Assembly (NCBI GenBank): GCA_900549225.1 | Contig: URNP01000005.1 | Location: 4,532-68,531 of the forward strand | Origin: an uncultured Eubacteriales bacterium | Lineage (GTDB): Bacteria > Bacillota > Clostridia > Christensenellales > CAG-917 | Length of the DNA stretch: 64,000 nt | Reading direction: 5' to 3' | Part shown: piece after piece, positions 1 through 64,000 of the stretch | Layout: every line of letters begins with the position of its first letter | Position numbering within the stretch: the first letter of the stretch is position 1 | Notes under the pieces: generated by a model | What the model was told of the DNA's origin: nothing | The model's database searches: none | What the model saw: the letters and a program-made list of their open reading frames with translations, nothing else | Translations under genes and position numbers: made by a program

Positions 1-3000
1 AATTTCGGTCTCGGAAACGAAATCAATTATCAAGCAGTGTTTGCAAACAGCCAAAATCCGTACGTTGTAAACAACAAGACGTTTGCAACTCTTTCTGACG
101 CGGTTTCAAGCATAGGAAGTAAACAAGGACTTGTAAGATTGCTCGCAAACGCACAAGAGGACAATATAAACGTTCCCTCCAACGTAACGTTGTTGCTCGT
201 ATACTCTGCTGACGACGAAGAAGGTTTGCTTGTCGGCGGCGGAAATGATCGCGTGAGTTGGAATTGCGGCGTAGATCCGTACGTCACTCTCACCGTCAAC
301 GGCAAACTCACCCTCAACGGCAAACTTATCGTCGGCGGTGTGCAACACAAGGCGGATCAATCCGCTCAAGGTCACACTTCGGGTGCTTACGCTCAAATGG
401 TCGTCAACGGCAGCGTTGAGATCGCAAACGGCGGTTATCTTGACGTGATCGGAAGAGTGACGGGCAACGGCACGATCACCGCAGTGAATGGCGCAACGCT
501 CCGTCAACCGTTCACAGTCAACAACTACGCAGGCGGTACGAATACGTACGCTTTGTATAACGCAAATCAATTCCCGTTCGTGCAGTTTGCTACGATCAAC
601 GTCGAGTGCAAGCAGATCGTCAATCACGGCGCAAAAGTGATCGGCTCAACGTCGCTCTACTTCTGGTCGAGCATCACAACGCAGGACGTCGTGCTTGTGG
701 ACAGCATCTCCAACAAGGCAACTTCGGGCGAAGGCGCGCTCATCTGGCTTGAGGAAAACAGCCGCCTCGAAATTTCCTACGACTCCAGCAAGAAAATAGA
801 CGCAAAGGTCGGCAACATCCACCTCGGTGACTTCGGCGTGACCACTATCGACGTATACGGAAAGATCACCGCAGGCGAATTCAGTCTGCAAGGCTACGGA
901 AGCGGTGAGATGGTGCTTGCAATTCCGTACACCTACAACTTCAATATCAAGAACCGCGCAACCGTCACAATCGATCAGGCATACAAGATTATGCCCGGCG
1001 CAATCGTCACGATTGAAAACGGTGCAACCGTCAATATCACCGAAAACGGCAAACTCTACGTTTACGACGGCTTGTATCAATCAAGCAAGGATGGCAAACG
1101 TTATCCGTATTACGACGAACTCGAAGGCTACGGCTTTGCAAAGAGCGGTATGCTTATCGTCAACGGTACGCTCAATATCAACGGCGTGTTTGCAGGTATC
1201 GCCCAAACCGTTGAGGGCGGCGAGATCAACGTCGGCGCAAACGCAAACGTCGCAAATCAAACTATCGTCGAGGGTTGCAACGACGGTTACGACTACAATA
1301 TGGCAACCTTCGATATGAGCGGCCGCGTGTACGGCGTCAACGGTTTTGTCAACCTCGAAAAAGGCAAGACCTACAGAACGTTCGCAAACAATGCGTTCAC
1401 TCTCAACTCGTTCACCAATAAATACTGGGTCGGCAGAAAAGACTCATGCAGTGAACAAGAGTTCACACTCACTTGTAATCAGGCAATGCAAGGCAGATTT
1501 GCAGAGTGGAACGGACAAAATTTCGTGCTTACGCTCACGTTCTATATCGGCACTGAACAGGCTGACGTCATCGTAAACGTCAACGGTAGCGACTATAAAA
1601 CAGATTCAAATGGCAAATTTACTTGCTCGGTTGAAGTCGCAAACGCAACCGATTCGATCAAGTATTACACCAAGAACGTTTACACGGCAGTGAAGAGCCA
1701 AACGCTCGTTTTGGATCAAGAAATGCAAACCCTTACGCACGTTGCAAGCGGCGTTGCTCTTAATAATGATAACGTGTACACGCGCGTGTACGATAAGGAC
1801 GGAGGACTCGTTCAAGACTTCAACCTCCTTGCAACCGTGTCCTTCTACGGCACGACCGATACCGAAAACGTTGCTTTGAGTTTTGACGAAAGCGCACTCG
1901 ATTCGTCCGTATACGTCAACAATGACGTTGCGCTCACGAATAGTTCGCTCGTAAACAGCCTCCACGCAAGATTGAACGTTGTTGGCAGTGACGTCGCTCA
2001 ATTCATCGACGACGTGAACAACCTCAAAAACGCAGACGATATCGTCGCAAGAGCAAACGAACTTTATACGACTTACGGAACGCTTCTTAAGAAAGGCACG
2101 GGCGACGACGTTGCATTTATCACAGCCTATTTGAACGGATATATCGGATTTGCAAGCAATATCGTCAAAGAAATCGCCATCAGTTCTGCGACGTACGGAG
2201 CCGGTGAAGTCAACGTGCAAATCACTTATATCAACGGCACTACCGCAACCGAAACCGCTACACTCTCCGATTGGAGAATGGACGCTTCGAGAATCGTGGC
2301 AACGGCAACTTTGGCATGCGATTATCAAGGCGCAAAGTACAATGTCACGAACACTTGCGACGGAAGCAAGAAAGAAGTTGCGCTCAACGCATTCACCGCA
2401 GACAGCGCAGTCTACGACGGCAATATGCACGCCGTGACGGCAACGCTTTCGGGACTTGCGAACTTTGATAACGACACGCTCGTTTACGCAACGGCAACGT
2501 TTGGCAAGGACGCGGGCGAATACAACGTTACGTTTGAACTCGCAGGCGAAAAGGCTGTGTTCTATACGCTTACGGGCAATAAGACGCACACTTGCACCGT
2601 TTCCGCAAAGGATATCACCGTAACCGTAAACGATGCGCAAGCGATCAAGGACAAGACGGAAACTATCGTGTTGGTTGCAAACGCAAGCGGTAACGTGGAC
2701 GAGATCACATTCACTTTTGCAATCTACAAGGGTGAAACGCTTGTGGCAACCGTTGGTAAAGACGGCAAAGTTACGCTCGCAGACGGACAATCGCTCGCAT
2801 TGGGCGAATACACCGTAAAAGCGGTTACGGACAACGCAAACTACAATATCGCAAGCCAAACGGCAGGCACGTTGAAGATCGTGGAAGCAAACGACTACTA
2901 CAACGTAGACTTCAATCTCGGCGGAACGAGCAAGGTCTACGACGGCAACGTGCTTGCGGTCAACCCAATCGTCAAGGTCAAAGCAACGGGTGCGCTTGTA

Positions 3001-5358
3001 GACGCAAGCAAGTATAGCGTGTCCGTAACGGGTAAAGGAACGCAAATTCTCGAAGCAGGCACTTATCAGATCGTCGTAACATTGGACGGCGAAACCATCG
3101 CACAAGAGAGTTTCAACGTCACCGCAAAGGACGTCACCGTGACTATCAAGCCGCAATCTTCGGTGTACGGCGAGGATATCAACGTTGATCAAACCGCTTA
3201 TACGGCAAGCGGAGTCGTTGGCAACGACGATCTCGGCATTACGCTCGCCAAAGCCGACGGAAGAAACGCAGGCAAGTACGATATAGTGGGCGCATGGAAC
3301 AATCACAACTACAAAGTCACGTTCGTAGGCGGCGAGAAAGCGTACGAAATCACCGCAAAGGCAATCGTCGTCGAGATCGAGAACAAAGAGAGTTTCTACG
3401 GTGAGAAAGACGCCGTGTTGAGCGCAAAACTCAAGGGTAGTCTCGCATACACCGATTCGTTCGATTCTCTGGGAATCAAACTCGTAAGAGCGACGGGCAA
3501 GAATGCGGGCACTTATGCAATCTCGCTGGATAGTTGGACGAACGAAAACTATACTATCACGGCAGAAAACGCAACATACACCGTTAAGAAGTTGGCATTG
3601 AGAGCGATCGTGGCAAACGCAACGAGCGTGTACGGAGATATGCTTGCAAAACTCACGTTTACTATAGAAGGTAAATTCGCAGAGGGCGAGAGTGTAGACG
3701 TACTCAACGCAAAACTTTCAATAGGCAACGCAAAGAACGCAGGCACGTACGCTATCGAGTTTGCTTACGACAACGCAAACTATGACGTGAACGCAACGAA
3801 AGCAACGTACACGATAACCAAGAGAGAAGTAACGCTTCGCGTGCTTGACGCAACGAGCGTGTACGGAAATCCGGATGCGGCATTCACCGTCAGCATCACT
3901 AAAGGCACTATGGCGGAAGGCGAAGACGCACAATCTCTCGTTTCTATCACGAGAGCGGAGGGCAGAAACGTCGGAACGTACGCAATCACCGCAACGAAGG
4001 CAGACAACGCAAACTACGACGTAACGCTCGTATACACGGGTGCAACGAATTCCGTGTACACTATAACCAAGCGCCCCGTAACCGTAACGGTGAAGAACGC
4101 AGACTTGCCCTATACGGCAAGTTGGGCAGAACTCAACTCGGCGTTGAGCTACGAATCTAACGTGCTCGCAGGCGACGAACTCAACGTAAGATTGTTCGTG
4201 CTTGTTGGCGGAGTTGAACTCACGGCAGACAACTTCGGAAGCATGTTTGCAGGCGGCACGCACGTGATAAGCGCAAGCATAGACAACGACAACTACGAAC
4301 TCAGCGCCGTGAACGGCACTCTTACGGTTGGCTTGCCCGTTGTATCTCTTACTAACGAAGCAAGCGGAATCACGAGAGTGTACGGAGATACGCAGAACGT
4401 GTTCAATTGGCGCACTATGCTTACGGGCTATCTTGCGTCCGCAACGGATAGTACGTTCAGGGCAGTGTTCTACAGCGCAAGCGATCTCACGACGCCTGTG
4501 GATATAGCAACGGCAGGCGCAGGCTCATACAAGATGCAGATAGAGATAGTGCACGCAACGGCATACGCGTTTGCAGACGGAAATAGCAAGTCCGAACTCG
4601 TGGACGTAACCGTTGAGAAGAAGGATCTTACGGAATCCATAGTTATAACACTTAGCGGACTCACGGACGGCGGATATTTGGTGTTCTCGTACGGTTTGAG
4701 TATAGACGCAAGCGTAACGGACTACGACGACGTAGATATCTTGAAGGTACTCACCAAAGACGGGGAGAGCGCAACGGAAATAGACGCAGTGGGCGCATAC
4801 GAATACACTGCGACGATTCAAAGCGCAAATTACAAAGGCGCAAAGACACTGCAATTCAAGGTTGTGAACTCTGCGGAAGACAAGATAGAAGATCTGAAGA
4901 AGTATGCGGAAGTCGAGTTCCTCACGAGAGCGCAGTATGCGGAAGCGAAAGCGCTTTTGGATAGCGTGAACGAAGACGATACTTTGCAGATAAACGACGA
5001 CGCGGAAGCAAAAGCGAATTATGCAAACGTAGAAGCGCTTTGTGCGAACTATGCAAAGGTAGCGACGAATCTGGACGAGATAAAGGATATGTTGGACGCA
5101 TATGCGGAAGGCGAGAGCAAGAAACTCATAGAAGCGCACGATTATATCGTTGCTTTGGACGAAGAGAAACTAGCGCTTGTGAAGCAGAGTGAAGAAGGCA
5201 AGGCGTACCAAGAGGCATGGCAAGCGGCAAGAGCGGAAGGCGCAGAAGCGACTGAGATAGCGAACAAGGTAAGAGATAACGTTTTGTTCGGAGTAGTTGC
5301 GGCAGTGAGCGCATTGCTTGCAATGGCGTACGTAGCGTTTGGCAAGTTCAGAGTCTGA
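1..5358 (+). CDS. Giant cell-surface protein, 5' end cut by window edge: beta-helix-like N-terminal region, MBG(YGX)-type repeat array, Ala/Glu/Lys coiled-coil stalk, C-terminal TM anchor
   Basis: Frame 1 has no stop from base 1 to TGA 5356-5358, so the GTG at 37 in the ORF track is probably internal. Recurrent modules carry VYG(D/E) or YDGN, then NAG(T/K)Y, then NANY(D/N), then YT(I/V)(T/K)K. C-terminal hydrophobic stretch VLFGVVAAVSALLAMAYVAFGKF. Confidence 0.8.
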   Translation, partial: NFGLGNEINYQAVFANSQNPYVVNNKTFATLSDAVSSIGSKQGLVRLLANAQEDNINVPSNVTLLLVYSADDEEGLLVGGGNDRVSWNCGVDPYVTLTVNGKLTLNGKLIVGGVQHKADQSAQGHTSGAYAQMVVNGSVEIANGGYLDVIGRVTGNGTITAVNGATLRQPFTVNNYAGGTNTYALYNANQFPFVQFATINVECKQIVNHGAKVIGSTSLYFWSSITTQDVVLVDSISNKATSGEGALIWLEENSRLEISYDSSKKIDAKVGNIHLGDFGVTTIDVYGKITAGEFSLQGYGSGEMVLAIPYTYNFNIKNRATVTIDQAYKIMPGAIVTIENGATVNITENGKLYVYDGLYQSSKDGKRYPYYDELEGYGFAKSGMLIVNGTLNINGVFAGIAQTVEGGEINVGANANVANQTIVEGCNDGYDYNMATFDMSGRVYGVNGFVNLEKGKTYRTFANNAFTLNSFTNKYWVGRKDSCSEQEFTLTCNQAMQGRFAEWNGQNFVLTLTFYIGTEQADVIVNVNGSDYKTDSNGKFTCSVEVANATDSIKYYTKNVYTAVKSQTLVLDQEMQTLTHVASGVALNNDNVYTRVYDKDGGLVQDFNLLATVSFYGTTDTENVALSFDESALDSSVYVNNDVALTNSSLVNSLHARLNVVGSDVAQFIDDVNNLKNADDIVARANELYTTYGTLLKKGTGDDVAFITAYLNGYIGFASNIVKEIAISSATYGAGEVNVQITYINGTTATETATLSDWRMDASRIVATATLACDYQGAKYNVTNTCDGSKKEVALNAFTADSAVYDGNMHAVTATLSGLANFDNDTLVYATATFGKDAGEYNVTFELAGEKAVFYTLTGNKTHTCTVSAKDITVTVNDAQAIKDKTETIVLVANASGNVDEITFTFAIYKGETLVATVGKDGKVTLADGQSLALGEYTVKAVTDNANYNIASQTAGTLKIVEANDYYNVDFNLGGTSKVYDGNVLAVNPIVKVKATGALVDASKYSVSVTGKGTQILEAGTYQIVVTLDGETIAQESFNVTAKDVTVTIKPQSSVYGEDINVDQTAYTASGVVGNDDLGITLAKADGRNAGKYDIVGAWNNHNYKVTFVGGEKAYEITAKAIVVEIENKESFYGEKDAVLSAKLKGSLAYTDSFDSLGIKLVRATGKNAGTYAISLDSWTNENYTITAENATYTVKKLALRAIVANATSVYGDMLAKLTFTIEGKFAEGESVDVLNAKLSIGNAKNAGTYAIEFAYDNANYDVNATKATYTITKREVTLRVLDATSVYGNPDAAFTVSITKGTMAEGEDAQSLVSITRAEGRNVGTYAITATKADNANYDVTLVYTGATNSVYTITKRPVTVTVKNADLPYTASWAELNSALSYESNVLAGDELNVRLFVLVGGVELTADNFGSMFAGGTHVISASIDNDNYELSAVNGTLTVGLPVVSLTNEASGITRVYGDTQNVFNWRTMLTGYLASATDSTFRAVFYSASDLTTPVDIATAGAGSYKMQIEIVHATAYAFADGNSKSELVDVTVEKKDLTESIVITLSGLTDGGYLVFSYGLSIDASVTDYDDVDILKVLTKDGESATEIDAVGAYEYTATIQSANYKGAKTLQFKVVNSAEDKIEDLKKYAEVEFLTRAQYAEAKALLDSVNEDDTLQINDDAEAKANYANVEALCANYAKVATNLDEIKDMLDAYAEGESKKLIEAHDYIVALDEEKLALVKQSEEGKAYQEAWQAARAEGAEATEIANKVRDNVLFGVVAAVSALLAMAYVAFGKFRV
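2419..4330 (+). repeat. Array of at least six MBG-like ~80-aa coding repeats inside the giant surface protein
   Basis: Repeated protein blocks, e.g. SVYGEDINV..NAGKYDIVGAWNNHNYKVTF, SFYGEKDAV..NAGTYAISLDSWTNENYTIT, SVYGDMLAK..NAGTYAIEFAYDNANYDVNA, SVYGNPDAA..NVGTYAITATKADNANYDVTL. Confidence 0.75.
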
Positions 5359-5373
5359 TAGGAGGAATGAAAA

Positions 5374-5937
5374 ATGAAACGCAGAAATATAGCGATAATA
5401 ATCTTGATGCTGCTGATTACCGTTTTGACACTGGCGGCGTGCAACGACACGACGCAAGGGGACAAACTTGCGTGGGTAGACGCATTGAGCAAAGGCAGTG
5501 AAGCAAAGAGCGTGGAATACGCGCAAAGCGTGACGAAAGGCGAAACGTTGCTTACCTCTTGCGAGCAGAAGTACGCGAAGGGCGAAACGAACTGGACGTA
5601 CGAGAAGACGGAAAAGGCGTTGAGTGAAGACGCATACGCAAGCGACGCGTACACCGAAACGGTAACGAGCGGAAGCGTGGACAATGCCCCGATACTTCAA
5701 CTTGAAAAGAGCATGGTTGAGAGCTTCGAGGAGAAAGGAGAAGAGGAAAAAGAGTACGCAGTGAAGTTGTTTGCGGACAAGGTGAAGACGTTCCTTAAAC
5801 TTAGCGACGCGGAAGCGGCGAAGGTGAGCGGAGTGAAACTTGTGATAACGGTAACAAACGACAGAGTGACGAGCGTAACGCTTGAGTACAAGATTTCCGA
5901 CACGAGCGTACAACAAACCCTGAAGTACGCTTATTGA
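5374..5937 (+). CDS. Putative lipoprotein, function unknown
   Basis: RBS taggagga lies upstream. Signal peptide MKRRNIAIIILMLLITVLTLAAC carries a lipobox L-A-A-C. The gene is 16 nt after the giant protein stop. Confidence 0.7.
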   Translation: MKRRNIAIIILMLLITVLTLAACNDTTQGDKLAWVDALSKGSEAKSVEYAQSVTKGETLLTSCEQKYAKGETNWTYEKTEKALSEDAYASDAYTETVTSGSVDNAPILQLEKSMVESFEEKGEEEKEYAVKLFADKVKTFLKLSDAEAAKVSGVKLVITVTNDRVTSVTLEYKISDTSVQQTLKYAY

Positions 5938-5951
5938 CAAAAAACAGCGCT

Positions 5952-5981
5952 TATGCGCCGAGGTTTTTCCCTCGGCGCATA
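5952..5981 (+). other. Perfect 12-bp stem-loop between lipoprotein and ABC ATPase genes, with no downstream U-tract
   Basis: tatgcgccgagg (5952-5963) pairs with cctcggcgcata (5970-5981) around loop tttttc. It is followed by ggcaaaaaaac rather than a T-run. Confidence 0.4.
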
Positions 5982-6010
5982 GGCAAAAAAACAATATAAG
6001 AGAGCAACAA

Positions 6011-6853
6011 ATGACAAACGACAATTCAAACAAACAAAACTTGCCCGAAAAAGATGTCGTCTTGAAAGACGTCGAAATTTCAAACGATTCCGTCGTTTCG
6101 GAAAACGCAAGCGAAAAAGAGGACCTTATCGTTGAAATCAAAGGCTTGTACAAAAAGTACGCAAAAGCCGCGGATTTCGTCATTCACGATATCAATATCG
6201 AGTGCCGTTCCGGTGAAATCGTAGGATTGCTGGGCAAAAACGGCGCGGGCAAATCGACGACGATAAAGTGCCTTACGGGGTTCTTCCCGTTCGATAAGGG
6301 CGAAATTAAGATTTGCGGACACGATATAAAAACCGAGCCCGTAAAAGCAAAGATGAATTTAGGTTACGTTCCCGACAACAGAGCGATGTTCGACAAAATG
6401 ACGGGAACGGAATATATAAATTTTATTGCCGACTTGCACAAAACGCCCGTTGAAGACAGAGTGGCGCGCATTGACGAGATGCAAAAAATCTTCGTTCTCG
6501 GCGACAAAATCGACGCGCTTATATCGTCGTATTCGTACGGTATGCGCCAAAAAATCTGTCTTATGGCGTCGCTCATTCATCAGCCTAAACTCTGGCTTTT
6601 GGACGAGCCTCTCACAGGACTCGATCCGCAGACGAGCAAGGCGCTCAGAGAGTATATGCAAGTGTACAAGGCAAAAGGAAACGGCGTGCTCTACTCCTCG
6701 CACAATCTCGACGCAGTGGAAAAAACCTGCGACAGAGCGTATATCATCAACAAAGGTCGTATCGTTGAAGATATCGTAATTGCCGATTTCAAAAAGAACA
6801 ATCCCGACAAAACGCTCGAAGATGCGTTTATCGAAGAATTTGAGGACGATTGA
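6011..6853 (+). CDS. ABC transporter ATP-binding protein with ~40-aa acidic N-terminal extension
   Basis: Walker A GLLGKNGAGKST, signature-like YSYGMRQK, Walker B KLWLLDEPLTGLD, H-loop SSHNL. Confidence 0.9.
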   Translation: MTNDNSNKQNLPEKDVVLKDVEISNDSVVSENASEKEDLIVEIKGLYKKYAKAADFVIHDINIECRSGEIVGLLGKNGAGKSTTIKCLTGFFPFDKGEIKICGHDIKTEPVKAKMNLGYVPDNRAMFDKMTGTEYINFIADLHKTPVEDRVARIDEMQKIFVLGDKIDALISSYSYGMRQKICLMASLIHQPKLWLLDEPLTGLDPQTSKALREYMQVYKAKGNGVLYSSHNLDAVEKTCDRAYIINKGRIVEDIVIADFKKNNPDKTLEDAFIEEFEDD

Positions 6854-8523
6854 TGAATAACGTTATTTTGCTGTTCAAAAAGGATTTTGCCGAACGCTTT
6901 TCGTCAACTTTCCACAAAGAAAAGGGTAGAAAGGACGTTTTTGGCATTCTATCGACGTTTTTGCTTCTTGCCTTGCTGTACGGTACGTTCATTTTCGTCT
7001 ATTACAGATTTGCCAAAATGTACGTTTCGACAACGTTCGAGGTGGCAAACGCCGCTCACGACAGGGCCTACGAATTGCTCACGATGATATACGGAGCGGT
7101 ATTTTTGATAAACGTTGCCGTAGGTGCGAAAAACATTCACTCGGCGCTGTCCGAAAGCAGAGATATCGAAGTGCTTTTGTGTCAACCCATAAGTTCTGGC
7201 GAACTGTTTGCGTACAAATTCCTTAAGATATATTTCGCACAGTTTTTGTCCACGGTTTTGGTGTTGTTGCCTGCGTGCATAGTCGTTGACGTGCTTTCCC
7301 CGCTCGGAGGAGGGGGGTATTACGTCGCGCTCGTGTCGCACCTGTTTTTAGCGCCGATGGTGTCTTGCGCGGTCGCTTCGCTCATAGCAATACCAATCAA
7401 CTACGTCATTAGATTCATCTCAAACAGATTTATTCTGCACCTTTTGGTTTACATAGCGATTCTCGGCGTAAGTTTTTGGGCTTATAGTTTGTTTTTGGAA
7501 CAATTGACTTCGCTGATTCAATCGGGCGATTTGAAATTCGTGTTCGACAGACTCACGATAACGAGAATCTCCAACGTGACGGCAAATCTTTATCCCGTCA
7601 ACTTGTTCTCGAATATGCTCGTCGGAAAAGATCTCGTTTTGAGCGTGCTAGTGATTCTTGCAATCGGCGTGGTGGGATTTACGGCGTCGTGGCTACTCAT
7701 AAGAGCAATGTACAACAAAATCCTGCAAAAGCGCATGGAGGGTGAACTTAAAACTTATCATAAGAAGAAAAAAATCAAATTCCGCTCTCCTATGGCAAGT
7801 TTGATGTACAAAGAGTTTATCGTGATTCTGCGCACGCCCTCGTACGCGTTTCAATACTTCGCGACGACGTTCACCTTGCCGCTTATGGTTTACGTGTGTG
7901 TAAACCTTATGCAATCGATGATGAAATCACTCACCGTCGTGCAATGCGACTATGAAATCGCGATATTCGTCATTTCCATGTTTGCGGTGCTCACAAACAC
8001 GTTCTGCACCACAAACGTCAGCAGGGACGGCAAAATGCTCGGTATGCTCAAAACCCTCCCGATAGAGGGCAAAACGGTCATTTGGAGCAAGATTTTGTTC
8101 TGCCTTGCGGTTTCTGAATTTTCCATACTTGCGTCGAGCGTCGTTTTGCTCGCGGTGGGATATCTCAACTGGTGGCAGACGATAGTCATATTCGTGTTTG
8201 CAAGTTTGCTGTCCTTTGCGGAAATCGCTTTTGCGACTCGCAAAGACTTGGCAAAACCCAACCTTCCCGACAGCGAAAGAGAAGAGGTGGAAGAGGGCAA
8301 CAATACGATATCGGCGGTCATATTCCTCGGCCTTATCGTGAGCATAATTATGGGTGCGGGCGCGGTTGCGCTCTCGCTCATACTGTCGATTGCGGGCACT
8401 TCGGAGCAAGCGCTCGCCGCGTCGATTTGCTTCGTTGCGATAATCGTTATTGCGGTGTTCGTCGGCGCATTCGTTTATCTCGTCAAAGGGTTGAACGAAC
8501 AATTCTATACTTCGGAAAATTAG
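6853..8523 (+). CDS. ABC transporter permease (polytopic, ABC-2-like), partner of the upstream ATPase
   Basis: ATG 6853 overlaps the ATPase TGA (TGATG). A TTG at 6850 is an alternative start. Many hydrophobic segments run across the 556 aa. Confidence 0.75.
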   Translation: MNNVILLFKKDFAERFSSTFHKEKGRKDVFGILSTFLLLALLYGTFIFVYYRFAKMYVSTTFEVANAAHDRAYELLTMIYGAVFLINVAVGAKNIHSALSESRDIEVLLCQPISSGELFAYKFLKIYFAQFLSTVLVLLPACIVVDVLSPLGGGGYYVALVSHLFLAPMVSCAVASLIAIPINYVIRFISNRFILHLLVYIAILGVSFWAYSLFLEQLTSLIQSGDLKFVFDRLTITRISNVTANLYPVNLFSNMLVGKDLVLSVLVILAIGVVGFTASWLLIRAMYNKILQKRMEGELKTYHKKKKIKFRSPMASLMYKEFIVILRTPSYAFQYFATTFTLPLMVYVCVNLMQSMMKSLTVVQCDYEIAIFVISMFAVLTNTFCTTNVSRDGKMLGMLKTLPIEGKTVIWSKILFCLAVSEFSILASSVVLLAVGYLNWWQTIVIFVFASLLSFAEIAFATRKDLAKPNLPDSEREEVEEGNNTISAVIFLGLIVSIIMGAGAVALSLILSIAGTSEQALAASICFVAIIVIAVFVGAFVYLVKGLNEQFYTSEN

Positions 8524-8536
8524 GAGGGAGCGAATC

Positions 8537-11500
8537 GTGAAAAATATGAAATTAAGAGTCGTCGCTCTCATACTGGTGATACCGCTCTTGCTGATTTTTA
8601 CCACGTCGTCCGTCACCAAGACGGTGGATATTCTCGTTGACGTGCCCGTAAAGAGCGTCAAAATCGCAGATATTGCGGAAAAGAGTGTGGATATCGCAAC
8701 GGGACAAGGCGTGGCAATCTCTGCGTCGGTTGAGCCGTCAAACGCAACCAATTCCACGATAATTTTGTCGGACGAAGCAACGAAAGGCAAGGAAGACAAC
8801 AAGGCAAGCGTCGTCATCAAGGACGGCGTGGTCTATCCGCTCACGGCAGGCAACGTCACAATAAAAGCGGCCGCGGGCGAGAAATTCGACACCGTGGATT
8901 TGTATTTCTTCTCCTCCAAGCCTATGAACGGCGATATGAGTGTGAAAGAAGCCGTCGTAACGCTCAAGGAAGGCGCAAATTTCAGCGCAATGTCCAACTT
9001 CGACCTCAAATCCGACGCCGTCGACAAAGTCGAATACTCCGTTGACGACGAATCGGTCGCTTCGATAAACGCGAATTTCGGAACGATAACCGCACTTGCT
9101 CCCGGCAAAACGAAAGTGACTGCAAAATACGACGGAATCGAAGTCAAAGAAGACGGCTTGATTGAAAACGAATCTTTTGAACAGTCCTTTGAACTCGAAG
9201 TGTCCATCGACAAAGAAAAGAATCCCGACGGCGTAACGCTCGGCGCAAACGAAGAGACACAATTCGTTGACGTCAAAAAGGATCAACTTTTGAGCACTTT
9301 CTATTTCTGGTTTGACGATACGCATAAATTCGGCGATTTCGTGCTTGATTTTGACAATGAAATCATCGAAAGCGCAACGCCCACGCTCGTTTCCGATGGC
9401 AAAGTCAAAGTGGACGTGGTTTACAAAACGGCCGCGAAGACGAAGGGCGGTTGTATCGTTGCGATAAAGAAGGACGGAAACGTGCTAAAAGAACATAAAA
9501 TCGCATTTGACGAAAATTTCCACCCGGGAGACGATCCTTCGGAAATTTCGCTTTCGTATATAACCAAAGATTTCGTTATCGTGCAGAGTTCTACTACGAG
9601 TTACAGACCGTACGCCACGATCGTTGACGAAAACGGCAAAGAAATCGATTCGAAGAAGTATTACGCCGTGTTCAAATCCGACAACGAAGACTTGCTTTTG
9701 ACAAAGTATACCGCAGGTTGCACGGTCATAGGCAAGGAAGAAGGTGAAGTCAGAGTGAGCGTAACGCTGCTCAGAAAGTCGGATAACGTTCAGGTGGCGT
9801 TCCTCAACACGACGATAAAAGTCATCAAACCGTACAAGAATTTGCATATTCAATCGGAGAAAATGACGGTGCACACCAACCATTCGTCGCTTGATGGCAC
9901 GGTTGCGATAGGCGAGTATTCTTACTCGGCAAATACGCTCGGAAAATATAACTCCCTCGATGCGGGACTCGTTCCCGTTGACGGAACTTACAGCAACAAC
10001 ACCACGGGGTTCGATTCTGACAAAGTCGTGTGGAGTTCAACCGACGAAAGCATAGCAAAATACGAAAACGGTCGTCTCGTGCTCGGCGAAAACGGAGGAG
10101 AAGTCATGCTCACAGTCAAAAACGACGTGACGACTGAGATTGCAGAATACGACAATTGCGTGGCAAGCATCACGATATTCGTCGTCAAGGACGGCGTGAA
10201 CGTATCGACCGAAAAGCAATTGACGGACACTTGGAAAGACGGCACGAAAGCGGCGGTTTTGACAAAAGATATCCGCATTGCAGAGTTCGTGGACAAGGAT
10301 ATAGACGATACGAGCAAACTCGAAGAAGTCATCAACAAGGCAAAATCATACCTCAAAACCATGCGAACGACGGGCGAAGGCGCGTATTTCGTGAACAACG
10401 GTATCGAGGACAAAGCCACCGTGAATTACCTCTTTGAGATAACCACGAGTTTGTACGGCAACGGTTATAGCATCGACGCGGACGCACTCACTCGTCAACT
10501 TGACAAGAAGGGCGGCTCGCCGCTGTTCAGAGGCCCGCTCGACCTCGTCAGATACGCAGAAAGCGGCACGCAGAACGCTTCCGTAAAAGCGCAGGACAAT
10601 ATCGTGTTCCTCGTCAAAAACAACGGAATCACCATTTCAAACGTTGAGTTGAAGGGGTGCTCGGACGAGTCTATTCTCGACAAAGAAGGCAAGAGTATCG
10701 ACCTTACGCTTCTCGACAGAGTGGGAACGGTGCTCGAAGTTGTCGGTGACGATTGCACGATTTCCTATTCGAGAATCAACAACGGTCGCACCGTCGTGAG
10801 GATTTACGGCAAGGCGTATCAGAAGAACGCTACGATAACTGCCGACAATGCGGATTTCTACCGCGTCAACGCAACTATTAACAACTCGATTTTGAGTTAC
10901 GGCAGAGAGTTTATCCTCAAGATAGGCACAAACTTCACGAAGAAGATGCCGTTTGACAGCCACGGACTCAATTACCTTTCTGGTGAATATAACGCTTCGA
11001 GAGACGCATATCTCTACGACGAAGCGTCGCCGTTCCTCACAAAAGCGGACGGATCGAAGTATATTCCCGACGCAATCGCAAATGCGACCGACGAATATTT
11101 CTACGACAACTACGTTCTCACCGACGTCACCGTTGAGAACAGCGTGTTCAGAAATGCGGGCTTGTTCAGCGTGGGACTCGAAAGCACGTTTGGCGGTCTG
11201 TGCTTGCACGGATTCGATTACAACAGCAACTATCTTTTCGGCAAGAAAACCTCGTACACTTCGCCAACGGGCAGAACGGGTATAGGTTGGGCAGGCGTGG
11301 CAGGCACTTCGTATCCTGCGGCATTGCGTCTCAAAGGCGACGTTCGTTTCTACGATTGGAAACAACTCTCGTCCGTCAACAGCGACACGCTCATCGAAGG
11401 CTCGGAGCAGTTGCTTTCCGCAATAGGTTTGAATATGGATATATCCAAACTTATCGAAACGTTCGCAAAAGGCGCGAATTCCGACATCGTATCCGTCTTT

Positions 11501-11812
11501 GACGTTGACAAGCAAAAGTACGTCAACGGCGCGATCGCACTCTACGGCGGCGGAAAGAACTATAGTTTCGTTGATATAAGTCAGACCAACGGCAGCGATA
11601 TCGACGCAAAGAACAAGAAGTTCGAGTCGCTCCATTCTTACTCCGTACCCGTGTCCTGCTTTATGGAAAACGGCAGAACAGTGCTTATAAACTTCACGGC
11701 AGGCGTCGAACCGTTCAGATTCTATCTATACAACGCAAATAGCACGCTCGGCGTAGGAAAGCAACAAGCCGACTTGGCGGACGGCTCTGCGTACTCATGG
11801 CTTATGAAGTAA
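8537..11812 (+). CDS. Large membrane-anchored/secreted protein with Big_2-type Ig-like domains and a C-terminal right-handed beta-helix-like region
   Basis: N-terminal anchor LRVVALILVIPLLLIF. Big_2-like blocks GNVTIKAAAGEKF and GKTKVTAKYDG. Beta-helix-like repeats NGITISNVELKGC, DDCTISYSRINNG, ATINNSILSYG. The gene is 13 nt after the permease stop. Confidence 0.75.
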   Translation: MKNMKLRVVALILVIPLLLIFTTSSVTKTVDILVDVPVKSVKIADIAEKSVDIATGQGVAISASVEPSNATNSTIILSDEATKGKEDNKASVVIKDGVVYPLTAGNVTIKAAAGEKFDTVDLYFFSSKPMNGDMSVKEAVVTLKEGANFSAMSNFDLKSDAVDKVEYSVDDESVASINANFGTITALAPGKTKVTAKYDGIEVKEDGLIENESFEQSFELEVSIDKEKNPDGVTLGANEETQFVDVKKDQLLSTFYFWFDDTHKFGDFVLDFDNEIIESATPTLVSDGKVKVDVVYKTAAKTKGGCIVAIKKDGNVLKEHKIAFDENFHPGDDPSEISLSYITKDFVIVQSSTTSYRPYATIVDENGKEIDSKKYYAVFKSDNEDLLLTKYTAGCTVIGKEEGEVRVSVTLLRKSDNVQVAFLNTTIKVIKPYKNLHIQSEKMTVHTNHSSLDGTVAIGEYSYSANTLGKYNSLDAGLVPVDGTYSNNTTGFDSDKVVWSSTDESIAKYENGRLVLGENGGEVMLTVKNDVTTEIAEYDNCVASITIFVVKDGVNVSTEKQLTDTWKDGTKAAVLTKDIRIAEFVDKDIDDTSKLEEVINKAKSYLKTMRTTGEGAYFVNNGIEDKATVNYLFEITTSLYGNGYSIDADALTRQLDKKGGSPLFRGPLDLVRYAESGTQNASVKAQDNIVFLVKNNGITISNVELKGCSDESILDKEGKSIDLTLLDRVGTVLEVVGDDCTISYSRINNGRTVVRIYGKAYQKNATITADNADFYRVNATINNSILSYGREFILKIGTNFTKKMPFDSHGLNYLSGEYNASRDAYLYDEASPFLTKADGSKYIPDAIANATDEYFYDNYVLTDVTVENSVFRNAGLFSVGLESTFGGLCLHGFDYNSNYLFGKKTSYTSPTGRTGIGWAGVAGTSYPAALRLKGDVRFYDWKQLSSVNSDTLIEGSEQLLSAIGLNMDISKLIETFAKGANSDIVSVFDVDKQKYVNGAIALYGGGKNYSFVDISQTNGSDIDAKNKKFESLHSYSVPVSCFMENGRTVLINFTAGVEPFRFYLYNANSTLGVGKQQADLADGSAYSWLMK

Positions 11813-11840
11813 GCAAAAAAAATCGAATTTACCAAATCAA

Positions 11841-11877
11841 AAAACAACGCTTCAAAATCAGAAGCGTTGTTTTTTAT
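11841..11877 (+). terminator. Rho-independent terminator of the surface/ABC operon
   Basis: aacaacgcttc / gaagcgttgtt stem, loop aaaatca, followed by ttttatt. Confidence 0.85.
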
Positions 11878-12003
11878 TGCGATATTTGCATTTTGATTAT
11901 AAAATAAGTCGCTCGTTTTTTCAAACGTAAAGTTTTCGAGCGGAATATTTCGAGAAATATTAAAATAACGTTAATTAAAACGGGGCTTTATGCAAATTAT
12001 TGG

Positions 12004-12032
12004 TTGATTGTTGTTACTCTTGCTGTTATAAT
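12004..12032 (+). promoter_or_regulatory. Sigma-70-type promoter for the GPH transporter gene
   Basis: TTGATT (12004-12009), 17-nt spacer, TATAAT (12027-12032). Confidence 0.6.
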
Positions 12033-12066
12033 AATAAAGTAGTATTGTTTTTTACAAACAAAATAT

Positions 12067-14019
12067 ATGCTATGTGGTGAAATTATGAGTGAAAGTTCTC
12101 AAGCAACGGAAAAAGTCGGCGCAAAACAAAAACTCAATGCGTTTGCGCACAAACTTTTCGGTTCAACGCCGGGCGACGGCGAAATGCAACCCAAAGAAGG
12201 TTTTAGTTATTCTCTTTGCGGTTTCGGTCAAAACCTCATTTGCACGATCATTGGTTCATACCTCACCGTGTTTATGACGGACGCAATAGGCTTTCCCGTT
12301 ATCGGAGTCGCGATTTTGATGCTTTGTGCACGTATCTACGACGCACTCAACGACCCGATTATGGGATCAATCGTTGACAGAACGCGTACCAAATGGGGCA
12401 AATGTCGCCCGTATATGAAGTGGATGGCGTTCCCGATTGCCGCTATGACGGTGGTATGTTTCTTGCCATGGTATCCCAACAACGACGGCGGATTTGCGGC
12501 AATTTCCATTATGTACATAGTTTGGGGTATGGTTTACACGGTTGCGGACGTTCCTTATTGGGGACTTTCAACCGCAATGAGCAACGATACTTATCGCAGA
12601 GGCAATTTGCTTACGATCGCTCGTCTGTTCTGCACGCTCGGCGCAGGTATCGTCACCGTCTTTACTCCTATCATCACCCAAGCGTTGACCGCAAGCGACA
12701 ATGCTGTTGTTACAGCAGTTCAATCTGCTATGAACTATCTCAACAACGGCGACGCAGTCGTTTCAACCAACGAAACGATGATCAACCTTTTCAAGTCCCT
12801 TGAGAACGTCGGTTCTGCTTTGGCATCTTTCTCACCGACGAGCGATTTTAGCGGCAATGCCGCAGAAGCACTCAAAGGCGTTTACGATGCGTTTACCGCT
12901 GCCGGCATTGACGTCAATCAAAGCGGTGAAGTGCTGTTCAACCTTCGTGAAACTGCAAAACTCGGTATGCAACAAGATTTGAGATGGACGTATTTCGTCA
13001 TCGCAATCATTTGTTCCGCAGTTGCAGTTCCGCTCTTCTTCCTCGGATTCAAGAACACGACGGAAAGAAACGTATCTGTCGAGAATCCTCCGTCTTTGGG
13101 ACACAATCTCAAACTTTTGTTCAAAAACAAACCTTTGATGCTCATCGTGCTTTCCGGTATCGGCGGTGCGGCAAGAATGCTCTTCACCTATACAGGCGGT
13201 TTGTATTTCGCAAAATATATTATGAACAAAGAGGCTATGTATTCCTTGTTCACGATGGCAATCGTTCCGGGCGGCCTTATCGCTTCCTTACTCGTGCCTT
13301 TCTGCACCAAGAAATTTGGTAAGAAAAACACCTACATTTGGTCGCATATAGTCGGCGGCGTGGCAATGCTCATCGCCTTTATCGTCGGTATTGCCACGGA
13401 TAACGGCAACTACACGAGCACCGCAACTACGGTCGTATTGATCATCGCACTCGTCATTGCAGGCATTCCGTCGGGCTTTGGCAATATCATCACTTACGCA
13501 ATGATCGGCGACACCGTTGAGTATCTCGAACTCAAGACGGGCGAAAGAGCGGAAGGTATCTGCTTTGCAATGCAAACGCTCATCAACAAAATCGGTATGG
13601 CTGTCGGTGCATTCGTCGGTGTTCTTGCTTACTATATGGCTGGCGTCGAAGCAGGCAACGCAAAAGCAGTTTCTGCAGCAGGAAAAGATACAATGTGGTT
13701 TATGCTCGTAGGCATTGCGGCAATCAGTTTCTTCCTGACGGTTATCCCGCTCTTCTTCTACAAGTTCAATGAGAAACAACAACAAGAAGCAAAGGCTGAA
13801 ATCGAGGCAAGAAAAGGCGCAAACGCTGAACTCACTTCCGACGAACTCTCCGACGAAATCGTACGCGAAGCGTCCGAAAACGAAATCGAAGACGGAGCAC
13901 CTCAAGTGATTTTCCCCAACGAAGACAATCAAGCCGTTGCAATCGAAAAAGAAACGCCTTGCGATGAAAATTGCGATGAGTGTGACAAGAAAGAAGATTG
14001 TAAAAAAGACGAAGAGTAA
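12067..14019 (+). CDS. Glycoside-pentoside-hexuronide (GPH)/MFS-type cation symporter with long central loop and acidic Cys-containing C-terminal tail
   Basis: GPH-type motif DALNDPIMGSIVDRTRTKWGKCRPY and about 12 hydrophobic segments. The start may instead be ATG 12085 (MSESSQ...). Confidence 0.8.
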   Translation: MLCGEIMSESSQATEKVGAKQKLNAFAHKLFGSTPGDGEMQPKEGFSYSLCGFGQNLICTIIGSYLTVFMTDAIGFPVIGVAILMLCARIYDALNDPIMGSIVDRTRTKWGKCRPYMKWMAFPIAAMTVVCFLPWYPNNDGGFAAISIMYIVWGMVYTVADVPYWGLSTAMSNDTYRRGNLLTIARLFCTLGAGIVTVFTPIITQALTASDNAVVTAVQSAMNYLNNGDAVVSTNETMINLFKSLENVGSALASFSPTSDFSGNAAEALKGVYDAFTAAGIDVNQSGEVLFNLRETAKLGMQQDLRWTYFVIAIICSAVAVPLFFLGFKNTTERNVSVENPPSLGHNLKLLFKNKPLMLIVLSGIGGAARMLFTYTGGLYFAKYIMNKEAMYSLFTMAIVPGGLIASLLVPFCTKKFGKKNTYIWSHIVGGVAMLIAFIVGIATDNGNYTSTATTVVLIIALVIAGIPSGFGNIITYAMIGDTVEYLELKTGERAEGICFAMQTLINKIGMAVGAFVGVLAYYMAGVEAGNAKAVSAAGKDTMWFMLVGIAAISFFLTVIPLFFYKFNEKQQQEAKAEIEARKGANAELTSDELSDEIVREASENEIEDGAPQVIFPNEDNQAVAIEKETPCDENCDECDKKEDCKKDEE

Positions 14020-14042
14020 CTATTAAGTTAATCCAAAAAAAA

Positions 14043-14068
14043 GGAACGCAAAACTGCGTTCCTTTTTT
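14043..14068 (+). terminator. Rho-independent terminator
   Basis: ggaacgca / tgcgttcc stem, loop aaac, T6 tract. Confidence 0.85.
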
Positions 14069-14193
14069 CATTATCATTGTCGATTTCAATCCAACCCATA
14101 CAAAAAACAATTCATTTGTATAATAATCATCATAAAACACATATTTTGCATATATATACGAACTCTAATATCGTTGATTTTGTAAACTTTGTA

Positions 14194-14222
14194 TTGAACA
14201 TTGTGTAAATTAATGATATAAT
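14194..14222 (+). promoter_or_regulatory. Promoter of the marR-like gene; geometry implies a leaderless or near-leaderless mRNA
   Basis: TTGAAC (14194-14199), 17-nt spacer, TATAAT (14217-14222). The ATG at 14229 is only 6 nt after the -10 and no SD is present. Confidence 0.55.
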
Positions 14223-14228
14223 ACGCTT

Positions 14229-14660
14229 ATGGACTTGAAGAATACGGCTTATTTTTTTGCAGCGTTTCGCAAGTTGCTAAAGAGTTACACCGACTATCAA
14301 CTCAAAGAATTGAAGGGGTATGACCTCACTCCCAACGAAATCGTGGTGCTTTCGAGTATCGGCGTCGTGGGAATGGCAAGCGACATTGCGCAAAACGCGT
14401 GCGTATCGAAGGCTCTGGTATCTCGAAGTGTAAAGGAACTTCGGGACAAAGGGCTTATTTGCGCGTCCATTTCCGAAGTGGACAAGCGCGAGCAAAAACT
14501 CTCGCTCACTCCCGAAGGGGAAAAGGTTGCGGAATTGATCGCCGAGGCAAATCATAAGTTTTATCGAGTGGCGTTCAAGCATTTCGAGGACAACGAAAAG
14601 CGCGTACTTCAGGCACTAATGCAATTGATGCTCAACAATCTCGACGAGGAAGGGGAATGA
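14229..14660 (+). CDS. MarR family transcriptional regulator
   Basis: Size of 143 aa and a winged-helix core LTPNEIVVLSSIG..DIAQNACVSKALVSRSVKELRDKGLI..DKREQKLSLTPEG. Confidence 0.85.
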   Translation: MDLKNTAYFFAAFRKLLKSYTDYQLKELKGYDLTPNEIVVLSSIGVVGMASDIAQNACVSKALVSRSVKELRDKGLICASISEVDKREQKLSLTPEGEKVAELIAEANHKFYRVAFKHFEDNEKRVLQALMQLMLNNLDEEGE

Positions 14661-15877
14661 AATTTGACAGATTGATCGATCACAGGGAGGAGTCGGCAAA
14701 GCGGGCGCGCGAGAATATCGTGACTGTTTGCAAGTCGTTTGAAAATCGAAAATCAGGCAGCGAACAAGAAGCGGGCGCAAGCGCATATTTGCAAGAGCAA
14801 CTCCGAGAATTTTGCGACGTAAAAGAAGATGAATTCGACGTTTATCCCGAAGCGTATTCGGGCGTGTTCTACATTGTGCCGACTTTTGCGATTTTGTCGC
14901 TCGTGGCATACTTTTTCACGGCTATGGTGTCAATGCTGCTTGCGCTTATCGGCATAGTCGTTTTGCTCGTTCAGTTCGTGATGAATCAAAGAGCGCTTGA
15001 CTTGCTCTATCCCAAGAAGAAATCTCGCAACGCGACCGCGCTTTTGCACTGCACGGGCGAGGTCAAAAACAGAGTCTATTTCGTCGCAAACGTCGACGCG
15101 ACGCGTGAATGGACTCTCAAATACCGCATGGGCGGAACGATGTTTATCGCAACGCTGTTCGTTTTGCTGCTGGGGCTCGTATACACGGTGTGCGCAGATA
15201 TCGCAAGATGGATAATCGTAGGCGGACTCGGCTCGCAAATCGCAAACGGTGGCACGCTTATCGTCGGCTACGTCGGCTTGGGATTTTTGCCGTTTTATAT
15301 CGCAACCTATTTTGCAATAAACAAATCGAGAGTAGTGCCGGGCGCAAACGAGAATTTGAGCGGTTCGGCGGTCGCAATCGAAGTTATGCGTAGCATAAAG
15401 GAAAGCGAAACACCTCTCGAACACACCGAAGTCGGAGTGATTCTGACGGGTAGCGGAGCGGTCGGTTCACGCGGCGCGCACGCTTGGTGCGAGAAGTACG
15501 TCAAAGACGATGTGAAAACGTCTTTCGTTTGCCTTAACACTCTCAAAGAAGTGGATTCGCTCGGCGTAAACACGAGAGAGGGCAACGGACTCGTCAAAAA
15601 CGATTGCGCACTTGCCGATTTCGTCAAGAACTGTGCGGACGAGGCACAAATTCCTTTCAAAAAGCGTGCTCTTCTGTTCGGACACACCGACAGCGCCGAG
15701 TTTTCAAGAAACGGCTTTTCAAGCGTGAGCATAACGGGGTACGCACCCAAAAGCCCCGAGTATCTGCACACGAGATACGACACGCCCGACAACGTGAGCG
15801 AGCCGTGCCTTGAAAACGCATATACAGTCTGCGTGAAAATCGTGGAAAAACTCGAAGAGAGCGCCGTTTGCGATTGA
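14657..15877 (+). CDS. Membrane-embedded M28-peptidase-like protein with degenerate metal/catalytic residues (probable pseudo-enzyme); paralog of 44310-45578
   Basis: ATGA overlap with the marR stop. It aligns along its length with the 44310-45578 product (EHTEVGVILTGSGAVGSRGAHAWCEKY vs EHTEVGVIISGSEEAGLRGAMAWCEAH). The HxD, D, EE and D motifs are replaced (details in findings). Confidence 0.75.
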   Translation: MKFDRLIDHREESAKRARENIVTVCKSFENRKSGSEQEAGASAYLQEQLREFCDVKEDEFDVYPEAYSGVFYIVPTFAILSLVAYFFTAMVSMLLALIGIVVLLVQFVMNQRALDLLYPKKKSRNATALLHCTGEVKNRVYFVANVDATREWTLKYRMGGTMFIATLFVLLLGLVYTVCADIARWIIVGGLGSQIANGGTLIVGYVGLGFLPFYIATYFAINKSRVVPGANENLSGSAVAIEVMRSIKESETPLEHTEVGVILTGSGAVGSRGAHAWCEKYVKDDVKTSFVCLNTLKEVDSLGVNTREGNGLVKNDCALADFVKNCADEAQIPFKKRALLFGHTDSAEFSRNGFSSVSITGYAPKSPEYLHTRYDTPDNVSEPCLENAYTVCVKIVEKLEESAVCD

Positions 15878-15928
15878 CTTTTCGACATTCGCTCGGGAAA
15901 ACGAAAAATCTAATAAACACATATAATT

Positions 15929-15961
15929 ACGCTCGTTTGCTTTCGCAATGCGAGCGTTTTT
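15929..15961 (+). terminator. Rho-independent terminator
   Basis: acgctcg ... cgagcgt outer stem, inner ttgc/gcaa, followed by tttt. Confidence 0.7.
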
Positions 15962-16051
15962 CCAGAATTGCGTACTTTTCAAATCTCGAAACATATGTTA
16001 TATTGCTTGTAAGGGCGCATTTTGCGCAAAAACAATCTTAAAGAGGAAATT

Positions 16052-17359
16052 ATGAAAATCGTTTTTATCGGCGCAGGTATGGCATCGCTCGTTGCAAGCG
16101 AAAGACTCGCAAGAGCAGGATTCGACGTTGGCGTTTTTGAAAAGGACGCATACGCAAACATTTCGTACGACTGGCACGACGACATCAATCGCGACGCTTT
16201 CGATATGTTCAATCTTCCGCTTCCCAAAGAGGGAACGTATTTTCCAAAGCGCAACTGGACGTTCGTTCCGCCCGCAGAGCGCATCGAAGTGAGTTTGCAT
16301 ATCCCCGAAAAAGAACTCGATTGGTCAACCGAAAGGCGCATTCTTGCCCAGCAGTACGTTGACAGAGCAAAGGACGTCGTGGATTTCCACTTCGCGACGC
16401 CCGTTGACAGCCTTATCGTCGAAGGCGGCAAGGTGAAGGGAATCGTGGCAAACGGCGAGAAATTCTACGCCGACCTCGTCGTTGACAATTCGGGCGCAAT
16501 GTCACCGTTCAGAGGTCAACTTCCAAAATCCGCGCACGTCACTGCAAAACCGCAAAACAACGAGATTTTCGTTGCCTATCGTGCATTCCACAAGAAAGCC
16601 GACGGAGTCAAAGACCCCGAAAACACCAACAAGGCGTATCTCAAACACCTCGGCGAAGAGGGCATCAGTTGGAGTATCGTCGATCCTGCAGGCACTGTGA
16701 ACGTGCTTATCGGAAGAGCGGGGCAACTTGACAAGCAAACCTTCGATCGCGCGTATAAGGCTCTCAAAGCCTCAAATCCCATCATCAGCGACGAAATCGT
16801 TCGCGGAGGTCGCACCTGCATCATTCCCATCAGATATCCGCTTACGCGCATGATGACTGACGGCTACGCCGCAATCGGCGACGCCGCGTTTATGACTATT
16901 CCGATGATCGGGAGCGGCATTGAAAACTCGATGAAAGCCGCGTGCATTTTGGCTGACGTCATCATCAAATCAAATTCCGTCAAAAAAGAGGATTTGTGGA
17001 AATACGAGGTTGAGTATTACAAACTTCGCGGCGGCGATCACGTCGGCATCGACATTCTCAAACGCTGGCTTTTGGGCGCAAAACCGCAAGATCTCGATTG
17101 GCTCTTTGAAAAGGGCGTCGTTGACGACAGCAACATGGCGGCAGGCGCAACGGGCAAACTCATCGTGCTTTCTCCAAAAGACTTGGTCGTGAAGGTGGCA
17201 AGAGGGTGGACGAAACTTCCGTTGCTCCTTGCAATGAACAATATGCTTATGCGCTCCAAAAAAGCGGCAAAAATCGCAAAGCATATTCCCCAAACCTACG
17301 ACGAAGAGAAGATCGCAAAGTGGGAGAGCAAAATCGAGAAACTCGTATACCACAAATAG
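16052..17359 (+). CDS. FAD/NAD(P)-binding oxidoreductase (geranylgeranyl-reductase-like family)
   Basis: RBS aagagga, then ATG 16052. N-terminal Rossmann motif MKIVFIGAGMASLVASERLARAGFDVGVFEK. The TTG at 16022 in the ORF track is probably upstream of the true start. Confidence 0.8.
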   Translation: MKIVFIGAGMASLVASERLARAGFDVGVFEKDAYANISYDWHDDINRDAFDMFNLPLPKEGTYFPKRNWTFVPPAERIEVSLHIPEKELDWSTERRILAQQYVDRAKDVVDFHFATPVDSLIVEGGKVKGIVANGEKFYADLVVDNSGAMSPFRGQLPKSAHVTAKPQNNEIFVAYRAFHKKADGVKDPENTNKAYLKHLGEEGISWSIVDPAGTVNVLIGRAGQLDKQTFDRAYKALKASNPIISDEIVRGGRTCIIPIRYPLTRMMTDGYAAIGDAAFMTIPMIGSGIENSMKAACILADVIIKSNSVKKEDLWKYEVEYYKLRGGDHVGIDILKRWLLGAKPQDLDWLFEKGVVDDSNMAAGATGKLIVLSPKDLVVKVARGWTKLPLLLAMNNMLMRSKKAAKIAKHIPQTYDEEKIAKWESKIEKLVYHK

Positions 17360-17561
17360 CCTGTTATAAACGGATGTGCTGTCAATGCCAATCTGTATAA
17401 TCGGTTGCCTCTTAAATTGCTCGATTGCCTTTTTGACGTTCACTTGGACAGCGGAAATGGACAGGGCGTTGAATTATAGTATGAAAAAGAAAATTCGTAC
17501 TAAAAAAATTCCGCTTTGATTTCCGTCGGACAGAAAAAACGAATCGGCTTTCGGCCCTTCG

Positions 17562-17858
17562 TTGGAAGAGCCGAACGAGGGGACTTATTTGCCTGCCTTT
17601 GTAAGTTGTATAATAACGTATGCGATACTGTTTGCGTCCGTTATAGCGCAAATTGTCGTTCATTGTGTTGTCAAAGTCGATAAGGTCGATGCCTATATGA
17701 TGCTCGGAACGGCCGCGGCAAATATCCTCAATACGTGTGTTGTTCGTTCGATTGTCGAGCATTATGTGCGCAAATATTCTTGGAACAAACCGTATTATAT
17801 GAACAAAATATCGGCAATCCAAAAGGATAAAGACAAAGACGATAAGCAAAGAAAATAA
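17562..17858 (+). CDS. Hypothetical small membrane protein (weak call)
   Basis: TTG-initiated ORF with one hydrophobic segment (YLPAFVSCIITYAILFASVIAQIVV) and a Lys/Asp-rich tail. It ends right at a strong hairpin terminator. No homology recognised. Confidence 0.25.
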   Translation: MEEPNEGTYLPAFVSCIITYAILFASVIAQIVVHCVVKVDKVDAYMMLGTAAANILNTCVVRSIVEHYVRKYSWNKPYYMNKISAIQKDKDKDDKQRK

Positions 17859-17889
17859 AAATAGCACCGCAATAAGCGGTGCTATTTTT
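17857..17889. terminator. Bidirectional terminator hairpin between convergent genes
   Basis: atagcaccgc / gcggtgctat stem flanked by an A-run and a T-run. Confidence 0.8.
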
Positions 17890-17903
17890 ATTTGTCGAAT
17901 AAT

Positions 17904-20084
17904 TTATCTATTTATTCCGCGACGGTTGGTTTTCATCTCTTTGCGGAAGGCTTTGAGTTCGGCAAGAAGTTTGTTTGCGATATCGGGGTAGGTCTTTGAC
18001 AGACTGTAGCCCTCTGCAGGGTCGGTGTCGAGGTTGAAGAGGTAGTTTTTGTACACTTGGTCGATGAAAGCCGAGTTTTCCGTGCGCACCTTGTCGTAGT
18101 ATTTGAAATCGTACGTTACGCCGTTCAGTTCAACCGCCATTTGCACTGCTTGGCACTTGCCTTTTTTGAGATAGAAGAGTTTGTCGTGCACGCGCGTGGA
18201 CGTGGGGACGGTGCAGTTCCAAAGCGACGTAAGGTCAACGCCGTCGATGGTTCTGTCGGAGGGCAGATACACGCTTCCGTCCGCATTTTTGATGCCGCAG
18301 TAACTCAAAATCGTGTTGAACAAGTCAAAGTTCATACTGCTTGCGTCGATATGCTTCGTGGTTGCCGTGGTTGCCACGCTCGATTTAACCTTGCTTGCAA
18401 CGTTCTCTTGCGAAGTGCGCTGGGAGTTGTTCTCCCACTGATAGTACTTGTAGGTTTCGCTCTCGATTGCGTCGCCTTGACCGACGCCGCCGTTTGGATA
18501 ACTCACGAGAATAGGCACTTTCATACCGCCCTCGAAAGTGGTGTTTTTTCTGCCTCTCATATCACCCGTGACGCCCTCTCTGCCGGGGCCGTTGTCGGAG
18601 GTGAACACGACGAGAGTGTTGTCATAGAGCGTGCCTGTCCCGCTTGGGTCGGGCGTGTTTTTGAGATAGTTCAAAATGTCGCCGAGATATTTGTCAAACT
18701 CCTCGATACATTGCACGTAGGTGTCGTCCGCCGTGTTGCCCTTGCCCTCGCCGCTGTTGTCCGAGAAAATGGGGAAGTGCGGCCACGGAGTCGTGTAGTA
18801 TGCAAGGAATTTTTCGTTTTGTTTGACGGAGGTATCGATGAAGTTTATCATCTCTGCCGTAAGCAGTCTTGTGCTTTCGGACTGGTCGAGGTTCTCCTTG
18901 TGCGTGCGCACTTCTTGGGAGTGGAGATTGCCCTTGGCGTCTACCTCGTCCTTAACCCAGTTGTATGGAGTCATATCGTTGACGTAGTAACTGCCGTAGA
19001 AATAGTTGAATCCTTGATTTGTCGGCAGATATTCGCCGTAGTCGCCGAGATTCCACTTGCCGATGCAACCCGTATTGTAGCCTGCTGCTTGCAAAACTTC
19101 CGCAAAAGTGATTTCGTCGCCGAGAATGCCGTCAACGTTGTTGAGAAATTGATAGGGATTGAGGAAGTGCGTGGGAGACCACGGATTTGATTGAATATCG
19201 CTTGGGAACACGACGTTGTCGAGATATCCGCGCGAGGAATATCTGCCCGTGAGAATTGAAAATCTCGACGGGGAACACACGGGAGATGCGGAATAGAAGT
19301 TGTCCATCATGATTCCGCCGTCCGCGATGGAGTCGATATTCGGGGTGTTTATCGTTGCGTTTACGGAGTCGGTCACCGTTCCGCTTGCGCCGTCGATGCG
19401 AGACGCGAGATAACTGTAAGCCGAGATATCGCTGTACGCCATATCGTCCATAAGGATGACGAGAACGTTGGGATTATCTTGCGTTTTGTAATTCTTGTTA
19501 AATCCCTTGTTCTTTACGCTTGTAAGATAGTCTTCGTGACCTGCTTTAAGGCTTTCGACGGTGGGACGGCAGCGCAAGTTCATAAAGAAAACGTACACGA
19601 TTGCCGTGCCTATCATCAAAAACGAGCAGACTGCGCAAGTGATTTTCAGAGCGGATTTTTTGGTGATAAATCTATCGGCAACGTACACGAGCGTGGCAAG
19701 AAGCACGGGGAAAAGAACTATGACGAAGTTGTACCAAAGATTCTTCCCGAAACTCTCCGCACCCCATATAAGGAAAAACACGAACAGACCGCATATGCAC
19801 ACCATATACGATATCCACATATACAGCCCGACGTTGCTTTTTGCGAGCATACGTGCAAAGATAAACACGCCCGCCACGATTGCCAGAATGTCGGCAATGA
19901 GGGGGAGGAAATTGTAGCCCGTGCACCACATAACGAGCATAAACGCAGAGCAAAGCGCAAGATAAACTATGTCGGAAATGCGCTTTGATTTGTCGATATG
20001 CACGAATTTTTTGCCGTTGCACTCGGACTCGGTTTGGGGTTCGTCGTTTTGGACTTCAGCGTTGTTCACGTCAAGATTATCCAT
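17904..20084 (-). CDS. Membrane-anchored Cys-type (formylglycine) sulfatase: N-terminal polytopic domain fused to a sulfatase domain
   Basis: RBS agaggtgg. About 190 aa of TM segments are followed by VLVILMDDMAYSD and the sulfatase signature SPVCSPSRFSILTGRY. Confidence 0.85.
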   Translation of the reverse strand: MDNLDVNNAEVQNDEPQTESECNGKKFVHIDKSKRISDIVYLALCSAFMLVMWCTGYNFLPLIADILAIVAGVFIFARMLAKSNVGLYMWISYMVCICGLFVFFLIWGAESFGKNLWYNFVIVLFPVLLATLVYVADRFITKKSALKITCAVCSFLMIGTAIVYVFFMNLRCRPTVESLKAGHEDYLTSVKNKGFNKNYKTQDNPNVLVILMDDMAYSDISAYSYLASRIDGASGTVTDSVNATINTPNIDSIADGGIMMDNFYSASPVCSPSRFSILTGRYSSRGYLDNVVFPSDIQSNPWSPTHFLNPYQFLNNVDGILGDEITFAEVLQAAGYNTGCIGKWNLGDYGEYLPTNQGFNYFYGSYYVNDMTPYNWVKDEVDAKGNLHSQEVRTHKENLDQSESTRLLTAEMINFIDTSVKQNEKFLAYYTTPWPHFPIFSDNSGEGKGNTADDTYVQCIEEFDKYLGDILNYLKNTPDPSGTGTLYDNTLVVFTSDNGPGREGVTGDMRGRKNTTFEGGMKVPILVSYPNGGVGQGDAIESETYKYYQWENNSQRTSQENVASKVKSSVATTATTKHIDASSMNFDLFNTILSYCGIKNADGSVYLPSDRTIDGVDLTSLWNCTVPTSTRVHDKLFYLKKGKCQAVQMAVELNGVTYDFKYYDKVRTENSAFIDQVYKNYLFNLDTDPAEGYSLSKTYPDIANKLLAELKAFRKEMKTNRRGINR

Positions 20085-20128
20085 AATTCCACCTCTGTAT
20101 TTTGTTTGATAATAAAATATCGTTTGTT

Positions 20129-21637
20129 TTAGTTGTTTTTGCTCGTCGGCACTACGTTGAGATAACTCTTTCTCCAGGAGTTAGGATTGAACAGAAGCAA
20201 TATAGGTAAGATTTCGAGTCGTCCGAGCAACATATCGAAGGAAAGCACGAGTTTTGCAAAAATCGTGTAACTTGCAAAGTTGCCCTTAGGACCGACCGCG
20301 CCGCTTCCCGGTCCTATGTTGTTGAAGCATGCGATGACGGCAGAGAAGTTGGTTTCAAACGCGTCATACGCTCCGAAATCGTTGTTGCCTATCGAGATGA
20401 GCAGCACGGACACGAAAACGATAAACATATAGATGATGAAGAAACTCTTGACGTTGCGCCTCGTCGTTTCGTCAATGGGAGCGCCGTCCATCTTCGGAGT
20501 GTAAACTGAGCGAGGCGAAAGCGTCTTTTTGACGTTGATTATCGAGGATTTGGAGAGGATAACCACGCGCGACACCTTGAGTCCGCCCGCCGTCGAGCCT
20601 GCACAGCCGCCTATGCACATAACCGAAAGCAGAACTATGCGCGAGAACACGGGCCACTTCGTGTAGTCCGCCGTGCCGAATCCCGACGTACTCATCAGCG
20701 ACGATACGTTGAACGCGGCGTCTTTGAGTGCGGTGGCAAAGTTGTCGTAGGTTTTTGAAACCATAAGATTTGCAACGATAATCGCAACCGCCGAAACGTA
20801 AATGGATACGAACCAGGCAAGTTCCTCGTTGCGTATCGCTTTGAGGAAATGGCCTATCAAAATGAGATAGTAGAGTGTGAAGTTGATTGAGAACAGAAGC
20901 ATAAACACCGTGAGAGTCACTTCGATTCCGACGGAGTTGTAGTACGCAATGCTCGTCGCTTTTACGCCGAATCCGCCCGTCGACGCCGTTGAGAAAGCGT
21001 GGCAGAAACTGTCGAACACGGGCATTTTCAGCGCGCAAAGTATGCCCACCAAAATGAAGGTCATCACGATATAAATTGCGTACAAAATGAGAGAAGTGAA
21101 GCGCAATTTGCTCACGATTTTTCCGAATTGCGGGCCGGGAATTTCCGCTTTTGCAAGAGCGGTTGACATTTTGTCGTTTTTGGGAATGAACACAATTACG
21201 AACACTAAAACGCCCATACCGCCGATAAACTGCGTCAGCGCGCGCCAGAACAGCAGAGATTTGGGAAGCGCCTCGACGTCTGTGAGTATGCTCGAACCCG
21301 TGGTGGTATAGCCCGATATCGTTTCAAAAAGTGCGTCGATATAGTTGGGGATATATCCAGATACGCGGAACGGAATCGCACTCACGAGCGCGACGAAAAT
21401 CCAAAACAGAGCGCACATTGCAAACCCGCTCGTAGAGCGCATATCGCGCTTGTCCTTGGGAGGTCTGACGATTATGCCGACCACGCCGAGAAGCAGACAC
21501 ACGCCGATTGCGATGCCGAAACCGAGTATGGTCGTATCCTCTTGATAGCCTATTGACATAAAGAGAGGAATGGACATCAGCGCTCCGATTATGATGGCGA
21601 TTTCGCCCAAAGCGAATGCAAGCAAACGTAAATTCAT
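20129..21637 (-). CDS. trkH: TrkH/KtrB-family potassium uptake membrane subunit
   Basis: Repeated pore-loop motifs TTGSS, STGGFG, TSGFGT and GCAGSTAGGLKV; polytopic. Confidence 0.9.
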   Translation of the reverse strand: MNLRLLAFALGEIAIIIGALMSIPLFMSIGYQEDTTILGFGIAIGVCLLLGVVGIIVRPPKDKRDMRSTSGFAMCALFWIFVALVSAIPFRVSGYIPNYIDALFETISGYTTTGSSILTDVEALPKSLLFWRALTQFIGGMGVLVFVIVFIPKNDKMSTALAKAEIPGPQFGKIVSKLRFTSLILYAIYIVMTFILVGILCALKMPVFDSFCHAFSTASTGGFGVKATSIAYYNSVGIEVTLTVFMLLFSINFTLYYLILIGHFLKAIRNEELAWFVSIYVSAVAIIVANLMVSKTYDNFATALKDAAFNVSSLMSTSGFGTADYTKWPVFSRIVLLSVMCIGGCAGSTAGGLKVSRVVILSKSSIINVKKTLSPRSVYTPKMDGAPIDETTRRNVKSFFIIYMFIVFVSVLLISIGNNDFGAYDAFETNFSAVIACFNNIGPGSGAVGPKGNFASYTIFAKLVLSFDMLLGRLEILPILLLFNPNSWRKSYLNVVPTSKNN

Positions 21638-21642
21638 AAGCC

Positions 21643-22995
21643 TTAGTTGTCGAGAATATCTCTCAAATCGTCAAGACCTTCTTCGAGCGTGACGATGATA
21701 ACGCTGTCTCCCAATTTTATGACGTCTTGTCCCGAGGGAGTGATAAGCACGCCTTTGCGGATTATGCCCGCAACGAGCAAGTGCTTTTTGAGATTGAGTT
21801 TTTGGAGAGGGACGTCAAACTTTTTGAAGTTTTCATTTGCCTCGAATTCCAAAATTTCGGTTGAATCGTCGATGATATGGAACATACGCTTGACCGTACT
21901 GCCTGATTTGTTGCTCAAAAGGCGTACGAAGCGGATGATGTGGTCTGCCGTCGAGTTTTTGGTGGAAACCGCGCTGTAAATGCCGCTCTTTTGCAGCATA
22001 TCGTAATAGCCGAGTTGGTCTATTTTGGTGATGACTTTCGGCACGTTTTGCGATGCGGCAAACATACTCATAATGATATTCTGCTCGTCGATATTGCCCA
22101 GTGCCACGAAAGCGTCCGTCGTCGAAATATTCTCTTCTTGGAGCAATTCTTGGTCTGTGCCGTCGCCGAGAATGACGTTCACTTTTTTGAAAGTCTGCGA
22201 GAAAGTTTCGGCGGTTTGCAGATTTTTTTCGATGAGTTTTGAGTGAATACCGAGTTTGTCGAGTTCTTGGCAAAGATAGTACGCCGTCGTCGAGCCGCCC
22301 ACGATAATAGCGTCTTTTGCCTGCTTGTTCCATCCGAGTTGCTTGAAAAAGAGCGAGATATCTTTTGCCGTGGCGGTGAGGAAGAGCCTGTCTTCTGCCT
22401 GAATGACGAAGTCGCCGCCCGGGATAATCGCTTTTCCGTCGCGCTTTGCCGCGCAGATAAGCACTTTTGCCTTGGATTTGCTTCCGAGATTTTTGAGTTC
22501 CAATCCTACGAGATCGCTGTCGCCACTCACTCTGAATTCCACGAGTTCGACTTTCCCGTTTGAAAATTCGTTGACTTTGATTGCTGAGGGGAAGCGAAGC
22601 ATACGGCTGATTTCAAGCGCCGCCTCGTATTGCGGATTGACAAGTAGATTGATGCCGAAGTCGTTTTCGTTGCCGAAAAGTTCGAGATATTCGGGCTTGG
22701 AAACTCGCGCGATAGTCTTTTTCGCGCCGAGTCTTTTTGCTATGATACAGCAAAGAATATTCAGTTCGTCGTGGTTGGTCGCGCCGATAAAAAGTTCGGC
22801 AAAAGCGACGTTTGCTTCTTTGAGAACGTCTGCGCTTGCGCTGTTGCCGATGACGCCTTTCACGTCAAAATGATTGACGGCTTTTTCCACCTTATCGCCG
22901 TTTATGTCAACGACGACGATATTGTGTCCCTCGTCGGTGAGTTCCTGCATAAGGGTAGTGCCGACTGCGCCCAAACCGCTGATGATTATGTCCAT
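21643..22995 (-). CDS. trkA: TrkA potassium uptake protein (tandem RCK/NAD-binding domains)
   Basis: RBS aagagga precedes the ATG at 22995 (MDIIISGLGAVGTTL...). A second Rossmann motif IIVGGSTTAYYL follows. The 56-aa upstream extension in the ORF track lacks support. Confidence 0.9.
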   Translation of the reverse strand: MDIIISGLGAVGTTLMQELTDEGHNIVVVDINGDKVEKAVNHFDVKGVIGNSASADVLKEANVAFAELFIGATNHDELNILCCIIAKRLGAKKTIARVSKPEYLELFGNENDFGINLLVNPQYEAALEISRMLRFPSAIKVNEFSNGKVELVEFRVSGDSDLVGLELKNLGSKSKAKVLICAAKRDGKAIIPGGDFVIQAEDRLFLTATAKDISLFFKQLGWNKQAKDAIIVGGSTTAYYLCQELDKLGIHSKLIEKNLQTAETFSQTFKKVNVILGDGTDQELLQEENISTTDAFVALGNIDEQNIIMSMFAASQNVPKVITKIDQLGYYDMLQKSGIYSAVSTKNSTADHIIRFVRLLSNKSGSTVKRMFHIIDDSTEILEFEANENFKKFDVPLQKLNLKKHLLVAGIIRKGVLITPSGQDVIKLGDSVIIVTLEEGLDDLRDILDN

Positions 22996-23204
22996 TTGAT
23001 TCCTCTTTTTCGATTCGTCTTTTAGAAGTATATAGATTATAACACTTATAAAGTATAATAACAACCATAAATTCAAAACTCGGTCGTTTCTCATATTTTT
23101 CGTGCGCAACGTTCGATTGCGTAATTTGCCTCTTTTCAGGCGTTTAATTTTAACGAAGTTCACGTTATTGCAGGTGTTACATTTGAAATCATAATTTATC
23201 GTGT

Positions 23205-23238
23205 ATGAAAAAATCCGACGATTTTTCGTCGGATTTTC
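23205..23238 (-). terminator. Rho-independent terminator of the two-gene membrane operon
   Basis: atccgacg / cgtcggat stem with a T6 run on the minus strand. Confidence 0.8.
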
Positions 23239-23266
23239 ATAAATACTATTGTAAGATGCGATTTAA

Positions 23267-24169
23267 TCAGTCTACCGATTGCGTATCTTCTGCGATCTGC
23301 TCGGATTCTTTTTCCGCGTCTTCTAGCGCCTTTTCTTCGACGGATTCTTCGTCAGTTTGAGCGCTTTCGTCCGCTTGCTCGTTTTGAGCGTCGAAAGAAA
23401 CGTTTTGCTCGAGTTCCACGTCAGAGCCTGCGATTTGCTCGAGGTGTTGTTGCTCTTCTTGAAGTTTCGCCTTCTTCTTTTCACGTACGATTTGCAAAAT
23501 CGCAAAGATTGCGCACAGAGCGATACCCACGAACAAGTATGCCGAGCCTACGCCGAGTTTCGGAGCGGCAAAGCCGAGAATGAGTGAGAATGCAACGATA
23601 ATCGAGAGCGGAAGCACCGCGAGTTTGATATTTTTCACGACGTACTTTCCGCCGAGCGAGCCGAAGAGGGCGTACACGACGCAAGTGAAAGCGGGCGTAA
23701 TCCACGGCGTGTTCTGAATTGCCGTTTCGACGTTGCTCACCGCAAGAATAAGCACGAAGATCGCAATGATGACCGTCGTCACAAGCGTGCTCGTTGCAAC
23801 CGAGAGGGTGGAAACCACTTCGTTCTCTTCCGTGCCGAGTTTCGTGCCGCAAATCTCTTGTGCCTTGACGACGCAAGGAATTTTGAGGTTTGAAAGATTG
23901 CCCGTGATAAACGCAAGGTATGCGCTGTTGATGCCGAGCATCGGAGAATAAATGACGGGTTCTGCGATTCCCGAAAGGAAGTTGATGATGAAGGGGATGA
24001 GAACGGCGCTCGTGCCCATAACGCTCATATCGGGTTTCACACCGTAGTACAGACAAATCGTCGTCGGCACAGCGAAGAAAATAACAAGCGAGAGTGCCAT
24101 CCAGATTTTTCCGATAATGTGTGATTTGAGGTTGTAATCCATCGTGACTTTGATTCTTTCTTTTGCCAT
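23267..24169 (-). CDS. Polytopic membrane protein of unknown function with ~70-aa acidic C-terminal tail
   Basis: AGGAGG lies 8 nt before ATG 24169 (MAKERIK...). Multiple hydrophobic segments. Tail sequence QEEQQHLEQIAGSDVELEQ...EESVEEKALEDAEKESEQIAEDTQSVD. Confidence 0.65.
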   Translation of the reverse strand: MAKERIKVTMDYNLKSHIIGKIWMALSLVIFFAVPTTICLYYGVKPDMSVMGTSAVLIPFIINFLSGIAEPVIYSPMLGINSAYLAFITGNLSNLKIPCVVKAQEICGTKLGTEENEVVSTLSVATSTLVTTVIIAIFVLILAVSNVETAIQNTPWITPAFTCVVYALFGSLGGKYVVKNIKLAVLPLSIIVAFSLILGFAAPKLGVGSAYLFVGIALCAIFAILQIVREKKKAKLQEEQQHLEQIAGSDVELEQNVSFDAQNEQADESAQTDEESVEEKALEDAEKESEQIAEDTQSVD

Positions 24170-24182
24170 AATCCACACCTCC

Positions 24183-25058
24183 TTACAGTATCATCGCAAA
24201 GGCGTTCTTTGCCGCCTCTGTCGCTTGCTCCGTCGTATTAGACAAATCGGTGGAAAGCGCCCAGCCGTATTTGTTTGCGCAGAAACTGATTATGCCGACC
24301 ACAAACATTGCGATAAGCATGGAAAGCGGAGTGGAGAAACTGTCAAGCCATTTCCAATTTGCCTTGTTGATAAGCACGTCGCACACGTACATACAACCCA
24401 TTGCCACTAGCACGGCGATAAAGTTGTAGTAGCCGTCAACGAAAGTTACGTTCTTTGCGAGCGTTTCGAGGCTCATTGCGAGATAGCCGATGACCATGCC
24501 GATAAACGACACTTGGAATACGAGGTCGCCGATATTGACTCCGCCTTTCTTGCCGCCACCCGACGTTTTCGCCATGAGTTTGCCGATTTTCGGCTGATAC
24601 AGACGGTAGAAGAAGAGCACTTCGACGCCGCCCGAACAGATTGCGATGGTCATAATCATGGCCATCGTGGCAAAGTCTTGTGCGGAGATTCCGTGTGCGA
24701 TCATTGCGCGCATCGAGCCGTAAAGCCCCTCCGCAACGCCGTTTGCCATCTGCGTTTCGTATTGAAGCGAACCGACGACGGTGAGCCTGATTGCGGGAAA
24801 CGCAATTCCCAAAGTGCCTATGAGCGTGACCACTCCGAGTGCGATGCCGAGTCCGGGCAGGATAGAGAAAGTGGCCGAAGTCGTGATGACTTTTTTGATT
24901 TTTGAGGACTCGATGCCAAGTTGTTTTGCTCTTTTGAAGGCAGAAATCATATAGTAAAGCGACAGCGCGACGATAAACGCCAACACTATGCCGTACATTA
25001 TGAACACCATCGGGTCGCGCAGGGAGAATTCTCTTGCGCCAAGTGTGGTTGCAAACAT
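24183..25058 (-). CDS. Polytopic membrane protein of unknown function (resembles DUF5058-type proteins from memory; unverified)
   Basis: 291 aa with hydrophobic segments throughout. It sits 13 nt upstream of the next gene in the same orientation. Confidence 0.6.
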   Translation of the reverse strand: MFATTLGAREFSLRDPMVFIMYGIVLAFIVALSLYYMISAFKRAKQLGIESSKIKKVITTSATFSILPGLGIALGVVTLIGTLGIAFPAIRLTVVGSLQYETQMANGVAEGLYGSMRAMIAHGISAQDFATMAMIMTIAICSGGVEVLFFYRLYQPKIGKLMAKTSGGGKKGGVNIGDLVFQVSFIGMVIGYLAMSLETLAKNVTFVDGYYNFIAVLVAMGCMYVCDVLINKANWKWLDSFSTPLSMLIAMFVVGIISFCANKYGWALSTDLSNTTEQATEAAKNAFAMIL

Positions 25059-25150
25059 AGGCGAACTCCTTTCTTTAATAAAGTTTTAATAATTATGGAT
25101 TCAGTATAAAACAGAAAACGCAGTTAGGCAATAATTTTTTTTCATATATG

Positions 25151-25179
25151 TTGCAACCTTTTTCGTTTGGTGCTAAAAT
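25151..25179 (+). promoter_or_regulatory. Promoter of the folate operon
   Basis: TTGCAA (25151-25156), 17-nt spacer ending in tgc, TAAAAT (25174-25179). Confidence 0.65.
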
Positions 25180-25192
25180 CAAGTCATCATCT

Positions 25193-25292
25193 ATGGAAGT
25201 AGTAGAAATTGCGCGTTAAGTGCCGTACGAACGTGGGGTGTCGGCGGACGAAGAGCGTTGCTCGCGGTGCAATATTCACTCCGGACTTCACA
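25193..25292 (+). promoter_or_regulatory. THF (tetrahydrofolate) class I riboswitch aptamer
   Basis: ggaAGUAGuagaaauuGCGCGUUAAGUG...GGGGUGUCGG...ACGAAG...CGCGGUGcaauauuCACUCCGGacuuc matches the conserved blocks of the THF-I aptamer as I recall it (AGUAG, GCGUUAAGUG, GGGAUGUCG, ACGAAG, CGCGGUG, CAUCCG). It lies between the promoter and folC. Confidence 0.8.
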
Positions 25293-25337
25293 TATTACCG
25301 AAAGGTTTTTTGCGAGTGCTTCCAAAGGGGGTGCTTT

Positions 25338-26660
25338 TTGTTTTACGAAGAGGCATTGAACTATATCAAAAATATCGAAAGGTCGGGATCGGATTACGGC
25401 ATCGAAAGGATGCGTGAACTTCTCGATCTTCTCGGCGCACCCGACAAGCGTCTCAAATTCGTCCATATCGCAGGCACGAACGGGAAAGGCTCGGTGAGCG
25501 CGTATCTCACTTCCGTGCTTAAAGAGGCAGGGTACAATGTCGGCACTTACAATTCCCCCTCCGTTTTTCGCTACAACGAAAGATGGCTTATAAACGGCAC
25601 GCCGCTTTCTGACGACGACGTGGCAAAGTATCTCTCCATTGTCAGAGAGTGCGTTCAAAACGAGCAGACTTTGCGCGCCGCTTTAGGACTCGATGCGTTC
25701 AATCCTACCGCGTTTGAGATAGAAACCGCCGTTGCAATGCTTGCTTTTTTCGACAAGGAATGCGACGTGTGCGTGCTTGAAACGGGACTCGGCGGAAGAT
25801 GGGACGCAACCAACGCCATCGAGGACAAAGAACTTGCCGTCATCACGCCAATAGGACTTGACCACTGTGCGATTTTGGGCAACACGATAGAACAAATCGC
25901 AAGCGAAAAGGCGGCGATAACCAAAGACGTCGTCGTCACCTGCGAGCAACCGCCCGAGGTTATGCACGAGATAGAAAATCCGTTTTCGATGAAAGACGGC
26001 AAGAAGGTATACCGCAAAGCGAAAGTCGAAGTTTGCGAACGCGCTGAATTTTTGAGAGGCGATATCGGCGGACAAGCGTTCTTATACGATGGCAAAGAGT
26101 ACGAAATATCAATGCTCGGCAAGCATCAACTCGTCAACGCGTCGATAGCGATTTGCGCCGTTGAGCAACTGAGAAAAAAGCACTTCGATATAAGCGAAAA
26201 AGCGCTTAAAGACGGACTTAAAAACACGGTGTGGAAAGCAAGACTTCAAGTCGTCAAAAACGCAAAAGAGGACTTTAATATATCCGTTGCACAAGATAAA
26301 GTGCTTGTTTTTGACGGTTCGCACAATCCGCAAGGCGCAACCACTCTTGCGGAAGCAATCAAAGATTTATTCAAAGACAGGAGAGTACATCTCGTTTTGG
26401 GCATACTCAAAGACAAGGACGTAAAGGGCATTTGCGAGATTCTCGCACCGCTTGCAAACAGGATAACCTGCATCACGCCGCCCTCGCCCAGAGCAATGGA
26501 CAAAGAAGAATTATCGTCGATTGCCAAGCCGCTTTGCAAAGGCGAGTGCTGTACGTCGGACGATATAAAAACGGCAGTGCAAAACGCATTGAACGGCGAT
26601 TGCGATATCGTGATTCTTTGCGGTTCGCTCACGCTTTTTTCGGGATTGAAAAACGAATAA
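25338..26660 (+). CDS. folC: Bifunctional folylpolyglutamate synthase / dihydrofolate synthase
   Basis: aaggggg RBS, then TTG 25338 ([12 protein letters not shown]...). P-loop [11 protein letters not shown]. The longer ORF from 25209 would run through the riboswitch. Confidence 0.85.
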
Positions 26661-26677
26661 AACAACTATTAACGCTT

Positions 26678-27238
26678 ATGAAAAACACGGCTATAGATCA
26701 TGAAGCAATCAAAAAAGCAGTCAACGACATTCTCGTCGCAATCGGAGAAAATCCCGAAAGGGAAGGGCTTTTGCAGACTCCCGACAGAGTCGCCCGTATG
26801 CTTGAGGAACTGACCGCAGGATACTGCGACGACGCAAAAACGCATCTTTGCAAAACTTTTGCCGAGAGCGGCAGTGAGGCGGTCATTGAAAGAGATATAG
26901 ACTTTTCCTCCACTTGCGAGCATCATCTCATGCCGTTTTTCGGCAAGGTGCATATTGCCTACGTTCCCGACGGAAAGGTCGTCGGCTTGTCAAAACTTGC
27001 AAGAGTGGTCGAGGTGTACGCAAAGCGATTGCAACTTCAAGAAAGGCTCAATTCGCAGATTGCGGACGCAATTTTCGACGTGCTTCAACCAAAAGGCGTG
27101 CTTGTCGTCGTCGAGGCTCATCACACGTGTATGAGCGCGCGCGGAGTAAAAAAGATAAGTGCAAAAACCGTCACTTTCGCAAAGAGAGGAGAAATCGACG
27201 ATACCGTTGAAAGAATGTTGCTCGAGGGATTGAAATGA
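26678..27238 (+). CDS. folE: GTP cyclohydrolase I
   Basis: [28 protein letters not shown] and [24 protein letters not shown] 26678 is the first start after the folC stop. Confidence 0.9.
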
Positions 27239-28032
27239 GAGAAAAGAGAACCTACGATTTTCACGTCGGCAACCGAGTTTTTGAAAGCGGCACGCACGTT
27301 ATGGCGATTCTCAATGCCACGCCCGACAGTTTTTATTCGGCAAGCAGACACCAAAACGACGCCGTCGAAACCGCAAAAAAGTTTTTGCAGCAGGGTGCGC
27401 AAATCGTCGATATCGGCGGTCAATCCACACGCCCCGGCGCGCAAAGCGTAAGCGCGCTTGAGGAAATGGCAAGAGTATTGCCCGTCGTTGAAAGCATAAA
27501 GAAGGAATGCCCCGACGCGCTCGTGAGCGTTGACACTTTCTATCCCGACGTTGCGTGGGCAGCGATAGACGCAGGCGCGGATATGATAAACGACGTAAGT
27601 TGTCTTCGCTACAAAGCGCTTGCAAAGGTAGTGGCACAAAACGACGTTGCAATCTGTGTCATGCACGACAGGCGTAAATCGCAAATTTCCGACCTGTTTT
27701 TCGACAAGGAAACGGGGCTTATGAGAGCGGTCGATACGCTCTTGTCGCAAGGGCTTGACAAGCGCAGAATCATGCTCGACGGCGGCATCGGGTTCAACAA
27801 AACGAGCGACGAGGATTGGCAACTTTTGAGAGGGTACGACAGACTCATCGATATGTTTGAAGAGTATCCGTTTTTGCTTGGCACGTCGAGAAAATCTATG
27901 TTCGGCGGCACTCCGGAAACGAGACTTTCCGCAACTCTCGACTCGACGATGCTTGCCGTAAAACAAGGCGTTTTATTCGTCCGCGTCCACGATATTAAAG
28001 AGAACGTTGCGGTTATAAATCTAACAAAATAA
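27235..28032 (+). CDS. folP: Dihydropteroate synthase
   Basis: [21 protein letters not shown] and MINDVS motifs. ATGA overlap with folE. Confidence 0.9.
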
Positions 28033-28042
28033 TCTTATTCCT

Positions 28043-28861
28043 ATGAACAAAATCATCATCAAAAACCTACAAATCAAAGCCACCCACGGTTGCAATCCGG
28101 ATGAGAAAATCAACCCCCAAAGGTTCTTGTTTTCCGCAGAGATTTTTTACGATTTTTCTCAAGCGGCGAAATCCGACGATTTGACCAAAACGATAAGTTA
28201 CAGTGACGTAAAAAAGACTTTAACTACGTTTTGCGTCAACAACTGCTTTGATTTGATAGAAACTTTGGCAACGCGCGCTTGCGATGAAATTCTGAAAAAA
28301 TATCCCGCCCGAAAGGTGATTCTTTCCGTCAAAAAGCCCGACGCGCCGATGAGCGGAACGTTTGACTACGTTGCCGTCGAAGTCGAAAAAGAATGGCACG
28401 AAGTCTATCTTGCGCTCGGCTCGAATATGGGAGATAAAAACGCCTATCTCGATTTTGCGATTCAACGACTTGCAAGCGACGACAACATCAAGGAAGTCAA
28501 GGAAAGCGCAAGACGTATCACCAAGCCTTACGGCGGAGTTGCCACCGAAGAATTTGTCAACAGCGCCGTGCGTATAAAAACGCTTTATACCCCCAAAGAA
28601 CTTCTTTCCGTTATCTCTCAAATCGAGCGTGACGGCGCGCGTGTCCGCACCGAGCATTGGGGCAATCGCACCCTCGATATAGACGTGATTTTTTACGACG
28701 ATTGCGTGATTGAAGACAGCGACTTGTGCGTACCTCATATCGATATGCAAAATCGGGATTTCGTCCTCGATCCGCTTGCCGAACTTTGCCCGTACAAACT
28801 TCATCCCGTGCTCCGCAAGCGTGTTTGCGAACTTAAATCCGATCTCGAAAACCGAAAATAA
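28043..28861 (+). CDS. folB-folK: Fused dihydroneopterin aldolase / 6-hydroxymethyl-dihydropterin pyrophosphokinase
   Basis: N-terminal FolB-like IIKNLQIKATHGCNPDEK. C-terminal FolK-like VYLALGSNMGDK ... WGNRTLDIDVIFYDD. Confidence 0.85.
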   Translation: MNKIIIKNLQIKATHGCNPDEKINPQRFLFSAEIFYDFSQAAKSDDLTKTISYSDVKKTLTTFCVNNCFDLIETLATRACDEILKKYPARKVILSVKKPDAPMSGTFDYVAVEVEKEWHEVYLALGSNMGDKNAYLDFAIQRLASDDNIKEVKESARRITKPYGGVATEEFVNSAVRIKTLYTPKELLSVISQIERDGARVRTEHWGNRTLDIDVIFYDDCVIEDSDLCVPHIDMQNRDFVLDPLAELCPYKLHPVLRKRVCELKSDLENRK

Positions 28862-29042
28862 TTTTTCCGTTAAACGCCGTTTTGCAACCGTACAAAACGG
28901 CGCTTTCATATCATCGAGCAAATTTTCGGCGATTGCTTTTATTGCGTAGAAAAACGTGTCGAAAATATAATATTGCAACTTTGCATATTGTATGATAAAC
29001 TACACTCAACAGAGTTGCCACATTGCAACTTTCGGAAGAATT

Positions 29043-29537
29043 ATGAGAATAATCATCAAGCAAAAGTATTTCACCGTCGGCGCAAAGTTTGAAATTCAAG
29101 ACAAAGATCGCCAAACCGTGTTCTTTGCCGAGAGACAGTGGGACAGAATTCTGGCCAACGTCGTTTTGTTTTCGCCCGATGGCGCTCCCGTTGCCCGTAT
29201 GCAGGCCGCACTCAAAAAGTTATTTACGTCATGGTTTTCCATCACCGATTCGCGCGGCAACGAAGTTTGCTCCATCCACGAGAAACTTCCGTTTTTCTGC
29301 TTCCACCGTGCCGAAACCGCCAACGGCGCGCTTCATATCAAAATCAAAGCAGGACCTTTCCATATGAAAGCGCACGTTGTCACCGACTCCGGCAAAACTC
29401 TTGCCGTCAAGGCTCGCAAAAAACTTCTTTCCATCCGTGACACCTACGTCATCGACATAGACGAAACCGTCATAAATCCTGCTTACGGAGTGTTGGTGGG
29501 GTTGTGGTATGACCTTGTTTGCCACCCCTCCCGCTAA
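29043..29537 (+). CDS. LURP-one-related / tubby-C-like (YxjI-type) protein
   Basis: MRIIIKQKYFTVGAKFEIQDKDRQ...ARKKLLSIRDTYVIDIDE pattern typical of the family (by eye). Confidence 0.6.
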   Translation: MRIIIKQKYFTVGAKFEIQDKDRQTVFFAERQWDRILANVVLFSPDGAPVARMQAALKKLFTSWFSITDSRGNEVCSIHEKLPFFCFHRAETANGALHIKIKAGPFHMKAHVVTDSGKTLAVKARKKLLSIRDTYVIDIDETVINPAYGVLVGLWYDLVCHPSR

Positions 29538-29640
29538 AACTGCGCCAAACAGCGCTTAACTGCGTCAGAGGCATCCGCCTGTCAACTCATGTACTACTTG
29601 TGCATTAGGGTTGTCATTCGGGTGCCTCTTCCTTGTTCAT
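29538..29640 (+). repeat. Structured intergenic repeat, copy A1 (core hairpin 29568-29628)
   Basis: GAGGCATCCG cctgt CAACTC a TGTAC tactt GTGCA tta GGGTTG tcatt CGGGTGCCTC. It starts directly after the TAA of the upstream gene. Flanks are ttaactgcgtca and ttccttgtt, shared with the other copies. Confidence 0.85.
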
Positions 29641-29864
29641 TTACGCTCAGTAAATTAGGATCGCCGTTCAGGCGGCTCTTTTTTGTTCTTTATCGATTTA
29701 TTGCGTTTTAGTTATATTAACTTGGCGCTGTTTTAGTCCGACACTCATATAATTGCTTATAAAGTATCACTACTCGATAACAATATTTTCATTCATAACC
29801 ATTTAAAATAATGCTTTTAATAATCCTACTTATAATTCTACGTTATTTACTCGTTTTTTCTATC

Positions 29865-29893
29865 TTGAAAACGCTTTTTTCATATGGTATAAT
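29865..29893 (+). promoter_or_regulatory. Promoter of the nucleoside kinase gene
   Basis: TTGAAA (29865-29870), 17-nt spacer, TATAAT (29888-29893). Confidence 0.6.
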
Positions 29894-30010
29894 ACTTTAG
29901 CGTCACAATCGTTTCTTTTTGGCAATTTTGCCGAGTATAATGATGTGACCAAACAATTTCGCATTACGATTATGCCTTGAAACCTTCCGTTTCGGGCAAG
30001 AGAGGGGAAA

Positions 30011-31702
30011 ATGATAAAAGTCTATATTGATAACAACGAAAAGCAAGTGAAAGAAGGCACGAGAAACAACGAAAAGCAAGTGAAAGAAGGCACGAGAGTG
30101 CTCGATTTGCTTCCAAAAGAAGACAAGTGCAAATACGTCGTTTGCAAAATCGGCTCTCAAATCAAAGAACTCAATCGCAAACTTTCAGCCCGTGACGATT
30201 CAAAGTCCATTGAATTTTTGGGCATTGAAAATTCCGAGGCGGTGAAGGCGTACGAAACCACGTTGAGATATATCGTCGCAATGGCGTTTCACAATCTTTA
30301 TCCGCAGGTACGCATACGTTTCGGCTACAATGCGTCGCGTTCGATTTTGTGCCAGATTCTCACCAAGGGCTTCAACGTATCCAAGGCAACCGACGAGATT
30401 CGCGCGGAAGTTGACAGAATCATCGGCGAGAATATGCCAATCGAGCGCATCACTGTTTCCACGGCGGAAGCGAGAAAGATTTACGAGCAGATGGGAAGAG
30501 GGGACAAACTCGATATGCTTGCCTATCGTCCCGAGAGCGAAGTGAACATTTACAAGTGCGGCGATTATTACGACTATTTGCACGCATATATGACGCCGTC
30601 CACGGGTTGCATATTCAGTTACAACCTTATGCCGTACAGCCCAGGCATCATAATTCAGTATCCGCGCTCCGAACTCAATGCGGAGATTCCCGAATTCGTT
30701 GAAGAAAGCACCTACGGTCGTACGTTGCAAAGGGCGACGACTTGGGCAAGCAAGACGGGCACGCAGACGGTCGTGGATATCAACAAAAAAGTGGAGAGCG
30801 GCAACGTGCTCGACTTCGTGCAAATGTGCGAGGCTCGTCAAAACGGAATGCTCGCAAAACTCGGCGACAGAATAGAAAACGATATCGAAAATATCCGTCT
30901 TATCTGCATTGCAGGTCCGAGTTCGAGCGGAAAGACCACGTTCTGCAACAGGGTTCGCATCGAACTCGTATCGCGCGGCATAAATCCCGTTATGATTTCT
31001 ATGGACGACTATTATCTCGAGCGCGAAAAAATCTGCAAGATGCAAGGCAAATCCGCAAACGAGGTTGACCTCGAACACGTCGATTGCCTCGATATCGAGC
31101 AATTCAACAAGGATCTTTTCGACCTCATCAACGGCGAAGAAGTCACGCTTCCGTGCTTCAATTTCGCAAAAGGCGTAAAGGAGAGAGGTCGCACAATCAG
31201 AGTTGACGAGCATAGTCCCATTATGATCGAGGGCATACACGCGCTCAACGAAAAACTTACTGCGTCCATTCCGAAGCACCAAAAATTCAAGATTTATATT
31301 GCGCCGCAACTTGCCGTCAACGTTGACGATCATTCTCCGCTCAGCACGACCGACTTGCGCCTCATACGCAGAATCGTCAGAGATATGCAGTTCAGAAATT
31401 ACCCTGCAAAGAACACCATCGATATGTGGCAAAGCGTGCGCAGCGGCGAATTTAAGTGGATATATCCGTGGCAAGAAGGCGTTGATTTCGTGTTCAATTC
31501 CGCGCTTGCTTACGAACTTTGCGTGCTGAAAAAACTTGCTTTGCCTGCACTCAAAGAGATAAAAGACACTGATCCGCAATTTATCGTGGCAAACAGACTC
31601 ATCAAATATCTCAAGTATTTCAAGACGATTGACGACGAGAGTCTGATTCCTTGCAACTCGCTGTTGAGAGAGTTCGTGGGCGGAAGTTGTTTCAACGTAT
31701 AA
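30011..31702 (+). CDS. TGS-domain / uridine-kinase-family nucleoside kinase
   Basis: N-terminal TGS-like IKVYIDN..KEGTRVLDLL. P-loop IAGPSSSGKTTFCNRV. Uridine-kinase-like C-terminal half. Confidence 0.8.
   Translation: MIKVYIDNNEKQVKEGTRNNEKQVKEGTRVLDLLPKEDKCKYVVCKIGSQIKELNRKLSARDDSKSIEFLGIENSEAVKAYETTLRYIVAMAFHNLYPQVRIRFGYNASRSILCQILTKGFNVSKATDEIRAEVDRIIGENMPIERITVSTAEARKIYEQMGRGDKLDMLAYRPESEVNIYKCGDYYDYLHAYMTPSTGCIFSYNLMPYSPGIIIQYPRSELNAEIPEFVEESTYGRTLQRATTWASKTGTQTVVDINKKVESGNVLDFVQMCEARQNGMLAKLGDRIENDIENIRLICIAGPSSSGKTTFCNRVRIELVSRGINPVMISMDDYYLEREKICKMQGKSANEVDLEHVDCLDIEQFNKDLFDLINGEEVTLPCFNFAKGVKERGRTIRVDEHSPIMIEGIHALNEKLTASIPKHQKFKIYIAPQLAVNVDDHSPLSTTDLRLIRRIVRDMQFRNYPAKNTIDMWQSVRSGEFKWIYPWQEGVDFVFNSALAYELCVLKKLALPALKEIKDTDPQFIVANRLIKYLKYFKTIDDESLIPCNSLLREFVGGSCFNV
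30032..30097 (+). repeat. Perfect 33-bp x2 in-frame tandem duplication inside the kinase gene
   Basis: aacaacgaaaagcaagtgaaagaaggcacgaga occurs at 30032-30064 and again at 30065-30097, duplicating NNEKQVKEGTR. Confidence 0.95.
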
Positions 31703-31800
31703 GGCACTTTATACCACGCAAACGACACGATAAACGTTGCGTTTTGTCACTCATTTAGCAAAACGCAATATGTCTACAAAAGCAGATAACAGAGAGAATT

Positions 31801-33132
31801 ATGTCAAAAATAGCGGTTATAGGTATGGGACAAGGCGGTATGGTTGCCGCCGTTCGTCTTGCAAAGCAAGGACACGAAGTCACGATTTTTGAGAAGAACA
31901 AACGCGGCGAAGTGAGTTACGACTGGCGCGACGACATTCGCGCAGACGTCTTTGAAGCGGCAGGACTTCCGATGCCTCCTAGTGACGTGTATTGCCAAAA
32001 GAGCAAGTGGCTTTTCGTGTCGCCAAACGAGGAGTATTCTTTGCCCGTACCGCCGTGTCCGCCTATGGAGGAAATCTCCGTTTATCGCACGAAACTTTCC
32101 GAGTATTTCGCAACGCTAGCGCAAGAGGCAGGGTGCAAACTCGTGTTTGAAACCGAGGTCAAATCGCTTGCCGTTCAAAACGACGCAATCGTCGGAGTAT
32201 GCGCCGAGGGCAAGGAGTAATTGTTCGACCTCGTCATAGACGCAAGCGGAATGCGCTCCCCGTTCAGAGCGCAAGTTCCCAACAAATTCGAGATTCAGGC
32301 GCAACCGAGCAGAAGTGACGTTATGTTCGGCTATCGCGCGTTTTTCAAGAGAGTGGAAGGCACGACTCCTCGCGATCCCCAAATAAATTCCACGCTCTAT
32401 CTCAAGCATCTCGGAAGCGTCGGTATAAGTTGGTGCAATCTCAACGAGGACAATCTCGTAGACGTGCTCATCGGCAGAGTCGGTGAACTTTCCGACAAAG
32501 AAATCGAGTATACCGTTGAGGCGCTCCGTGCAAGCAATCCTATTCTCGGCACTGAACTCGTCAGCGAAAAGAGGGTGGAAATCTGCTTGCGTATGTCGAT
32601 TGCAAGAGCGGTGGCAGACGGCTACGTCGCAATCGGCGACAGCGCGTTTATGACCATGCCTTTGATGGGTAGCGGCATCGAATCGTCTATGAAAGCAGGC
32701 AGAATGTTTGCCGACTTCATTGAAGAAAACGAAGTGCAAGAATTTACCGCAAAGAATATGTGGGGATTCTATCACAAGTATATGACCACGCTCGGCACGG
32801 ATTTTGCCTTCGTTGACGTACTCAAACGTTGGGCACTTTCGCTCGATCCCAAAACCATAGACTGGGTGTTTGGCGGAGGTCTTATCGAAAAGAGCGATTT
32901 GGCACTCGTCACCACCGATACGAGCGGCGAAAAGCCGAAGTTGAGCGCAAAGTCCATCGTCAAAAAAGTTTTCTTGCTTTTGGGACATTTCGGACTCGTG
33001 TGCAAAGCGGTCGGTTGCCTTACGAGGAGTTTGAAAGCAAAGAATATCGCAAAGAAAATACCTGCCGTTTACGACGAAAAGAAACTCGCCAAATGGACGA
33101 AGAAATACAACAGAATCATTTGCAAAAACTGA
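31801..33132 (+). pseudogene. FAD oxidoreductase paralog of 16052-17359 interrupted by one in-frame TAA (32218-32220)
   Basis: ORFs 31801-32220 and 32221-33132 share one frame and together align end-to-end with the 16052 product (VSYDWRDDI vs ISYDWHDDI; GYVAIGDSAFMTMPLMGSGIESSMKAG vs GYAAIGDAAFMTIPMIGSGIENSMKAA). The stop falls in GKE*LFDLVIDASG versus GEKFYADLVVDNSG. Confidence 0.8.
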
Positions 33133-33164
33133 TTTTGAATTGATAATCGCCAAAGTCGAATTAT

Positions 33165-33989
33165 ATGTACAAGATTGCTCGCGTCGGATTGCATCACTTT
33201 GAAGAGCCGTGTTTATCGGGAGAAAGAGGTAGCGGAACTATCTTTTTTTCGGGTTGCAATCTCAGATGCCTGTTTTGTCAAAACTATGAGATTTCGCACG
33301 AGGGGAAAGGACTCGAAGTCAGCGAAAACGAACTCGTGTCGCTTATGCTTTATCTTCAGGATATAGGCGCGCACAACGTCAATCTCGTCACACCGTCAAA
33401 TTACACAAATTTGCTCAAAGATACGCTTAAAGTTGCAAAATCACAACTTAAAATCCCGATTGTGTGGAACAGTAGCGGTTACGAAACCGTACAAAATCTC
33501 AAAAAATTAGAAGGTTTGGTTGACGTATATTTGCCCGATTTCAAGTATAGCGACAACGACTTGGCGTGGGAATATTCGCACGCAAAGGGGTATAGACAAG
33601 TCGCTTTCGAAGCGATAAAAGAGATGCGCAGACAACAGCCTCACGACGTTTTCGACGAAGAGGGTATGATGCAAAAAGGCGTTATCGTAAGACACCTCGT
33701 TTTGCCCGAAGCGATTGAAAATACGAAGGGAGTTTTGCAAGATATTGTCCGCATCGACAAGGATACGTTCGTTTCGCTTATGGGGCAGTATTTCCCCACA
33801 CCGAACGTAACAAGTCACCCCGTTTTGTCACGCCGCATAACAGAAGATGAGTACGACCAAGCGACGCAAGCGTTTTTCGATTGCGGATTGCACAACGGCT
33901 TTTCTCAAGACCTCGACAGCGCAACGGAAGAGTACGTTCCCGATTTCGATTTGAACGCTTTGCAGACGTTATTGAATCGCACGAAGTGA
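33165..33989 (+). CDS. Radical SAM protein, PflX-like (pyruvate formate-lyase activase homolog family)
   Basis: LHHFEEPCLSGERGSGTIFFSGCNLRCLFCQN contains the CxxxCxxC cluster motif. Confidence 0.8.
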   Translation: MYKIARVGLHHFEEPCLSGERGSGTIFFSGCNLRCLFCQNYEISHEGKGLEVSENELVSLMLYLQDIGAHNVNLVTPSNYTNLLKDTLKVAKSQLKIPIVWNSSGYETVQNLKKLEGLVDVYLPDFKYSDNDLAWEYSHAKGYRQVAFEAIKEMRRQQPHDVFDEEGMMQKGVIVRHLVLPEAIENTKGVLQDIVRIDKDTFVSLMGQYFPTPNVTSHPVLSRRITEDEYDQATQAFFDCGLHNGFSQDLDSATEEYVPDFDLNALQTLLNRTK

Positions 33990-34056
33990 AAACGGCTTAC
34001 AAGGTAAAGCGCGAGCGCTTGCGCGTATCATTGTAATTATTATCAAAGGATAAATT

Positions 34057-34335
34057 ATGACCACTTATCAAATTATTATCACTTGCGTATTTGCGGCTAT
34101 GTCGTTGCTCGGCTTCGCGATTATGGGCATCGACAAAGCGAAAGCGCAAAACGGAAAATGGCGCGTCAAAGAAGCCACGTTGTTTGCGGTTGCGATTTTG
34201 TGCGGCGCTGTCGGGACGACGATAGGAATGTACGTATTTCGTCACAAAACCAAGCACCGGTATTTTGCGGTGTTCTTTCCGATTCTTGCGCTCGTAGATA
34301 TCGCGCTTTACGCCGTGGGTATGTATTTCCTTTGA
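34057..34335 (+). CDS. DUF1294-family small membrane protein
   Basis: MGIDKAKAQNGKWRVKEATLFAVAILCGAVGTTIGMYVFRHKTKH pattern. Confidence 0.7.
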   Translation: MTTYQIIITCVFAAMSLLGFAIMGIDKAKAQNGKWRVKEATLFAVAILCGAVGTTIGMYVFRHKTKHRYFAVFFPILALVDIALYAVGMYFL

Positions 34336-34435
34336 TAAAAATAACGCTATCGCAATACAATATCTTGCGTTTTGACCGTTAAATTCACGCTCGACAACAC
34401 AATTCGTATTTTTGCAAAAAATTTGTCGAAATCGG

Positions 34436-34464
34436 TTGCGCGATTTTTTCGTTTGTGCTAACAT
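34436..34464 (+). promoter_or_regulatory. Promoter of the NCS2 permease-upp operon
   Basis: TTGCGC (34436-34441), 17-nt spacer ending in tgc, TAACAT (34459-34464). Confidence 0.5.
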
Positions 34465-34476
34465 ACTGTCAAATGT

Positions 34477-34598
34477 GAATCGGAGGGCAGTATGGTCAGT
34501 CGTCTTGTCAAACTCAAGAAAACGCTTTTTCTCGCAGCGGGTGTCGTTGCAAAAGTTGTTTTCTCTTCCTTTGACGAGTGCCTCATTCCCACCGATTC
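34477..34598 (+). promoter_or_regulatory. Unclassified structured 5' leader element (candidate riboswitch/attenuator aptamer)
   Basis: Closing helix gaatcggaggg (34477-87) / cccaccgattc (34588-98), 10 of 11 bp. Nested helices are gtcaaa/tttgac, aagaaaac/gttttctctt and GCAGCG-ggtgt-CGTTGC (with a G.U pair). Confidence 0.5.
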
Positions 34599-34614
34599 GA
34601 TAATTGCCTAACGT

Positions 34615-34642
34615 AGATGTCCCAAGCGGGCATCTTTTTTTT
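34615..34642 (+). terminator. Intrinsic terminator inside the leader, ~60 nt before the permease start
   Basis: gatg(t)ccc aagc gggcatc stem followed by T8 (34635-34642). Confidence 0.75.
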
Positions 34643-34701
34643 GCCCTCGAGGGTGTTAGGCTGTGAGAAGAGAACGATAAAAATATATAGGAGAAAGACC
34701 A

Positions 34702-36426
34702 ATGTCAAAAAACCAACTCGTTTACGACGTCAATGACAAGCCTGCATTCGGCAAAAACCTAGTGTTTGCATTCCAACAAGTGCTTGCAATCATGGCTGCA
34801 ACCATTGCAGTTCCGACCATTATCGGGATTCCCACACAGATTCCTGCCGCAATACTCGGCGCAGGACTCGGCACGATAGTGTATCTTCTTTTCACAAAAT
34901 TCAAGAGCCCGGTCATCATTTCGAGTTCGTTCGCATTTTTGAGTTCGCTCTCGACGGCGCTTTGTTTCGGATATTGCGGAATCATTCTCGGCGGTATCCT
35001 TGCAGGACTCGTATACGTCGTTCTGGCGCTGATAATCAAGTTTGCGGGCAGCAAATGGGTTTCAAAACTCATGCCTCCCGTCATCATCGGACCAACCGTC
35101 GCGCTCATCGGCCTTTCCTTGGCAGGCAGCGCAATGGGCGACATTGTTAAGGCAAGCGGCGCAACCGTCAACGCAAGTTACAACCTCGTTGCGCTCTTGT
35201 GCGGACTTGTCACGCTCATCACGATTTGCATCTGCTCCACTCAAAAGAAATTCAAAATGGGACGTCTTATCCCGTTCATTCTCGGCATTGCGGCAGGATA
35301 CGCCGTAGCGGCGTTCTTCTCGATTTTCGGATATGCGTGCCACGTCGAATATCTCAAGATAGTCAACTGGCAACCCCTCGTGGACAACTTTGCGGCACTC
35401 GGCGATTCAACCGCAAGCGTCGGCGCAAAATTCCAATCCTTCCTCAACTATCCCGACTTCGCTCTCATTGAAGCCATCAAAGAACTCGTCACGGGCAACG
35501 TCAGCGAAGCAGTCAAGACCGCAACCAAAGGCGTTGCAACCACGATCACGTGGGCAGGCGTCGGTGAAGTCGTGCTCGCATTCGTACCCGTCGCGCTTGT
35601 CGTTTTTGCAGAACATATCGCAGACCACAAGAACCTCGGCTCTATCATCGGCCGCGACCTCGTCGAAGGCGAACCCGGTCTTTGCAGAACTCTCCTCGGT
35701 GACGGCGTAGGCTCTATGGTCGGCACGGTGTTCGGCATTTGCCCCAACACCACTTACGGTGAATCCGTCGGTTGCGTGGCAATCACCAAAAACGCGTCCG
35801 TATCCACGATTTTCCTTGCGGCTTGCATGTGCATCGTGCTCTCGTTCATAAGTCCTCTTATGGCGTTGCTCCGCACGATTCCCGCTTGCGTAATGGGCGG
35901 CGTATGCCTCACTCTTTACGGTTTCATCGCAGTCAGCGGTCTCAAAATGTTCAAAGACATCAACCTCGGCGACAACAAAAATCTCTTCACGGTATCCACG
36001 ATTCTCATCGCAGGTATCGGCGGACTCTCTATTAAGATTCCGTACAAGATTCTCACGAGCGACGTTATCGGTCAAACCATCAAAGACGGCGCAATCGTGG
36101 ACGTAATTCTCACCCCTGCGGGAACGGTGGATAAGACCATCACCATCACTTCCATCGCAACCGCGCTCGTGCTCGGTATCATCATACACGCGATTATCGA
36201 CGCAATCGAAAAGAAACAGGGCGGCGACGGCAACGAAGAAGAAGCCACGCATGAACCTCAAAGCCTTATCACAGGCGCAGTCGCACCCAACGCAACGTTT
36301 GAGGTCGGCGTAGACGTCGTCAAAGCGACAGAGGAAAAAGAAAGAGAAGAAGAGGTCGTCGAAGAACTCCGTGAAGAAGAAAAAGAAATCGAAAACGCTC
36401 AATCTTCCGATCGCGACGATAAATAA
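34702..36426 (+). CDS. NCS2-family nucleobase (uracil/xanthine-type) permease with acidic C-terminal extension
   Basis: RBS taggaga. Polytopic NCS2-like sequence (GLGTIVYLLFT..., NTTYGESVGCVAITK). Tail sequence EEKEREEEVVEELREEEKEIEN. Confidence 0.8.
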   Translation: MSKNQLVYDVNDKPAFGKNLVFAFQQVLAIMAATIAVPTIIGIPTQIPAAILGAGLGTIVYLLFTKFKSPVIISSSFAFLSSLSTALCFGYCGIILGGILAGLVYVVLALIIKFAGSKWVSKLMPPVIIGPTVALIGLSLAGSAMGDIVKASGATVNASYNLVALLCGLVTLITICICSTQKKFKMGRLIPFILGIAAGYAVAAFFSIFGYACHVEYLKIVNWQPLVDNFAALGDSTASVGAKFQSFLNYPDFALIEAIKELVTGNVSEAVKTATKGVATTITWAGVGEVVLAFVPVALVVFAEHIADHKNLGSIIGRDLVEGEPGLCRTLLGDGVGSMVGTVFGICPNTTYGESVGCVAITKNASVSTIFLAACMCIVLSFISPLMALLRTIPACVMGGVCLTLYGFIAVSGLKMFKDINLGDNKNLFTVSTILIAGIGGLSIKIPYKILTSDVIGQTIKDGAIVDVILTPAGTVDKTITITSIATALVLGIIIHAIIDAIEKKQGGDGNEEEATHEPQSLITGAVAPNATFEVGVDVVKATEEKEREEEVVEELREEEKEIENAQSSDRDDK

Positions 36427-36472
36427 GTATAAAAACACAACGATATACCAATAAGAATTTGGAGGCAAAACA

Positions 36473-37111
36473 ATGAAAGAATACGACAACGTGCACATTC
36501 TCGACCACCCGCTCATCAGACACAAAGTGGCAATCATCAGAGATAAGAACACCACGACCAAGCAATTCAGAGAGGTCATCGGCGAAATCGCAACTCTTAT
36601 GGCGTTCGAGGCGTTCAAGGACGTGCCCACTCAAACCATAACCGTAGAAACTCCGCTCGAAACGGTTGAACAGACCGTCGTCAAAGAAAACTCAATCGCA
36701 ATCGTGCCCATTCTCCGTGCAGGACTCGGCATGGTTGACGGCGTCCTCACGCTTTTCCCCGCCGCAAAGGTCGGACATATCGGTATGTACCGCAACGAAG
36801 AAACTCTCGAACCTCAAGAGTATTATTGCAAGTTGCCCCAAGGCATCGAGGAGAAAGTCGTTATGCTCGTCGATCCTATGCTCGCAACGGGCGGTAGTGC
36901 CTGCGATGCAATCGCACTTCTCAAAAAGCGCGGTTGCAAACATATCAAATTCCTCGCAATCATCGGCGCGCCCGAAGGCGTTGAAAAAGTCCACTCCGAA
37001 CATCCCGACGTAGAAGTTTACGTCTCGACTCTCGATCGTCAACTCAACGAGAACGGGTATATTTTGCCGGGGTTGGGGGATGCGGGAGATCGCATCTTCG
37101 GCACAAAATAA
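36473..37111 (+). CDS. upp: Uracil phosphoribosyltransferase
   Basis: [38 protein letters not shown] and [16 protein letters not shown]. Confidence 0.92.
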
Positions 37112-37215
37112 GACTGCGCTAAATCGCGCCTAACTTCGTCAGAGGCATCCGTCTGCCAACTCATGTACGCTATGTACATTAGGGTTGTCATTCGGATGCC
37201 TCTTTCTCGTTATCC
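37112..37215 (+). repeat. Structured intergenic repeat, copy A2 (core 37142-37202)
   Basis: GAGGCATCCG tctgc CAACTC a TGTAC gctat GTACA tta GGGTTG tcatt CGGATGCCTC. It begins right after the upp TAA. Confidence 0.85.
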
Positions 37216-37244
37216 ATCGATTTATCGCAGTCTTATAGCATGAA

Positions 37245-37335
37245 AAGCAGCGAATAACTTCGTCAACGCCCGTCCGCTCCAAAATCACGTACTTCTTGTA
37301 CGTTGGGTTTTGTTTCGGACGGGCGTTTCCTTTGA
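37245..37335 (+). repeat. Structured intergenic repeat, copy B1 (core 37266-37326)
   Basis: ACGCCCGTCCG ctc CAAAATC ACGTAC ttctt GTACGT tg GGTTTTG ttt CGGACGGGCGT. The 5' flank is aataacttcgtca and the 3' flank is ttcctttg. Confidence 0.85.
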
Positions 37336-37465
37336 GCGAAGATATAATCAAACGTTTGCATTTGCTCTTAAAACAAGGCCGATTGTGTCTTCTTTTTCTT
37401 CGTTCTTTACAAAATGCGCTCCAAATGGTATAATTGATTATAATAATACTTATATAAGGTTACAA

Positions 37466-38281
37466 ATGAGCAAAGAAAAACAAAAGTTGGGATTGGTTCT
37501 CGAAGGCGGCGGCGTAAAGGGTGCGTATCAAATCGGCGCGCTTATGGCTATAAGAGAACTTATGGTGGAGTTTGACGGCGTTGTAGGCACGTCCATAGGT
37601 GCGATCAACGGCGCAATTTATCTCGAGGGAGGATACCCGAAACTTTTCGACGTATGGAACGAGATAAAAACCAACACGGTTTTTGATTTGAGCGACGAGG
37701 AACTCGATGCCGTCAAAGACATGGAATTGAGATCTGCGATTTTGAAACTCGTGCTTGAAAAGCGCCTAAAGACTTTCAAGATGCTCGAAACCTCTTATGA
37801 AAAATCGCAAAAGTTTTTTGAAACCATCGTCAACGAGTCGGATATACGCGCCTCGGGCAAGGATTACGGCTTGGTTGCCTTCAACATAAGCGATATGCAA
37901 CCGTTTGAAAAGATGATGAGCGAAATCGATGAGGGCAAACTCGTTGATTATATCATAGCGTCGGCAACGTTCCCGATTTTTCCGCCCAAAGTTATTGACG
38001 GCAAAAAGTATATTGACGGCGGCGTGTACGACAATATGCCCGTAAATCTTCTCGTGCGCCACGGCTACGGCAAGATGCTCGTCATTCGCACCAACGTTGA
38101 GAACAAACAGCCAAAGCGCAAAGTCGAGGGCGATCCCGATCTGTTTTATATCGTACCCAAAGAGGATCTCGGTCCTGCGATGGCGTTCTCCAAGACGAGA
38201 ATACACGCATATATGCAGATGGGCTACGACGATGCGAAGGAACTTATGGACAACGGACTTCGCGAGTTTTTGCTCGGCTGA
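37466..38281 (+). CDS. Patatin-like phospholipase
   Basis: GLVLEGGGVKGAYQIG (oxyanion GGGxxG), GTSIGA (GxSxG) and a DGGVYDN catalytic Asp region. ATG 37466 is the first plausible start. Confidence 0.85.
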   Translation: MSKEKQKLGLVLEGGGVKGAYQIGALMAIRELMVEFDGVVGTSIGAINGAIYLEGGYPKLFDVWNEIKTNTVFDLSDEELDAVKDMELRSAILKLVLEKRLKTFKMLETSYEKSQKFFETIVNESDIRASGKDYGLVAFNISDMQPFEKMMSEIDEGKLVDYIIASATFPIFPPKVIDGKKYIDGGVYDNMPVNLLVRHGYGKMLVIRTNVENKQPKRKVEGDPDLFYIVPKEDLGPAMAFSKTRIHAYMQMGYDDAKELMDNGLREFLLG

Positions 38282-38311
38282 ATAGGGCAAAGATAAATAT
38301 AGGTGAAACGT

Positions 38312-40831
38312 ATGGCACAAAACAAGATATTGCTTTTGGACTCAAACTCTCTTATGCATCGCGCATATCACGCGCTCCCAAATCTCAAGTCCACCAAGGG
38401 GCTTTACACGGGCGCGATATACGGATTTTTGAGCATACTTTTGAAGATAATAAAGGAGCAGAATCCCACGCATATAGCGGCGGCGTTCGACCTGCACGGT
38501 CCAACCTTCCGTAACGAAATGTACAAGGAGTACAAGGCGACAAGAAAGCCGATGGACGAGGAGTTGCGCCAGCAAGTCGAGCCGCTCAAAGAACTTATCA
38601 CGGCAATGGGCATCAAAATCGTGAGTATGCAAGGCTACGAAGGCGACGACATACTCGGCACGCTCTCCAAGCGTTTTGACGACGATTGCGTTATAGTCAC
38701 GGGCGACCGCGACAGTTTCCAACTCGTCAGTCCCACGACCAAAGTGTTTTGGACGAAAAAGGGCGTAAGCGACATAGAAGTGTACGACGTAGACCGTTTG
38801 TTGCAAGACGGATTCACCGTGCAGCAATTCATAGATTACAAAGCGTTGAGAGGGGATACCTCTGACAACGTCCCCGGCATACCGGGCGTTGGCGAAAAGA
38901 CCGCAAAGCAACTTTTGGAGCAATTCGGCTCGCTCGAAAACATTTTGGCAAACGCAGACAAAATTCCCGGCAAACTCGGACAAAACGTCGCAAACAACAA
39001 GGAACTCGCGCTTTTGAGCAAGGAACTCGTAACGATAAATTGCAACGTTCCCGTCGAATGTACGCTTGACGATATTGCGTTCACGCCCGTTTATTCGAGT
39101 GCCGTGAAGCAAAAACTTGCCGAGTTTGAAATCACGTCGCTTGCAAACAGAATGACGTTCGACGATACCAAAGAGGACGCTATTCCCGTAGCGAAACACG
39201 TTGAAAAGAACGTCGTATCGCTCACGAGCGAGGACGAAATCGTCGATGCGGTGAAGGGTGACAGAATCGCAATCGTCATAGGCAAAAACTTGTCGTTTGC
39301 GGTTGATGAAAAGACGGAATACACCGTAAGTTGCGTTGAGGATTTGTTCAGCGAAGGCATAGGTTTCGACCAAGCGCTCGAAACGCTCAAACGCCTTGCA
39401 AAAGACAGAGAACTCGTATGTTACGACTATAAGAATATGAGCAAAGAATACGGCTTTTCGCAAGAAAAATTCTTTGACGTTATGATAGCGGCGCACCTTG
39501 CAAGAGGCAGTGCTCCAATAAAAAACATAGAGCAGGTTTTGGGTGCCGACGGCTATGAAATCGGCGCGGTAGAGTTGCTTGCGGAAAGCGAGAATTTGCG
39601 CACTCAACTTGCACAACAAGGACTTAACGAGTTGTTTTTCGACGTTGAACAGCCGCTTTGCGTCGTTTTGCGCAATATGGAAGAGCGTGGCGTCAGAGTA
39701 TCTACGGACGTTTTGAAAGCACTTGAGGCAAAGTACGGCGCAATCATTCAAAGGCTCACGGATGAGATATTCGCAATCACGGGCGAGCCTTTCAACATAG
39801 CATCTCCCAAGCAACTCGGAGAAGTGCTTTTCGACAAACTCGGATTGCCGCACGGCAAGAAAACCAAGACGGGTTATTCCGTCAGCGAGGACGTGCTTTC
39901 AAACCTTGCAGACAAGCACCCGATAGTCAATCTCGTGCTCGAATATCGCCACTACGCAAAACTTCAATCCACCTACGTCGTGGGTCTTCAACCGCTCGTC
40001 AACAGGGGCAGAATTCACACCGAATTTAACCAATGCATAACGCAGACGGGCAGACTTTCGTCAACCAATCCCAATCTTCAGAATATCCCTGCAAGAAGCG
40101 ACGAGGCAAAGGACATAAAGAGTGCGTTTATCGCAAGCGACGGTTGCGTACTCGTGAGCGCGGACTATTCTCAAATCGAACTTCGCTTGCTTGCTCATAT
40201 GAGCGGCGACGAGCAACTCATCGAGGCGTTCAATCACGACAACGATATCCACGCAATCACCGCTTCGCAAATCCTCGGCATCCCTGTGAGCGAGGTTTCG
40301 CCTGCGCAAAGGCGTGACGCAAAAGCCGTCAACTTCGGCATAATTTACGGCATCAGCGGCTTCGGACTTGCCGAAAACCTGTCCATACCGCAATACAAGG
40401 CGAGGGAGTTCATTCAAAACTATTTCGTTATGCACCCAAAGGTGCGCGAGTTTATGGACGGATGCATCGCCGATGCGCGCGAGAGAGGATATTCTCTGAC
40501 GATGACGGGCAGACGTCGCAATCTTTCCGACATCAACGCTTCCAACTATATGGTGCGCTCTGCGGCAGAGCGTATGGCGATGAACACGCCCTTGCAAGGC
40601 TCTGCGGCGGACATAATCAAAATCGCAATGATAAACGTCGAAAATCGCCTCAAAGGTATGAAATCCAAGATGATTCTTCAAATCCACGACGAACTTATCA
40701 TCGACGCGGCAAAGGACGAGGAAGAAGAAGTCAAAAAGATTCTCTCTTACGAAATGGAAAACGCCGTTCGCCTATCCGTACCGCTCGTAGCGGAGGCAAA
40801 AGTGGCGGAAAACTGGGGTGAACTCAAATGA
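38312..40831 (+). CDS. polA: DNA polymerase I
   Basis: 5'-nuclease N-terminus (LLDSNSLMHRAYHALP), motif A DYSQIELR, motif B RRDAKAVNFGIIYG, motif C QIHDELI. The GTG at 38303 is an alternative start. Confidence 0.92.
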   Translation: MAQNKILLLDSNSLMHRAYHALPNLKSTKGLYTGAIYGFLSILLKIIKEQNPTHIAAAFDLHGPTFRNEMYKEYKATRKPMDEELRQQVEPLKELITAMGIKIVSMQGYEGDDILGTLSKRFDDDCVIVTGDRDSFQLVSPTTKVFWTKKGVSDIEVYDVDRLLQDGFTVQQFIDYKALRGDTSDNVPGIPGVGEKTAKQLLEQFGSLENILANADKIPGKLGQNVANNKELALLSKELVTINCNVPVECTLDDIAFTPVYSSAVKQKLAEFEITSLANRMTFDDTKEDAIPVAKHVEKNVVSLTSEDEIVDAVKGDRIAIVIGKNLSFAVDEKTEYTVSCVEDLFSEGIGFDQALETLKRLAKDRELVCYDYKNMSKEYGFSQEKFFDVMIAAHLARGSAPIKNIEQVLGADGYEIGAVELLAESENLRTQLAQQGLNELFFDVEQPLCVVLRNMEERGVRVSTDVLKALEAKYGAIIQRLTDEIFAITGEPFNIASPKQLGEVLFDKLGLPHGKKTKTGYSVSEDVLSNLADKHPIVNLVLEYRHYAKLQSTYVVGLQPLVNRGRIHTEFNQCITQTGRLSSTNPNLQNIPARSDEAKDIKSAFIASDGCVLVSADYSQIELRLLAHMSGDEQLIEAFNHDNDIHAITASQILGIPVSEVSPAQRRDAKAVNFGIIYGISGFGLAENLSIPQYKAREFIQNYFVMHPKVREFMDGCIADARERGYSLTMTGRRRNLSDINASNYMVRSAAERMAMNTPLQGSAADIIKIAMINVENRLKGMKSKMILQIHDELIIDAAKDEEEEVKKILSYEMENAVRLSVPLVAEAKVAENWGELK

Positions 40832-41409
40832 GAATCGCGATAATCGGCGGAATAGGCTCGGGCAAAAGCGAGGTCATGAAGATAGCAAAGGAAAGGGGTT
40901 TTTTCTGCCTTAGCGCAGACGAAATCAATTCCGAACTTCTCAAAACGCCGACTTATATCCAAAAAATCGCGGCGGCATTCCCGAACGCAGTCAAAGACGG
41001 CGAGGTGGACAGAAAAGCGCTTGCCGCCATAGTTTTCGGCGACGAGAGCGCGCGAGCGAAACTCAATTCAATAGCGCATCCAGAAATTATGCGCAGAATC
41101 GCAGAGTGCAACGAGAGTCCGCTTGCGGTTGAACTGCCTTTATTCGTAGAGGGCGGCGACGAGGCGTTTGACGAAATCGTGTACGTCAAAGCCCCGATTC
41201 TCAAGAGAATCGCGCGTTTGAGAAAGGGCAGGGGAATGAGCGCAAAGCAAGCGATAGCGCGCATAAAATCTCAAGTCCCGTCATCCGTATTGCGCGCAAA
41301 ATCCACAATCGTGATAAACAATTCCAAATCGCTTGCGTTGCTATCCAAAAACACAAACAAAGCGTTTGACGCCATATTTAACACATACAAACAAACCAAC
41401 AAACGATAA
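40828..41409 (+). CDS. coaE: Dephospho-CoA kinase
   Basis: MRIAIIGGIGSGKSEV P-loop. ATGA overlap with polA. Confidence 0.85.
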   Translation: MRIAIIGGIGSGKSEVMKIAKERGFFCLSADEINSELLKTPTYIQKIAAAFPNAVKDGEVDRKALAAIVFGDESARAKLNSIAHPEIMRRIAECNESPLAVELPLFVEGGDEAFDEIVYVKAPILKRIARLRKGRGMSAKQAIARIKSQVPSSVLRAKSTIVINNSKSLALLSKNTNKAFDAIFNTYKQTNKR

Positions 41410-41508
41410 TTCTCAAAAAAAAACACTTTATAAGACAAAAACTCTATGCTACAATAAAAAAGTAAATAAGTTAATCAAATCCGCTTGCGGATAAGGAAGG
41501 AGAAAATT

Positions 41509-42303
41509 ATGATAAACGGCAAAACCATCGTCATCACCGGCTCAAACAGCGGTATAGGTCTTGAAACGCTCAAACTGCTTGCAAACGGCAGCAACAAGAT
41601 TTTGGCGGTTGACTTGCGCACGGACAGAATCGAGGCGCTCAATTTGAAAAACGTATTCCCGATGGTGTGCGACGTGTCCACCAAAGAGAACGTCGATTCC
41701 ATTTTTGCGGCCGCAACCGAAAAACTCGGCTCGATTGACATCTTCTTTGCAAACGCAGGTTTTCCGTACTACGAAACGATGGACTACGTCAACTGGGAGC
41801 GCATCGAGGACATCTTCAAAGTCAACGTGTATTCCCCCATCTACACCTATCAAAAATACGTCGAATATCTCGGCGGCAAGCAAGGTCAAATGGCAATCAC
41901 GGTTTCTGCAATCGGAAAACTCGCAATGCCCGGCTACACGCTCTACAGCGCGAGCAAATTTGCAATGCAAGGCTTCCAACAAGGTCTTCGCTACGAACTT
42001 CCTAGCAACGTATCTCTCACTTGCCTCTATCCGATAGCAACCGACACGGGCTTCTTCAAGAAGGCAGTCGAAGGTCAAGAGGGCAAAGTCATTCGCGAGC
42101 GTCCGTTCCCCGTCCAAAAACCGCAACACGTGGCAAAGTGCATGGTCAGAGGCTTGGAGCATAAGCGCAAATTCGTCAATCCGTCCAAACTCTTCACGTT
42201 TGCACAATTTCTGTTTGCGATCTGCCCGCCGATCAAGTGGGTGTATTTGAAACTCGAAAAGAACAAACTCGACCGTTTTGAAGCCCAAAAAGCAAACAAA
42301 TAA
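41509..42303 (+). CDS. Short-chain dehydrogenase/reductase (SDR) family oxidoreductase
   Basis: RBS aaggaaggag. TGSNSGIGLE cofactor motif and YSASKFAMQG catalytic YxxxK. Confidence 0.85.
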   Translation: MINGKTIVITGSNSGIGLETLKLLANGSNKILAVDLRTDRIEALNLKNVFPMVCDVSTKENVDSIFAAATEKLGSIDIFFANAGFPYYETMDYVNWERIEDIFKVNVYSPIYTYQKYVEYLGGKQGQMAITVSAIGKLAMPGYTLYSASKFAMQGFQQGLRYELPSNVSLTCLYPIATDTGFFKKAVEGQEGKVIRERPFPVQKPQHVAKCMVRGLEHKRKFVNPSKLFTFAQFLFAICPPIKWVYLKLEKNKLDRFEAQKANK

Positions 42304-42304
42304 T

Positions 42305-42334
42305 CGTTTTGAGGCTCAAAAAGCCACAAAATAG
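42305..42334 (+). repeat. Imperfect (24/30) tandem copy of the last 30 nt of the SDR gene
   Basis: cgttttgaagcccaaaaagcaaacaaataa (42274-42303) versus cgttttgaggctcaaaaagccacaaaatag (42305-42334). Confidence 0.85.
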
Positions 42335-42420
42335 CGATTAATTGCGTCAACGCCCGTCCGCTCCAAAATCACGTACTACTTGTACGTTGGGTTTTGTTCC
42401 AGTCGGGTGTTTCCTTGTTC
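42335..42420 (+). repeat. Structured intergenic repeat, copy B2 (core 42350-42410; 3' arm degenerate)
   Basis: ACGCCCGTCCG ctc CAAAATC ACGTAC tactt GTACGT tg GGTTTTG ttc CAGTCGGGTGT. Flanks are attaattgcgtca and ttccttgtt. Confidence 0.85.
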
Positions 42421-42481
42421 TTCATCTATTTTGCACCTTTTTACAAAATCCGCAAAATAACGCAATAAAACTCAAAAACAA

Positions 42482-42522
42482 AAGTCCCGACTTTGATATG
42501 GAGTCGGGACTTGCCGTTTTTT
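42482..42522 (+). terminator. Rho-independent terminator downstream of SDR gene and repeat B2
   Basis: aagtcccgact / agtcgggactt 11-bp stem followed by gccgtttttt. Confidence 0.8.
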
Positions 42523-42695
42523 CAATGCGGATTTTTGACGGCGGAGCGTTTGGGGCGACGGCGGATAAATTCCCATGATTTTGATGACAAATATGTTGCG
42601 ATTCCGATTGACTTTGCACTTTGCCGTGATACAATATATTTTCAAACGGATAAAGGGAATTTGACGAGAAATATTTTCATACAACCGGACAAAAC

Positions 42696-44255
42696 ATGAA
42701 GCCACTTCATTTACATCACCAAGCCGTCGCCAAAGACATGGACATGACAAGCGGACCGCTGCTCAAAAAACTCATTGCAGTGTCGCTTCCGTTGGCGTTT
42801 TCGGGCATATTGCAGTTGCTGTTCAATGCGGCGGATTTGATTGTCATCGGTCAGTTTTCCGAGACGAGCACGCAGTCGCTCGCGGCGGTATCTTCCAACG
42901 TTGCGCTCATCAACCTCATCATCAACGTCGTCATCGGCTTGTCCATAGGCACCAACGTCGTGATGAGCCAAGCGATAGGCTCTCGTGACGAAAATCGCGC
43001 TCACAACACCGTGCACACTTCCATTTTGCTTGCGCTCATTGCGGGAACGGTCGTGGGGCTTATCGGCGTATTCTGCGCGAGATATTTCCTCGTATGGATG
43101 AAGACCGACCCTGCCATTTTGGACAAGGCGACGGATTATCTGTTCATATATTTCATCGGCACGCCCGCGAACGTACTTTACAATTTCGGCGCGTCCATAC
43201 TCCGTGCAAAAGGCGACACCAAGCGTCCGCTCGTATATCTCACGATAGCAGGCGTGATCAACGTTGCGCTCAACCTGATATTCGTCATCGTCGCAAAACT
43301 CGACGTCAAGGGCGTTGCGATCGCCACGATAGTGAGCCAATATATCTCCTGCATACTTTTGATCGTCACGCTTTTCAAAGAGCAAGGCTATTGCAAACTC
43401 ATACTCAAAAAACTCCGTTTTCACAAGAGCGAGTTTTTGCAGATACTCAAAGTCGGCTTGCCAAGCGGAATCCTCAACTCGTTTTTCTCCATAGCCAACG
43501 TGCTCATTCAGACCAATCTCAACGGGTTCGGTTATGCGCTTGTGGCAGGTAGTTCGACGGGAAGCAACCTCGAAGGCTTCGTGTATACGTCAATGAACGC
43601 CGTATCCAACGCAACCGTCTCGTTTGCGGGGCAGAACTACGCCGCAAAGAAACCAAAGCGCATCAAAAAGACCGCCCTCGAAGCGTCCGCAATGATAATC
43701 GTGATCAGCCTTTTTTGGACGCTGATTTTGCTCACGGCAGGGCAGTATATCGCGCGCTTGTACACGTCCGATCCCGTCGTAATTCAGTACGCTTGCAACA
43801 GAATGAAAATCATTTTGCCCATCTATTTTGTCTGCGGTATAGTAGAAGTTTTGGTGGGATGCATGCGCGGAATGGGTTATTCGTTCACGCCGATGATAGC
43901 CAACTTCTTCTGCATCTGCGTATTCCGCATCGTGTGGATCTACACGGCGTGCAAAGCGGTCAACACCCCCGAAATGCTCTATTACAGTTGGCCGATAAGT
44001 TGGGTTTTGAACATAATCGTAGACGGCGTGATAATGGCGATAATCTACAAGCGCGAAAAGCTGAAACTCATCTCCGCAACCGAGCCTAGCGCTCCGATAG
44101 ATCCGACCGATTCAGCCGATCCGTTGCAAGATTGTGCCATAGATCCTCAAATAGAGCGAGAAGACGAAGAAGAATACAAGAGAGAAGCCGTATTTGAAGA
44201 AGAGTATGCCTGCGACAGTGCCGATGCTACGTCCCAATCTAAATCCCAATATTAA
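42696..44255 (+). CDS. MATE family efflux transporter with acidic C-terminal tail
   Basis: DMTSGPLLKKLIAVSLPLAFSGILQLLFNAADLIVIGQF is a typical MATE N-terminus, and there are 12 hydrophobic segments. The start could be an internal Met a few codons downstream. Confidence 0.85.
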   Translation: MKPLHLHHQAVAKDMDMTSGPLLKKLIAVSLPLAFSGILQLLFNAADLIVIGQFSETSTQSLAAVSSNVALINLIINVVIGLSIGTNVVMSQAIGSRDENRAHNTVHTSILLALIAGTVVGLIGVFCARYFLVWMKTDPAILDKATDYLFIYFIGTPANVLYNFGASILRAKGDTKRPLVYLTIAGVINVALNLIFVIVAKLDVKGVAIATIVSQYISCILLIVTLFKEQGYCKLILKKLRFHKSEFLQILKVGLPSGILNSFFSIANVLIQTNLNGFGYALVAGSSTGSNLEGFVYTSMNAVSNATVSFAGQNYAAKKPKRIKKTALEASAMIIVISLFWTLILLTAGQYIARLYTSDPVVIQYACNRMKIILPIYFVCGIVEVLVGCMRGMGYSFTPMIANFFCICVFRIVWIYTACKAVNTPEMLYYSWPISWVLNIIVDGVIMAIIYKREKLKLISATEPSAPIDPTDSADPLQDCAIDPQIEREDEEEYKREAVFEEEYACDSADATSQSKSQY

Positions 44256-44287
44256 AAAAAACCTTCCGATTCCGGAAGGATTTTTTT
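44254..44287. terminator. Bidirectional terminator between convergent MATE and M28 genes
   Basis: A8 - ccttccg attc cggaagg - T7. Confidence 0.85.
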
Positions 44288-44309
44288 AATTCTTGCGTAT
44301 TTTTCGCAA

Positions 44310-45578
44310 TTACTTTGCGATATCGCGGTCGAAGTTTTCGAGGCACTTGACGGAGATAGCGTAGCAGTCCGCAAGACATTCCGGATTGAGGTTGTCCGCC
44401 GTGTCGCGCATCGTATGATAGTAATCTTGCAGATTGTGGTCGAGAGCGGTGATGCCCGTCGAGCGGAATCCTGCCTTGTTGAACGCCGCGTTGTCGGTTG
44501 CGCCGCCGAAGGGAGGAACCCACGTTTTGGAGCATTTGATGCCGAGTTCGTTTGCCGCCGTCATAAAGGAGTCGCTCACTTCCTTGTCGGATTTGACCGT
44601 GCCGTTGAGGTCGCGGTAGTTTACGCCGAGGAAACGGCTCTCGTGAATTGTGTCGTAGGAGTAAATCCAAGTCGGAACGTCGTCGAATTCGCCTTTATGC
44701 GCTTCGCACCACGCCATAGCGCCGCGAAGACCTGCTTCCTCGCTTCCCGAGATGATGACGCCCACTTCCGTGTGTTCGAGTTCGATGCCCTGATCTTTCA
44801 ACGCTTTGAGGATGGCGATGCCCATATAGCAACCCGTGAGGTTGTCGTTTGCGCCGTCCGTAATCGTGTTTTCGTCCCACATAAAGTACATGCCGACGAG
44901 GCAGGGGACCATAACGAGAATCGCGATACCCATCCAAAAGAGAACGGGACCATAGAGCGCAACGTAGCCTGCCACGGTGTAGTCAACGACGGGTTGGCAT
45001 TTGGTTGCGACGGCAGCGGCGATATTCAATCCAAGCACGACGAGACCGCTTACGACGCTCGTCACGAGGTGCGCAACGTGAGCCGTACCGCCGAATTTAT
45101 TGTTGACGGGCCAATTCCAAACTGCGTCGGGGTGACCGTTGAAAAACACTCTGCCTTTCACTTCGCCCGTGCATTTTTTGATTGCGGTGACGCTGTGACC
45201 CGTCTTTTCGGGGAAGAATTTGTCAACGAGTTTCTTGTAAAGACCGAATTGGATAAACAAAATCGCAAATCCGAGTGCCGTCAACACCGCGCCGAGAACG
45301 GGCAGAAAGAAGAACAGCACCATGCCTGCAAGCACGAACGTAATCGTGAAGTAAATCCAACCGAAAAACGCGTTCGGGTTTTCCTTGAAGGATTCCACGT
45401 CCGCTCTTTCGCAACCGCAGTCGTTTTTGAGGTAGTCCGCCATATATTCGCAGGCCATTTTCTCGCCGAGCGAACCGGGGTCGCGCTTTGGCATATCGTT
45501 GCAGATATGCGCGATTTCGTCGCACATAAATTTTGCGCTTTGTGCCTTATTGTCGATAAGTTTCTGAAGTTTTCCCAT
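44310..45578 (-). CDS. Membrane-embedded M28 family metallopeptidase (catalytic motifs intact)
   Basis: RBS gggagagg precedes ATG 45578 (MGKLQKL...). Motifs present: FNGHPDAV (HxD), GANDNLTG, SGSEEAGLRG, YDTIHE, YHTMRDT. TM hairpins are interleaved with the peptidase domain. Confidence 0.8.
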   Translation of the reverse strand: MGKLQKLIDNKAQSAKFMCDEIAHICNDMPKRDPGSLGEKMACEYMADYLKNDCGCERADVESFKENPNAFFGWIYFTITFVLAGMVLFFFLPVLGAVLTALGFAILFIQFGLYKKLVDKFFPEKTGHSVTAIKKCTGEVKGRVFFNGHPDAVWNWPVNNKFGGTAHVAHLVTSVVSGLVVLGLNIAAAVATKCQPVVDYTVAGYVALYGPVLFWMGIAILVMVPCLVGMYFMWDENTITDGANDNLTGCYMGIAILKALKDQGIELEHTEVGVIISGSEEAGLRGAMAWCEAHKGEFDDVPTWIYSYDTIHESRFLGVNYRDLNGTVKSDKEVSDSFMTAANELGIKCSKTWVPPFGGATDNAAFNKAGFRSTGITALDHNLQDYYHTMRDTADNLNPECLADCYAISVKCLENFDRDIAK

Positions 45579-45821
45579 AAACCTCTCCCTTAATTGAGAT
45601 AAATATATTATACAATACAAGTGTTTTTCATTTCAATATGCGATTTCGACAAAACCCGCTATGAAAATCGACAATTTACGACATTTGTATCAATAAAATC
45701 CGAGCCTTTCAATCTTTGATTTTCTCTTTTACAGCGAAATATAATGTGCTATAATACGAGCGAAAACAAAAACAAATTTTTCAAAAGAAAGGAAAATCAC
45801 AAATTTAAACACAAAAAACAT

Positions 45822-46238
45822 ATGAGAGAAAAATCGTGCGGAATGGTGACGTTCACAAGAGCAAACGGAGAGATAAAATATCTTCTCACAAAAACCGATT
45901 ACGGCGTGTACGGCTTTGCCAAAGGACACGTCGAAGAAGGGGAGAGCGAAAGGCAAACCGCCGTTCGCGAAACGTGGGAAGAAACTTCCGTAACCCCGAA
46001 AATCGTGGGCGGATTTCGCAAAACCATTCAATACAAACTCAAAAACGGCAACGAAAAAACCGTGGTATTTTTCCTTGGCGATTTCGGCACGCAACACCCT
46101 TGTCACAACGACGGATTCGAGAATATGACCTACGCAATCGTTCCGTACGAAGAAGCGCTCGAACTTCTGACGTTTGACAACACCAAGCGCATACTCAAAA
46201 GCGCGCACGCTTTTTTGACGAAAAAAGAGGCGAAGTGA
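45822..46238 (+). CDS. NUDIX hydrolase
   Basis: Nudix box GHVEEGESERQTAVRETWEETSV. ATG 45822 gives a typical ~138-aa product. Confidence 0.85.
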   Translation: MREKSCGMVTFTRANGEIKYLLTKTDYGVYGFAKGHVEEGESERQTAVRETWEETSVTPKIVGGFRKTIQYKLKNGNEKTVVFFLGDFGTQHPCHNDGFENMTYAIVPYEEALELLTFDNTKRILKSAHAFLTKKEAK

Positions 46239-46318
46239 TTGGTTGCGGCGATATGACGGCAAGCCGAGATATCATATCGATTGACAAAAACGTTATTATC
46301 GCATTTCATTGCAAAACG

Positions 46319-46348
46319 ACAAAAACGCACGTTTATCGTGCGTTTTTC
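46319..46348. terminator. Bidirectional terminator hairpin
   Basis: A5 - cgcacg tttat cgtgcg - T5, between the NUDIX gene (+) and a small minus-strand ORF. Confidence 0.75.
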
Positions 46349-46379
46349 GATATTTGAAATATGTGTTTTGCCGTATTCG

Positions 46380-46556
46380 CTATGGATTTACGATGACCAT
46401 ATCTTTTTCTGACTCGATATCGGCGTAATCTTCGCCGTTATCGTCCGAGAAAATGACGTACCATTTTTCGTCAATGGAGTAGTTCGTCATAATAACGCCG
46501 ATCGCGCCTTTATGCACGCCGTGGCAGGAGTATTCGCTCTTTTCGTTCACGACCAT
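46380..46556 (-). CDS. Hypothetical 58-aa protein (below the ORF-track size cutoff)
   Basis: The minus-strand ORF reads MVVNEKSEYSCHGVHKGAIGVIMTNYSIDEKWYVIFSDDNGEDYADIESEKDMVIVNP. It is co-oriented downstream of the TetR and DUF2461 genes and ends just before the bidirectional terminator. No clear SD. Confidence 0.35.
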   Translation of the reverse strand: MVVNEKSEYSCHGVHKGAIGVIMTNYSIDEKWYVIFSDDNGEDYADIESEKDMVIVNP

Positions 46557-46660
46557 AATCTGTTAACTCGTTTAATGTATAGTCGCCATTAGCATACTTT
46601 TTGACCGCCTGTGAATGATAATAGTTGCAATATTAATAATTCAAAGAATTATGTCATTTT

Positions 46661-47338
46661 TTATCTTTCCGTCATAGATTCCGCAGTCATCATAAGGTCG
46701 TAGAGCGGTTGTATCATTTCAAATTGATCGCACAGCGTTGATGCGAGTTTGTCGGAGAGGAGAAGGTCGATATCCGTCGAGTTTGCGATAAAGCAGATAT
46801 CTTTCTTCTCAAGCCAGCGGCTCAGATCCGCGGGATAATCGGAGTAGTGCGGTTTTTTATACGTTTCGCCCACGAGCGAAAATACGGATTGATTTTCAAA
46901 GCACTCTTTTGCTTTTTGAAACACGGGCGAGTTTGACAGAATCAAGTTGCGCAGACTTGCCATACTTTTTGCGTCTGCCATATAGTATCCGCACCCGTAG
47001 CGGAAGTTGTACGGCGAGATTTCAAAAAAGTAGCCGGGAAGACCGCACGCGGCGTTCGTTCCGCGCATAAACGTGAGCCACATATGGTCGCGATAAAGGC
47101 TCGTCTTGTCCTTTGCGAAGCGCAAGTCCTTATACAGCCTTGACACGATGCTTTTGGGCTCGGTTATCATCTGCTCGTCGATTTTGAGCATGCGGGGAGT
47201 CATCTCGACTGCGAGATCGTGAAAAGGAATAGAGAGGAACTGTTTGAAGTCCTCTTTATGTTCCTGATACCAGAGTTTTGAGTTGTATTTATGGTTGAAA
47301 TACAAAAAGTCGAGCGACCTTTGCGAAAACGTAGTCAT
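46661..47338 (-). CDS. DUF2461 (TIGR02453-type) family protein
   Basis: FYFNHKYNSKLWYQEHKEDF... and SRLYKDLRFAKDKTSLYRDHMWLTF pattern. Confidence 0.7.
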   Translation of the reverse strand: MTTFSQRSLDFLYFNHKYNSKLWYQEHKEDFKQFLSIPFHDLAVEMTPRMLKIDEQMITEPKSIVSRLYKDLRFAKDKTSLYRDHMWLTFMRGTNAACGLPGYFFEISPYNFRYGCGYYMADAKSMASLRNLILSNSPVFQKAKECFENQSVFSLVGETYKKPHYSDYPADLSRWLEKKDICFIANSTDIDLLLSDKLASTLCDQFEMIQPLYDLMMTAESMTER

Positions 47339-47940
47339 TTGTTTTCAAAGAGTGCGACGAGCGTATTTTGCACGATATTGCACATCGCGTCGTAGTCGAT
47401 ATATGTGTGGTGGTCGTACACGAACTCGTGCGAGAAGGATTGCACGATATCCATAGCGAAGTGGATGCGTTCGGTGAGGTTTTCCTTTTTCACGCCGAGG
47501 TCGGCAAACTTATTTGCGATAGCAAGCGTAATTTCGTCCTCAAGGGAGATGAACTTGTTGTTGACTGCCTCGTCGCTGTGCGACATAGAGTGAAGAGCCT
47601 CGTGAATATTCGCATATTTTTTGTGGATTTCGATAGCGCCGTCAAGAACGTGTTTTATCGTATCTTCAAAATTCACCGGAGCGGTGAGGCCGTTTATCAT
47701 ATCGAGCACGGGGGCAAACGCCTCTTTGACGTAGATTTCCAAAACGTCGAGAAGGATATCTCTCTTATCCTTGAAATATCCGTAAACGATACCCGTCGAA
47801 ACGCCCGCGCGTTTTGCGATTTCCACGGTATTGGTATTGTAATATCCGACCTGTGAAAAGAGTTCAAATCCCGCTTGAACTATTCTGTTTTTCTTTTCGA
47901 TTGATCTTTCTTGTTTGGGTTCTCTGACGTCCTGTGCCAT
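47335..47940 (-). CDS. TetR/AcrR family transcriptional regulator
   Basis: N-terminal HTH KKNRIVQAGFELFSQVGYYNTNTVEIAKRAGVSTGIVYGYFKDK. ATGA overlap with the downstream DUF2461 gene. Confidence 0.88.
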   Translation of the reverse strand: MAQDVREPKQERSIEKKNRIVQAGFELFSQVGYYNTNTVEIAKRAGVSTGIVYGYFKDKRDILLDVLEIYVKEAFAPVLDMINGLTAPVNFEDTIKHVLDGAIEIHKKYANIHEALHSMSHSDEAVNNKFISLEDEITLAIANKFADLGVKKENLTERIHFAMDIVQSFSHEFVYDHHTYIDYDAMCNIVQNTLVALFENK

Positions 47941-47964
47941 ATATTCCTTTCGAGCGTGCTATTT

Positions 47965-48056
47965 GGCGTGATACTTCGTCATCGCACCTTGCCTGTCAAC
48001 TCATTTACGCCTAGTAAATTAGGGTTGCCACCCAAGGCACGCTTCCTTGTCTGACG
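47965..48056 (+). repeat. Structured intergenic repeat, copy C (core 47983-48041)
   Basis: CGCACCTTG cctgt CAACTC a TTTAC gccta GTAAA tta GGGTTG ccacc CAAGGCACG. Flanks are gatacttcgtca and cttccttgt. Confidence 0.8.
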
Positions 48057-48197
48057 CTCAAATATCTCGCTCGAAACATTCGTTCAAAATGTTTTTTGCG
48101 GAATACTTGCGCCGTCATCGCTCATTTGCTCGCCTTTTATAAGTCAATTATTTGATGAATTATGCCTTAATCAAACTGACTTTATATTGATATTTAC

Positions 48198-48226
48198 ATT
48201 ATATAACTAGTTTGAAAATAAATCAA
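48198..48226 (-). promoter_or_regulatory. Candidate promoter of the tetR-DUF2461 operon (minus strand)
   Basis: On the minus strand: TTGATT (48226-48221), 17-nt spacer, TATAAT (48203-48198). Confidence 0.45.
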
Positions 48227-48233
48227 GAAGAAA

Positions 48234-48255
48234 AATATGAAAAAATTTTCATATT
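48234..48255. promoter_or_regulatory. Palindromic operator 1: AATATGAA-N6-TTCATATT
   Basis: aatatgaa aaaatt ttcatatt is a perfect 8-N6-8 inverted repeat lying between the divergent -35 boxes. Confidence 0.7.
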
Positions 48256-48270
48256 ATTTTATTAAATCTG

Positions 48271-48299
48271 TTGACATGCATTTGCGAAAGTTGTAATAT
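48271..48299 (+). promoter_or_regulatory. Promoter of the feoA-feoA-feoB operon
   Basis: TTGACA (48271-48276), 17-nt spacer, TAATAT (48294-48299). Confidence 0.7.
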
Positions 48300-48308
48300 T
48301 CTATCGTA

Positions 48309-48330
48309 AATATGAATAAAACTTCATATT
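48309..48330. promoter_or_regulatory. Palindromic operator 2: AATATGAA-N6-TTCATATT
   Basis: aatatgaa taaaac ttcatatt has the same half-sites as operator 1. It starts 10 nt after the feo -10 box, overlapping the expected transcription start. Confidence 0.7.
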
Positions 48331-48363
48331 CACATTAAATAATCGGCAAAAGGAGAGAGAAAT

Positions 48364-48576
48364 ATGCCGCTTGTATTTGCACCCATCGGAAAGGACTTGA
48401 GGATCGTCAAGATTATGACTGACGACAAGACCAAAAAGCACCTTGAGAGTTTGGGCATCACCATCGATTCAACGATAAGTATCATATCCCAAAGCGGAGG
48501 AAGCGTCATTTGTCATATCAAAGACGGTCGTCTTGCTTTGGACAAAGAAATGGCAACAAAAATTTTAGTAGCATAA
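48364..48576 (+). CDS. feoA: FeoA-family protein
   Basis: 70 aa, SH3-like FeoA pattern (LRIVKI..., LESLGI, RLALDKEMA). RBS aaaggagag. Confidence 0.85.
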   Translation: MPLVFAPIGKDLRIVKIMTDDKTKKHLESLGITIDSTISIISQSGGSVICHIKDGRLALDKEMATKILVA

Positions 48577-48591
48577 ATGCAGGAGGACAAA

Positions 48592-48825
48592 ATGGAAAAA
48601 CTGCTAAGTGATTTCATTATCGGCGAGCAAGGCGTAATCAAAACAGTCGGCGGCGACGGAAGAATCAGACGTCGTTTGTTCGATATGGGCGTTACACCGG
48701 GCGCAGAAGTGTATCTTCGCAAGAAAGCACCCCTCGGAGATCCGATTGAGGTGACCATAAGAGGATACGAACTCACGCTTCGTAAAACCGAAGCGTCTGT
48801 CGTGACGATGGAGGTACAAGAATAA
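48592..48825 (+). CDS. feoA: FeoA-family protein (second copy)
   Basis: AGGAGG lies 5 nt before ATG 48592. GVIKTVGGDGRIRRRLFDMGVTPGAEVYLRKKAPLGDPIEVTIRGYELTLRKTEA. Confidence 0.85.
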   Translation: MEKLLSDFIIGEQGVIKTVGGDGRIRRRLFDMGVTPGAEVYLRKKAPLGDPIEVTIRGYELTLRKTEASVVTMEVQE

Positions 48826-51449
48826 TGAAAAGATTTGCTCTTGCAGGCAACCCGAACTGTGGCAAAACGACTTTGTTCAACAGTTTGACAGGTTCGACCG
48901 CACACGTTGGCAACTGGCCCGGCGTCACGGTGGACAAGAAAGAGGGCACGTACAAGAAGTGCGCAGAACCCATCTCTATCGTCGACCTTCCCGGCATCTA
49001 CTCACTCTCTCCGTACACACCGGAAGAAGTGATTTCGAGAAACTACATTCTCGAAGAGAAGCCCGATTGCGTCATCAACATCGTAGACGCAACCAACCTC
49101 GAACGCAACCTTTATCTCACCACTCAAATCATGGAAATCGACGTGCCGATGATCATCGCACTCAACATGATGGACGCAGTGGAGAAGAACGGCGACAAAA
49201 TCGACGCAAAGAGCCTTGAAGAAAAGATCAGCCTTCCCGTCGTTGAGATTTCCGCATTGCGCGAAAAAGGTCTTGACGAATTGATGCAAAGAGCGTACGA
49301 GGTCTGCCAACAACCGAGAAAAGGCAGCACCGTTTTGGAAGGCAGCGCGCTTACGCACCTCATCAACGATTGCAGAATCGCACTCGAGGGTAGCGGAGTC
49401 GAAAACGCACTCTTCCACGCAGTGAAACTTGTCGAACTCGACGAAATCGAAGTCGGACAACATCCGCAAGCGGCACAAATGGTCGAAGAGTTCAAAAAGA
49501 CCTTCAAAGACGACGTATTCGGCACTGACTTTGAAGCAATCGTAGCGGATAGCAGATACAAATACATATCCAAAAACTATTCGACCGTTCTCACCAAGAA
49601 AGAAGTCACTTCCGAAAAAGAGAAACTCAGCACTTCCGACAAAGTGGATAAGGTGTTGACTCACAAGGTTTGGGGTATTCCTATCTTCCTTGTGATTTTG
49701 TTCCTCGTGTTCCACCTCACGTTTGCAGAGGACTTCCTGTTCCTCGGCGCAGGCGGCGTGTTCGATCCGAAACCGGCAGTCGCATATATCGTGAATGTAG
49801 AAGGCAACCTTCAAGCGGTTGAAAATCTAACGGCAGAAACCGTGGACGAAAACGTCGAATACTTCACCGCAGATGGCGATCCGGCAGACCTCACATTTGC
49901 AGACGACGGAAGCCTCGAAGCAGTTGAAGAAAAACCGTTCGTTTACACCGAAGACAAACACAAAGTGTACGTCGACAAAGTGAGTGATCTTACAGGAACT
50001 TACTTTGCAGACGAAAAATGCAAATGGGAAGTCACCATCGAAGTCAACGAAGACGGTGAAAGAGAAGTGGCGTTCGTAAGCGGTATCGACGAGTGGTGCT
50101 CGGGCATCAGCGCGGCAACCTTCTTCGGATATGAAGAAAGCGTTTACGGCCCCGGCGTCATCCTTGCAAACATCCTCAACACGTTCACCGAGTTCCTCAG
50201 CGTATGCGTAAACGAAGGACTCACCCTGGCAGGCGCACCCGAATGGTGCACGGGACTCATCGTAGACGGCGTTCTCGGCGGCTTGTTCGCAGTGCTCGGC
50301 TTCTTGCCGCAAATCCTCTTGCTGTTCTTGTTCTTCTCGATCTTGGAAGACAGCGGTTATATGGCGCGTGTAGCGTTCATTCTTGACAGAATCTTCAGAA
50401 GATTCGGTTTGTCGGGCAGAGCGTTTATGCCGATGATCATGGGATTCGGTTGTTCCGTTCCTGCATTCATCAACACTCGTACTCTTGCTGACGAGAACGA
50501 AAGAATCGCAACCATCAGAGTCATTCCGTTCTTCAGTTGTGGCGCAAAATTGCCTATCCTCACTGCAATCGCAGGCGGTATCGCAACTCAATTCGGATTC
50601 GATCATCCCGACGTCATCACATATATGATGTACGTGCTCGGCGTAGTCGTGGCAATCTGCGCGGTCATCTTGATGCGTGCAACCACGATGAAAGGCGAAG
50701 TACCTCCGTTCATTATGGAACTTCCTGCCTATCACGTACCGCAACCCAAGAACCTTGCTGCTCACCTTTGGGATAAGACGAAGCACTTTGTGAAGAAAGC
50801 GTTCACGATCATCCTTGCTTCCACAATCCTCATTTGGTTCATCAGCCACTTCAGTTGGACGTGGCAATTCCTTGCGGACGAGCAAATGGATCAATCCATC
50901 CTTGCGGGAATCGGCGGACTCATTCAGCTTTTGTTCACACCGCTCGGATTCGGTTCACAACTTAGCGCATACGGCTGGGTATTTGCAGTCGCGGCAATCA
51001 CGGGTCTTATCGCAAAAGAAAACGTTATCGCAACGTTCGGCACTTTGGCAGCGTGCATCGTCGGTGGCATAATCGACGTAGAAGCAGACGGCGGTGTCGG
51101 AGCGGCGGCAACGATGATCCAAGCAACGGGCATCACCGTTCCGGGCCTCATCGCATTCATCGCGTTCAACATGCTCACGATTCCGTGCTTTGCGGCAGTC
51201 GCAACGGCAAAGGCAGAACTTCCCACCAAGAAGTCTTACAGAATGACCTTGCTCTTCTGGGTCGGTACGAGTTACGTAGTATCCATGATAATCTACCTCA
51301 TCGGTGCTTGGTGGTGGACGGTGTTCATCTTCGCGGCAATCTGGGCGGCAATCATCACGCTCATCGTGCTTGACAACAAAGGCAAGATTGACGTAAAGAA
51401 GTTCTTCTGTGACCTCGGCAGCAAACTTAAAATCAAAAAGAACGCATAA
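48825..51449 (+). CDS. feoB: Ferrous iron transporter FeoB with ~135-aa acidic insertion after the first TM segment
   Basis: G-domain GNPNCGKTTLFN, DLPG, NMMD. Polytopic C-terminal domain. TAATG overlap with feoA. Confidence 0.92.
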   Translation: MKRFALAGNPNCGKTTLFNSLTGSTAHVGNWPGVTVDKKEGTYKKCAEPISIVDLPGIYSLSPYTPEEVISRNYILEEKPDCVINIVDATNLERNLYLTTQIMEIDVPMIIALNMMDAVEKNGDKIDAKSLEEKISLPVVEISALREKGLDELMQRAYEVCQQPRKGSTVLEGSALTHLINDCRIALEGSGVENALFHAVKLVELDEIEVGQHPQAAQMVEEFKKTFKDDVFGTDFEAIVADSRYKYISKNYSTVLTKKEVTSEKEKLSTSDKVDKVLTHKVWGIPIFLVILFLVFHLTFAEDFLFLGAGGVFDPKPAVAYIVNVEGNLQAVENLTAETVDENVEYFTADGDPADLTFADDGSLEAVEEKPFVYTEDKHKVYVDKVSDLTGTYFADEKCKWEVTIEVNEDGEREVAFVSGIDEWCSGISAATFFGYEESVYGPGVILANILNTFTEFLSVCVNEGLTLAGAPEWCTGLIVDGVLGGLFAVLGFLPQILLLFLFFSILEDSGYMARVAFILDRIFRRFGLSGRAFMPMIMGFGCSVPAFINTRTLADENERIATIRVIPFFSCGAKLPILTAIAGGIATQFGFDHPDVITYMMYVLGVVVAICAVILMRATTMKGEVPPFIMELPAYHVPQPKNLAAHLWDKTKHFVKKAFTIILASTILIWFISHFSWTWQFLADEQMDQSILAGIGGLIQLLFTPLGFGSQLSAYGWVFAVAAITGLIAKENVIATFGTLAACIVGGIIDVEADGGVGAAATMIQATGITVPGLIAFIAFNMLTIPCFAAVATAKAELPTKKSYRMTLLFWVGTSYVVSMIIYLIGAWWWTVFIFAAIWAAIITLIVLDNKGKIDVKKFFCDLGSKLKIKKNA

Positions 51450-51495
51450 GTCGCGCAACATGCGCAATACAGACTTTGCGTAAAAAGAGCGAAAT

Positions 51496-51801
51496 ATGAC
51501 AAACGTAATCTTTGAAAATGTTTTATCGGCAATGCATCCCGTCGCAATCGTGACGATAATAGCTGCGGTTGCGATAGTAGGAGGCGTCATCATAGCGTCG
51601 ATCGTGAGAAAGGTGAAGGGCAAACCGTCACTCGGAAGCGATTGCGCAGGGTGTTCGCACGCAGGGCAGTGCAACGGACATTGTTGCTCTGACAAGAACG
51701 TCGATTGGACGGAACTTGTCAAACAGCGCAAGGCGGAACTCGAAGCACAACGCGAAAAAGAAGCGCAACACGACAAGGATACAGATACGACAAATCAATA
51801 A
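51496..51801 (+). CDS. FeoB-associated Cys-rich membrane protein with C-terminal charged extension
   Basis: One TM segment (VAIVTIIAAVAIVGGVIIASIV) followed by CAGCSHAGQCNGHCC. Confidence 0.7.
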   Translation: MTNVIFENVLSAMHPVAIVTIIAAVAIVGGVIIASIVRKVKGKPSLGSDCAGCSHAGQCNGHCCSDKNVDWTELVKQRKAELEAQREKEAQHDKDTDTTNQ

Positions 51802-51934
51802 GCACCCACTTTTGCATTGGATAATGATAACCACAGCGTTTAATGCAAAGTCATACAAGCCGCGAGCAGTCGCGACTTGCAAAACAATAGAAAAGTTGTA
51901 GCAATACGACAATCTATATTCTCTCTCAAATGGG

Positions 51935-51966
51935 AAAAGGCGAACTTCGGTTCGCCTTTTCTCTTT
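51935..51966 (+). terminator. Rho-independent terminator with UUCG tetraloop
   Basis: aaaa ggcgaac ttcg gttcgcc tttt. Confidence 0.85.
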
Positions 51967-52305
51967 CCGTGCGTAGCGAATCGGAATATTCCTCAACAGC
52001 ACCATAGGTGCAATATCTACTGTCAATACCGCATTAGATGCCGCAAAAGCCGAACTTATCGAAAGGATCGATGCAAAAGCAACTGTCGTGACCTTCTTCC
52101 TCCGCAAACGCAGTTGACAGGTTCATCGCATTAGATGCTCAAAAAATTGCCCAACATAGCGTTACTGCTTGCCTCAACGCAGAGAGTGTATGAGAATTAA
52201 ACTCACGCAGTTTCTCATTCATAGTATAGTGCTTTTGTGCCCTACGCATTGCCGTACTCGGCGAAAATTTGAAATAACGAATTGACACAAAGGTTGAGCA
52301 ATAGA

Positions 52306-52334
52306 TTGACATTGCACGCCGAATACGCTAGAAT
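52306..52334 (+). promoter_or_regulatory. Near-consensus promoter upstream of tRNA-Leu
   Basis: TTGACA (52306-52311), 17-nt spacer, TAGAAT (52329-52334). Confidence 0.7.
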
Positions 52335-52451
52335 AGCAAAGTAATGCAAAGGCGGAGAAGTGTGTGTATTCGTCGATTCAGCAGAATTGTGCAACATCGA
52401 TTGTGACACCCGCCCTCGGTGGCTGTACCGTGTCAAAATCACCAGCAAAAT

Positions 52452-52538
52452 GCGGACATGGCGGAATTGGCAGACGCGCAAGATTCAGGTTCTTGTGAGC
52501 ACTAGTTCATGCAGGTTCAAGTCCTGTTGTCCGCACCA
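52452..52538 (+). tRNA. tRNA-Leu(CAG): tRNA-Leu, anticodon CAG, type II (long variable arm), CCA encoded
   Basis: Acceptor GCGGACA/TGTCCGC, anticodon stem CAAGA/TCTTG with loop TTCAGGT, T-loop GGTTCAAGTCC, discriminator A plus CCA. Confidence 0.92.
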
Positions 52539-52543
52539 GGATG

Positions 52544-52586
52544 AACCCAGTTGAACCATAAAGGTTTGACTGGGTTTTCCTTTTTC
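52544..52586 (+). terminator. Long hairpin terminator after the tRNA, at the chromosome/mobile-element junction
   Basis: aacccagttgaacc ataaa ggtttgactgggtt (14 bp including two G.U pairs), followed by ttcctttttc. Confidence 0.7.
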
Positions 52587-52600
52587 TAATATTTGTAATA

Positions 52601-54139
52601 TTATACATACATTTCAAATCTAATGGTTTTCTTTTCAAGTGGAAGATTTGACTTGCGTTTCATAACGACATCTTTTGAAAATTTGTAAAATAAAAAGGCC
52701 CGACGCCTTTCAGCATCAGGTCTTATCAAGTCTGTATAATTGAAGTGAATTTCTATTCGGTCTTTGTAAAGAATAACGTCTTTGATAAGCAATTCTATCA
52801 TTAGACGAGGTGTTTTTCTGATTGCTTGTTGCAAATAGTCAACAATGTCTTTTTTATCAATAGGAATTGTTTCTTTCGCTTTTTCCAAAGCCAGTTTAGT
52901 TTCAAATTCTGTTTTTTGTTGCTCGAGTTCTTCCAATCTTTTTGCAGTGGAAGCACTCACGATTCCTTTTTCCATACACGCAATAAGATTTGATAAAGCT
53001 TTTTCTGTGTCATGCAATTGACCTTCTATAATATTGATTACAGACGCATCTGCCATTTTTTGTTGATGAGCGTTTAGTATTAGAGTTGCAAGTTTATCTA
53101 TTAATCTTGGATTCGCAAGAGTTTCATAAGTTGCCTCGACAACCAACTGTTCTAGTAGTTCTTTCCTAATTGGAGTATTGTCGCATTTTTTATCGACTTT
53201 TCGCCCTGAACATTTGTAATATCTTACAACCTTGCCGGTTCTTGAAGTCCCACTTTCCGAACTTACAGTCTTTCCACAATAGCCACAATGCACTTTGTTT
53301 CTTAAAAGATAATGCACATCTGTGTGTTTGCCGTTTTTATTTGATTGTGCTTTAGCTCTACATATATCAAATACCTGCTCGTTAACGATAGGCGGGTAAA
53401 TGTTATCGAATACTTGGTCTCCAAATCTGACAATTCCAATATATTTTTCGTTTTTCAGTAGATTATAGAAAGCAGTTCGTGTAAATGGTTTTCCGTGACA
53501 AAGCACTCCTTCGTTGTTTAGGTCGTCAAGTATGTCTTTTATGAGCCTACCACTTGCGTATTCTTCAAACATTCGTCTTACGATTACAGCCTCGTCTTCT
53601 TTGATGCGCACTCTTCGGCCTTCGGCTTTCGTTCCGTATGCCTCGTATCCGAAAATAGGTACACCGCCTGTAAATTGCCCTTTGATTCGACTTTCGTTCA
53701 ATCCGCGCTTTACCTTTTGTGAAAGCTCGGCAGAGTAGTATTCAGCCATGCCGACGTACATATTTTCAAGAATAATGCCGTCAAGGTTTTGAGAGCCGTC
53801 TATATTTCGCGACGTTCGTTGTGTTGCAGAAATGACAATTTTACCTGTCTTTTGCAATCTGTATTTGTTAATTGCTTGTTCAATAGAATTCCTTCCGAAA
53901 CGGTCTAATGCATATACAAGGCAAATATCCCATTCTTTTGTCTTTTCACTGTCCGAAAGCATTTGTTGGAATTCTTTTCTCAAATCGTTCGTTCCTGTCA
54001 TTGCGCGGTCTATATACTCGTGTACGACGATAAGTTCATTGTTTTTTGCAAATTCATAGCAAACTCGAAGCTGACCTTCGATAGATTGTTCAGTCTGTCG
54101 TTCGCTTGAATATCTGGCGTAAATGACGCACTTTTTCAT
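52601..54139 (-). CDS. Large serine recombinase (integrase)
   Basis: RBS aaggag. N-terminal resolvase domain VIYARYSSERQ, recombinase domain, zinc ribbon CGYCGK...YYKCSGRKVDKKC, C-terminal coiled coil. Confidence 0.92.
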   Translation of the reverse strand: MKKCVIYARYSSERQTEQSIEGQLRVCYEFAKNNELIVVHEYIDRAMTGTNDLRKEFQQMLSDSEKTKEWDICLVYALDRFGRNSIEQAINKYRLQKTGKIVISATQRTSRNIDGSQNLDGIILENMYVGMAEYYSAELSQKVKRGLNESRIKGQFTGGVPIFGYEAYGTKAEGRRVRIKEDEAVIVRRMFEEYASGRLIKDILDDLNNEGVLCHGKPFTRTAFYNLLKNEKYIGIVRFGDQVFDNIYPPIVNEQVFDICRAKAQSNKNGKHTDVHYLLRNKVHCGYCGKTVSSESGTSRTGKVVRYYKCSGRKVDKKCDNTPIRKELLEQLVVEATYETLANPRLIDKLATLILNAHQQKMADASVINIIEGQLHDTEKALSNLIACMEKGIVSASTAKRLEELEQQKTEFETKLALEKAKETIPIDKKDIVDYLQQAIRKTPRLMIELLIKDVILYKDRIEIHFNYTDLIRPDAERRRAFLFYKFSKDVVMKRKSNLPLEKKTIRFEMYV

Positions 54140-54250
54140 ACTGTTGTCTCCTTTTTGATGTGTTGTAATTCGAGTATAGGGTGTTCAATTCCCGTTGAGT
54201 AGGACATTGAGCGAGCCGTTTTGTGCCTAATTTGAAATTTAGTAAAACGG

Positions 54251-54303
54251 TGTTGAAAGCCTGAATTAACATTGTTGAAACGATGTTGAAACATAGTTGG
54301 AAC
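54251..54303. repeat. Four phased direct repeats TGTTGAAA (TTTCAAC on the recombinase strand) upstream of the recombinase gene
   Basis: tgttgaaa occurs at 54251, 54273 and 54284, with a variant agttggaa at 54296. Spacings are 22, 11 and 12 nt. Confidence 0.7.
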
Positions 54304-54661
54304 ACTCCTTTGTCGAGTTGTCTTTTTCTTTCGACACCTCGAAAAAATCGGGAAAGCATCGCATCGTCAAGGGAATAGGGAAAATATTGCGTTGGTATAT
54401 TTGCTTTAATTATCCGCAATATTTTACCCCTTGAAGAAAGATGCTTTTCTGATAAACTCCCACCCTACTCAAAAAGAGAAAGAAAAGACATATCACATTG
54501 ATGTTTCATCATTGTTTTGTTACGGATTTGTAGCGATTTCGTCACAGTTTTGTCATACATATTTTTGTGTTTCAAAGACGACCTTTGTTGCTTTATAATG
54601 TTCTTCTTTTTTGCGGCCACAAGGATTATCGTTAAGTTAGAAAAAACAACGGAGGTGTGAT

Positions 54662-54859
54662 ATGCGGGAAATCATACTTGAAGATAATCCGAGTAAACGA
54701 CAAATATTTGTAGATGATAACAAACCGGATTTCTCTTATTTATCTAATAAAGATATAGATTTATATATATCCTTATTAGAAATAGAAATGTATGAGCATT
54801 TCAAGAATCGTCGCAAAAGAAAGCCGAGAGATCAACCTGAAAATAAAAAAATCTCCTAA
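54662..54859 (+). CDS. Hypothetical 65-aa protein
   Basis: Strong RBS ggaggtg. Upstream promoter TTCAAA-17-TATAAT. No homology recognised. Confidence 0.45.
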   Translation: MREIILEDNPSKRQIFVDDNKPDFSYLSNKDIDLYISLLEIEMYEHFKNRRKRKPRDQPENKKIS

Positions 54860-54915
54860 TGTGTACCATAAATGTCGCATAACGATTAATGTCAAAAATT
54901 TCTTATGAAAACCCG

Positions 54916-54943
54916 TTGACTTTTGTTTTTGAATGACTATAAT
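54916..54943 (+). promoter_or_regulatory. Promoter of the LexA-like/polymerase operon
   Basis: TTGACT (54916-54921), 16-nt spacer, TATAAT (54938-54943). Confidence 0.65.
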
Positions 54944-54992
54944 GAAAATTACAAAACGCAATAAATGTTGCAGATTGTAAAAGGGGTATACA

Positions 54993-55604
54993 ATGCAAGT
55001 AAAAAACAAAGAAACGATAGATAAGATTTTGAACATACTCAACGAGAGTTTGCGTGAGAACAACGGCACTCCGTCTATATACGAAATTGCCGACGCGATA
55101 AACGTAAATCCGTCCACGGTCAGCAGATATATCAACTATTTGGTGTCCGAAGGCATAATCGAGAGAAAAGGCAAGCATTGCAATCTCACTACATCGAAGT
55201 TTGCCAAAACGATGTCCAACGTAACGGCTTGCCCGATTGTCGGCGACATTGCTTGCGGCTCTCCGATACTTGCGGAAGAAAATATAGAATCGTATGTATC
55301 AATCTCAACCGAGTTTTTCGGTCCCGGAGAGTACTTCATACTTAAAGCGAAAGGCGAAAGTATGATAAATGCAGGCGTAAATGACGGAGATTTGGTTGTT
55401 ATACGAAAGCAAGATACTGCAAACGAAGGACAAATAGTGGTTGCACTCACGGATGAGGGTGAGGCTACGTTAAAGCGATATTTTTTGGATAAAAAGCACA
55501 AACTAATAAGACTGCATCCCGAAAATGATGCACTTCAAGATATGTTCTATAAGAACATTCAAATTCAAGGCATAGCCGTAAAAGTAATAAAGGACTTGTT
55601 ATAA
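54993..55604 (+). CDS. LexA-like S24 repressor
   Basis: N-terminal winged helix (IYEIADAINVNPSTVSRYINYLVSEGIIERKG). S24 Ser/Lys dyad context KGESMINAGVNDGDLVVI ... ATLKRY. Confidence 0.85.
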   Translation: MQVKNKETIDKILNILNESLRENNGTPSIYEIADAINVNPSTVSRYINYLVSEGIIERKGKHCNLTTSKFAKTMSNVTACPIVGDIACGSPILAEENIESYVSISTEFFGPGEYFILKAKGESMINAGVNDGDLVVIRKQDTANEGQIVVALTDEGEATLKRYFLDKKHKLIRLHPENDALQDMFYKNIQIQGIAVKVIKDLL

Positions 55605-55613
55605 AGGAGCAAT

Positions 55614-56876
55614 ATGGAAAAACAACGGACTTATCTTTGCATAGATATGAAATCATTCTTCGCATCTGTAGAATGTGCGGAACGTGGGTTAAGTCCGTTT
55701 GAAACAAACCTTGTCGTTGCAGACGAATCTCGCGGAAAAGGTGCTATAACTTTGGCAATTACTCCAAAGATGAAAGCACTCGGAGTCAGAAACCGTTGCA
55801 GACTGTTTGAAATACCTAAAAACATAGATTACATTATTGCGCTCCCGCACATGAGTTTGTATATCAAATACTGCGCAGACATTTTTGATATATATCTCGA
55901 TTATTTCTCACCGGACGATATACATCAATACTCAATCGACGAGGCTTTTATAGACGTTACGGACTACTTGTCTATTTACAAACTCGAACCAAAGCAACTT
56001 GCAAAGAAAATTATAAACGAGATAGCCGAGCGCACGCATATTCCTGCGACTTGCGGTATAGGCACAAACCTGTATCTTGCAAAGATTGCACTCGACATCA
56101 CGGCAAAACATTGCAAAGACCATATTGGAATGCTTGACGAGCAAACATTCAAAGAAACTTTGTGGGAGCATAGACCGATAACCGACTTTTGGAATATCGC
56201 AAACGGTATTGCCACAAGGCTTGCCCGATATGGAATTCATGATATGAAAGGCGTAGCAACAGCCCCGGAAGATCTCCTTTATAGGAATTTCGGTAAGAAC
56301 GCTAAATTGCTAATCGACCACGCAAACGGCAAGGAAAGTTGTACGATTGCGGACATCAAGAACTACAAGGGTAAGTCAAAGTCTATCTCAAATTCTCAAA
56401 TCTTGTTCAGCGACTACGCATACGATAAAGCACATATCGTCATACAAGAGATGGCTTTGAGTGGTTGTCAGCGACTTCTAAAAGAACATTTGATTGCAAG
56501 CCACGTCGGTATTTCCGTCGGATATTCAAAAGATGCTGCTCCGGCTACGGGCGGAACGCTCAAAATGGCAAACAGCACCAATCTCTATTCAATGGTTAAG
56601 GAATACGTTGATAGAATTTTTGAAGATACCACACATCAAGACGTTCCTATCCGCAGACTCGCTATATGTTTTAGCGGACTCGTGGACGAATCTGCCGAGG
56701 GCTATGATTTGTTTACTGATTTGGACGCATTGCAAAAAGAGCGCAATGTCGAAAAAGCAGTGTTGGAAATCAAAGAAAAGTTTGGTAAGAACGCAATGTT
56801 GCGAGGTTTCGACTTGCAAGAAGGCGCAACGCAAAAAGAACGCAACAAACTGATTGGAGGACACAATGGCGGTTAA
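55614..56876 (+). CDS. Y-family (DinB/UmuC/UvrX-like) translesion DNA polymerase
   Basis: YLCIDMKSFFASVE, SIDEAFIDVT and thumb/little-finger-like C-terminal half. RBS aaggag. Confidence 0.9.
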   Translation: MEKQRTYLCIDMKSFFASVECAERGLSPFETNLVVADESRGKGAITLAITPKMKALGVRNRCRLFEIPKNIDYIIALPHMSLYIKYCADIFDIYLDYFSPDDIHQYSIDEAFIDVTDYLSIYKLEPKQLAKKIINEIAERTHIPATCGIGTNLYLAKIALDITAKHCKDHIGMLDEQTFKETLWEHRPITDFWNIANGIATRLARYGIHDMKGVATAPEDLLYRNFGKNAKLLIDHANGKESCTIADIKNYKGKSKSISNSQILFSDYAYDKAHIVIQEMALSGCQRLLKEHLIASHVGISVGYSKDAAPATGGTLKMANSTNLYSMVKEYVDRIFEDTTHQDVPIRRLAICFSGLVDESAEGYDLFTDLDALQKERNVEKAVLEIKEKFGKNAMLRGFDLQEGATQKERNKLIGGHNGG

Positions 56877-57201
56877 AAACAATGACGATGTGAATCGTGC
56901 GGCTCAGTTCCTTCCATTCGATGCACTAAAAGGCTTGTCCGAAGAATTGCAAAGCAGAATCGAAAAGCGCACTCGCGTTCCTAAGCACGAGTTTTCCGAC
57001 GAAAAGAAGGAAGAATTGTCCAAAACTCTTGTGAGAGTGGACAAAGGAACGGTTGTGAGAATCAATTTCTATCTCAACGGACATTACATTGATATAGAAG
57101 GAACGGTTGCGAAAAACAACGTGGTCTATCATTATTTGACGATAGGTCAAAAGAAGATATTTTATGACGATATCTACCAAATCGATATAGTTTCCGAATA
57201 A
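56866..57201 (+). CDS. YolD-like protein (UmuD-equivalent accessory of Gram-positive Y-polymerases)
   Basis: GGAGGA RBS, then ATG 56866. AAQFLPFDALKGLSE motif. It follows the polymerase gene as in uvrX-yolD-type pairs. Confidence 0.7.
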   Translation: MAVKNNDDVNRAAQFLPFDALKGLSEELQSRIEKRTRVPKHEFSDEKKEELSKTLVRVDKGTVVRINFYLNGHYIDIEGTVAKNNVVYHYLTIGQKKIFYDDIYQIDIVSE

Positions 57202-57334
57202 CTGCCCCGGTTTATAAGGAAATTATATATAGGGTGCGCAAGATAGTTTTACTGCGACGCGGGAGTGCCTAACCCCGTCAATGCAGTAGGCTAAATACAA
57301 GTCTATGTGCGCTATGGGCAAAGGAGGTGCTTTT

Positions 57335-57520
57335 ATGGATAATGCTATTATCACGCAAGACGCTATTCCGATACGAAAACTGTGTCCCGAATGCAGGAAG
57401 TATTTTGTAGCGAGCGTTAAAAGTAACGGCGAAATCGTGGGGAGATGCTCACATTGCCACGCCAAGTACTTTGAGCAGAAAAAGAACAACGTGCGACTTA
57501 TCAAAGTTGTGCAAAGATAA
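57335..57520 (+). CDS. Small zinc-ribbon protein
   Basis: RBS aaaggaggtg. CPEC...CSHC (CxxC-N18-CxxC). Confidence 0.6.
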   Translation: MDNAIITQDAIPIRKLCPECRKYFVASVKSNGEIVGRCSHCHAKYFEQKKNNVRLIKVVQR

Positions 57521-57633
57521 TCACTAAAAAGGAAAACTACATACGTCTATATAGGCAAATCAAGGTCGGGCTGTGACAGCGCCCAAGATAAATCCTCGTT
57601 CCCCGCTTTTATAGATAAGATTCGATAGGAGAC

Positions 57634-57697
57634 GATATCCCCAACCCGAATGCGACGTGTTGAAAAAGGTCGCAAACCGAGTGGGGATATTTTTATT
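57634..57697 (+). terminator. Long interrupted hairpin plus T-run between the Zn-ribbon gene and the sigma-like gene
   Basis: atatcccc (57635-42) / ggggatat (57683-90), inner gcgac/gtcgc, followed by ttttatt. Confidence 0.55.
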
Positions 57698-57741
57698 CTC
57701 CGCTACGGAAAATCTATTTATAAGAACTAGGAGAAATTTAT

Positions 57742-58041
57742 ATGAAAACATTTACAGCAATCAGAGAAGATCTGAAAAATATAAGATATTATTATGCGCG
57801 TCGTGACGAAATGGCGCAAAAGGCAAAAATTCTCGGCGAATGTACTGTGTCAAAAACCGCGGAAGAATATAACGAAGTGGTTCGTCAAGCACCGCCAAAA
57901 CTTTACGAATTGTACTATTGTATGTACATTGAAAACAATACGCAGGAATCGGCAGCAGAGAAGTACGGATATGCCAGAGAGCATGTCACAAGACTTAACA
58001 AGCAATTGTTACGTTTTATTCAAAATCATCTTATAGCATAA
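57742..58041 (+). CDS. Sigma-70 region-4-like HTH regulator (Tn916 orf7-like by architecture)
   Basis: LYELYYCMYIENNTQESAAEKYGYAREHVTRLNKQLLRF is a region-4-type HTH. RBS taggaga. Confidence 0.6.
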   Translation: MKTFTAIREDLKNIRYYYARRDEMAQKAKILGECTVSKTAEEYNEVVRQAPPKLYELYYCMYIENNTQESAAEKYGYAREHVTRLNKQLLRFIQNHLIA

Positions 58042-58052
58042 GGAGAAAGACA

Positions 58053-58301
58053 ATGGAAGAATTTATCCCGGATTTTATATTGCAGGCAGACAACGTGTAT
58101 AGAACGAGAAACTATATCGTAAAGCAAAGATTGGAATATATTGAAAACACGACGGAAGATAACGTCATAATAAGCTATGACACTTTCTACAAACGCACAA
58201 GGCTTAGAGATAAGCAGTATATGATTATGTACGGTGATAAACATCACCCGAACGGTAAGCGTATGCCGAGTACAACTTATACAAGAGTGTACATCGATTA
58301 A
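58053..58301 (+). CDS. Hypothetical 82-aa protein
   Basis: RBS aaggaga. It starts 11 nt after the sigma-like gene. No motif recognised. Confidence 0.45.
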   Translation: MEEFIPDFILQADNVYRTRNYIVKQRLEYIENTTEDNVIISYDTFYKRTRLRDKQYMIMYGDKHHPNGKRMPSTTYTRVYID

Positions 58302-58316
58302 CTTAATTTCAGTTTT

Positions 58317-58346
58317 TATTGGCTCTCAATTTTTTGGGAGCCAATG
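58317..58346. terminator. Bidirectional hairpin between convergent genes
   Basis: ttggctc(t)ca atttttt tg(g)gagccaa. Confidence 0.6.
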
Positions 58347-58349
58347 TAT

Positions 58350-59888
58350 TTATTCTATAATTAGTTCTCCTGTAAAAATCTCTGGAGAATGTTTGGAATT
58401 AATTTCATATTTTATAGATTTTGGTGCTTTTTTGAAAAACAACCGAGATGGGAAGAACATCTTTGTATGTTGTTTTAGGTATTTAATATTAAAACATAAG
58501 ACATCTTCATAGTCATTCTCTCTTATATCATAACAGAAAATACTCGAGATTTCATTGTTATAATCTCGTTGCAATTCTTTTATATGTTTAGCGTAATCTG
58601 CGCCATAAAATGATGATATAGACGAGGTTTTGGGCATAAATTGATAGTAACTATACGTATCAATATCTGGTGTTTTTTCATCCATAAATAAACTATATAG
58701 TAAATCTTCAGATACTATTGTTTCCAAAATACTATTGTCAGGAATGGGAATTTCATTGGGCATAACGATTTTATTTTTTTCAATATAGAGTTTTATATCT
58801 ATATCTTCATCGAATGTTCTGCCATCATTGCTTACGACTAATGAAGTATATATGTATTTATCTATGGTTCCAAAGAAACGATACATATCATTGTAATTGT
58901 TAATTAGAGTGGACAATTCCGTTAACATGCGAAATTTATCTTTCTCATTTTTATGTCCCATTAAACCACTGTCATTCTGTCCTAATATAAGGATGCGTTT
59001 TTTTCGTAAGTTACCTAAATTCCAAAACTCATCATCCAGAGAAATACCATGTTCTGAACAAAATGCTTGAACAACGTTCTTGTTTTTAGCAAGTATTTCT
59101 ACTTTGTCAAGCTTAAGTGTATTTGTTTCATAATCTCTATTTATTTTCTCAAGATGTTCTTTGGTGAAAATACCCGAATATGGTGCTAAATTCTCCATAT
59201 TCGTTTCCGAATCGATATGTATTTCTTTGATTCTATTTATCAAAGTTATTATTTCATTTTGAATCTCTAAAACTAAAGAACCACAAAAATTAAACTGTTG
59301 CAGTTTTGCTTTGTTGTCAGGGAAAAATGATATTGCCAAATTTGGAGCATTTTTTGATACAATACTTTGGGAGCTTACTGAAATCTCGTTCCGAAAATAA
59401 AGAGATAGTGCATTTTGAAATTTTGTCCTTAAATCCTCTTTAGTGTTTGCAATATCAAATAGGGCTTTGTCCTTATATTTTTCCATAAATTGTTTAACTT
59501 TAGCATATTGTTCTAGATTAATATCGGAAGGTTTAACATCCCTATCAATTAAATATAAAAATACTTGCTTTTTACTAGAAAGCATATTTTTAATTTCGTC
59601 TTCTGTCCCTGAATCAGAATTATCAGTCGGTGTACCGAAACGAGTTCCAAATAGTGCAACACAAAAATCGCAATCATTAATAAACTGCTTATTAAGTATA
59701 TTTTGTGGAGTATCACCGGATTGTGGATAGCTATCAGTTGACCAGTGTTTAAGAACAACAGTAATATGATTTGTTTCGCCAATAGATGAATTAAACGAAT
59801 TGACCGCATCATTAATAGCATCTTTTAAATCCACGACATCCCCGGGACATGAAAGTAATAGGCTGTATTCGATTTTTGGTTTTGGCAT
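58350..59888 (-). CDS. Orphan 512-aa protein: DUF4062/TIR-like N-terminal domain plus ~370-aa unknown C-terminal region; candidate defence effector
   Basis: N-terminal sequence YSLLLSCPGDVVDLKDAI...CDFCVALFGTRFGTPTDNSDSGTEDEIKNMLSSKKQVFLYL fits the DUF4062 pattern as I recall it. The gene is AT-rich and on the opposite strand to all its neighbours. Confidence 0.7.
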   Translation of the reverse strand: MPKPKIEYSLLLSCPGDVVDLKDAINDAVNSFNSSIGETNHITVVLKHWSTDSYPQSGDTPQNILNKQFINDCDFCVALFGTRFGTPTDNSDSGTEDEIKNMLSSKKQVFLYLIDRDVKPSDINLEQYAKVKQFMEKYKDKALFDIANTKEDLRTKFQNALSLYFRNEISVSSQSIVSKNAPNLAISFFPDNKAKLQQFNFCGSLVLEIQNEIITLINRIKEIHIDSETNMENLAPYSGIFTKEHLEKINRDYETNTLKLDKVEILAKNKNVVQAFCSEHGISLDDEFWNLGNLRKKRILILGQNDSGLMGHKNEKDKFRMLTELSTLINNYNDMYRFFGTIDKYIYTSLVVSNDGRTFDEDIDIKLYIEKNKIVMPNEIPIPDNSILETIVSEDLLYSLFMDEKTPDIDTYSYYQFMPKTSSISSFYGADYAKHIKELQRDYNNEISSIFCYDIRENDYEDVLCFNIKYLKQHTKMFFPSRLFFKKAPKSIKYEINSKHSPEIFTGELIIE

Positions 59889-60334
59889 AAATTATCTCCT
59901 ATAGAATTGATAAACAAAATAATTATAACTCATATAGCCGATTTAGTAAAGCTATAAGAAATTGGAGTGGTTACATCGTTGTTTCAATTGGATTTTATAG
60001 TGTCATTTTTACATTTCGTTACTGTTTGAATTAGGCTCGAAAGTTGTCCTTTTTGCTTACATTGGTGTTCTGGTTTTTGTGAAAAATAAGCCCTATACTG
60101 ATGACGTAATCAAGAGCGAGAGCAAGCGAACGACTGTTGATTGCGGACTGAATTCAGATAAAGGTGGCCACCTCCCGAAACAAGTCGCAAGAAACGGAAT
60201 GTTTCACAAACAAGACTTTATGATTACAAAACTACAACTTAATATACCAATTTCGCGCTTAGCTAACGGCAACACGGGCAAAGACAAATCACTATGCTGC
60301 ACTATCGGCACAACGGGTAAAGGAGAATTTTTCA

Positions 60335-60598
60335 ATGGCAAACAAATATGGCGAACGCAGATGGAGCGTGCCTTCCAAGAGAGCGAAGGACTACGCGTCG
60401 GAGCGTAAGAACAAGGTGCACGAACATGGTGCAAAAGAAGGCAAGCAACTCACGGATTATGAGGCAGGACTTCGCTCCGGATACTTGCAAGCACAATCGG
60501 ATCACGCAGGTCTGTACAAGTACAAAAAGGCTCTCGGTGAAGGCAAATCCAAATCCGAGGCAAGAACAATCTCTCGTACTATCGGGAAGAAAAAATAA
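60335..60598 (+). CDS. Hypothetical small basic protein (87 aa)
   Basis: RBS aaaggaga. Lys/Arg-rich. First gene of a tightly packed plus-strand operon. Confidence 0.5.
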   Translation: MANKYGERRWSVPSKRAKDYASERKNKVHEHGAKEGKQLTDYEAGLRSGYLQAQSDHAGLYKYKKALGEGKSKSEARTISRTIGKKK

Positions 60599-60612
60599 GG
60601 AGGAAATAGGCA

Positions 60613-60954
60613 ATGGATAAGAAAATCTTTGTAGAAAGAGAAACCTACGAGAAAAACGGCAAGCAGTATTTTACATACTTCATCAAAGGCATTGTGCGCG
60701 GTATCGAAGCAAGAGTGCAACTTATGCCACCGGACTTCACTGGCTACACGGTTTTGGATATCGTTTTCGGCAATGAAAACAAAGCGGAACTCGTTGTAAC
60801 GCCCTACGAAATCAAGGATGAAAAAACAGGCAAAGTCGTTTCTGGCAACACCTATGGCGTACGTTCTTTTGACGAAGACGGCGAAGTTTACGAATGCAAG
60901 ATTCAGCCGTTCAAATCATCGGACAGAGCATTGCTAAATATGCTTATCAGATAA
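60613..60954 (+). CDS. Hypothetical 113-aa protein
   Basis: RBS aaggagga. No motif recognised. Confidence 0.5.
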   Translation: MDKKIFVERETYEKNGKQYFTYFIKGIVRGIEARVQLMPPDFTGYTVLDIVFGNENKAELVVTPYEIKDEKTGKVVSGNTYGVRSFDEDGEVYECKIQPFKSSDRALLNMLIR

Positions 60955-61018
60955 ATAAGCGTCACGGAATACGGCTTGAAATACAGCCGTATTTCTTTCA
61001 AAAACATGGAGGATTTAT

Positions 61019-62101
61019 ATGAATCAAGAAAAGAAAAACAGTATCAAATGGATTGCGACACTTATGGCAATCATAGTCCTTTTTGCAGGTGTCGGCGCAG
61101 CGTTGGGGCTTGTAATTCAGCAAATGAAACAAAACAACACCGACACGCCTATTGCATCTGGTGATGGCAAGAATATGTTTGAAGGTCAAATATATGAAAT
61201 GCCTTCCGTACTTGCATTCTCGGCAGACGCAACGACTGCGGCAGATTCCGGCCATACGGCATCCGTAACTCTTACTGCAACCGTCCTTCCCGTTGAGGCA
61301 ACCAACAAACTCGTGGATTGGAGCGTTGCTTGGGGTGTGACAAAACAACACGGAAGTGAAAACGTCACGGACTATGTTACCGTAACTCCGGAAAGCGACG
61401 GTAGCAATATCGCGACCGTAACATGTAAGAAAGCGTTCGGTGACGATGAAATCATTGTCACGGTTACCACGAGAGAAGGCGGATTCTCTGCGAAATGTCA
61501 AGTTTTGTACGTTGGTGCGCCTACTTCTATCAAAGTTACGCCCACCGGAGCAAAAACCACCACCGATAGCAATTGGAACAACGCAAAAATCGTGGAAATT
61601 CAAAGTTCCAAAACCTACAACTTTGACATTTCTCTTGACAACGAGTTTGGACTTGTGGGCAGTACGTTCACTCCCGAATACAGAATCTCCGCTGTTGCTT
61701 ATGGCGCAATCAGGGTTAAGAAGGAGATATACAAATCGGGAACACTTCAGAGCACAGAGTATGCCACGGTTAATTATGTTGTTCAAGACGTATTTGAATC
61801 GGCAGGATATATTTGGACTTCGTTCCAAAAACCGGGTGGATATGTGAGCGTAAACCAGTTCTCAATCGAGAACGGCAAGTTGCAAGTTATCGGTGAAAGT
61901 ATGCCTTCTTCTTACAGCGGCATTTCGGCGGATCCTACTCGCAAAGTTGTTGAGACATTTGACAGTTATGTGGACGGCAAACTTCCGTATGTCACCATCA
62001 CGGTCACCGAAGTGAAAACGGGTATCAGCACCACCATCAGCATTCGTACGGTATCAGGGGTGCAAAGCGTATCGCTTTCAGATGCAACGCTTTCGTTCTA
62101 A
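61019..62101 (+). CDS. Membrane-anchored protein with Big_2-like Ig domain
   Basis: RBS ggagga. N-terminal TM segment WIATLMAIIVLFAGVGAALGLVI. Big_2-like SVTLTATVLPVEATNKLVDWSVAWG...ATVTCKKAFGDDEIIVTVTT. Confidence 0.65.
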   Translation: MNQEKKNSIKWIATLMAIIVLFAGVGAALGLVIQQMKQNNTDTPIASGDGKNMFEGQIYEMPSVLAFSADATTAADSGHTASVTLTATVLPVEATNKLVDWSVAWGVTKQHGSENVTDYVTVTPESDGSNIATVTCKKAFGDDEIIVTVTTREGGFSAKCQVLYVGAPTSIKVTPTGAKTTTDSNWNNAKIVEIQSSKTYNFDISLDNEFGLVGSTFTPEYRISAVAYGAIRVKKEIYKSGTLQSTEYATVNYVVQDVFESAGYIWTSFQKPGGYVSVNQFSIENGKLQVIGESMPSSYSGISADPTRKVVETFDSYVDGKLPYVTITVTEVKTGISTTISIRTVSGVQSVSLSDATLSF

Positions 62102-62114
62102 TTAGAGGTGGAGC

Positions 62115-62738
62115 ATGAAAAAGCAAATGAATGTTGGCAAGACGATTGCCGTAATCGTATGTGCATTGCTCTTGGTGCTTGCCGTCGGTTCTATTGCTTT
62201 CTTCACTAATGGTTTTACATCTGATTTCAAAACTTTTTATGTTGAAAGCGATGGAAAGCGAATACTCTCGGACTATGACAACTACATAATGAAGCAGGAT
62301 GCAGAAAACAAATTCGTTGTCAAATACACTTTCGGAGCGGTCAATAAATATATAAGCGGTTATACCTTAAAGATTGTTCCGAATGTGTCGCACGACAATG
62401 ATTTTGACTTCACGGTGGACGGAGAGATATACAGTTTCGGCGCGGAAGAAGATCTCACAAAAGGCTTTGACATTACCCAAAACGAAAACGATTTCGTTGT
62501 GAGCGGTAACTATACAATGCAAAGCATTTTGCAAAGACTTTATCCCGAAAAGGAAGTGTCTTTCAATCCAGGCGACGTGGACAATTCCGTAGACAACTTC
62601 ACATTGCTTGTTTACTCGTACAACGGCGAAGCGGTGATTAAAATCAGTTTCCATAATTACGTTGCGGTGGAAGGTGTCACACTGCAAGAACAACTCGTAT
62701 TCGAGGTACAGCCGGATGGCACAATCAAAGCAAAATAG
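62115..62738 (+). CDS. Hypothetical membrane-anchored protein
   Basis: RBS gaggtgg. N-terminal TM segment TIAVIVCALLLVLAVGSIAFF. Confidence 0.55.
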   Translation: MKKQMNVGKTIAVIVCALLLVLAVGSIAFFTNGFTSDFKTFYVESDGKRILSDYDNYIMKQDAENKFVVKYTFGAVNKYISGYTLKIVPNVSHDNDFDFTVDGEIYSFGAEEDLTKGFDITQNENDFVVSGNYTMQSILQRLYPEKEVSFNPGDVDNSVDNFTLLVYSYNGEAVIKISFHNYVAVEGVTLQEQLVFEVQPDGTIKAK

Positions 62739-64000
62739 CTGTTTGGTTATAGCAATACTCTTGGTCCTTTGCACCATCATTTTGATGATGCAAGGGACAC
62801 CGCAAATTGTGTATGCGTCAAGTGAAAATTCGTTTGACACCACGAACGTTTTGGATGACCTTTTGTCGTCCACTATAGACGGAAAACCTTTCGATTTGAA
62901 AGACTATCCGTACAACGAAAACGGGACGCTACGCATTGTGAGTTTTATAGAGTATTGCTACTCGTTCAAATCCAATATGCGAGCAAATTACGGACTTTAT
63001 CTGCTGATTTATAACCCACAAGCCTTGAATTTGTCAACTAACAGCAAACAGAACAAAATCCAAATGGCTGTAAGTTACGACAAAAACGGCACGCCTACAA
63101 GGTATGAAAAGTTTGATTTGCAGTTCTGCAGTAAGTCATCAAAAGACTATAAAAATCTGTTCTACAAATACAAAATCGTAGATAGAAAAATAGCCGATAA
63201 GACCTTTGCGGAACGAGTAAATACCAACGAGCGCAGATACGATATTTCTGGCATAGAACTCGTAACGTACGGAGATAAAAATGCTACCGAATACGGTGTC
63301 GGCGGAACGTACGCTTTTACGGGATATTCGGAAGGATACGGCCCTGACGCCAATGCAAAATCTACGTTGAATTGCGTTGTGCAAGACCTTGAAACTTTGA
63401 CACTCGAAGTGCATCACACATCGTTCAGAACCAACGTTTCGAACAAAGGCAAAGACCATTACAACGAAGTCAACTCGGTGTATTTTTCTATCCCGGAGCG
63501 AATTTATCAAGAGTACGGAAAGTTGCAAAAAATACGCGCGGAATGGTGGGAGTACAAGACCAAACTTGCCGCTATCACTTCCAATGAGGCGTTCTATCAA
63601 AAGATGCTTGCAGGCTCAAAACTCAAAACAGAGAAAGATCAAAACAATCCACAAATTCCATATAGACTCTTTACAGGGTACAAGGTTGAGCAAACATCAA
63701 ATCAATTTCATGGATATACATCGATTGAATATGATTGGTGTTTCAACGAGCGTACCAATTATGAAGAGACAACCGGCGGCGCAGTTTTCAATTCTACGAA
63801 AGTGAGCAAGGCAAACAGTCAGTCGGATATGATGCCAATGGTTTTCTATTCACCATACGTCGGGCTTGACGAGGTGTTTGACTTTCTCTTTTCAAAACCA
63901 GCTGCGGGCGACGTTGCAGCCAACAGAGTTGCCGAATATATCTATGGATATTCCAACGAATTAGGAAACGGATACATAGACTGCAACGGACGTGAGATAA
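62716..64000 (+). CDS. Large secreted protein, 3' end beyond window (not in the ORF track)
   Basis: Hand translation of the frame starting at ATG 62716 gives no stop through base 64000. Signal peptide MAQSKQNSCLVIAILLVLCTIILMMQGTPQIVYA/SS. It overlaps the previous gene by 23 nt. Confidence 0.65.
   Translation, partial: MAQSKQNSCLVIAILLVLCTIILMMQGTPQIVYASSENSFDTTNVLDDLLSSTIDGKPFDLKDYPYNENGTLRIVSFIEYCYSFKSNMRANYGLYLLIYNPQALNLSTNSKQNKIQMAVSYDKNGTPTRYEKFDLQFCSKSSKDYKNLFYKYKIVDRKIADKTFAERVNTNERRYDISGIELVTYGDKNATEYGVGGTYAFTGYSEGYGPDANAKSTLNCVVQDLETLTLEVHHTSFRTNVSNKGKDHYNEVNSVYFSIPERIYQEYGKLQKIRAEWWEYKTKLAAITSNEAFYQKMLAGSKLKTEKDQNNPQIPYRLFTGYKVEQTSNQFHGYTSIEYDWCFNERTNYEETTGGAVFNSTKVSKANSQSDMMPMVFYSPYVGLDEVFDFLFSKPAAGDVAANRVAEYIYGYSNELGNGYIDCNGREI

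Follow-up and report, generated by a model that had tools for sequence, protein, structure and literature searches.

A family of approximately 127-nt palindromic repeats at gene ends of uncultured Christensenella-like gut Clostridia

The structured repeats of the 64,000-nt window (the whole stretch of DNA analysed here) belong to a family in which one unit is an imperfect palindrome of approximately 127 nt that folds, as a single strand, into one long hairpin, and which occurs in uncultured Christensenella-like Clostridia of the gut. On balance we consider it probable that this is an undescribed family of REP/BOX/ERIC/SPRITE-like palindromes, whose remodelling takes place in the DNA, through template switching and unequal recombination, and which are probably transcribed to give a giant hairpin at the 3' end. 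An earlier, sequence-only reading of the window had left the choice between a REP/MITE-like repeat and an RNA-level element; the first of these is supported by the data below, while the evidence cited for the second is weak.

Unit architecture and the copies in the window

All five cores reported by the sequence-only reading were found on the plus strand, at 29568-29628 (copy A1), 37142-37202 (A2), 37266-37326 (B1), 42350-42410 (B2) and 47983-48041 (C). A degenerate core pattern matched the window five times, against 0.05 matches expected by chance, and none of 100 shuffled windows contained five matches. When a covariance model was trained on these five window copies and run against the window it returned five full copies only, at 84-100 bits, while their reverse strands scored 13-28 bits. 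For the same copies RNAalifold gave 23 pairs, 12 of them with two-sided changes. The covarying apical stem was present as described, and so were the two flanks (aacTtCGTCA and TTCCTTGT) and, behind A1, the partial second unit. The size of the repeat, however, had been put at about 60 nt, whereas the unit measures approximately 127 nt. A 5' module ([TAA]AAnnGCGCTATTnAGCG) and a 3' module (CATCTnAATATCGCnnTTTTA) pair with each other outside the core, which makes a single long hairpin of the whole unit.

The resulting hairpin comprises several helices of very different conservation. The outer stem, P0, has a locus-specific sequence and takes in the stop codon of the upstream gene. It is accompanied by a 7-bp 'box' helix (GAATAAC/GTTCTTC and covarying variants), in which one pyrimidine-pyrimidine mismatch is always kept, and by a conserved 7x7 internal loop (T-N-CGTCA / TTTC-N-N-G). 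Stem P1 varies by subfamily, the inner stem CAACUC/GGGUUG, which contains a T·G pair and a bulge of 2 nt, is conserved, and the 6-bp apical stem carries a variable 5-nt loop. Among the matches listed P0 was well paired in 110 of 156 full-size copies; P0 statistics on our alignment A3 are inflated, because A3 was selected by P0 pairing. Minimum-energy folds of the units ranged from -55 to -88 kcal/mol. For the A2 unit (37109-37235) the RNA fold reached -59.3 kcal/mol (z = -11.8), and the opposite strand folded as DNA reached -37.3 kcal/mol (z = -9.6).

Within the window, copy A1 begins with a 5' module (29535..29554, plus strand) that forms the 5' arm of the outer stem, opens with the TAA stop codon (29535-29537) of a LOR-domain gene (28992-29537) and is homologous to the A2 5' module from the TAA onward. 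Its partner, CATCTGTTTGGCACAGTTTTA, pairs with it in sister strains and is lost from the window. The remainder of A1 (29555..29638, plus strand; model score 99.7 bits, with a matching fold) consists of the 5' flank CTTAACTGCGTCA, the core hairpin and the 3' flank TTCCTTGTTC, and it is followed by the remnant of a second unit (29639..29711, plus strand). This remnant contains an apex, ATTTACGCTCAGTAAATTAGG (29639-29659), the 3' arm of an outer core stem, ATCGCCGTTCAGGCGGCTC (29660-29678), and a 3' flank plus 3' module, TTTTTTGTTCTTTATCGATTTATTGCGTTTTAG (29679-29711), of which 29679-29695 matches the 3' flank motif. What had been taken for a weak GC hairpin plus T6 behind A1 is thus the 3' half of an outer stem, that of the truncated second unit. 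The originally flagged site (29535-29711), about 1.5 units long, arose from a two-unit array by recombinational deletion.

Copy A2 is a complete 127-nt hairpin unit (TAAGACTGCG...CGCAGTCTTA; 37109..37235, plus strand; 97.6 bits, with a matching fold) that opens with the TAA stop of upp (36473-37111). It is followed in tandem, with a period of 124 nt, by B1 (37236..37334, plus strand; 95.5 bits), identified by model and sequence, which has a 5' module, flank, core and 3' flank and lacks a 3' module. Copy B2 (42315..42444, plus strand; 92.5 bits) retains both modules (42315-42336 and 42423-42444) around flank, core and 3' flank; it begins 12 nt past the stop codon (42301-42303) of a gene that Pfam assigns to the short-chain dehydrogenases, and a terminator scan placed a canonical terminator downstream of it, at 42482-42522. 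Copy C (TTTCGAGCG...CGCTCGAAA; 47948..48076, plus strand; 84.2 bits) is also complete, and is succeeded by the truncated start of a further unit (GGAATACTTGCGCCGTCATCGC; 48100..48121, plus strand), at the position where a full second copy begins in strain L134. The placement of the copies 3' of plus-strand genes holds with the exception of C, which is situated in the divergent intergenic region between a minus-strand TetR gene (47335-47940) and the feoA/feoB operon, 8 nt from the TetR start codon, and thereby departs from the stop-codon anchoring described below.

Spread, strain variation and the origin of the pairing

A scan of genome collections returned at least 116 DNA stretches matching the pattern, nearly all of them from Christensenella-like or Clostridia MAGs. 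Among the matches listed there were at least ~176 non-overlapping model units in approximately 26 Christensenella-like/Clostridia gut assemblies, and the complete chromosome CP091723 (1.65 Mb) held at least 17. The units thus show the generic features of small interspersed palindromic repeats, with many dispersed intergenic copies and internal dyad symmetry, and they fall into discrete subfamilies that are common to several species. A phage origin was considered and rejected: among viral contigs the pattern matched 7 times, and a single one of these matches was confirmed by the model.

Head-to-tail arrays were frequent, with a period of approximately 125 nt and spacings that cluster at 111-132 nt, and the number of units in an array differed among strains. 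For example, the upp locus (A2-B1) holds 2, 3 or 4 units depending on the strain within the same species. Similarly, the A1 locus holds 1, 2 or 3 units plus a truncated unit, and the sister strains have 2 or 3 complete units ahead of the truncated one, in 128-nt steps. Copy C is kept in all strains read, with a tandem duplication (136 nt) in one of them. Recombinant units are visible when strains are compared. No strain devoid of the element at any of the window sites was found among the strains looked up, their arrays differing in unit number. Across species, too, orthologous sites keep the element with compensated stems, as at L043, L045, L063, L091 and L098.

The compensatory substitutions that the sequence-only reading had described extend to the whole family, in which 42 of 44 pairs changed on both sides. 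In the family alignment 94.8% of cells were paired, as compared to 67.8% after shuffling and approximately 40% when the partner was slid by 1-3 columns. The pairs were composed of 4509 Watson-Crick, 68 G·U and 88 A·C combinations, and one-sided changes were very rare compared to two-sided ones. The two G·U changes that had been pointed out in A1 do exist; as proof that the RNA strand is the selected one they fail, because G·U is not commoner than A·C family-wide. Moreover, G29622 sits in the arm of the next array unit in sister strains, so this G·U is a recombination junction.

These data bear directly on the somewhat unlikely alternative that the element acts in cis as a structured RNA and is selected at the RNA level, serving in the 3' UTR as a device that the terminating ribosome, an RNA-binding protein or an RNase would read, and for which repetition would be secondary, as in a multi-copy regulatory RNA. 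Such a device is suggested by the very strong covariation, by the retention of orthologous sites across species, and by the conservation, inside covarying helices, of unpaired nucleotides, an invariant T·G, a bulge and a pyrimidine-pyrimidine mismatch. However, a family with 68 G·U against 88 A·C pairs and hardly any one-sided changes is unlike a typical RNA family, Rfam holds no matching family, strains gain and lose whole units irrespective of the gene, the apex is inverted in L050, and the arms are copied from local coding sequence.

The copied arms were seen at L097, L043, L020, L084, L013, L066 and L113, where they are complementary to 10-25 nt of coding sequence. For the family as a whole we scored arm extension as an exact mirrored 6-mer, a test that replaced RNAduplex-based and local-alignment-based measures, both of which yielded spurious distant pairs and an uninformative control. 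The 3' flank carried, at the mirrored place, a 6-mer exactly reverse-complementary to the stop codon plus 3 nt in 53 of 84 clusters, and in 28 of those 53 the match to the coding sequence ran at least 2 nt further, where approximately 6% is expected by chance. Copies with a TGA stop read TCA at their 3' end. Template switching is documented to create and repair stems in single events, and it has been argued that compensatory changes can arise by template switching in DNA (PMC8794818).

Stop codons, orientation and gene context

Among the matches listed, a same-strand ORF ended at the element in 100 of 120 clusters (~83%), with ORF calls that were crude and made without a gene finder. Of these 100 ORF ends, 71 were at one fixed distance, 15-19 nt from the model start. 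The stop codons concerned were TAA (84), TGA (12) and TAG (4). Opposite-strand ORFs near the 3' end were recorded in 23 of 97 cases, at distances without a peak. At L028 two convergent genes each possess their own co-oriented unit, on opposite strands approximately 220 nt apart. Relative to orthologues without the element, the position of the native stop is exactly kept in L073, L036 and L047. The upstream genes are functionally unrelated, and the flanks consist of syntenic housekeeping genes (uracil permease, upp, patatin, polA and others).

That the units share the direction of the upstream gene and are anchored at its stop codon points to a link with RNA or translation, and if the palindrome were purely a DNA-level feature its strict orientation would need another cause. 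The near-absolute co-orientation and the fixed distance to the upstream stop codon also speak for the structured-RNA alternative, as does the ribosome stalling reported, as described in PMC12306157, for REPs of E. coli that lie at most 15 nt from a stop codon. Set against this are the unrelated functions of the upstream genes and copy C, which lies outside any co-oriented 3' UTR.

The same context weighs on a second alternative, an ordinary MITE mobilised by a DDE transposase that duplicates TA (IS630/Tc1-like) and retained only where it is harmless, just past stop codons. We regard this as very improbable. Most units do have TAA...TTA ends, compatible with TA duplications around an inverted repeat, the homology between A1 and A2 runs exactly from TAA to TTA, and in size, AT-rich ends and subfamilies the units resemble ERIC, Correia, RUP and BOX (PMC3049150). 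Yet a TA duplication cannot produce the 3' TCA and the complementarity into coding sequence that accompany TGA stops; the outer arms are locus-specific, differ by copy and mirror local coding sequence in place of any fixed inverted repeat; the orientation is almost never reversed; no transposase was seen in the flanks; and many intergenic TA sites are unused while approximately 83% of clusters sit at a stop codon. The sequence-only reading had named random orientation, terminal inverted repeats with target duplications and a cognate transposase as the marks of a plain MITE, and here orientation is non-random, the flanks yielded no cognate transposase, and the ends do not combine a fixed inverted repeat with a direct target duplication. 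Only for the TAA cases would the TA...TA ends agree with a duplication.

Two further accounts of the anchoring were rejected. Insertion into the loop of a pre-existing terminator beside the stop codon does not agree with the element-free orthologues L068, L105 and L024, whose terminators are 27-65 nt off or absent from the vicinity. That the element supplies the stop after random insertion fails as a general rule, since L073, L036 and L047 keep their native stop and a single position accounts for 71 of 100 cases. An element-supplied stop does fit L088, L113 and the cases in which the stop is inside the 5' module. Anchoring at stop codons in gene orientation, with the native stop preserved, fits no known insertion mechanism.

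With regard to transcription termination, promoter-like sites lie downstream of both arrays, A1 and A2-B1, and the intervening sequence contains no canonical terminator; at these two places the element is positioned as an intrinsic terminator would be. The element-free orthologue L068 has a canonical terminator instead. Nevertheless, a terminal run of at least four T was present in just 49 of 110 units, and B2 is provided with its own canonical terminator; therefore, termination is unlikely to be the general role of the family.

Relation to known repeats and a proposed mechanism

The statement that no known Rfam family was recognised was borne out. A search of the whole window with Rfam 15 at gathering thresholds returned only a THF riboswitch and a tRNA, and within 29500-29720 matches up to E = 10 were all at chance level (11-14.5 bits). 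Nor did the literature searched contain a published description of the repeat. No Y1 transposase, integrase or multi-copy ORF family was found in approximately 0.9 Mb of flanks (116 loci of 8 kb), an all-against-all comparison of 615 flanking ORFs for an autonomous partner yielded only cross-species orthologues, and the window ORFs scanned included no transposase-like family. The only recombinase in the window is a serine recombinase in a tRNA-linked island.

This genomic context makes it distinctly unlikely that the unit is a recombination or transposition site in folded single-stranded DNA, either REP-like and served by an HUH/Y1 transposase (RAYT, IS200/IS605-type) or attC-like and served by a tyrosine recombinase that reads shape. 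Such a site would agree with a hairpin whose shape, mismatches and bulges are conserved while its stems vary, with orientation-specific units, and with discrete subfamilies common to several species. In one subfamily GCCTAAC stands at the place of the attC R'' motif. However, R'' (RYYYAAC) fits 17 of 110 units, R' (GTTRRRY) fits 0 of 110, and both together fit 0, and an attC site was rejected on this test; in addition, no integrase or cassette array was found in the flanks, and the flanking genes are syntenic housekeeping genes as opposed to cassettes. IS200/IS605-associated palindromes are expected to have different hairpins at the left and right ends, to be inserted 3' of a fixed tetra- or pentanucleotide and to be oriented with one replication strand, whereas here there is a single palindrome, its neighbour on the left is TAA, TGA or TAG, if not part of the module itself, and its orientation tracks the gene even for the convergent units of L028. 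As to REPs, nearly all units have N-CGTCA (variants TGTCA and CGGCA) directly 5' of the core stem, and this unpaired tag at the foot of the core hairpin recalls the CGTC-tagged REPs (PMC3733652). Those, however, have an 8-9-bp stem, a 4-5-nt loop and a 3-nt CCA-like tail, form mostly head-to-head dimers and are unreported in Firmicutes (PMC3733652; Di Nocera et al. 2013), while in the present units a core stem of 10-11 bp encloses two helices, the tail is TTTCTTG and the arrays are head to tail.

Despite these differences, partial likenesses to several established systems are evident. Integron attC sites, including the ~125-nt Vibrio cholerae repeats, are of similar size; they keep their structure while their sequence varies, define the strand by unpaired or extrahelical bases, and are, so far as is known, always 3' of a gene, in one orientation, often overlapping the stop codon. 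The present units differ in being tandem without an ORF between them, in having housekeeping genes upstream, and in their R'' and R' positions. Mycobacterial MIRUs are tandem units of 40-100 nt that have one orientation relative to the flanking genes, overlap stop codons and vary in copy number between strains. Unlike the present units, MIRUs are not known to be palindromic, are located inside operons and contain small ORFs that couple translation between genes.

ERIC (IRU) and Correia elements are likewise imperfect palindromes of approximately 100-150 nt. Those of Enterobacteria (ERIC) and Neisseria (Correia) are transcribed with their neighbours, and they reportedly influence mRNA processing in a manner that depends on their orientation. 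Both belong to the MITEs, possess defined inverted repeats and TA duplications, occur in both orientations, and are not known to be anchored at stop codons or to form tandem arrays of whole units. Their transcription and effects on mRNA processing are summarised in PMC3049150. BOX, RUP and SPRITE of Streptococcus pneumoniae are also Firmicute repeats of less than 200 nt whose transcripts form stem-loops; BOX is built of modules, the internal ones in variable number, and SPRITE is terminator-like and enriched near gene 3' ends (PMC3049150). These three have fixed inverted-repeat ends and no sequence relation to the present family, in which the arms are locus-specific. REP/BIME sequences of Enterobacteria and Pseudomonas are, similarly, multi-copy extragenic palindromes, mostly just downstream of genes and plausibly transcribed, with an unpaired conserved tag by the hairpin foot (here CGTCA). 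REPs are simple hairpins of 20-40 nt, usually in inverted dimers, in contrast to the 127-nt multi-helix units found here, which are head to tail, include the stop codon in the stem and have no RAYT in the flanks. Many E. coli REPs are within 15 nt of a stop codon and are reported to affect translation (PMC3733652, PMC12306157), and stalling of ribosomes by REPs at this distance is credited to Liang et al. 2015 in PMC12306157.

For the palindrome family that we favour, the following mechanism may be envisaged. The pairing would be kept and extended mainly at the DNA level, with template switching during replication copying the 5' flank together with its coding sequence into the arm on the 3' side, and unequal recombination would alter the arrays. 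Co-transcribed with the upstream gene, the unit would be predicted to form a very stable 3'-terminal hairpin, which might stop transcription in those units, about half, whose P0 is closed by a T-run, and might act as a barrier to 3' exonucleases. Because the hairpin would sequester the stop codon, it could also act as a brake on translation termination, comparable to the one reported for REPs of E. coli located no more than 15 nt from a stop. A putative protein that recognises the folded strand may have left its signature in the mismatches, bulges and loops that are conserved. Copy C, without a co-oriented gene upstream, stands against this explanation.

Template switching accounts for arms that pair and that lengthen; the position of the conserved module, 5-9 nt from the stop in approximately 70% of clusters, does not follow from it, and it leaves the arrival of the core at new genes unaccounted for. 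An unlikely further reading is that the unit is a hairpin that propagates itself without a dedicated transposase, its conserved core spreading between gene ends by template switching or copy choice, rebuilding its outer stem from the local stop-codon region and persisting because the hairpin, by sequestering the stop codon, couples the formation or stability of transcript 3' ends to translation termination, or else that it is the substrate of a structure-specific recombinase that targets stop codons.

If the description of a DNA-remodelled palindrome family holds, abundant uncultured Clostridia of the gut mark a sizeable share of their gene ends with one repeat family that is absent from Rfam and from the literature searched. 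Short-read assemblies break at these repeats, and gene callers place spurious small ORFs there. Since the number of units varies between strains in a VNTR-like manner, the arrays constitute ready-made strain markers. The family also provides an extensive set of natural sequences whose covariation (42 of 44 pairs) lacks the G·U signature that selection on RNA would leave, and whose arms derive from coding sequence. It thereby cautions against relying on covariation in RNA discovery and offers material on which template-switch mutagenesis can be tested.

Architecture of the repeat unit

Five cores, all on the plus strand, had been proposed by the sequence-only reading, and the sequence bears them out: a degenerate inner-core pattern matched exactly these five sites in the window, with 0.05 matches expected by chance, and R1, a covariance model made from the five copies, found no further full copy in the 64 kb. 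Folded together by RNAalifold, the five copies share 23 pairs, with two-sided changes in 12. The earlier reading did not recognise them as a known Rfam family, and an Rfam search gave no match at the gathering thresholds or up to E = 10. The extent first proposed was too small, however, as about 20 nt more are conserved on either side of the stretch first described, forming a 5′ module ([TAA]AAnnGCGCTATTnAGCG) and a 3′ module (CATCTnAATATCGCnnTTTTA). These modules are reverse-complementary to one another copy by copy (ATTGAG with CTCAAT, AAACAG with CTGTTT), so that the entire unit of about 127 nt is one long hairpin.

Whole units fold with energies of -55 to -88 kcal/mol. For example, the unit A2 at the upp locus (37109-37235) reaches -59.3 kcal/mol (z = -11.8), and its opposite strand, folded as DNA, also gives a good fold (z = -9.6). 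An alignment of 110 full units revealed two-sided changes in 42 of 44 consensus pairs, with 94.8% of cells paired as compared to 67.8% after shuffling and about 40% when the partner was slid by 1-3 columns. Because these 110 were chosen from 156 full-size copies for outer-stem pairing, the figures for the locus-specific outer stem, P0, are upper bounds; those for the core helices are untouched by the selection.

Several features conserved in one arm only give the unit a polarity. These are an internal loop (T-N-CGTCA / TTTC-N-N-G), a GCG opposite CATC, an inner stem with an invariant T·G pair and a 2-nt bulge, and a 7-bp box helix (GAATAAC/GTTCTTC, GAATAGC/GCTCTTC, GCCTAAC/GTTATGC, GACTGAC/GTCATTC and others), which covaries yet always retains one pyrimidine-pyrimidine mismatch. 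Discrete subfamilies, recognizable by box type and outer core stem, are common to different species. In some units outside the window, the 5′ flank and the outer core stem are separated by one more hairpin module of about 47 nt (GACGCGATTGACGCAAGCGTAACAATCGCTATTCCGTCAC...), for example at 5827-5866 of L007 (L-numbers denote DNA stretches from related genomes or strains) and similarly in L016, L076, L008 and L106. The window has no copy of this module, whose occurrence makes the family modular. In related genomes other short repeats, either GGGTGGGACACCCACACCCGAAA-like sequences or AATTAATAATGAATAATTAATAATT runs, adjoin units (L076, L009, L081, L090, L105, L079, L055); neither occurs in the window.

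Spread of the family and its position at gene ends

Scanning a species-representative genome collection with the core pattern returned at least 116 stretches. Among the matches listed, nearly all sources were gut MAGs labelled Christensenella sp., Clostridiales/Clostridia, Firmicutes CAG:238 or CAG:475, or evidently mislabelled bins, and the carriers included a complete 1.65-Mb chromosome, CP091723.1. The window lies within contig CABSCX010000004.1 of GCA_902476315.1. Applied to the listed loci and the window, R1 delineated at least about 176 non-overlapping units. Two Proteobacteria loci had no R1 match, and the pattern matches there are therefore due to chance; one of seven viral-contig matches was real. 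Logan short-read contigs from other samples (L144, L145) stop 351 nt upstream of the MatE gene, at the B2 unit (window ~42345), and scaffolds L129 and L135 have N runs within the A1 and C arrays, indicating that assemblies break or acquire gaps at the repeats. Three minus-strand ORFs of 50-58 aa were called on the units in L117.

The link between the family and gene 3′ ends and stop codons is strict. Among the matches listed, 120 clusters were testable, and in 100 of them a same-strand ORF (at least 70 codons, crudely called) had its end no more than 45 nt upstream or 10 nt downstream of the model start. The distance was 15-19 nt in 71 of those 100, which places the stop codon (TAA 84, TGA 12, TAG 4) at the very base of the hairpin. 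In about 70% of clusters 5-9 nt separate the conserved module from the stop codon, and in a minority the stop codon falls within the 5′ module. ORFs on the opposite strand that end close to the unit's other end were fewer (23/97) and showed no preferred distance. Moreover, L028 has two convergent genes whose units, one for each gene and co-oriented with it, lie about 220 nt apart; orientation thus follows the gene. In CP091723.1 the listed units are minus-strand at 240-736 kb and plus-strand at 968-1568 kb, a layout that fits gene-strand bias and thus does not separate gene from replichore there.

The upstream genes, which lie in conserved synteny, are housekeeping genes unrelated to one another (encoding a LOR-domain protein, upp, a short-chain dehydrogenase, TrkH and others). 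Units sit at the ends of transcription units: half of the time the gene beyond is convergent, or else it lies at a distance of several hundred nt. Two arrays of the window are each followed by a strong promoter-like site (29865-29893 after A1, 37406-37434 after A2-B1), and a terminator scan found no canonical terminator between array and site in either case; B2 is followed by one at 42482-42522. The positional exception is copy C, flanked by a minus-strand TetR gene on one side and the feoAB operon on the other. A canonical bidirectional terminator at 44262-44279 (CCTTCCGATTCCGGAAGG, T-runs on both strands), 7 nt past the MatE stop, indicates that ordinary near-stop terminators coexist with the family in this genome.

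We compared filled genes with orthologues lacking the element. The native stop and the same last residue were kept in L073 (versus L009 and L068), L036 (versus L105) and L047 (versus L024); in L047 the TAA stop gave way to the TGA contained in the module's ATTGAGCG, placing the junction within the stop codon. The C-terminus differed in L088 (versus L030) and L113 (versus the window TrkH), where the filled gene is shorter and its stop is supplied by the element. The element-free window TrkH gene (20129-21637, minus strand) ends in ...SWRKSYLNVVPTSKNN, and its L113 orthologue, with about 85% DNA identity, ends in ...SWKKA directly on the element; either insertion shortened the protein in L113 or a stop codon was lost in the window lineage. 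In element-free orthologues an ordinary terminator lies 27-65 nt downstream or there is none close by, and a simple landing in the loop of a stop-abutting terminator was rejected on this ground. Look-ups of the window sites across strains found no strain-level empty site.

Two other features of the window were noted. A tetrahydrofolate (THF) riboswitch aptamer (25196-25289, plus strand; 55 bits against a gathering threshold of 36) precedes a plus-strand gene run including FolB/HPPK. An 84-nt tRNA with a long variable arm (52452-52535, plus strand) has directly after it the gene for a large serine recombinase (52601-54139, minus strand), at which a stretch with a GC content of only 0.37-0.39 begins. 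Also encoded in this low-GC stretch are an S24 LexA-like repressor and a UmuC-like Y-family polymerase (54993-56876) as well as a DUF4062 protein. The region 52452-64000, which contains no repeat copy, looks like a mobile element integrated at the tRNA gene.

Remodelling at the DNA level

Strains of the window's species differ in unit number: 2, 3 or 4 units occur at the upp locus, in 124-nt steps; at the A1 locus 1 (window), 2 or 3 precede the same truncated last unit, in 128-nt steps; and one strain has a duplicated C locus. Recombinant units can also be seen. The A1 site (29535-29711) is a deletion product, in which the 5′ part of unit 1 is joined to the 3′ part of the next unit's core, followed by the apex and 3′ half of the truncated unit and then the 3′ module at 29679-29711. 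The G·U at 29574/29622 results from this junction. It had been cited as a sign of plus-strand RNA, an argument that fails family-wide: among 4,830 paired cells, 4,509 are Watson-Crick, 68 G·U and 88 A·C, and the tolerance of G·U and purging of A·C expected of RNA under selection is absent.

The arms themselves carry a record of copying. Of 84 unambiguous clusters, 53 carry an exact reverse complement of stop codon plus 3 nt at the mirrored position, and in 28 of these 53 the match extends at least 2 nt into the last sense codons, where about 6% would be predicted by chance. Units at TGA stops read TCA at the far end, and uninterrupted complementarity extends into the coding sequence by 10-25 nt in L097, L043, L020, L084, L013, L066 and L113. 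The coding side, being under constraint from the protein, must have been the template and the 3′ arm the copy. In the L050 copy at 4077-4162 the inner and apical stems, which make up the apex, are inverted with respect to both the flanks and the outer core stem (CAACCCTAATGTAC...GTACATGAGTTG), so that the model matches both strands. L008 lacks the 36-nt apex and the 5′ module, and the orthologous site in L073 has a full unit. Replication template switching in quasi-palindromes gives arm homogenisation, stem extension and spacer inversion (PMC8794818). The changes in arms, apex and unit number are known products of such switching together with unequal recombination between tandem repeats.

Relation to known repeats and proposed role

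The closest families are REP/BIME, including CGTC-tagged REPs, BOX/RUP/SPRITE, ERIC/Correia, attC sites and MIRUs, none of which matched in sequence or defining features. CGTC-tagged REPs share the tag, but not the architecture; BOX elements are similarly modular, given the extra hairpin module of some units. Literature searches found no description of the family. These are new long palindromic interspersed repeats, retained at orthologous sites across species with their stems compensated. The observation in the sequence-only reading is therefore confirmed and its interpretation in part: the REP/MITE-like option was right, and an RNA-level role, though possible, is not supported by the evidence that was cited.

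Conservation of the mismatches and loops points to a putative protein partner that reads the folded strand, as RNA or single-stranded DNA. In searches for one, no multi-copy ORF family appeared in about 0.9 Mb of flanks and no RAYT or integrase among the window ORFs scanned, and the units did not match the attC boxes. We infer that each unit is co-transcribed with its upstream gene as a very stable 3′-terminal hairpin. About half of the units end in at least four T and could terminate transcription, and every unit should block 3′ exonucleases. Slowed translation termination has been reported for E. coli REPs within 15 nt of the stop codon (Liang et al. 2015, as described in PMC12306157); since the stop codon and the next ~18 nt lie inside the stem, the hairpin could likewise slow translation termination.

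Follow-up and report, generated by a model that had tools for sequence, protein, structure and literature searches.

What controls the uracil uptake and salvage genes that stand behind a ~230-nt leader in this window, the window being the whole 64-kb stretch of DNA that was analysed? The initial annotation had proposed that the leader is a riboswitch or an attenuator. The attenuator half of that proposal stands, since a conserved terminator lies between a conserved promoter and the permease-upp pair. The riboswitch half is not supported: there is no Rfam match, the multi-helix fold is not conserved, the leader appears to be organised around a translated frame, and other species swap in unrelated ORFs. 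On sequence comparison, and with a probability of roughly 0.55, we read the leader as a ribosome-mediated transcription attenuator of the kind found at pyrBI and pyrE; UTP-dependent pauses of RNA polymerase probably tune it. The transcription unit is framed by the following features.

34422..34435, + strand: conserved box TTTGTCGAAATCGG, just 5' of the -35 hexamer and nearly invariant in alignments A5 and A6
34436..34464, + strand: promoter, with -35 TTGCGC at 34436-41, a 17-nt spacer and an extended -10 TGcTAACAT at 34456-64
34690..34704, + strand: permease ribosome-binding site GGAGAAAGAC and ATG 34702, invariant in homologs
34702..36426, + strand: NCS2 uracil/xanthine-type permease of 574 aa (Pfam PF00860), regulated gene 1
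36473..37111, + strand: upp, uracil phosphoribosyltransferase of 212 aa (NCBIfam equivalog), regulated gene 2

The best NCBIfam matches of the permease are ncs2 and uracil permease, both under the curated cut-offs, and upp matches NF001097/TIGR01091 at 295 bits, over the cut-off. PyrR is the usual control of pyrP/uracil permease genes in Gram-positive bacteria. Rfam was searched with the window, with the leader and with 40 related loci; PyrR sites were detected in only two of these loci, L007 and L057, where orthologs of the permease lie ~580 nt 3' of the sites. Because PyrR attenuator sites precede these orthologs, the permease gene family belongs to pyrimidine-repressed regulons. The promoter first described as TTGCGC-17-TAACAT is present and nearly invariant in 21-24 homologous leaders; the -10 TAACAT occupies 34459-64, with an upstream TG that can be read from the sequence. 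A generic promoter scan did not list the TTGCGC site because only 3/6 of its positions match TTGACA. Judged by promoter spacing, transcription probably starts near A34471-72. The ~230-nt leader with its promoter and terminator proved to be real and conserved, and in the 59 nt between the T-run of the terminator and the permease ATG no plausible promoter was found on reading the sequence. The box upstream of the promoter also occurs, as TGTCGAAA, 5' of other promoter-like sites in the window and at unrelated loci; by this distribution TTTGTCGAAATCGG is a promoter-associated element and is not operon-specific. As a candidate pyrimidine operator the TTTGTCGAAA box was rejected, since the same box precedes unrelated promoters.

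Between the promoter and the permease lies a short upstream ORF (uORF) that ends almost at the foot of the terminator.

34482..34486, + strand: Shine-Dalgarno GGAGG of the uORF, 5 nt before its ATG
34492..34611, + strand: uORF of 39 codons and TAA, MVSRLVKLKKTLFLAAGVVAKVVFSSFDECLIPTDSIIA, recognised by frame conservation
34612..34614, + strand: spacer CGT from the uORF stop to the terminator stem
34615..34642, + strand: intrinsic terminator (attenuator), an 8-bp stem AGATGTCC/GGGCATCT with loop CAAGC and T8
34643..34654, + strand: small GC hairpin GCCCTCGAGGGT, directly 3' of the T-run

The initial annotation regarded an ORF at 34412-34603 as the only one here, which was wrong; the relevant ORF is in a different frame and runs from ATG 34492 to TAA 34611. 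Counts for the family rest on 24 distinct homologous leaders. A DNA-pattern scan of metagenomes produced mostly chance matches, and an nhmmer filter left 16 true leaders, 14 of them distinct. The ATG is conserved in 24/24 homologs, GGAG or GGAGG precedes it in 24/24, and the frame is open in 24/24, compared with 8/24 and 4/24 for the other two frames. In every case the uORF is flanked by a DUF1294 gene on one side and by the permease-upp pair on the other. All four indels inside it are 3 nt, and those just 5' of the ATG are 2, 4 or 6 nt. The in-frame indels and the always-open frame argue for selection on translation, and we infer that the uORF is translated. The peptide appears in a public protein collection as 25 unnamed protein clusters. 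With a pN/pS of 0.4-0.6, and with 25/21/27 variable columns of 40 at the three codon positions, the leader peptide seems weakly constrained. Eight leader peptides were compared with Pfam-A and five with NCBIfam at E<=10, and no leader-peptide family was identified; the sole peptide-family match was a sub-threshold one to Imm74 by the L010 peptide (E = 0.042, 14.4 bits vs a cut-off of 27.1).

The terminator hairpin with its T8, as initially described, was found by scan and by fold, the stem spanning 34615-34635 and the T-run reaching 34642. It is paired in 100% of homologs and has one compensatory pair (U-A/A-U). The stop codon of the uORF (TAA, 34609-11) is separated from the stem by 3 nt in 23/24 homologs and by 4 nt in the other. 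Of the window's 98 terminator-like sites, no other is abutted by an ORF of 12 or more codons with an SD and ATG. In place of the small GC hairpin the homologs have differing sequences with hairpin potential (GTGCC..GGCAC, GCGC..GCGC, GCGCTCA..TGAGCGC and TTTGCCCTCGAGGGCAAA), as read by eye in A5 and A6, where the alignment is poor. The stop-to-terminator geometry recurs in other Clostridia, in which at least six unrelated uORFs lie 5' of orthologous permeases (loci L008, L010/L011, L012/L014, L013, L021 and L039). These are short ORFs with strong Shine-Dalgarno sequences, their stop codons lie 0-5 nt before the terminator or inside its loop, and six uORF leaders of this geometry encode peptides with unrelated C-termini (LSFSS, DFPQ, NEEV, RFQK, FCFL and IFID). 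The existence of several unrelated leader ORFs with a common geometry suggests that the device has been invented more than once or turns over rapidly. In the literature searched, no uORF or leader peptide is described for Firmicutes 5' of either upp or a uracil permease gene.

Two further elements within the uORF are candidates for a pausing module.

34534..34550, + strand: covarying hairpin GCAGCG-GGTGT-CGTTGC, a putative pause hairpin
34556..34573, + strand: pyrimidine-/T-rich tract TTGTTTTCTCTTCCTTTG, a candidate UTP-sensitive or NusG-type pause region that contains TTGTTT (= TTNTTT)

The GCAGCG/CGTTGC helix of the initial annotation is well supported: 98.7-99.2% of cells are paired, 2/6 pairs have compensatory changes (A-U/G-C and G-C/A-U), and 3/6 have wobble or one-sided changes. 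RNAalifold recovers this apical hairpin, and the residues that it encodes vary freely. The T-rich tract begins ~6-12 nt after it; GTTGYGTTTTCTT is conserved, and there are 0 indels between tract and hairpin. Strict TTNTTT is found in 17/24 family members, being absent in 7/24, and in 7/8 other uORF-type leaders, against a background of 2.4-3.5 per kb, or 0.2-0.3 expected per leader. The string GTTGTTTTCTCTT is also present in L021, where it is read in another frame; this, together with the weak constraint on the peptide, points to a function of the tract at the RNA/DNA level. The T content is 0.33 in the uORF vs 0.25 in the locus, and 0.31 in its last 45 nt, a modest enrichment in the window's own family. 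Runs of A are found in the uORF about as often as runs of T, so that its composition does not single out UTP. TTNTTT is a pause motif; in a Bacillota leader with a uORF and a terminator, a hairpin followed by this motif has been established as a module for NusG-dependent pausing (PMC9226507). The polymerase may pause at the hairpin/T-tract module of the present leader.

The arrangement suggests the following mechanism. Transcription would start ~20 nt before the Shine-Dalgarno sequence, and a ribosome would translate the 39-codon uORF before RNA polymerase has left the leader. A ribosome at the last codons or the stop codon would cover the 5' arm of the terminator, because the TAA is only 3 nt from the stem; no hairpin would form, and transcription would read through into the permease gene and upp. 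If the ribosome lagged, or if the uORF were left untranslated, the hairpin would form and transcription would terminate at the T8. The regulated variable would be the distance from the polymerase to the lead ribosome, set by pausing at the hairpin/T-tract module, from which escape would require UTP. At low UTP the polymerase would dwell at the T-tract and at the T8, the ribosome would catch up, and the salvage genes would be switched on; at high UTP the polymerase would run ahead and terminate. That UTP is the signal is suggested by gene function and by the PyrR sites upstream of orthologs. Measurements in E. coli show that a translating ribosome almost completely represses a terminator located a few bp beyond the stop codon; amino-acid attenuators escape such repression through a gap of more than 20 bp from leader stop to terminator (PMC4824070). 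The sense-strand purine content of the window genes is 0.529, typical of Bacillota, a phylum classed as having polymerases that outrun ribosomes (PMC13323073). Tight coupling is therefore not the Bacillota default, and in this leader it would hinge on the proposed pause. Pairing of the T-tract with the 5' arm of the terminator, as an antiterminator, was considered and rejected; it is 90% paired, but it shows 0 covariation and fails at the very position where the terminator covaries. The leader alignments revealed no conserved antiterminator.

It is very improbable that the ORF is incidental and that the terminator is controlled by a rod-like fold at 34477-34598 through binding of a metabolite or protein. 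The window sequence does fold into a long nested hairpin, the apical hairpin covaries, and some synonymous sites are invariant, for example AAACTCAAGAAA. The leader fold, with an MFE of -70.6 kcal/mol, is modestly better than shuffles (z = -2.27, 5/200 shuffles as stable). The four nested helices of the initial annotation can all be drawn on the window sequence, but when homologous leaders were compared only the apical hairpin among them covaried, as did the terminator, and the other three helices did not. The long-range helix 34477-87/34588-98 is paired in 65-73% of cells, with many pairs broken and 0 compensatory changes; GTCAAA/TTTGAC and AAGAAAAC/GTTTTCTCTT are paired in ~75% of cells without covariation; and the full structure is paired in 74.0% of cells, compared with 72.8% in shuffles. 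At gathering score, a comparison of the whole window with Rfam 15 detected a THF riboswitch and a tRNA elsewhere and none in the leader, and at E<=10 the leader (34380-34760) gave chance-level matches to PsrR1 and UPD-PKc alone, at 16-17 bits vs thresholds of 40-42. These comparisons, which included the purine (RF00167) and PyrR (RF00515) models and placed 0 families in the leader, bear out the initial remark that neither a purine riboswitch core nor a PyrR site could be found there. In-frame-only indels and an always-open frame also speak against an incidental ORF, and in related species unrelated ORFs replace the whole element; a riboswitch is disfavoured because a ligand-binding aptamer would not be replaceable by unrelated short ORFs. 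Two other pairings were set aside. A clamp helix GCCUAAC/GUUAGGC around the terminator is weak, with 64% paired. A pairing of the T-tract with the permease ribosome-binding site, proposed by RNAalifold (13 pairs, 97.8% paired, one covarying), was rejected as evidence because the energy of the uORF:RBS duplex is no better than that of composition-matched shuffles (12 leaders; z -2.0 to +0.4).

The remaining alternatives keep the uORF and assign it another role. Attenuation of the trp type would have a ribosome stalled early (AAG-AAA-AC) free the T-rich segment as an antiterminator, with termination following either full or no translation. Three segments, AAGAAAAC (34517-24), GUUUUCUCUU (34557-66) and the purine-rich 5' arm GUAGAUGUCC, are indeed mutually complementary in series, the 2:3 pairing is found in 90% of cells in 13 homologs, and the 1:2 pairing is kept by RNAalifold on the leader alone. 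Neither pairing covaries, however, and 2:3 is broken in 6/13 at the covarying terminator position; the pairing is also absent from uORF leaders with pyrimidine-rich terminator 5' arms, such as L012 and L008. The uORF peptides contain no conserved single-amino-acid codon run that would provide tandem regulatory codons. With the stop 3 nt from the terminator, a finishing ribosome would block the terminator, the opposite of trp logic, and amino-acid attenuators keep >20 nt between the two (PMC4824070), so that we consider trp-type control quite improbable. A slightly better case, for a reading that is still unlikely, can be made for the nascent peptide as the sensor, its conserved C-terminal residues, either alone or together with a small pyrimidine ligand in the ribosomal tunnel, slowing release at the TAA in the manner of TnaC or SpeFL so that a stalled ribosome masks the terminator. 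Some features of the peptide look selected at the amino-acid level, and a purely RNA-level model leaves these unexplained: the ending [S/T]-x-I-A-stop recurs both in the main family and in the distant subfamily of L010/L011, spelt with five different Ser/Thr codons (ACA, TCA, TCG, AGT and TCT), and FSSFDEC is conserved. Across 28 peptides KLKK and FSSFDEC hardly vary, and the last 12 nt, ATAATTGCCTAA, are the sole stretch in common with L010/L011. In blastn these two loci share with the window leader just a 16-nt stretch outside the peptide model, and the peptide HMM gives no independent support for their membership, because a search of all short frames of 80 loci recovered only the nine leaders from which it was built. 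The low overall constraint, with variability nearly flat over codon positions, and the six leaders of the same geometry with unrelated C-termini tell against a peptide sensor, a number of the conserved residues are encoded by the hairpin arm GTTGC and by the T-tract, which are themselves conserved RNA elements, and no similarity to a known arrest or leader peptide was found in Pfam or NCBIfam. The more specific proposal, that FSSFDEC...[S/T]-x-I-A-stop is a pyrimidine-responsive arrest peptide in which uracil, uridine or a nucleotide in the tunnel would block release at the TAA, leaving the terminator covered and the operon induced, is a shade less likely again; if true, it would be a TnaC-like nucleobase sensor and the first arrest peptide for a nucleobase. 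Least unlikely among the alternatives, though we doubt it too, is that control is not metabolite-specific, the leader being a constitutive partial terminator, a gauge of translation capacity (growth rate, ppGpp, antibiotics), or the gene of a 39-aa small protein with its own function followed by a terminator. Occlusion geometry reacts to any change of ribosome or polymerase speed (PMC4824070), leaders of this uORF-terminator kind in Bacillota are known to sense translation inhibitors (PMC9226507), and the peptide has a hydrophobic core and was called as a gene in the 25 protein clusters. Yet the design recurs specifically 5' of orthologous uracil permeases with unrelated peptides, which argues for a cis-regulatory role tied to the operon rather than for a trans-acting protein; the permease depends on read-through, and the T-rich/TTNTTT enrichment fits a nucleotide-linked signal.

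Ribosome-occlusion attenuation, our preferred reading, is known from E. coli. The pyrL frame of the pyrBI leader runs through the terminator, and the pauses in that leader are said to be UTP-sensitive in the 2008 account of Turnbough and Switzer. At rph-pyrE an upstream frame ends just before an intrinsic attenuator, and the UTP-sensitive closeness of ribosome and polymerase sets read-through. The leader described here resembles pyrE in having an upstream frame that ends just before an intrinsic attenuator; the upstream frame of pyrE is the full-size gene rph, whereas here it is a dedicated leader of 37-40 codons with its own promoter. In pyrBI of E. coli and Salmonella, as is proposed here, the ribosome behind the polymerase itself prevents the terminator hairpin, without an antiterminator helix (PMC5021804; PMC4824070). 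This direct occlusion is timed by pause sites (PMC4824070; PMC5021804), which are U-rich and precede the attenuator, as the candidate T-tract does here, and both are operons of pyrimidine metabolism, induced at low UTP in pyrBI and, by our proposal, here. In contrast to pyrBI, the frame stops 3 nt before the terminator instead of running through it, the leader contains a covarying hairpin and a TTNTTT-type tract, the target is a salvage/uptake permease-upp pair and not de novo synthesis, and the host is a member of the Bacillota/Clostridia, in which polymerase normally outruns ribosomes. The leader peptides have no sequence relationship by Pfam and NCBIfam; the scans detected no PyrL homology, so the leader would be an analog and not a homolog. 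The vmlR and tlrB leaders of Bacillus subtilis likewise combine a short uORF, a pause hairpin with a NusG TTNTTT and an intrinsic terminator (PMC9226507), but they sense ribosome-targeting antibiotics, their uORFs are tiny and far from the terminator where the present one abuts it, and they work by an anti-antiterminator/antiterminator switch, whereas no conserved antiterminator was found here. A PyrR attenuator (RF00515) also works through a leader terminator, but it is protein-dependent and has a defined binding loop, which is absent from this leader at gathering score and at E<=10. The trp, his and leu attenuators share a short leader ORF 5' of an intrinsic terminator, and differ in their tandem codons, their mutually exclusive 1:2, 2:3 and 3:4 helices and their stop-to-terminator distance of >20 nt (PMC4824070), none of which is seen here.

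The proposed design is known from E. coli pyrimidine genes and not described for this group of gut Clostridia. The outcome also indicates that orphan structured leaders should be searched for short frames before they are named riboswitch candidates. Should our model hold, Christensenellales-type gut Clostridia would regulate the uptake and salvage of uracil with neither PyrR nor a riboswitch, and the distance between ribosome and polymerase would be the sensor. Sensing of this distance is textbook for enterobacterial pyrBI and pyrE and is not expected in Bacillota, because their polymerase is thought to outrun ribosomes. The hairpin and TTNTTT module would offer a concrete and testable way to enforce coupling locally in an organism of "runaway transcription".

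The leader upstream of the NCS2 uracil permease gene and upp is best filed as a ribosome-occlusion transcription attenuator, built around a short upstream ORF (uORF) that ends directly before an intrinsic terminator. Region 34436-34701 holds the promoter, a leader of about 230 nt and the terminator, and the elements are arranged as follows.

34436-34464 (+), promoter read from the sequence: TTGCGC, 17-nt spacer, TAACAT, with TG two bases before the -10 hexamer
34492-34611 (+), uORF of 39 codons: ATG at 34492, TAA at 34609-34611, stop three bases before the terminator stem
34615-34642 (+), terminator: stem 34615-34635, an 8-bp GC-containing hairpin AGATGTCC/GGGCATCT, then T8 to 34642
34702 (+), ATG of the NCS2 permease, 574 aa
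36473-37111 (+), upp, downstream of the permease

The promoter-like sequence noticed in the initial annotation is nearly invariant in alignments of the homologous leaders despite not being listed by a generic promoter scan, which missed it because TTGCGC matches TTGACA at only three of six positions. The terminator, noticed at the same time, was recovered both by a terminator scan and by the fold; the 59 nt between T8 and the permease carry the RBS and lead to ATG 34702. A small GC hairpin (34643-34654, +) lies directly 3' of the T-run, sometimes overlapping it, and recurs at this position in L001-L006, L120, L124, L200-L202, L010-L012 and L021 (related loci from other genomes); its sequence changes from clade to clade but can still form a hairpin (e.g. 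GTGCC..GGCAC and TTTGCCCTCGAGGGCAAA). Several unrelated promoter-like sites carry a TGTCGAAA(A)T box some 10-15 nt upstream of their -35 hexamer, at 34424-34431 (+), 28957-28964 (+) and 45644-45651 (-) in the window and, outside it, in L013, L015, L017, L019, L068, L069 and L077. The box resembles an upstream promoter element particular to the lineage, or a general factor site; a pyrimidine operator was rejected because the box also precedes those unrelated sites.

A first alignment, which set six related leaders against the window, was decisive for spotting the uORF, since the Shine-Dalgarno sequence GGAGG (34482-34486) and the ATG 5 nt downstream are both conserved. The ORF at 34412-34603 that had been dismissed initially is in a different frame, and the 39-codon frame had been overlooked. 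Among 24 distinct homologous leaders (the window, six from species-representative genomes, three via the protein collection and 14 from metagenomes, by a pattern scan with nhmmer filtering), the uORF frame is open in all 24 and the other two frames in eight and four. Four independent indels inside the uORF are each 3 nt, those just 5' of its ATG are 2, 4 or 6 nt, and the stop codon is separated from the terminator stem by 3 nt in 23/24 leaders and by 4 nt in one. In the public protein collection the peptide is already annotated as a gene product, in 25 unnamed clusters, and it has constant neighbors, a DUF1294 gene on one side and the permease-upp pair on the other; searches against Pfam and NCBIfam matched no family. 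The 64-kb window has 98 terminator-like sites, and this leader is the only case of an SD-ATG frame of at least 12 codons adjoining one.

Selection on the peptide at the amino acid level is weak (pN/pS 0.4-0.6; variable columns per codon position 25/21/27 of 40), and conservation chiefly concerns the existence of the frame and its end point. For some features, selection seems to act on the amino acids themselves. The main family and the otherwise divergent L010/L011 leaders have the ending [S/T]-x-I-A-stop in common, and five different Ser/Thr codons are used in it; a TnaC-like arrest-peptide variant is an improbable alternative on this account. The last three sense codons plus stop, ATAATTGCCTAA (34600-34611, +), are the one part of the leader that the uORF ends of the distant L010/L011 subfamily retain unchanged, synonymous positions included, which the occlusion model alone does not explain.

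Two structural elements are genuinely supported, the apical hairpin at 34534-34550 and the terminator. The nested helices of the initial annotation are present in the minimum-energy fold, whose -70.6 kcal/mol beats dinucleotide shuffles by only 2.3 standard deviations. When the full structure was projected onto a 21-sequence alignment, 74.0% of cells paired versus 72.8% after column shuffling. The long-range helix on the outside (34477-34487/34588-34598) is not conserved, pairing in only 65-73% of cells with zero compensatory changes, and GTCAAA/TTTGAC and AAGAAAAC/GTTTTCTCTT pair in about 75% without covariation. The apical hairpin stood, with 98.7-99% of cells paired, double changes in two of six pairs (A-U to G-C; G-C to A-U) and wobble changes in three; in the terminator 100% of cells are paired, and one U-A pair is exchanged for A-U. 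Because the codons that the hairpin stem overlaps specify variable amino acids, the hairpin is conserved at the RNA level. A conserved T-rich tract, GTTGYGTTTTCTT (34556-34573), lies 3' of it, with no indel between them in any homolog, and in the window includes TTGTTT, a form of the Bacillota NusG-dependent pause motif TTNTTT. Pairing of this tract with the permease RBS, predicted by RNAalifold, was rejected as no stronger than composition predicts.

The absence of a purine-riboswitch core and PyrR loop, first judged by eye, was borne out by Rfam, with zero matches inside the leader at gathering score (whole window) or at E<=10 (34380-34760), and a true riboswitch is the less likely reading. 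In E. coli, a terminator a few base pairs past a stop codon is almost fully repressed by the translating ribosome, and repression wanes at about 20-30 bp; amino acid attenuators keep >20 bp between stop and terminator so as to escape direct occlusion, and the pyrBI attenuator uses direct occlusion with pause sites as timer (PMC4824070, PMC5021804). The distance between stop and terminator tells the two classes of leader-peptide attenuators apart. The spacer here is 3 nt, the uORF has no tandem regulatory codons, and the best candidate for a conserved antiterminator lacks covariation and is broken where the terminator covaries; all three speak against attenuation by trp-like alternative structures, and from them we conclude that the ribosome itself would be the antiterminator.

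In the occlusion model, the covarying hairpin followed by the TTNTTT-containing tract would act as a timing device that pauses RNA polymerase. Its counterpart is the hairpin with a NusG-dependent pause that has been demonstrated in the uORF-terminator leader of B. subtilis vmlR (PMC9226507). Low UTP would prolong the pause, the ribosome would catch up, and transcription would read through into permease-upp. Since pause escape and T8 synthesis would both use up UTP and the operon serves uracil uptake and salvage, UTP supply would be the most economical signal, which we infer by analogy with pyrBI/pyrE. The sense strands of the window have a purine content of 0.529, a Bacillota pattern that goes with RNA polymerase running ahead of the ribosomes (PMC13323073), and it is the pause that would have to bring about coupling locally. 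The window's own leader family shows modest T enrichment, and strict TTNTTT is missing in 7/24 members. A non-specific or constitutive role of the uORF-terminator is less likely than occlusion.

Among 80 loci encoding permease relatives (45-92% identity), those closest to the window have the same leader peptide family. The more distant L008, L010/L011, L012/L014, L013, L021 and L039 have instead unrelated ORFs of 24-37 codons with strong SDs. An intrinsic terminator follows their stop codons at 0-5 nt, except in L013, where the stop falls within the terminator loop. In five of these leaders T makes up 0.40-0.53 of the 45 nt immediately preceding the terminator, versus 0.19-0.31 of their loci, and strict TTNTTT occurs in 7/8 other uORF leaders (about 0.2-0.3 expected per leader). 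L021 carries the window string GTTGTTTTCTCTT in a different reading frame. L007 and L057 have canonical PyrR sites (gathering score 54) at 339-447 (56.1 bits) and 2325-2416 (55.3 bits), respectively, each some 580 nt ahead of the orthologous permease, which places this permease family in pyrimidine-repressed regulons; given the gap size, the intervening gene is probably pyrR, in operons of pyrR-pyrP type. The permease C-terminus (36250-36426, +) is an acidic low-complexity tail, EEKEREEEVVEELREEEKEIENAQSSDRDDK, whose length differs between close homologs (533-587 aa).

Elsewhere in the window, a THF (tetrahydrofolate) riboswitch at 25196-25289 (+; 55 bits, gathering score 36) lies about 120 nt upstream of a 416-aa ORF (25410-26660), and a tRNA gene with a long variable arm lies at 52452-52535 (+; 53 bits). 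A uridine-kinase-like ORF (30011-31702, +, 563 aa; PRK domain assigned from the L202 ortholog) has near its start, at 30032-30097, an exact tandem NNEKQVKEGTR (11 residues twice; 33-nt direct repeat). An in-frame TAA (32218-32220) divides an FAD-oxidoreductase-like gene (31801-33132, +), leaving ORFs of 139 and 303 aa. The L202 ortholog, 83% identical, is intact (444 aa) with Leu at that position; possible readings of the TAA are nonsense mutation, pseudogene and assembly error.

The leader element is absent from Rfam, Pfam and NCBIfam, and our literature search found no account of a leader-peptide attenuator in Firmicutes ahead of upp or a uracil permease. It is proposed to work like the enterobacterial pyrBI/pyrE attenuators, and its putative pause module is that of Bacillota uORF leaders such as vmlR; it has no homology to any of these. 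The interest of the system lies in its host phylum, its target operon and the apparent repeated emergence of the design.
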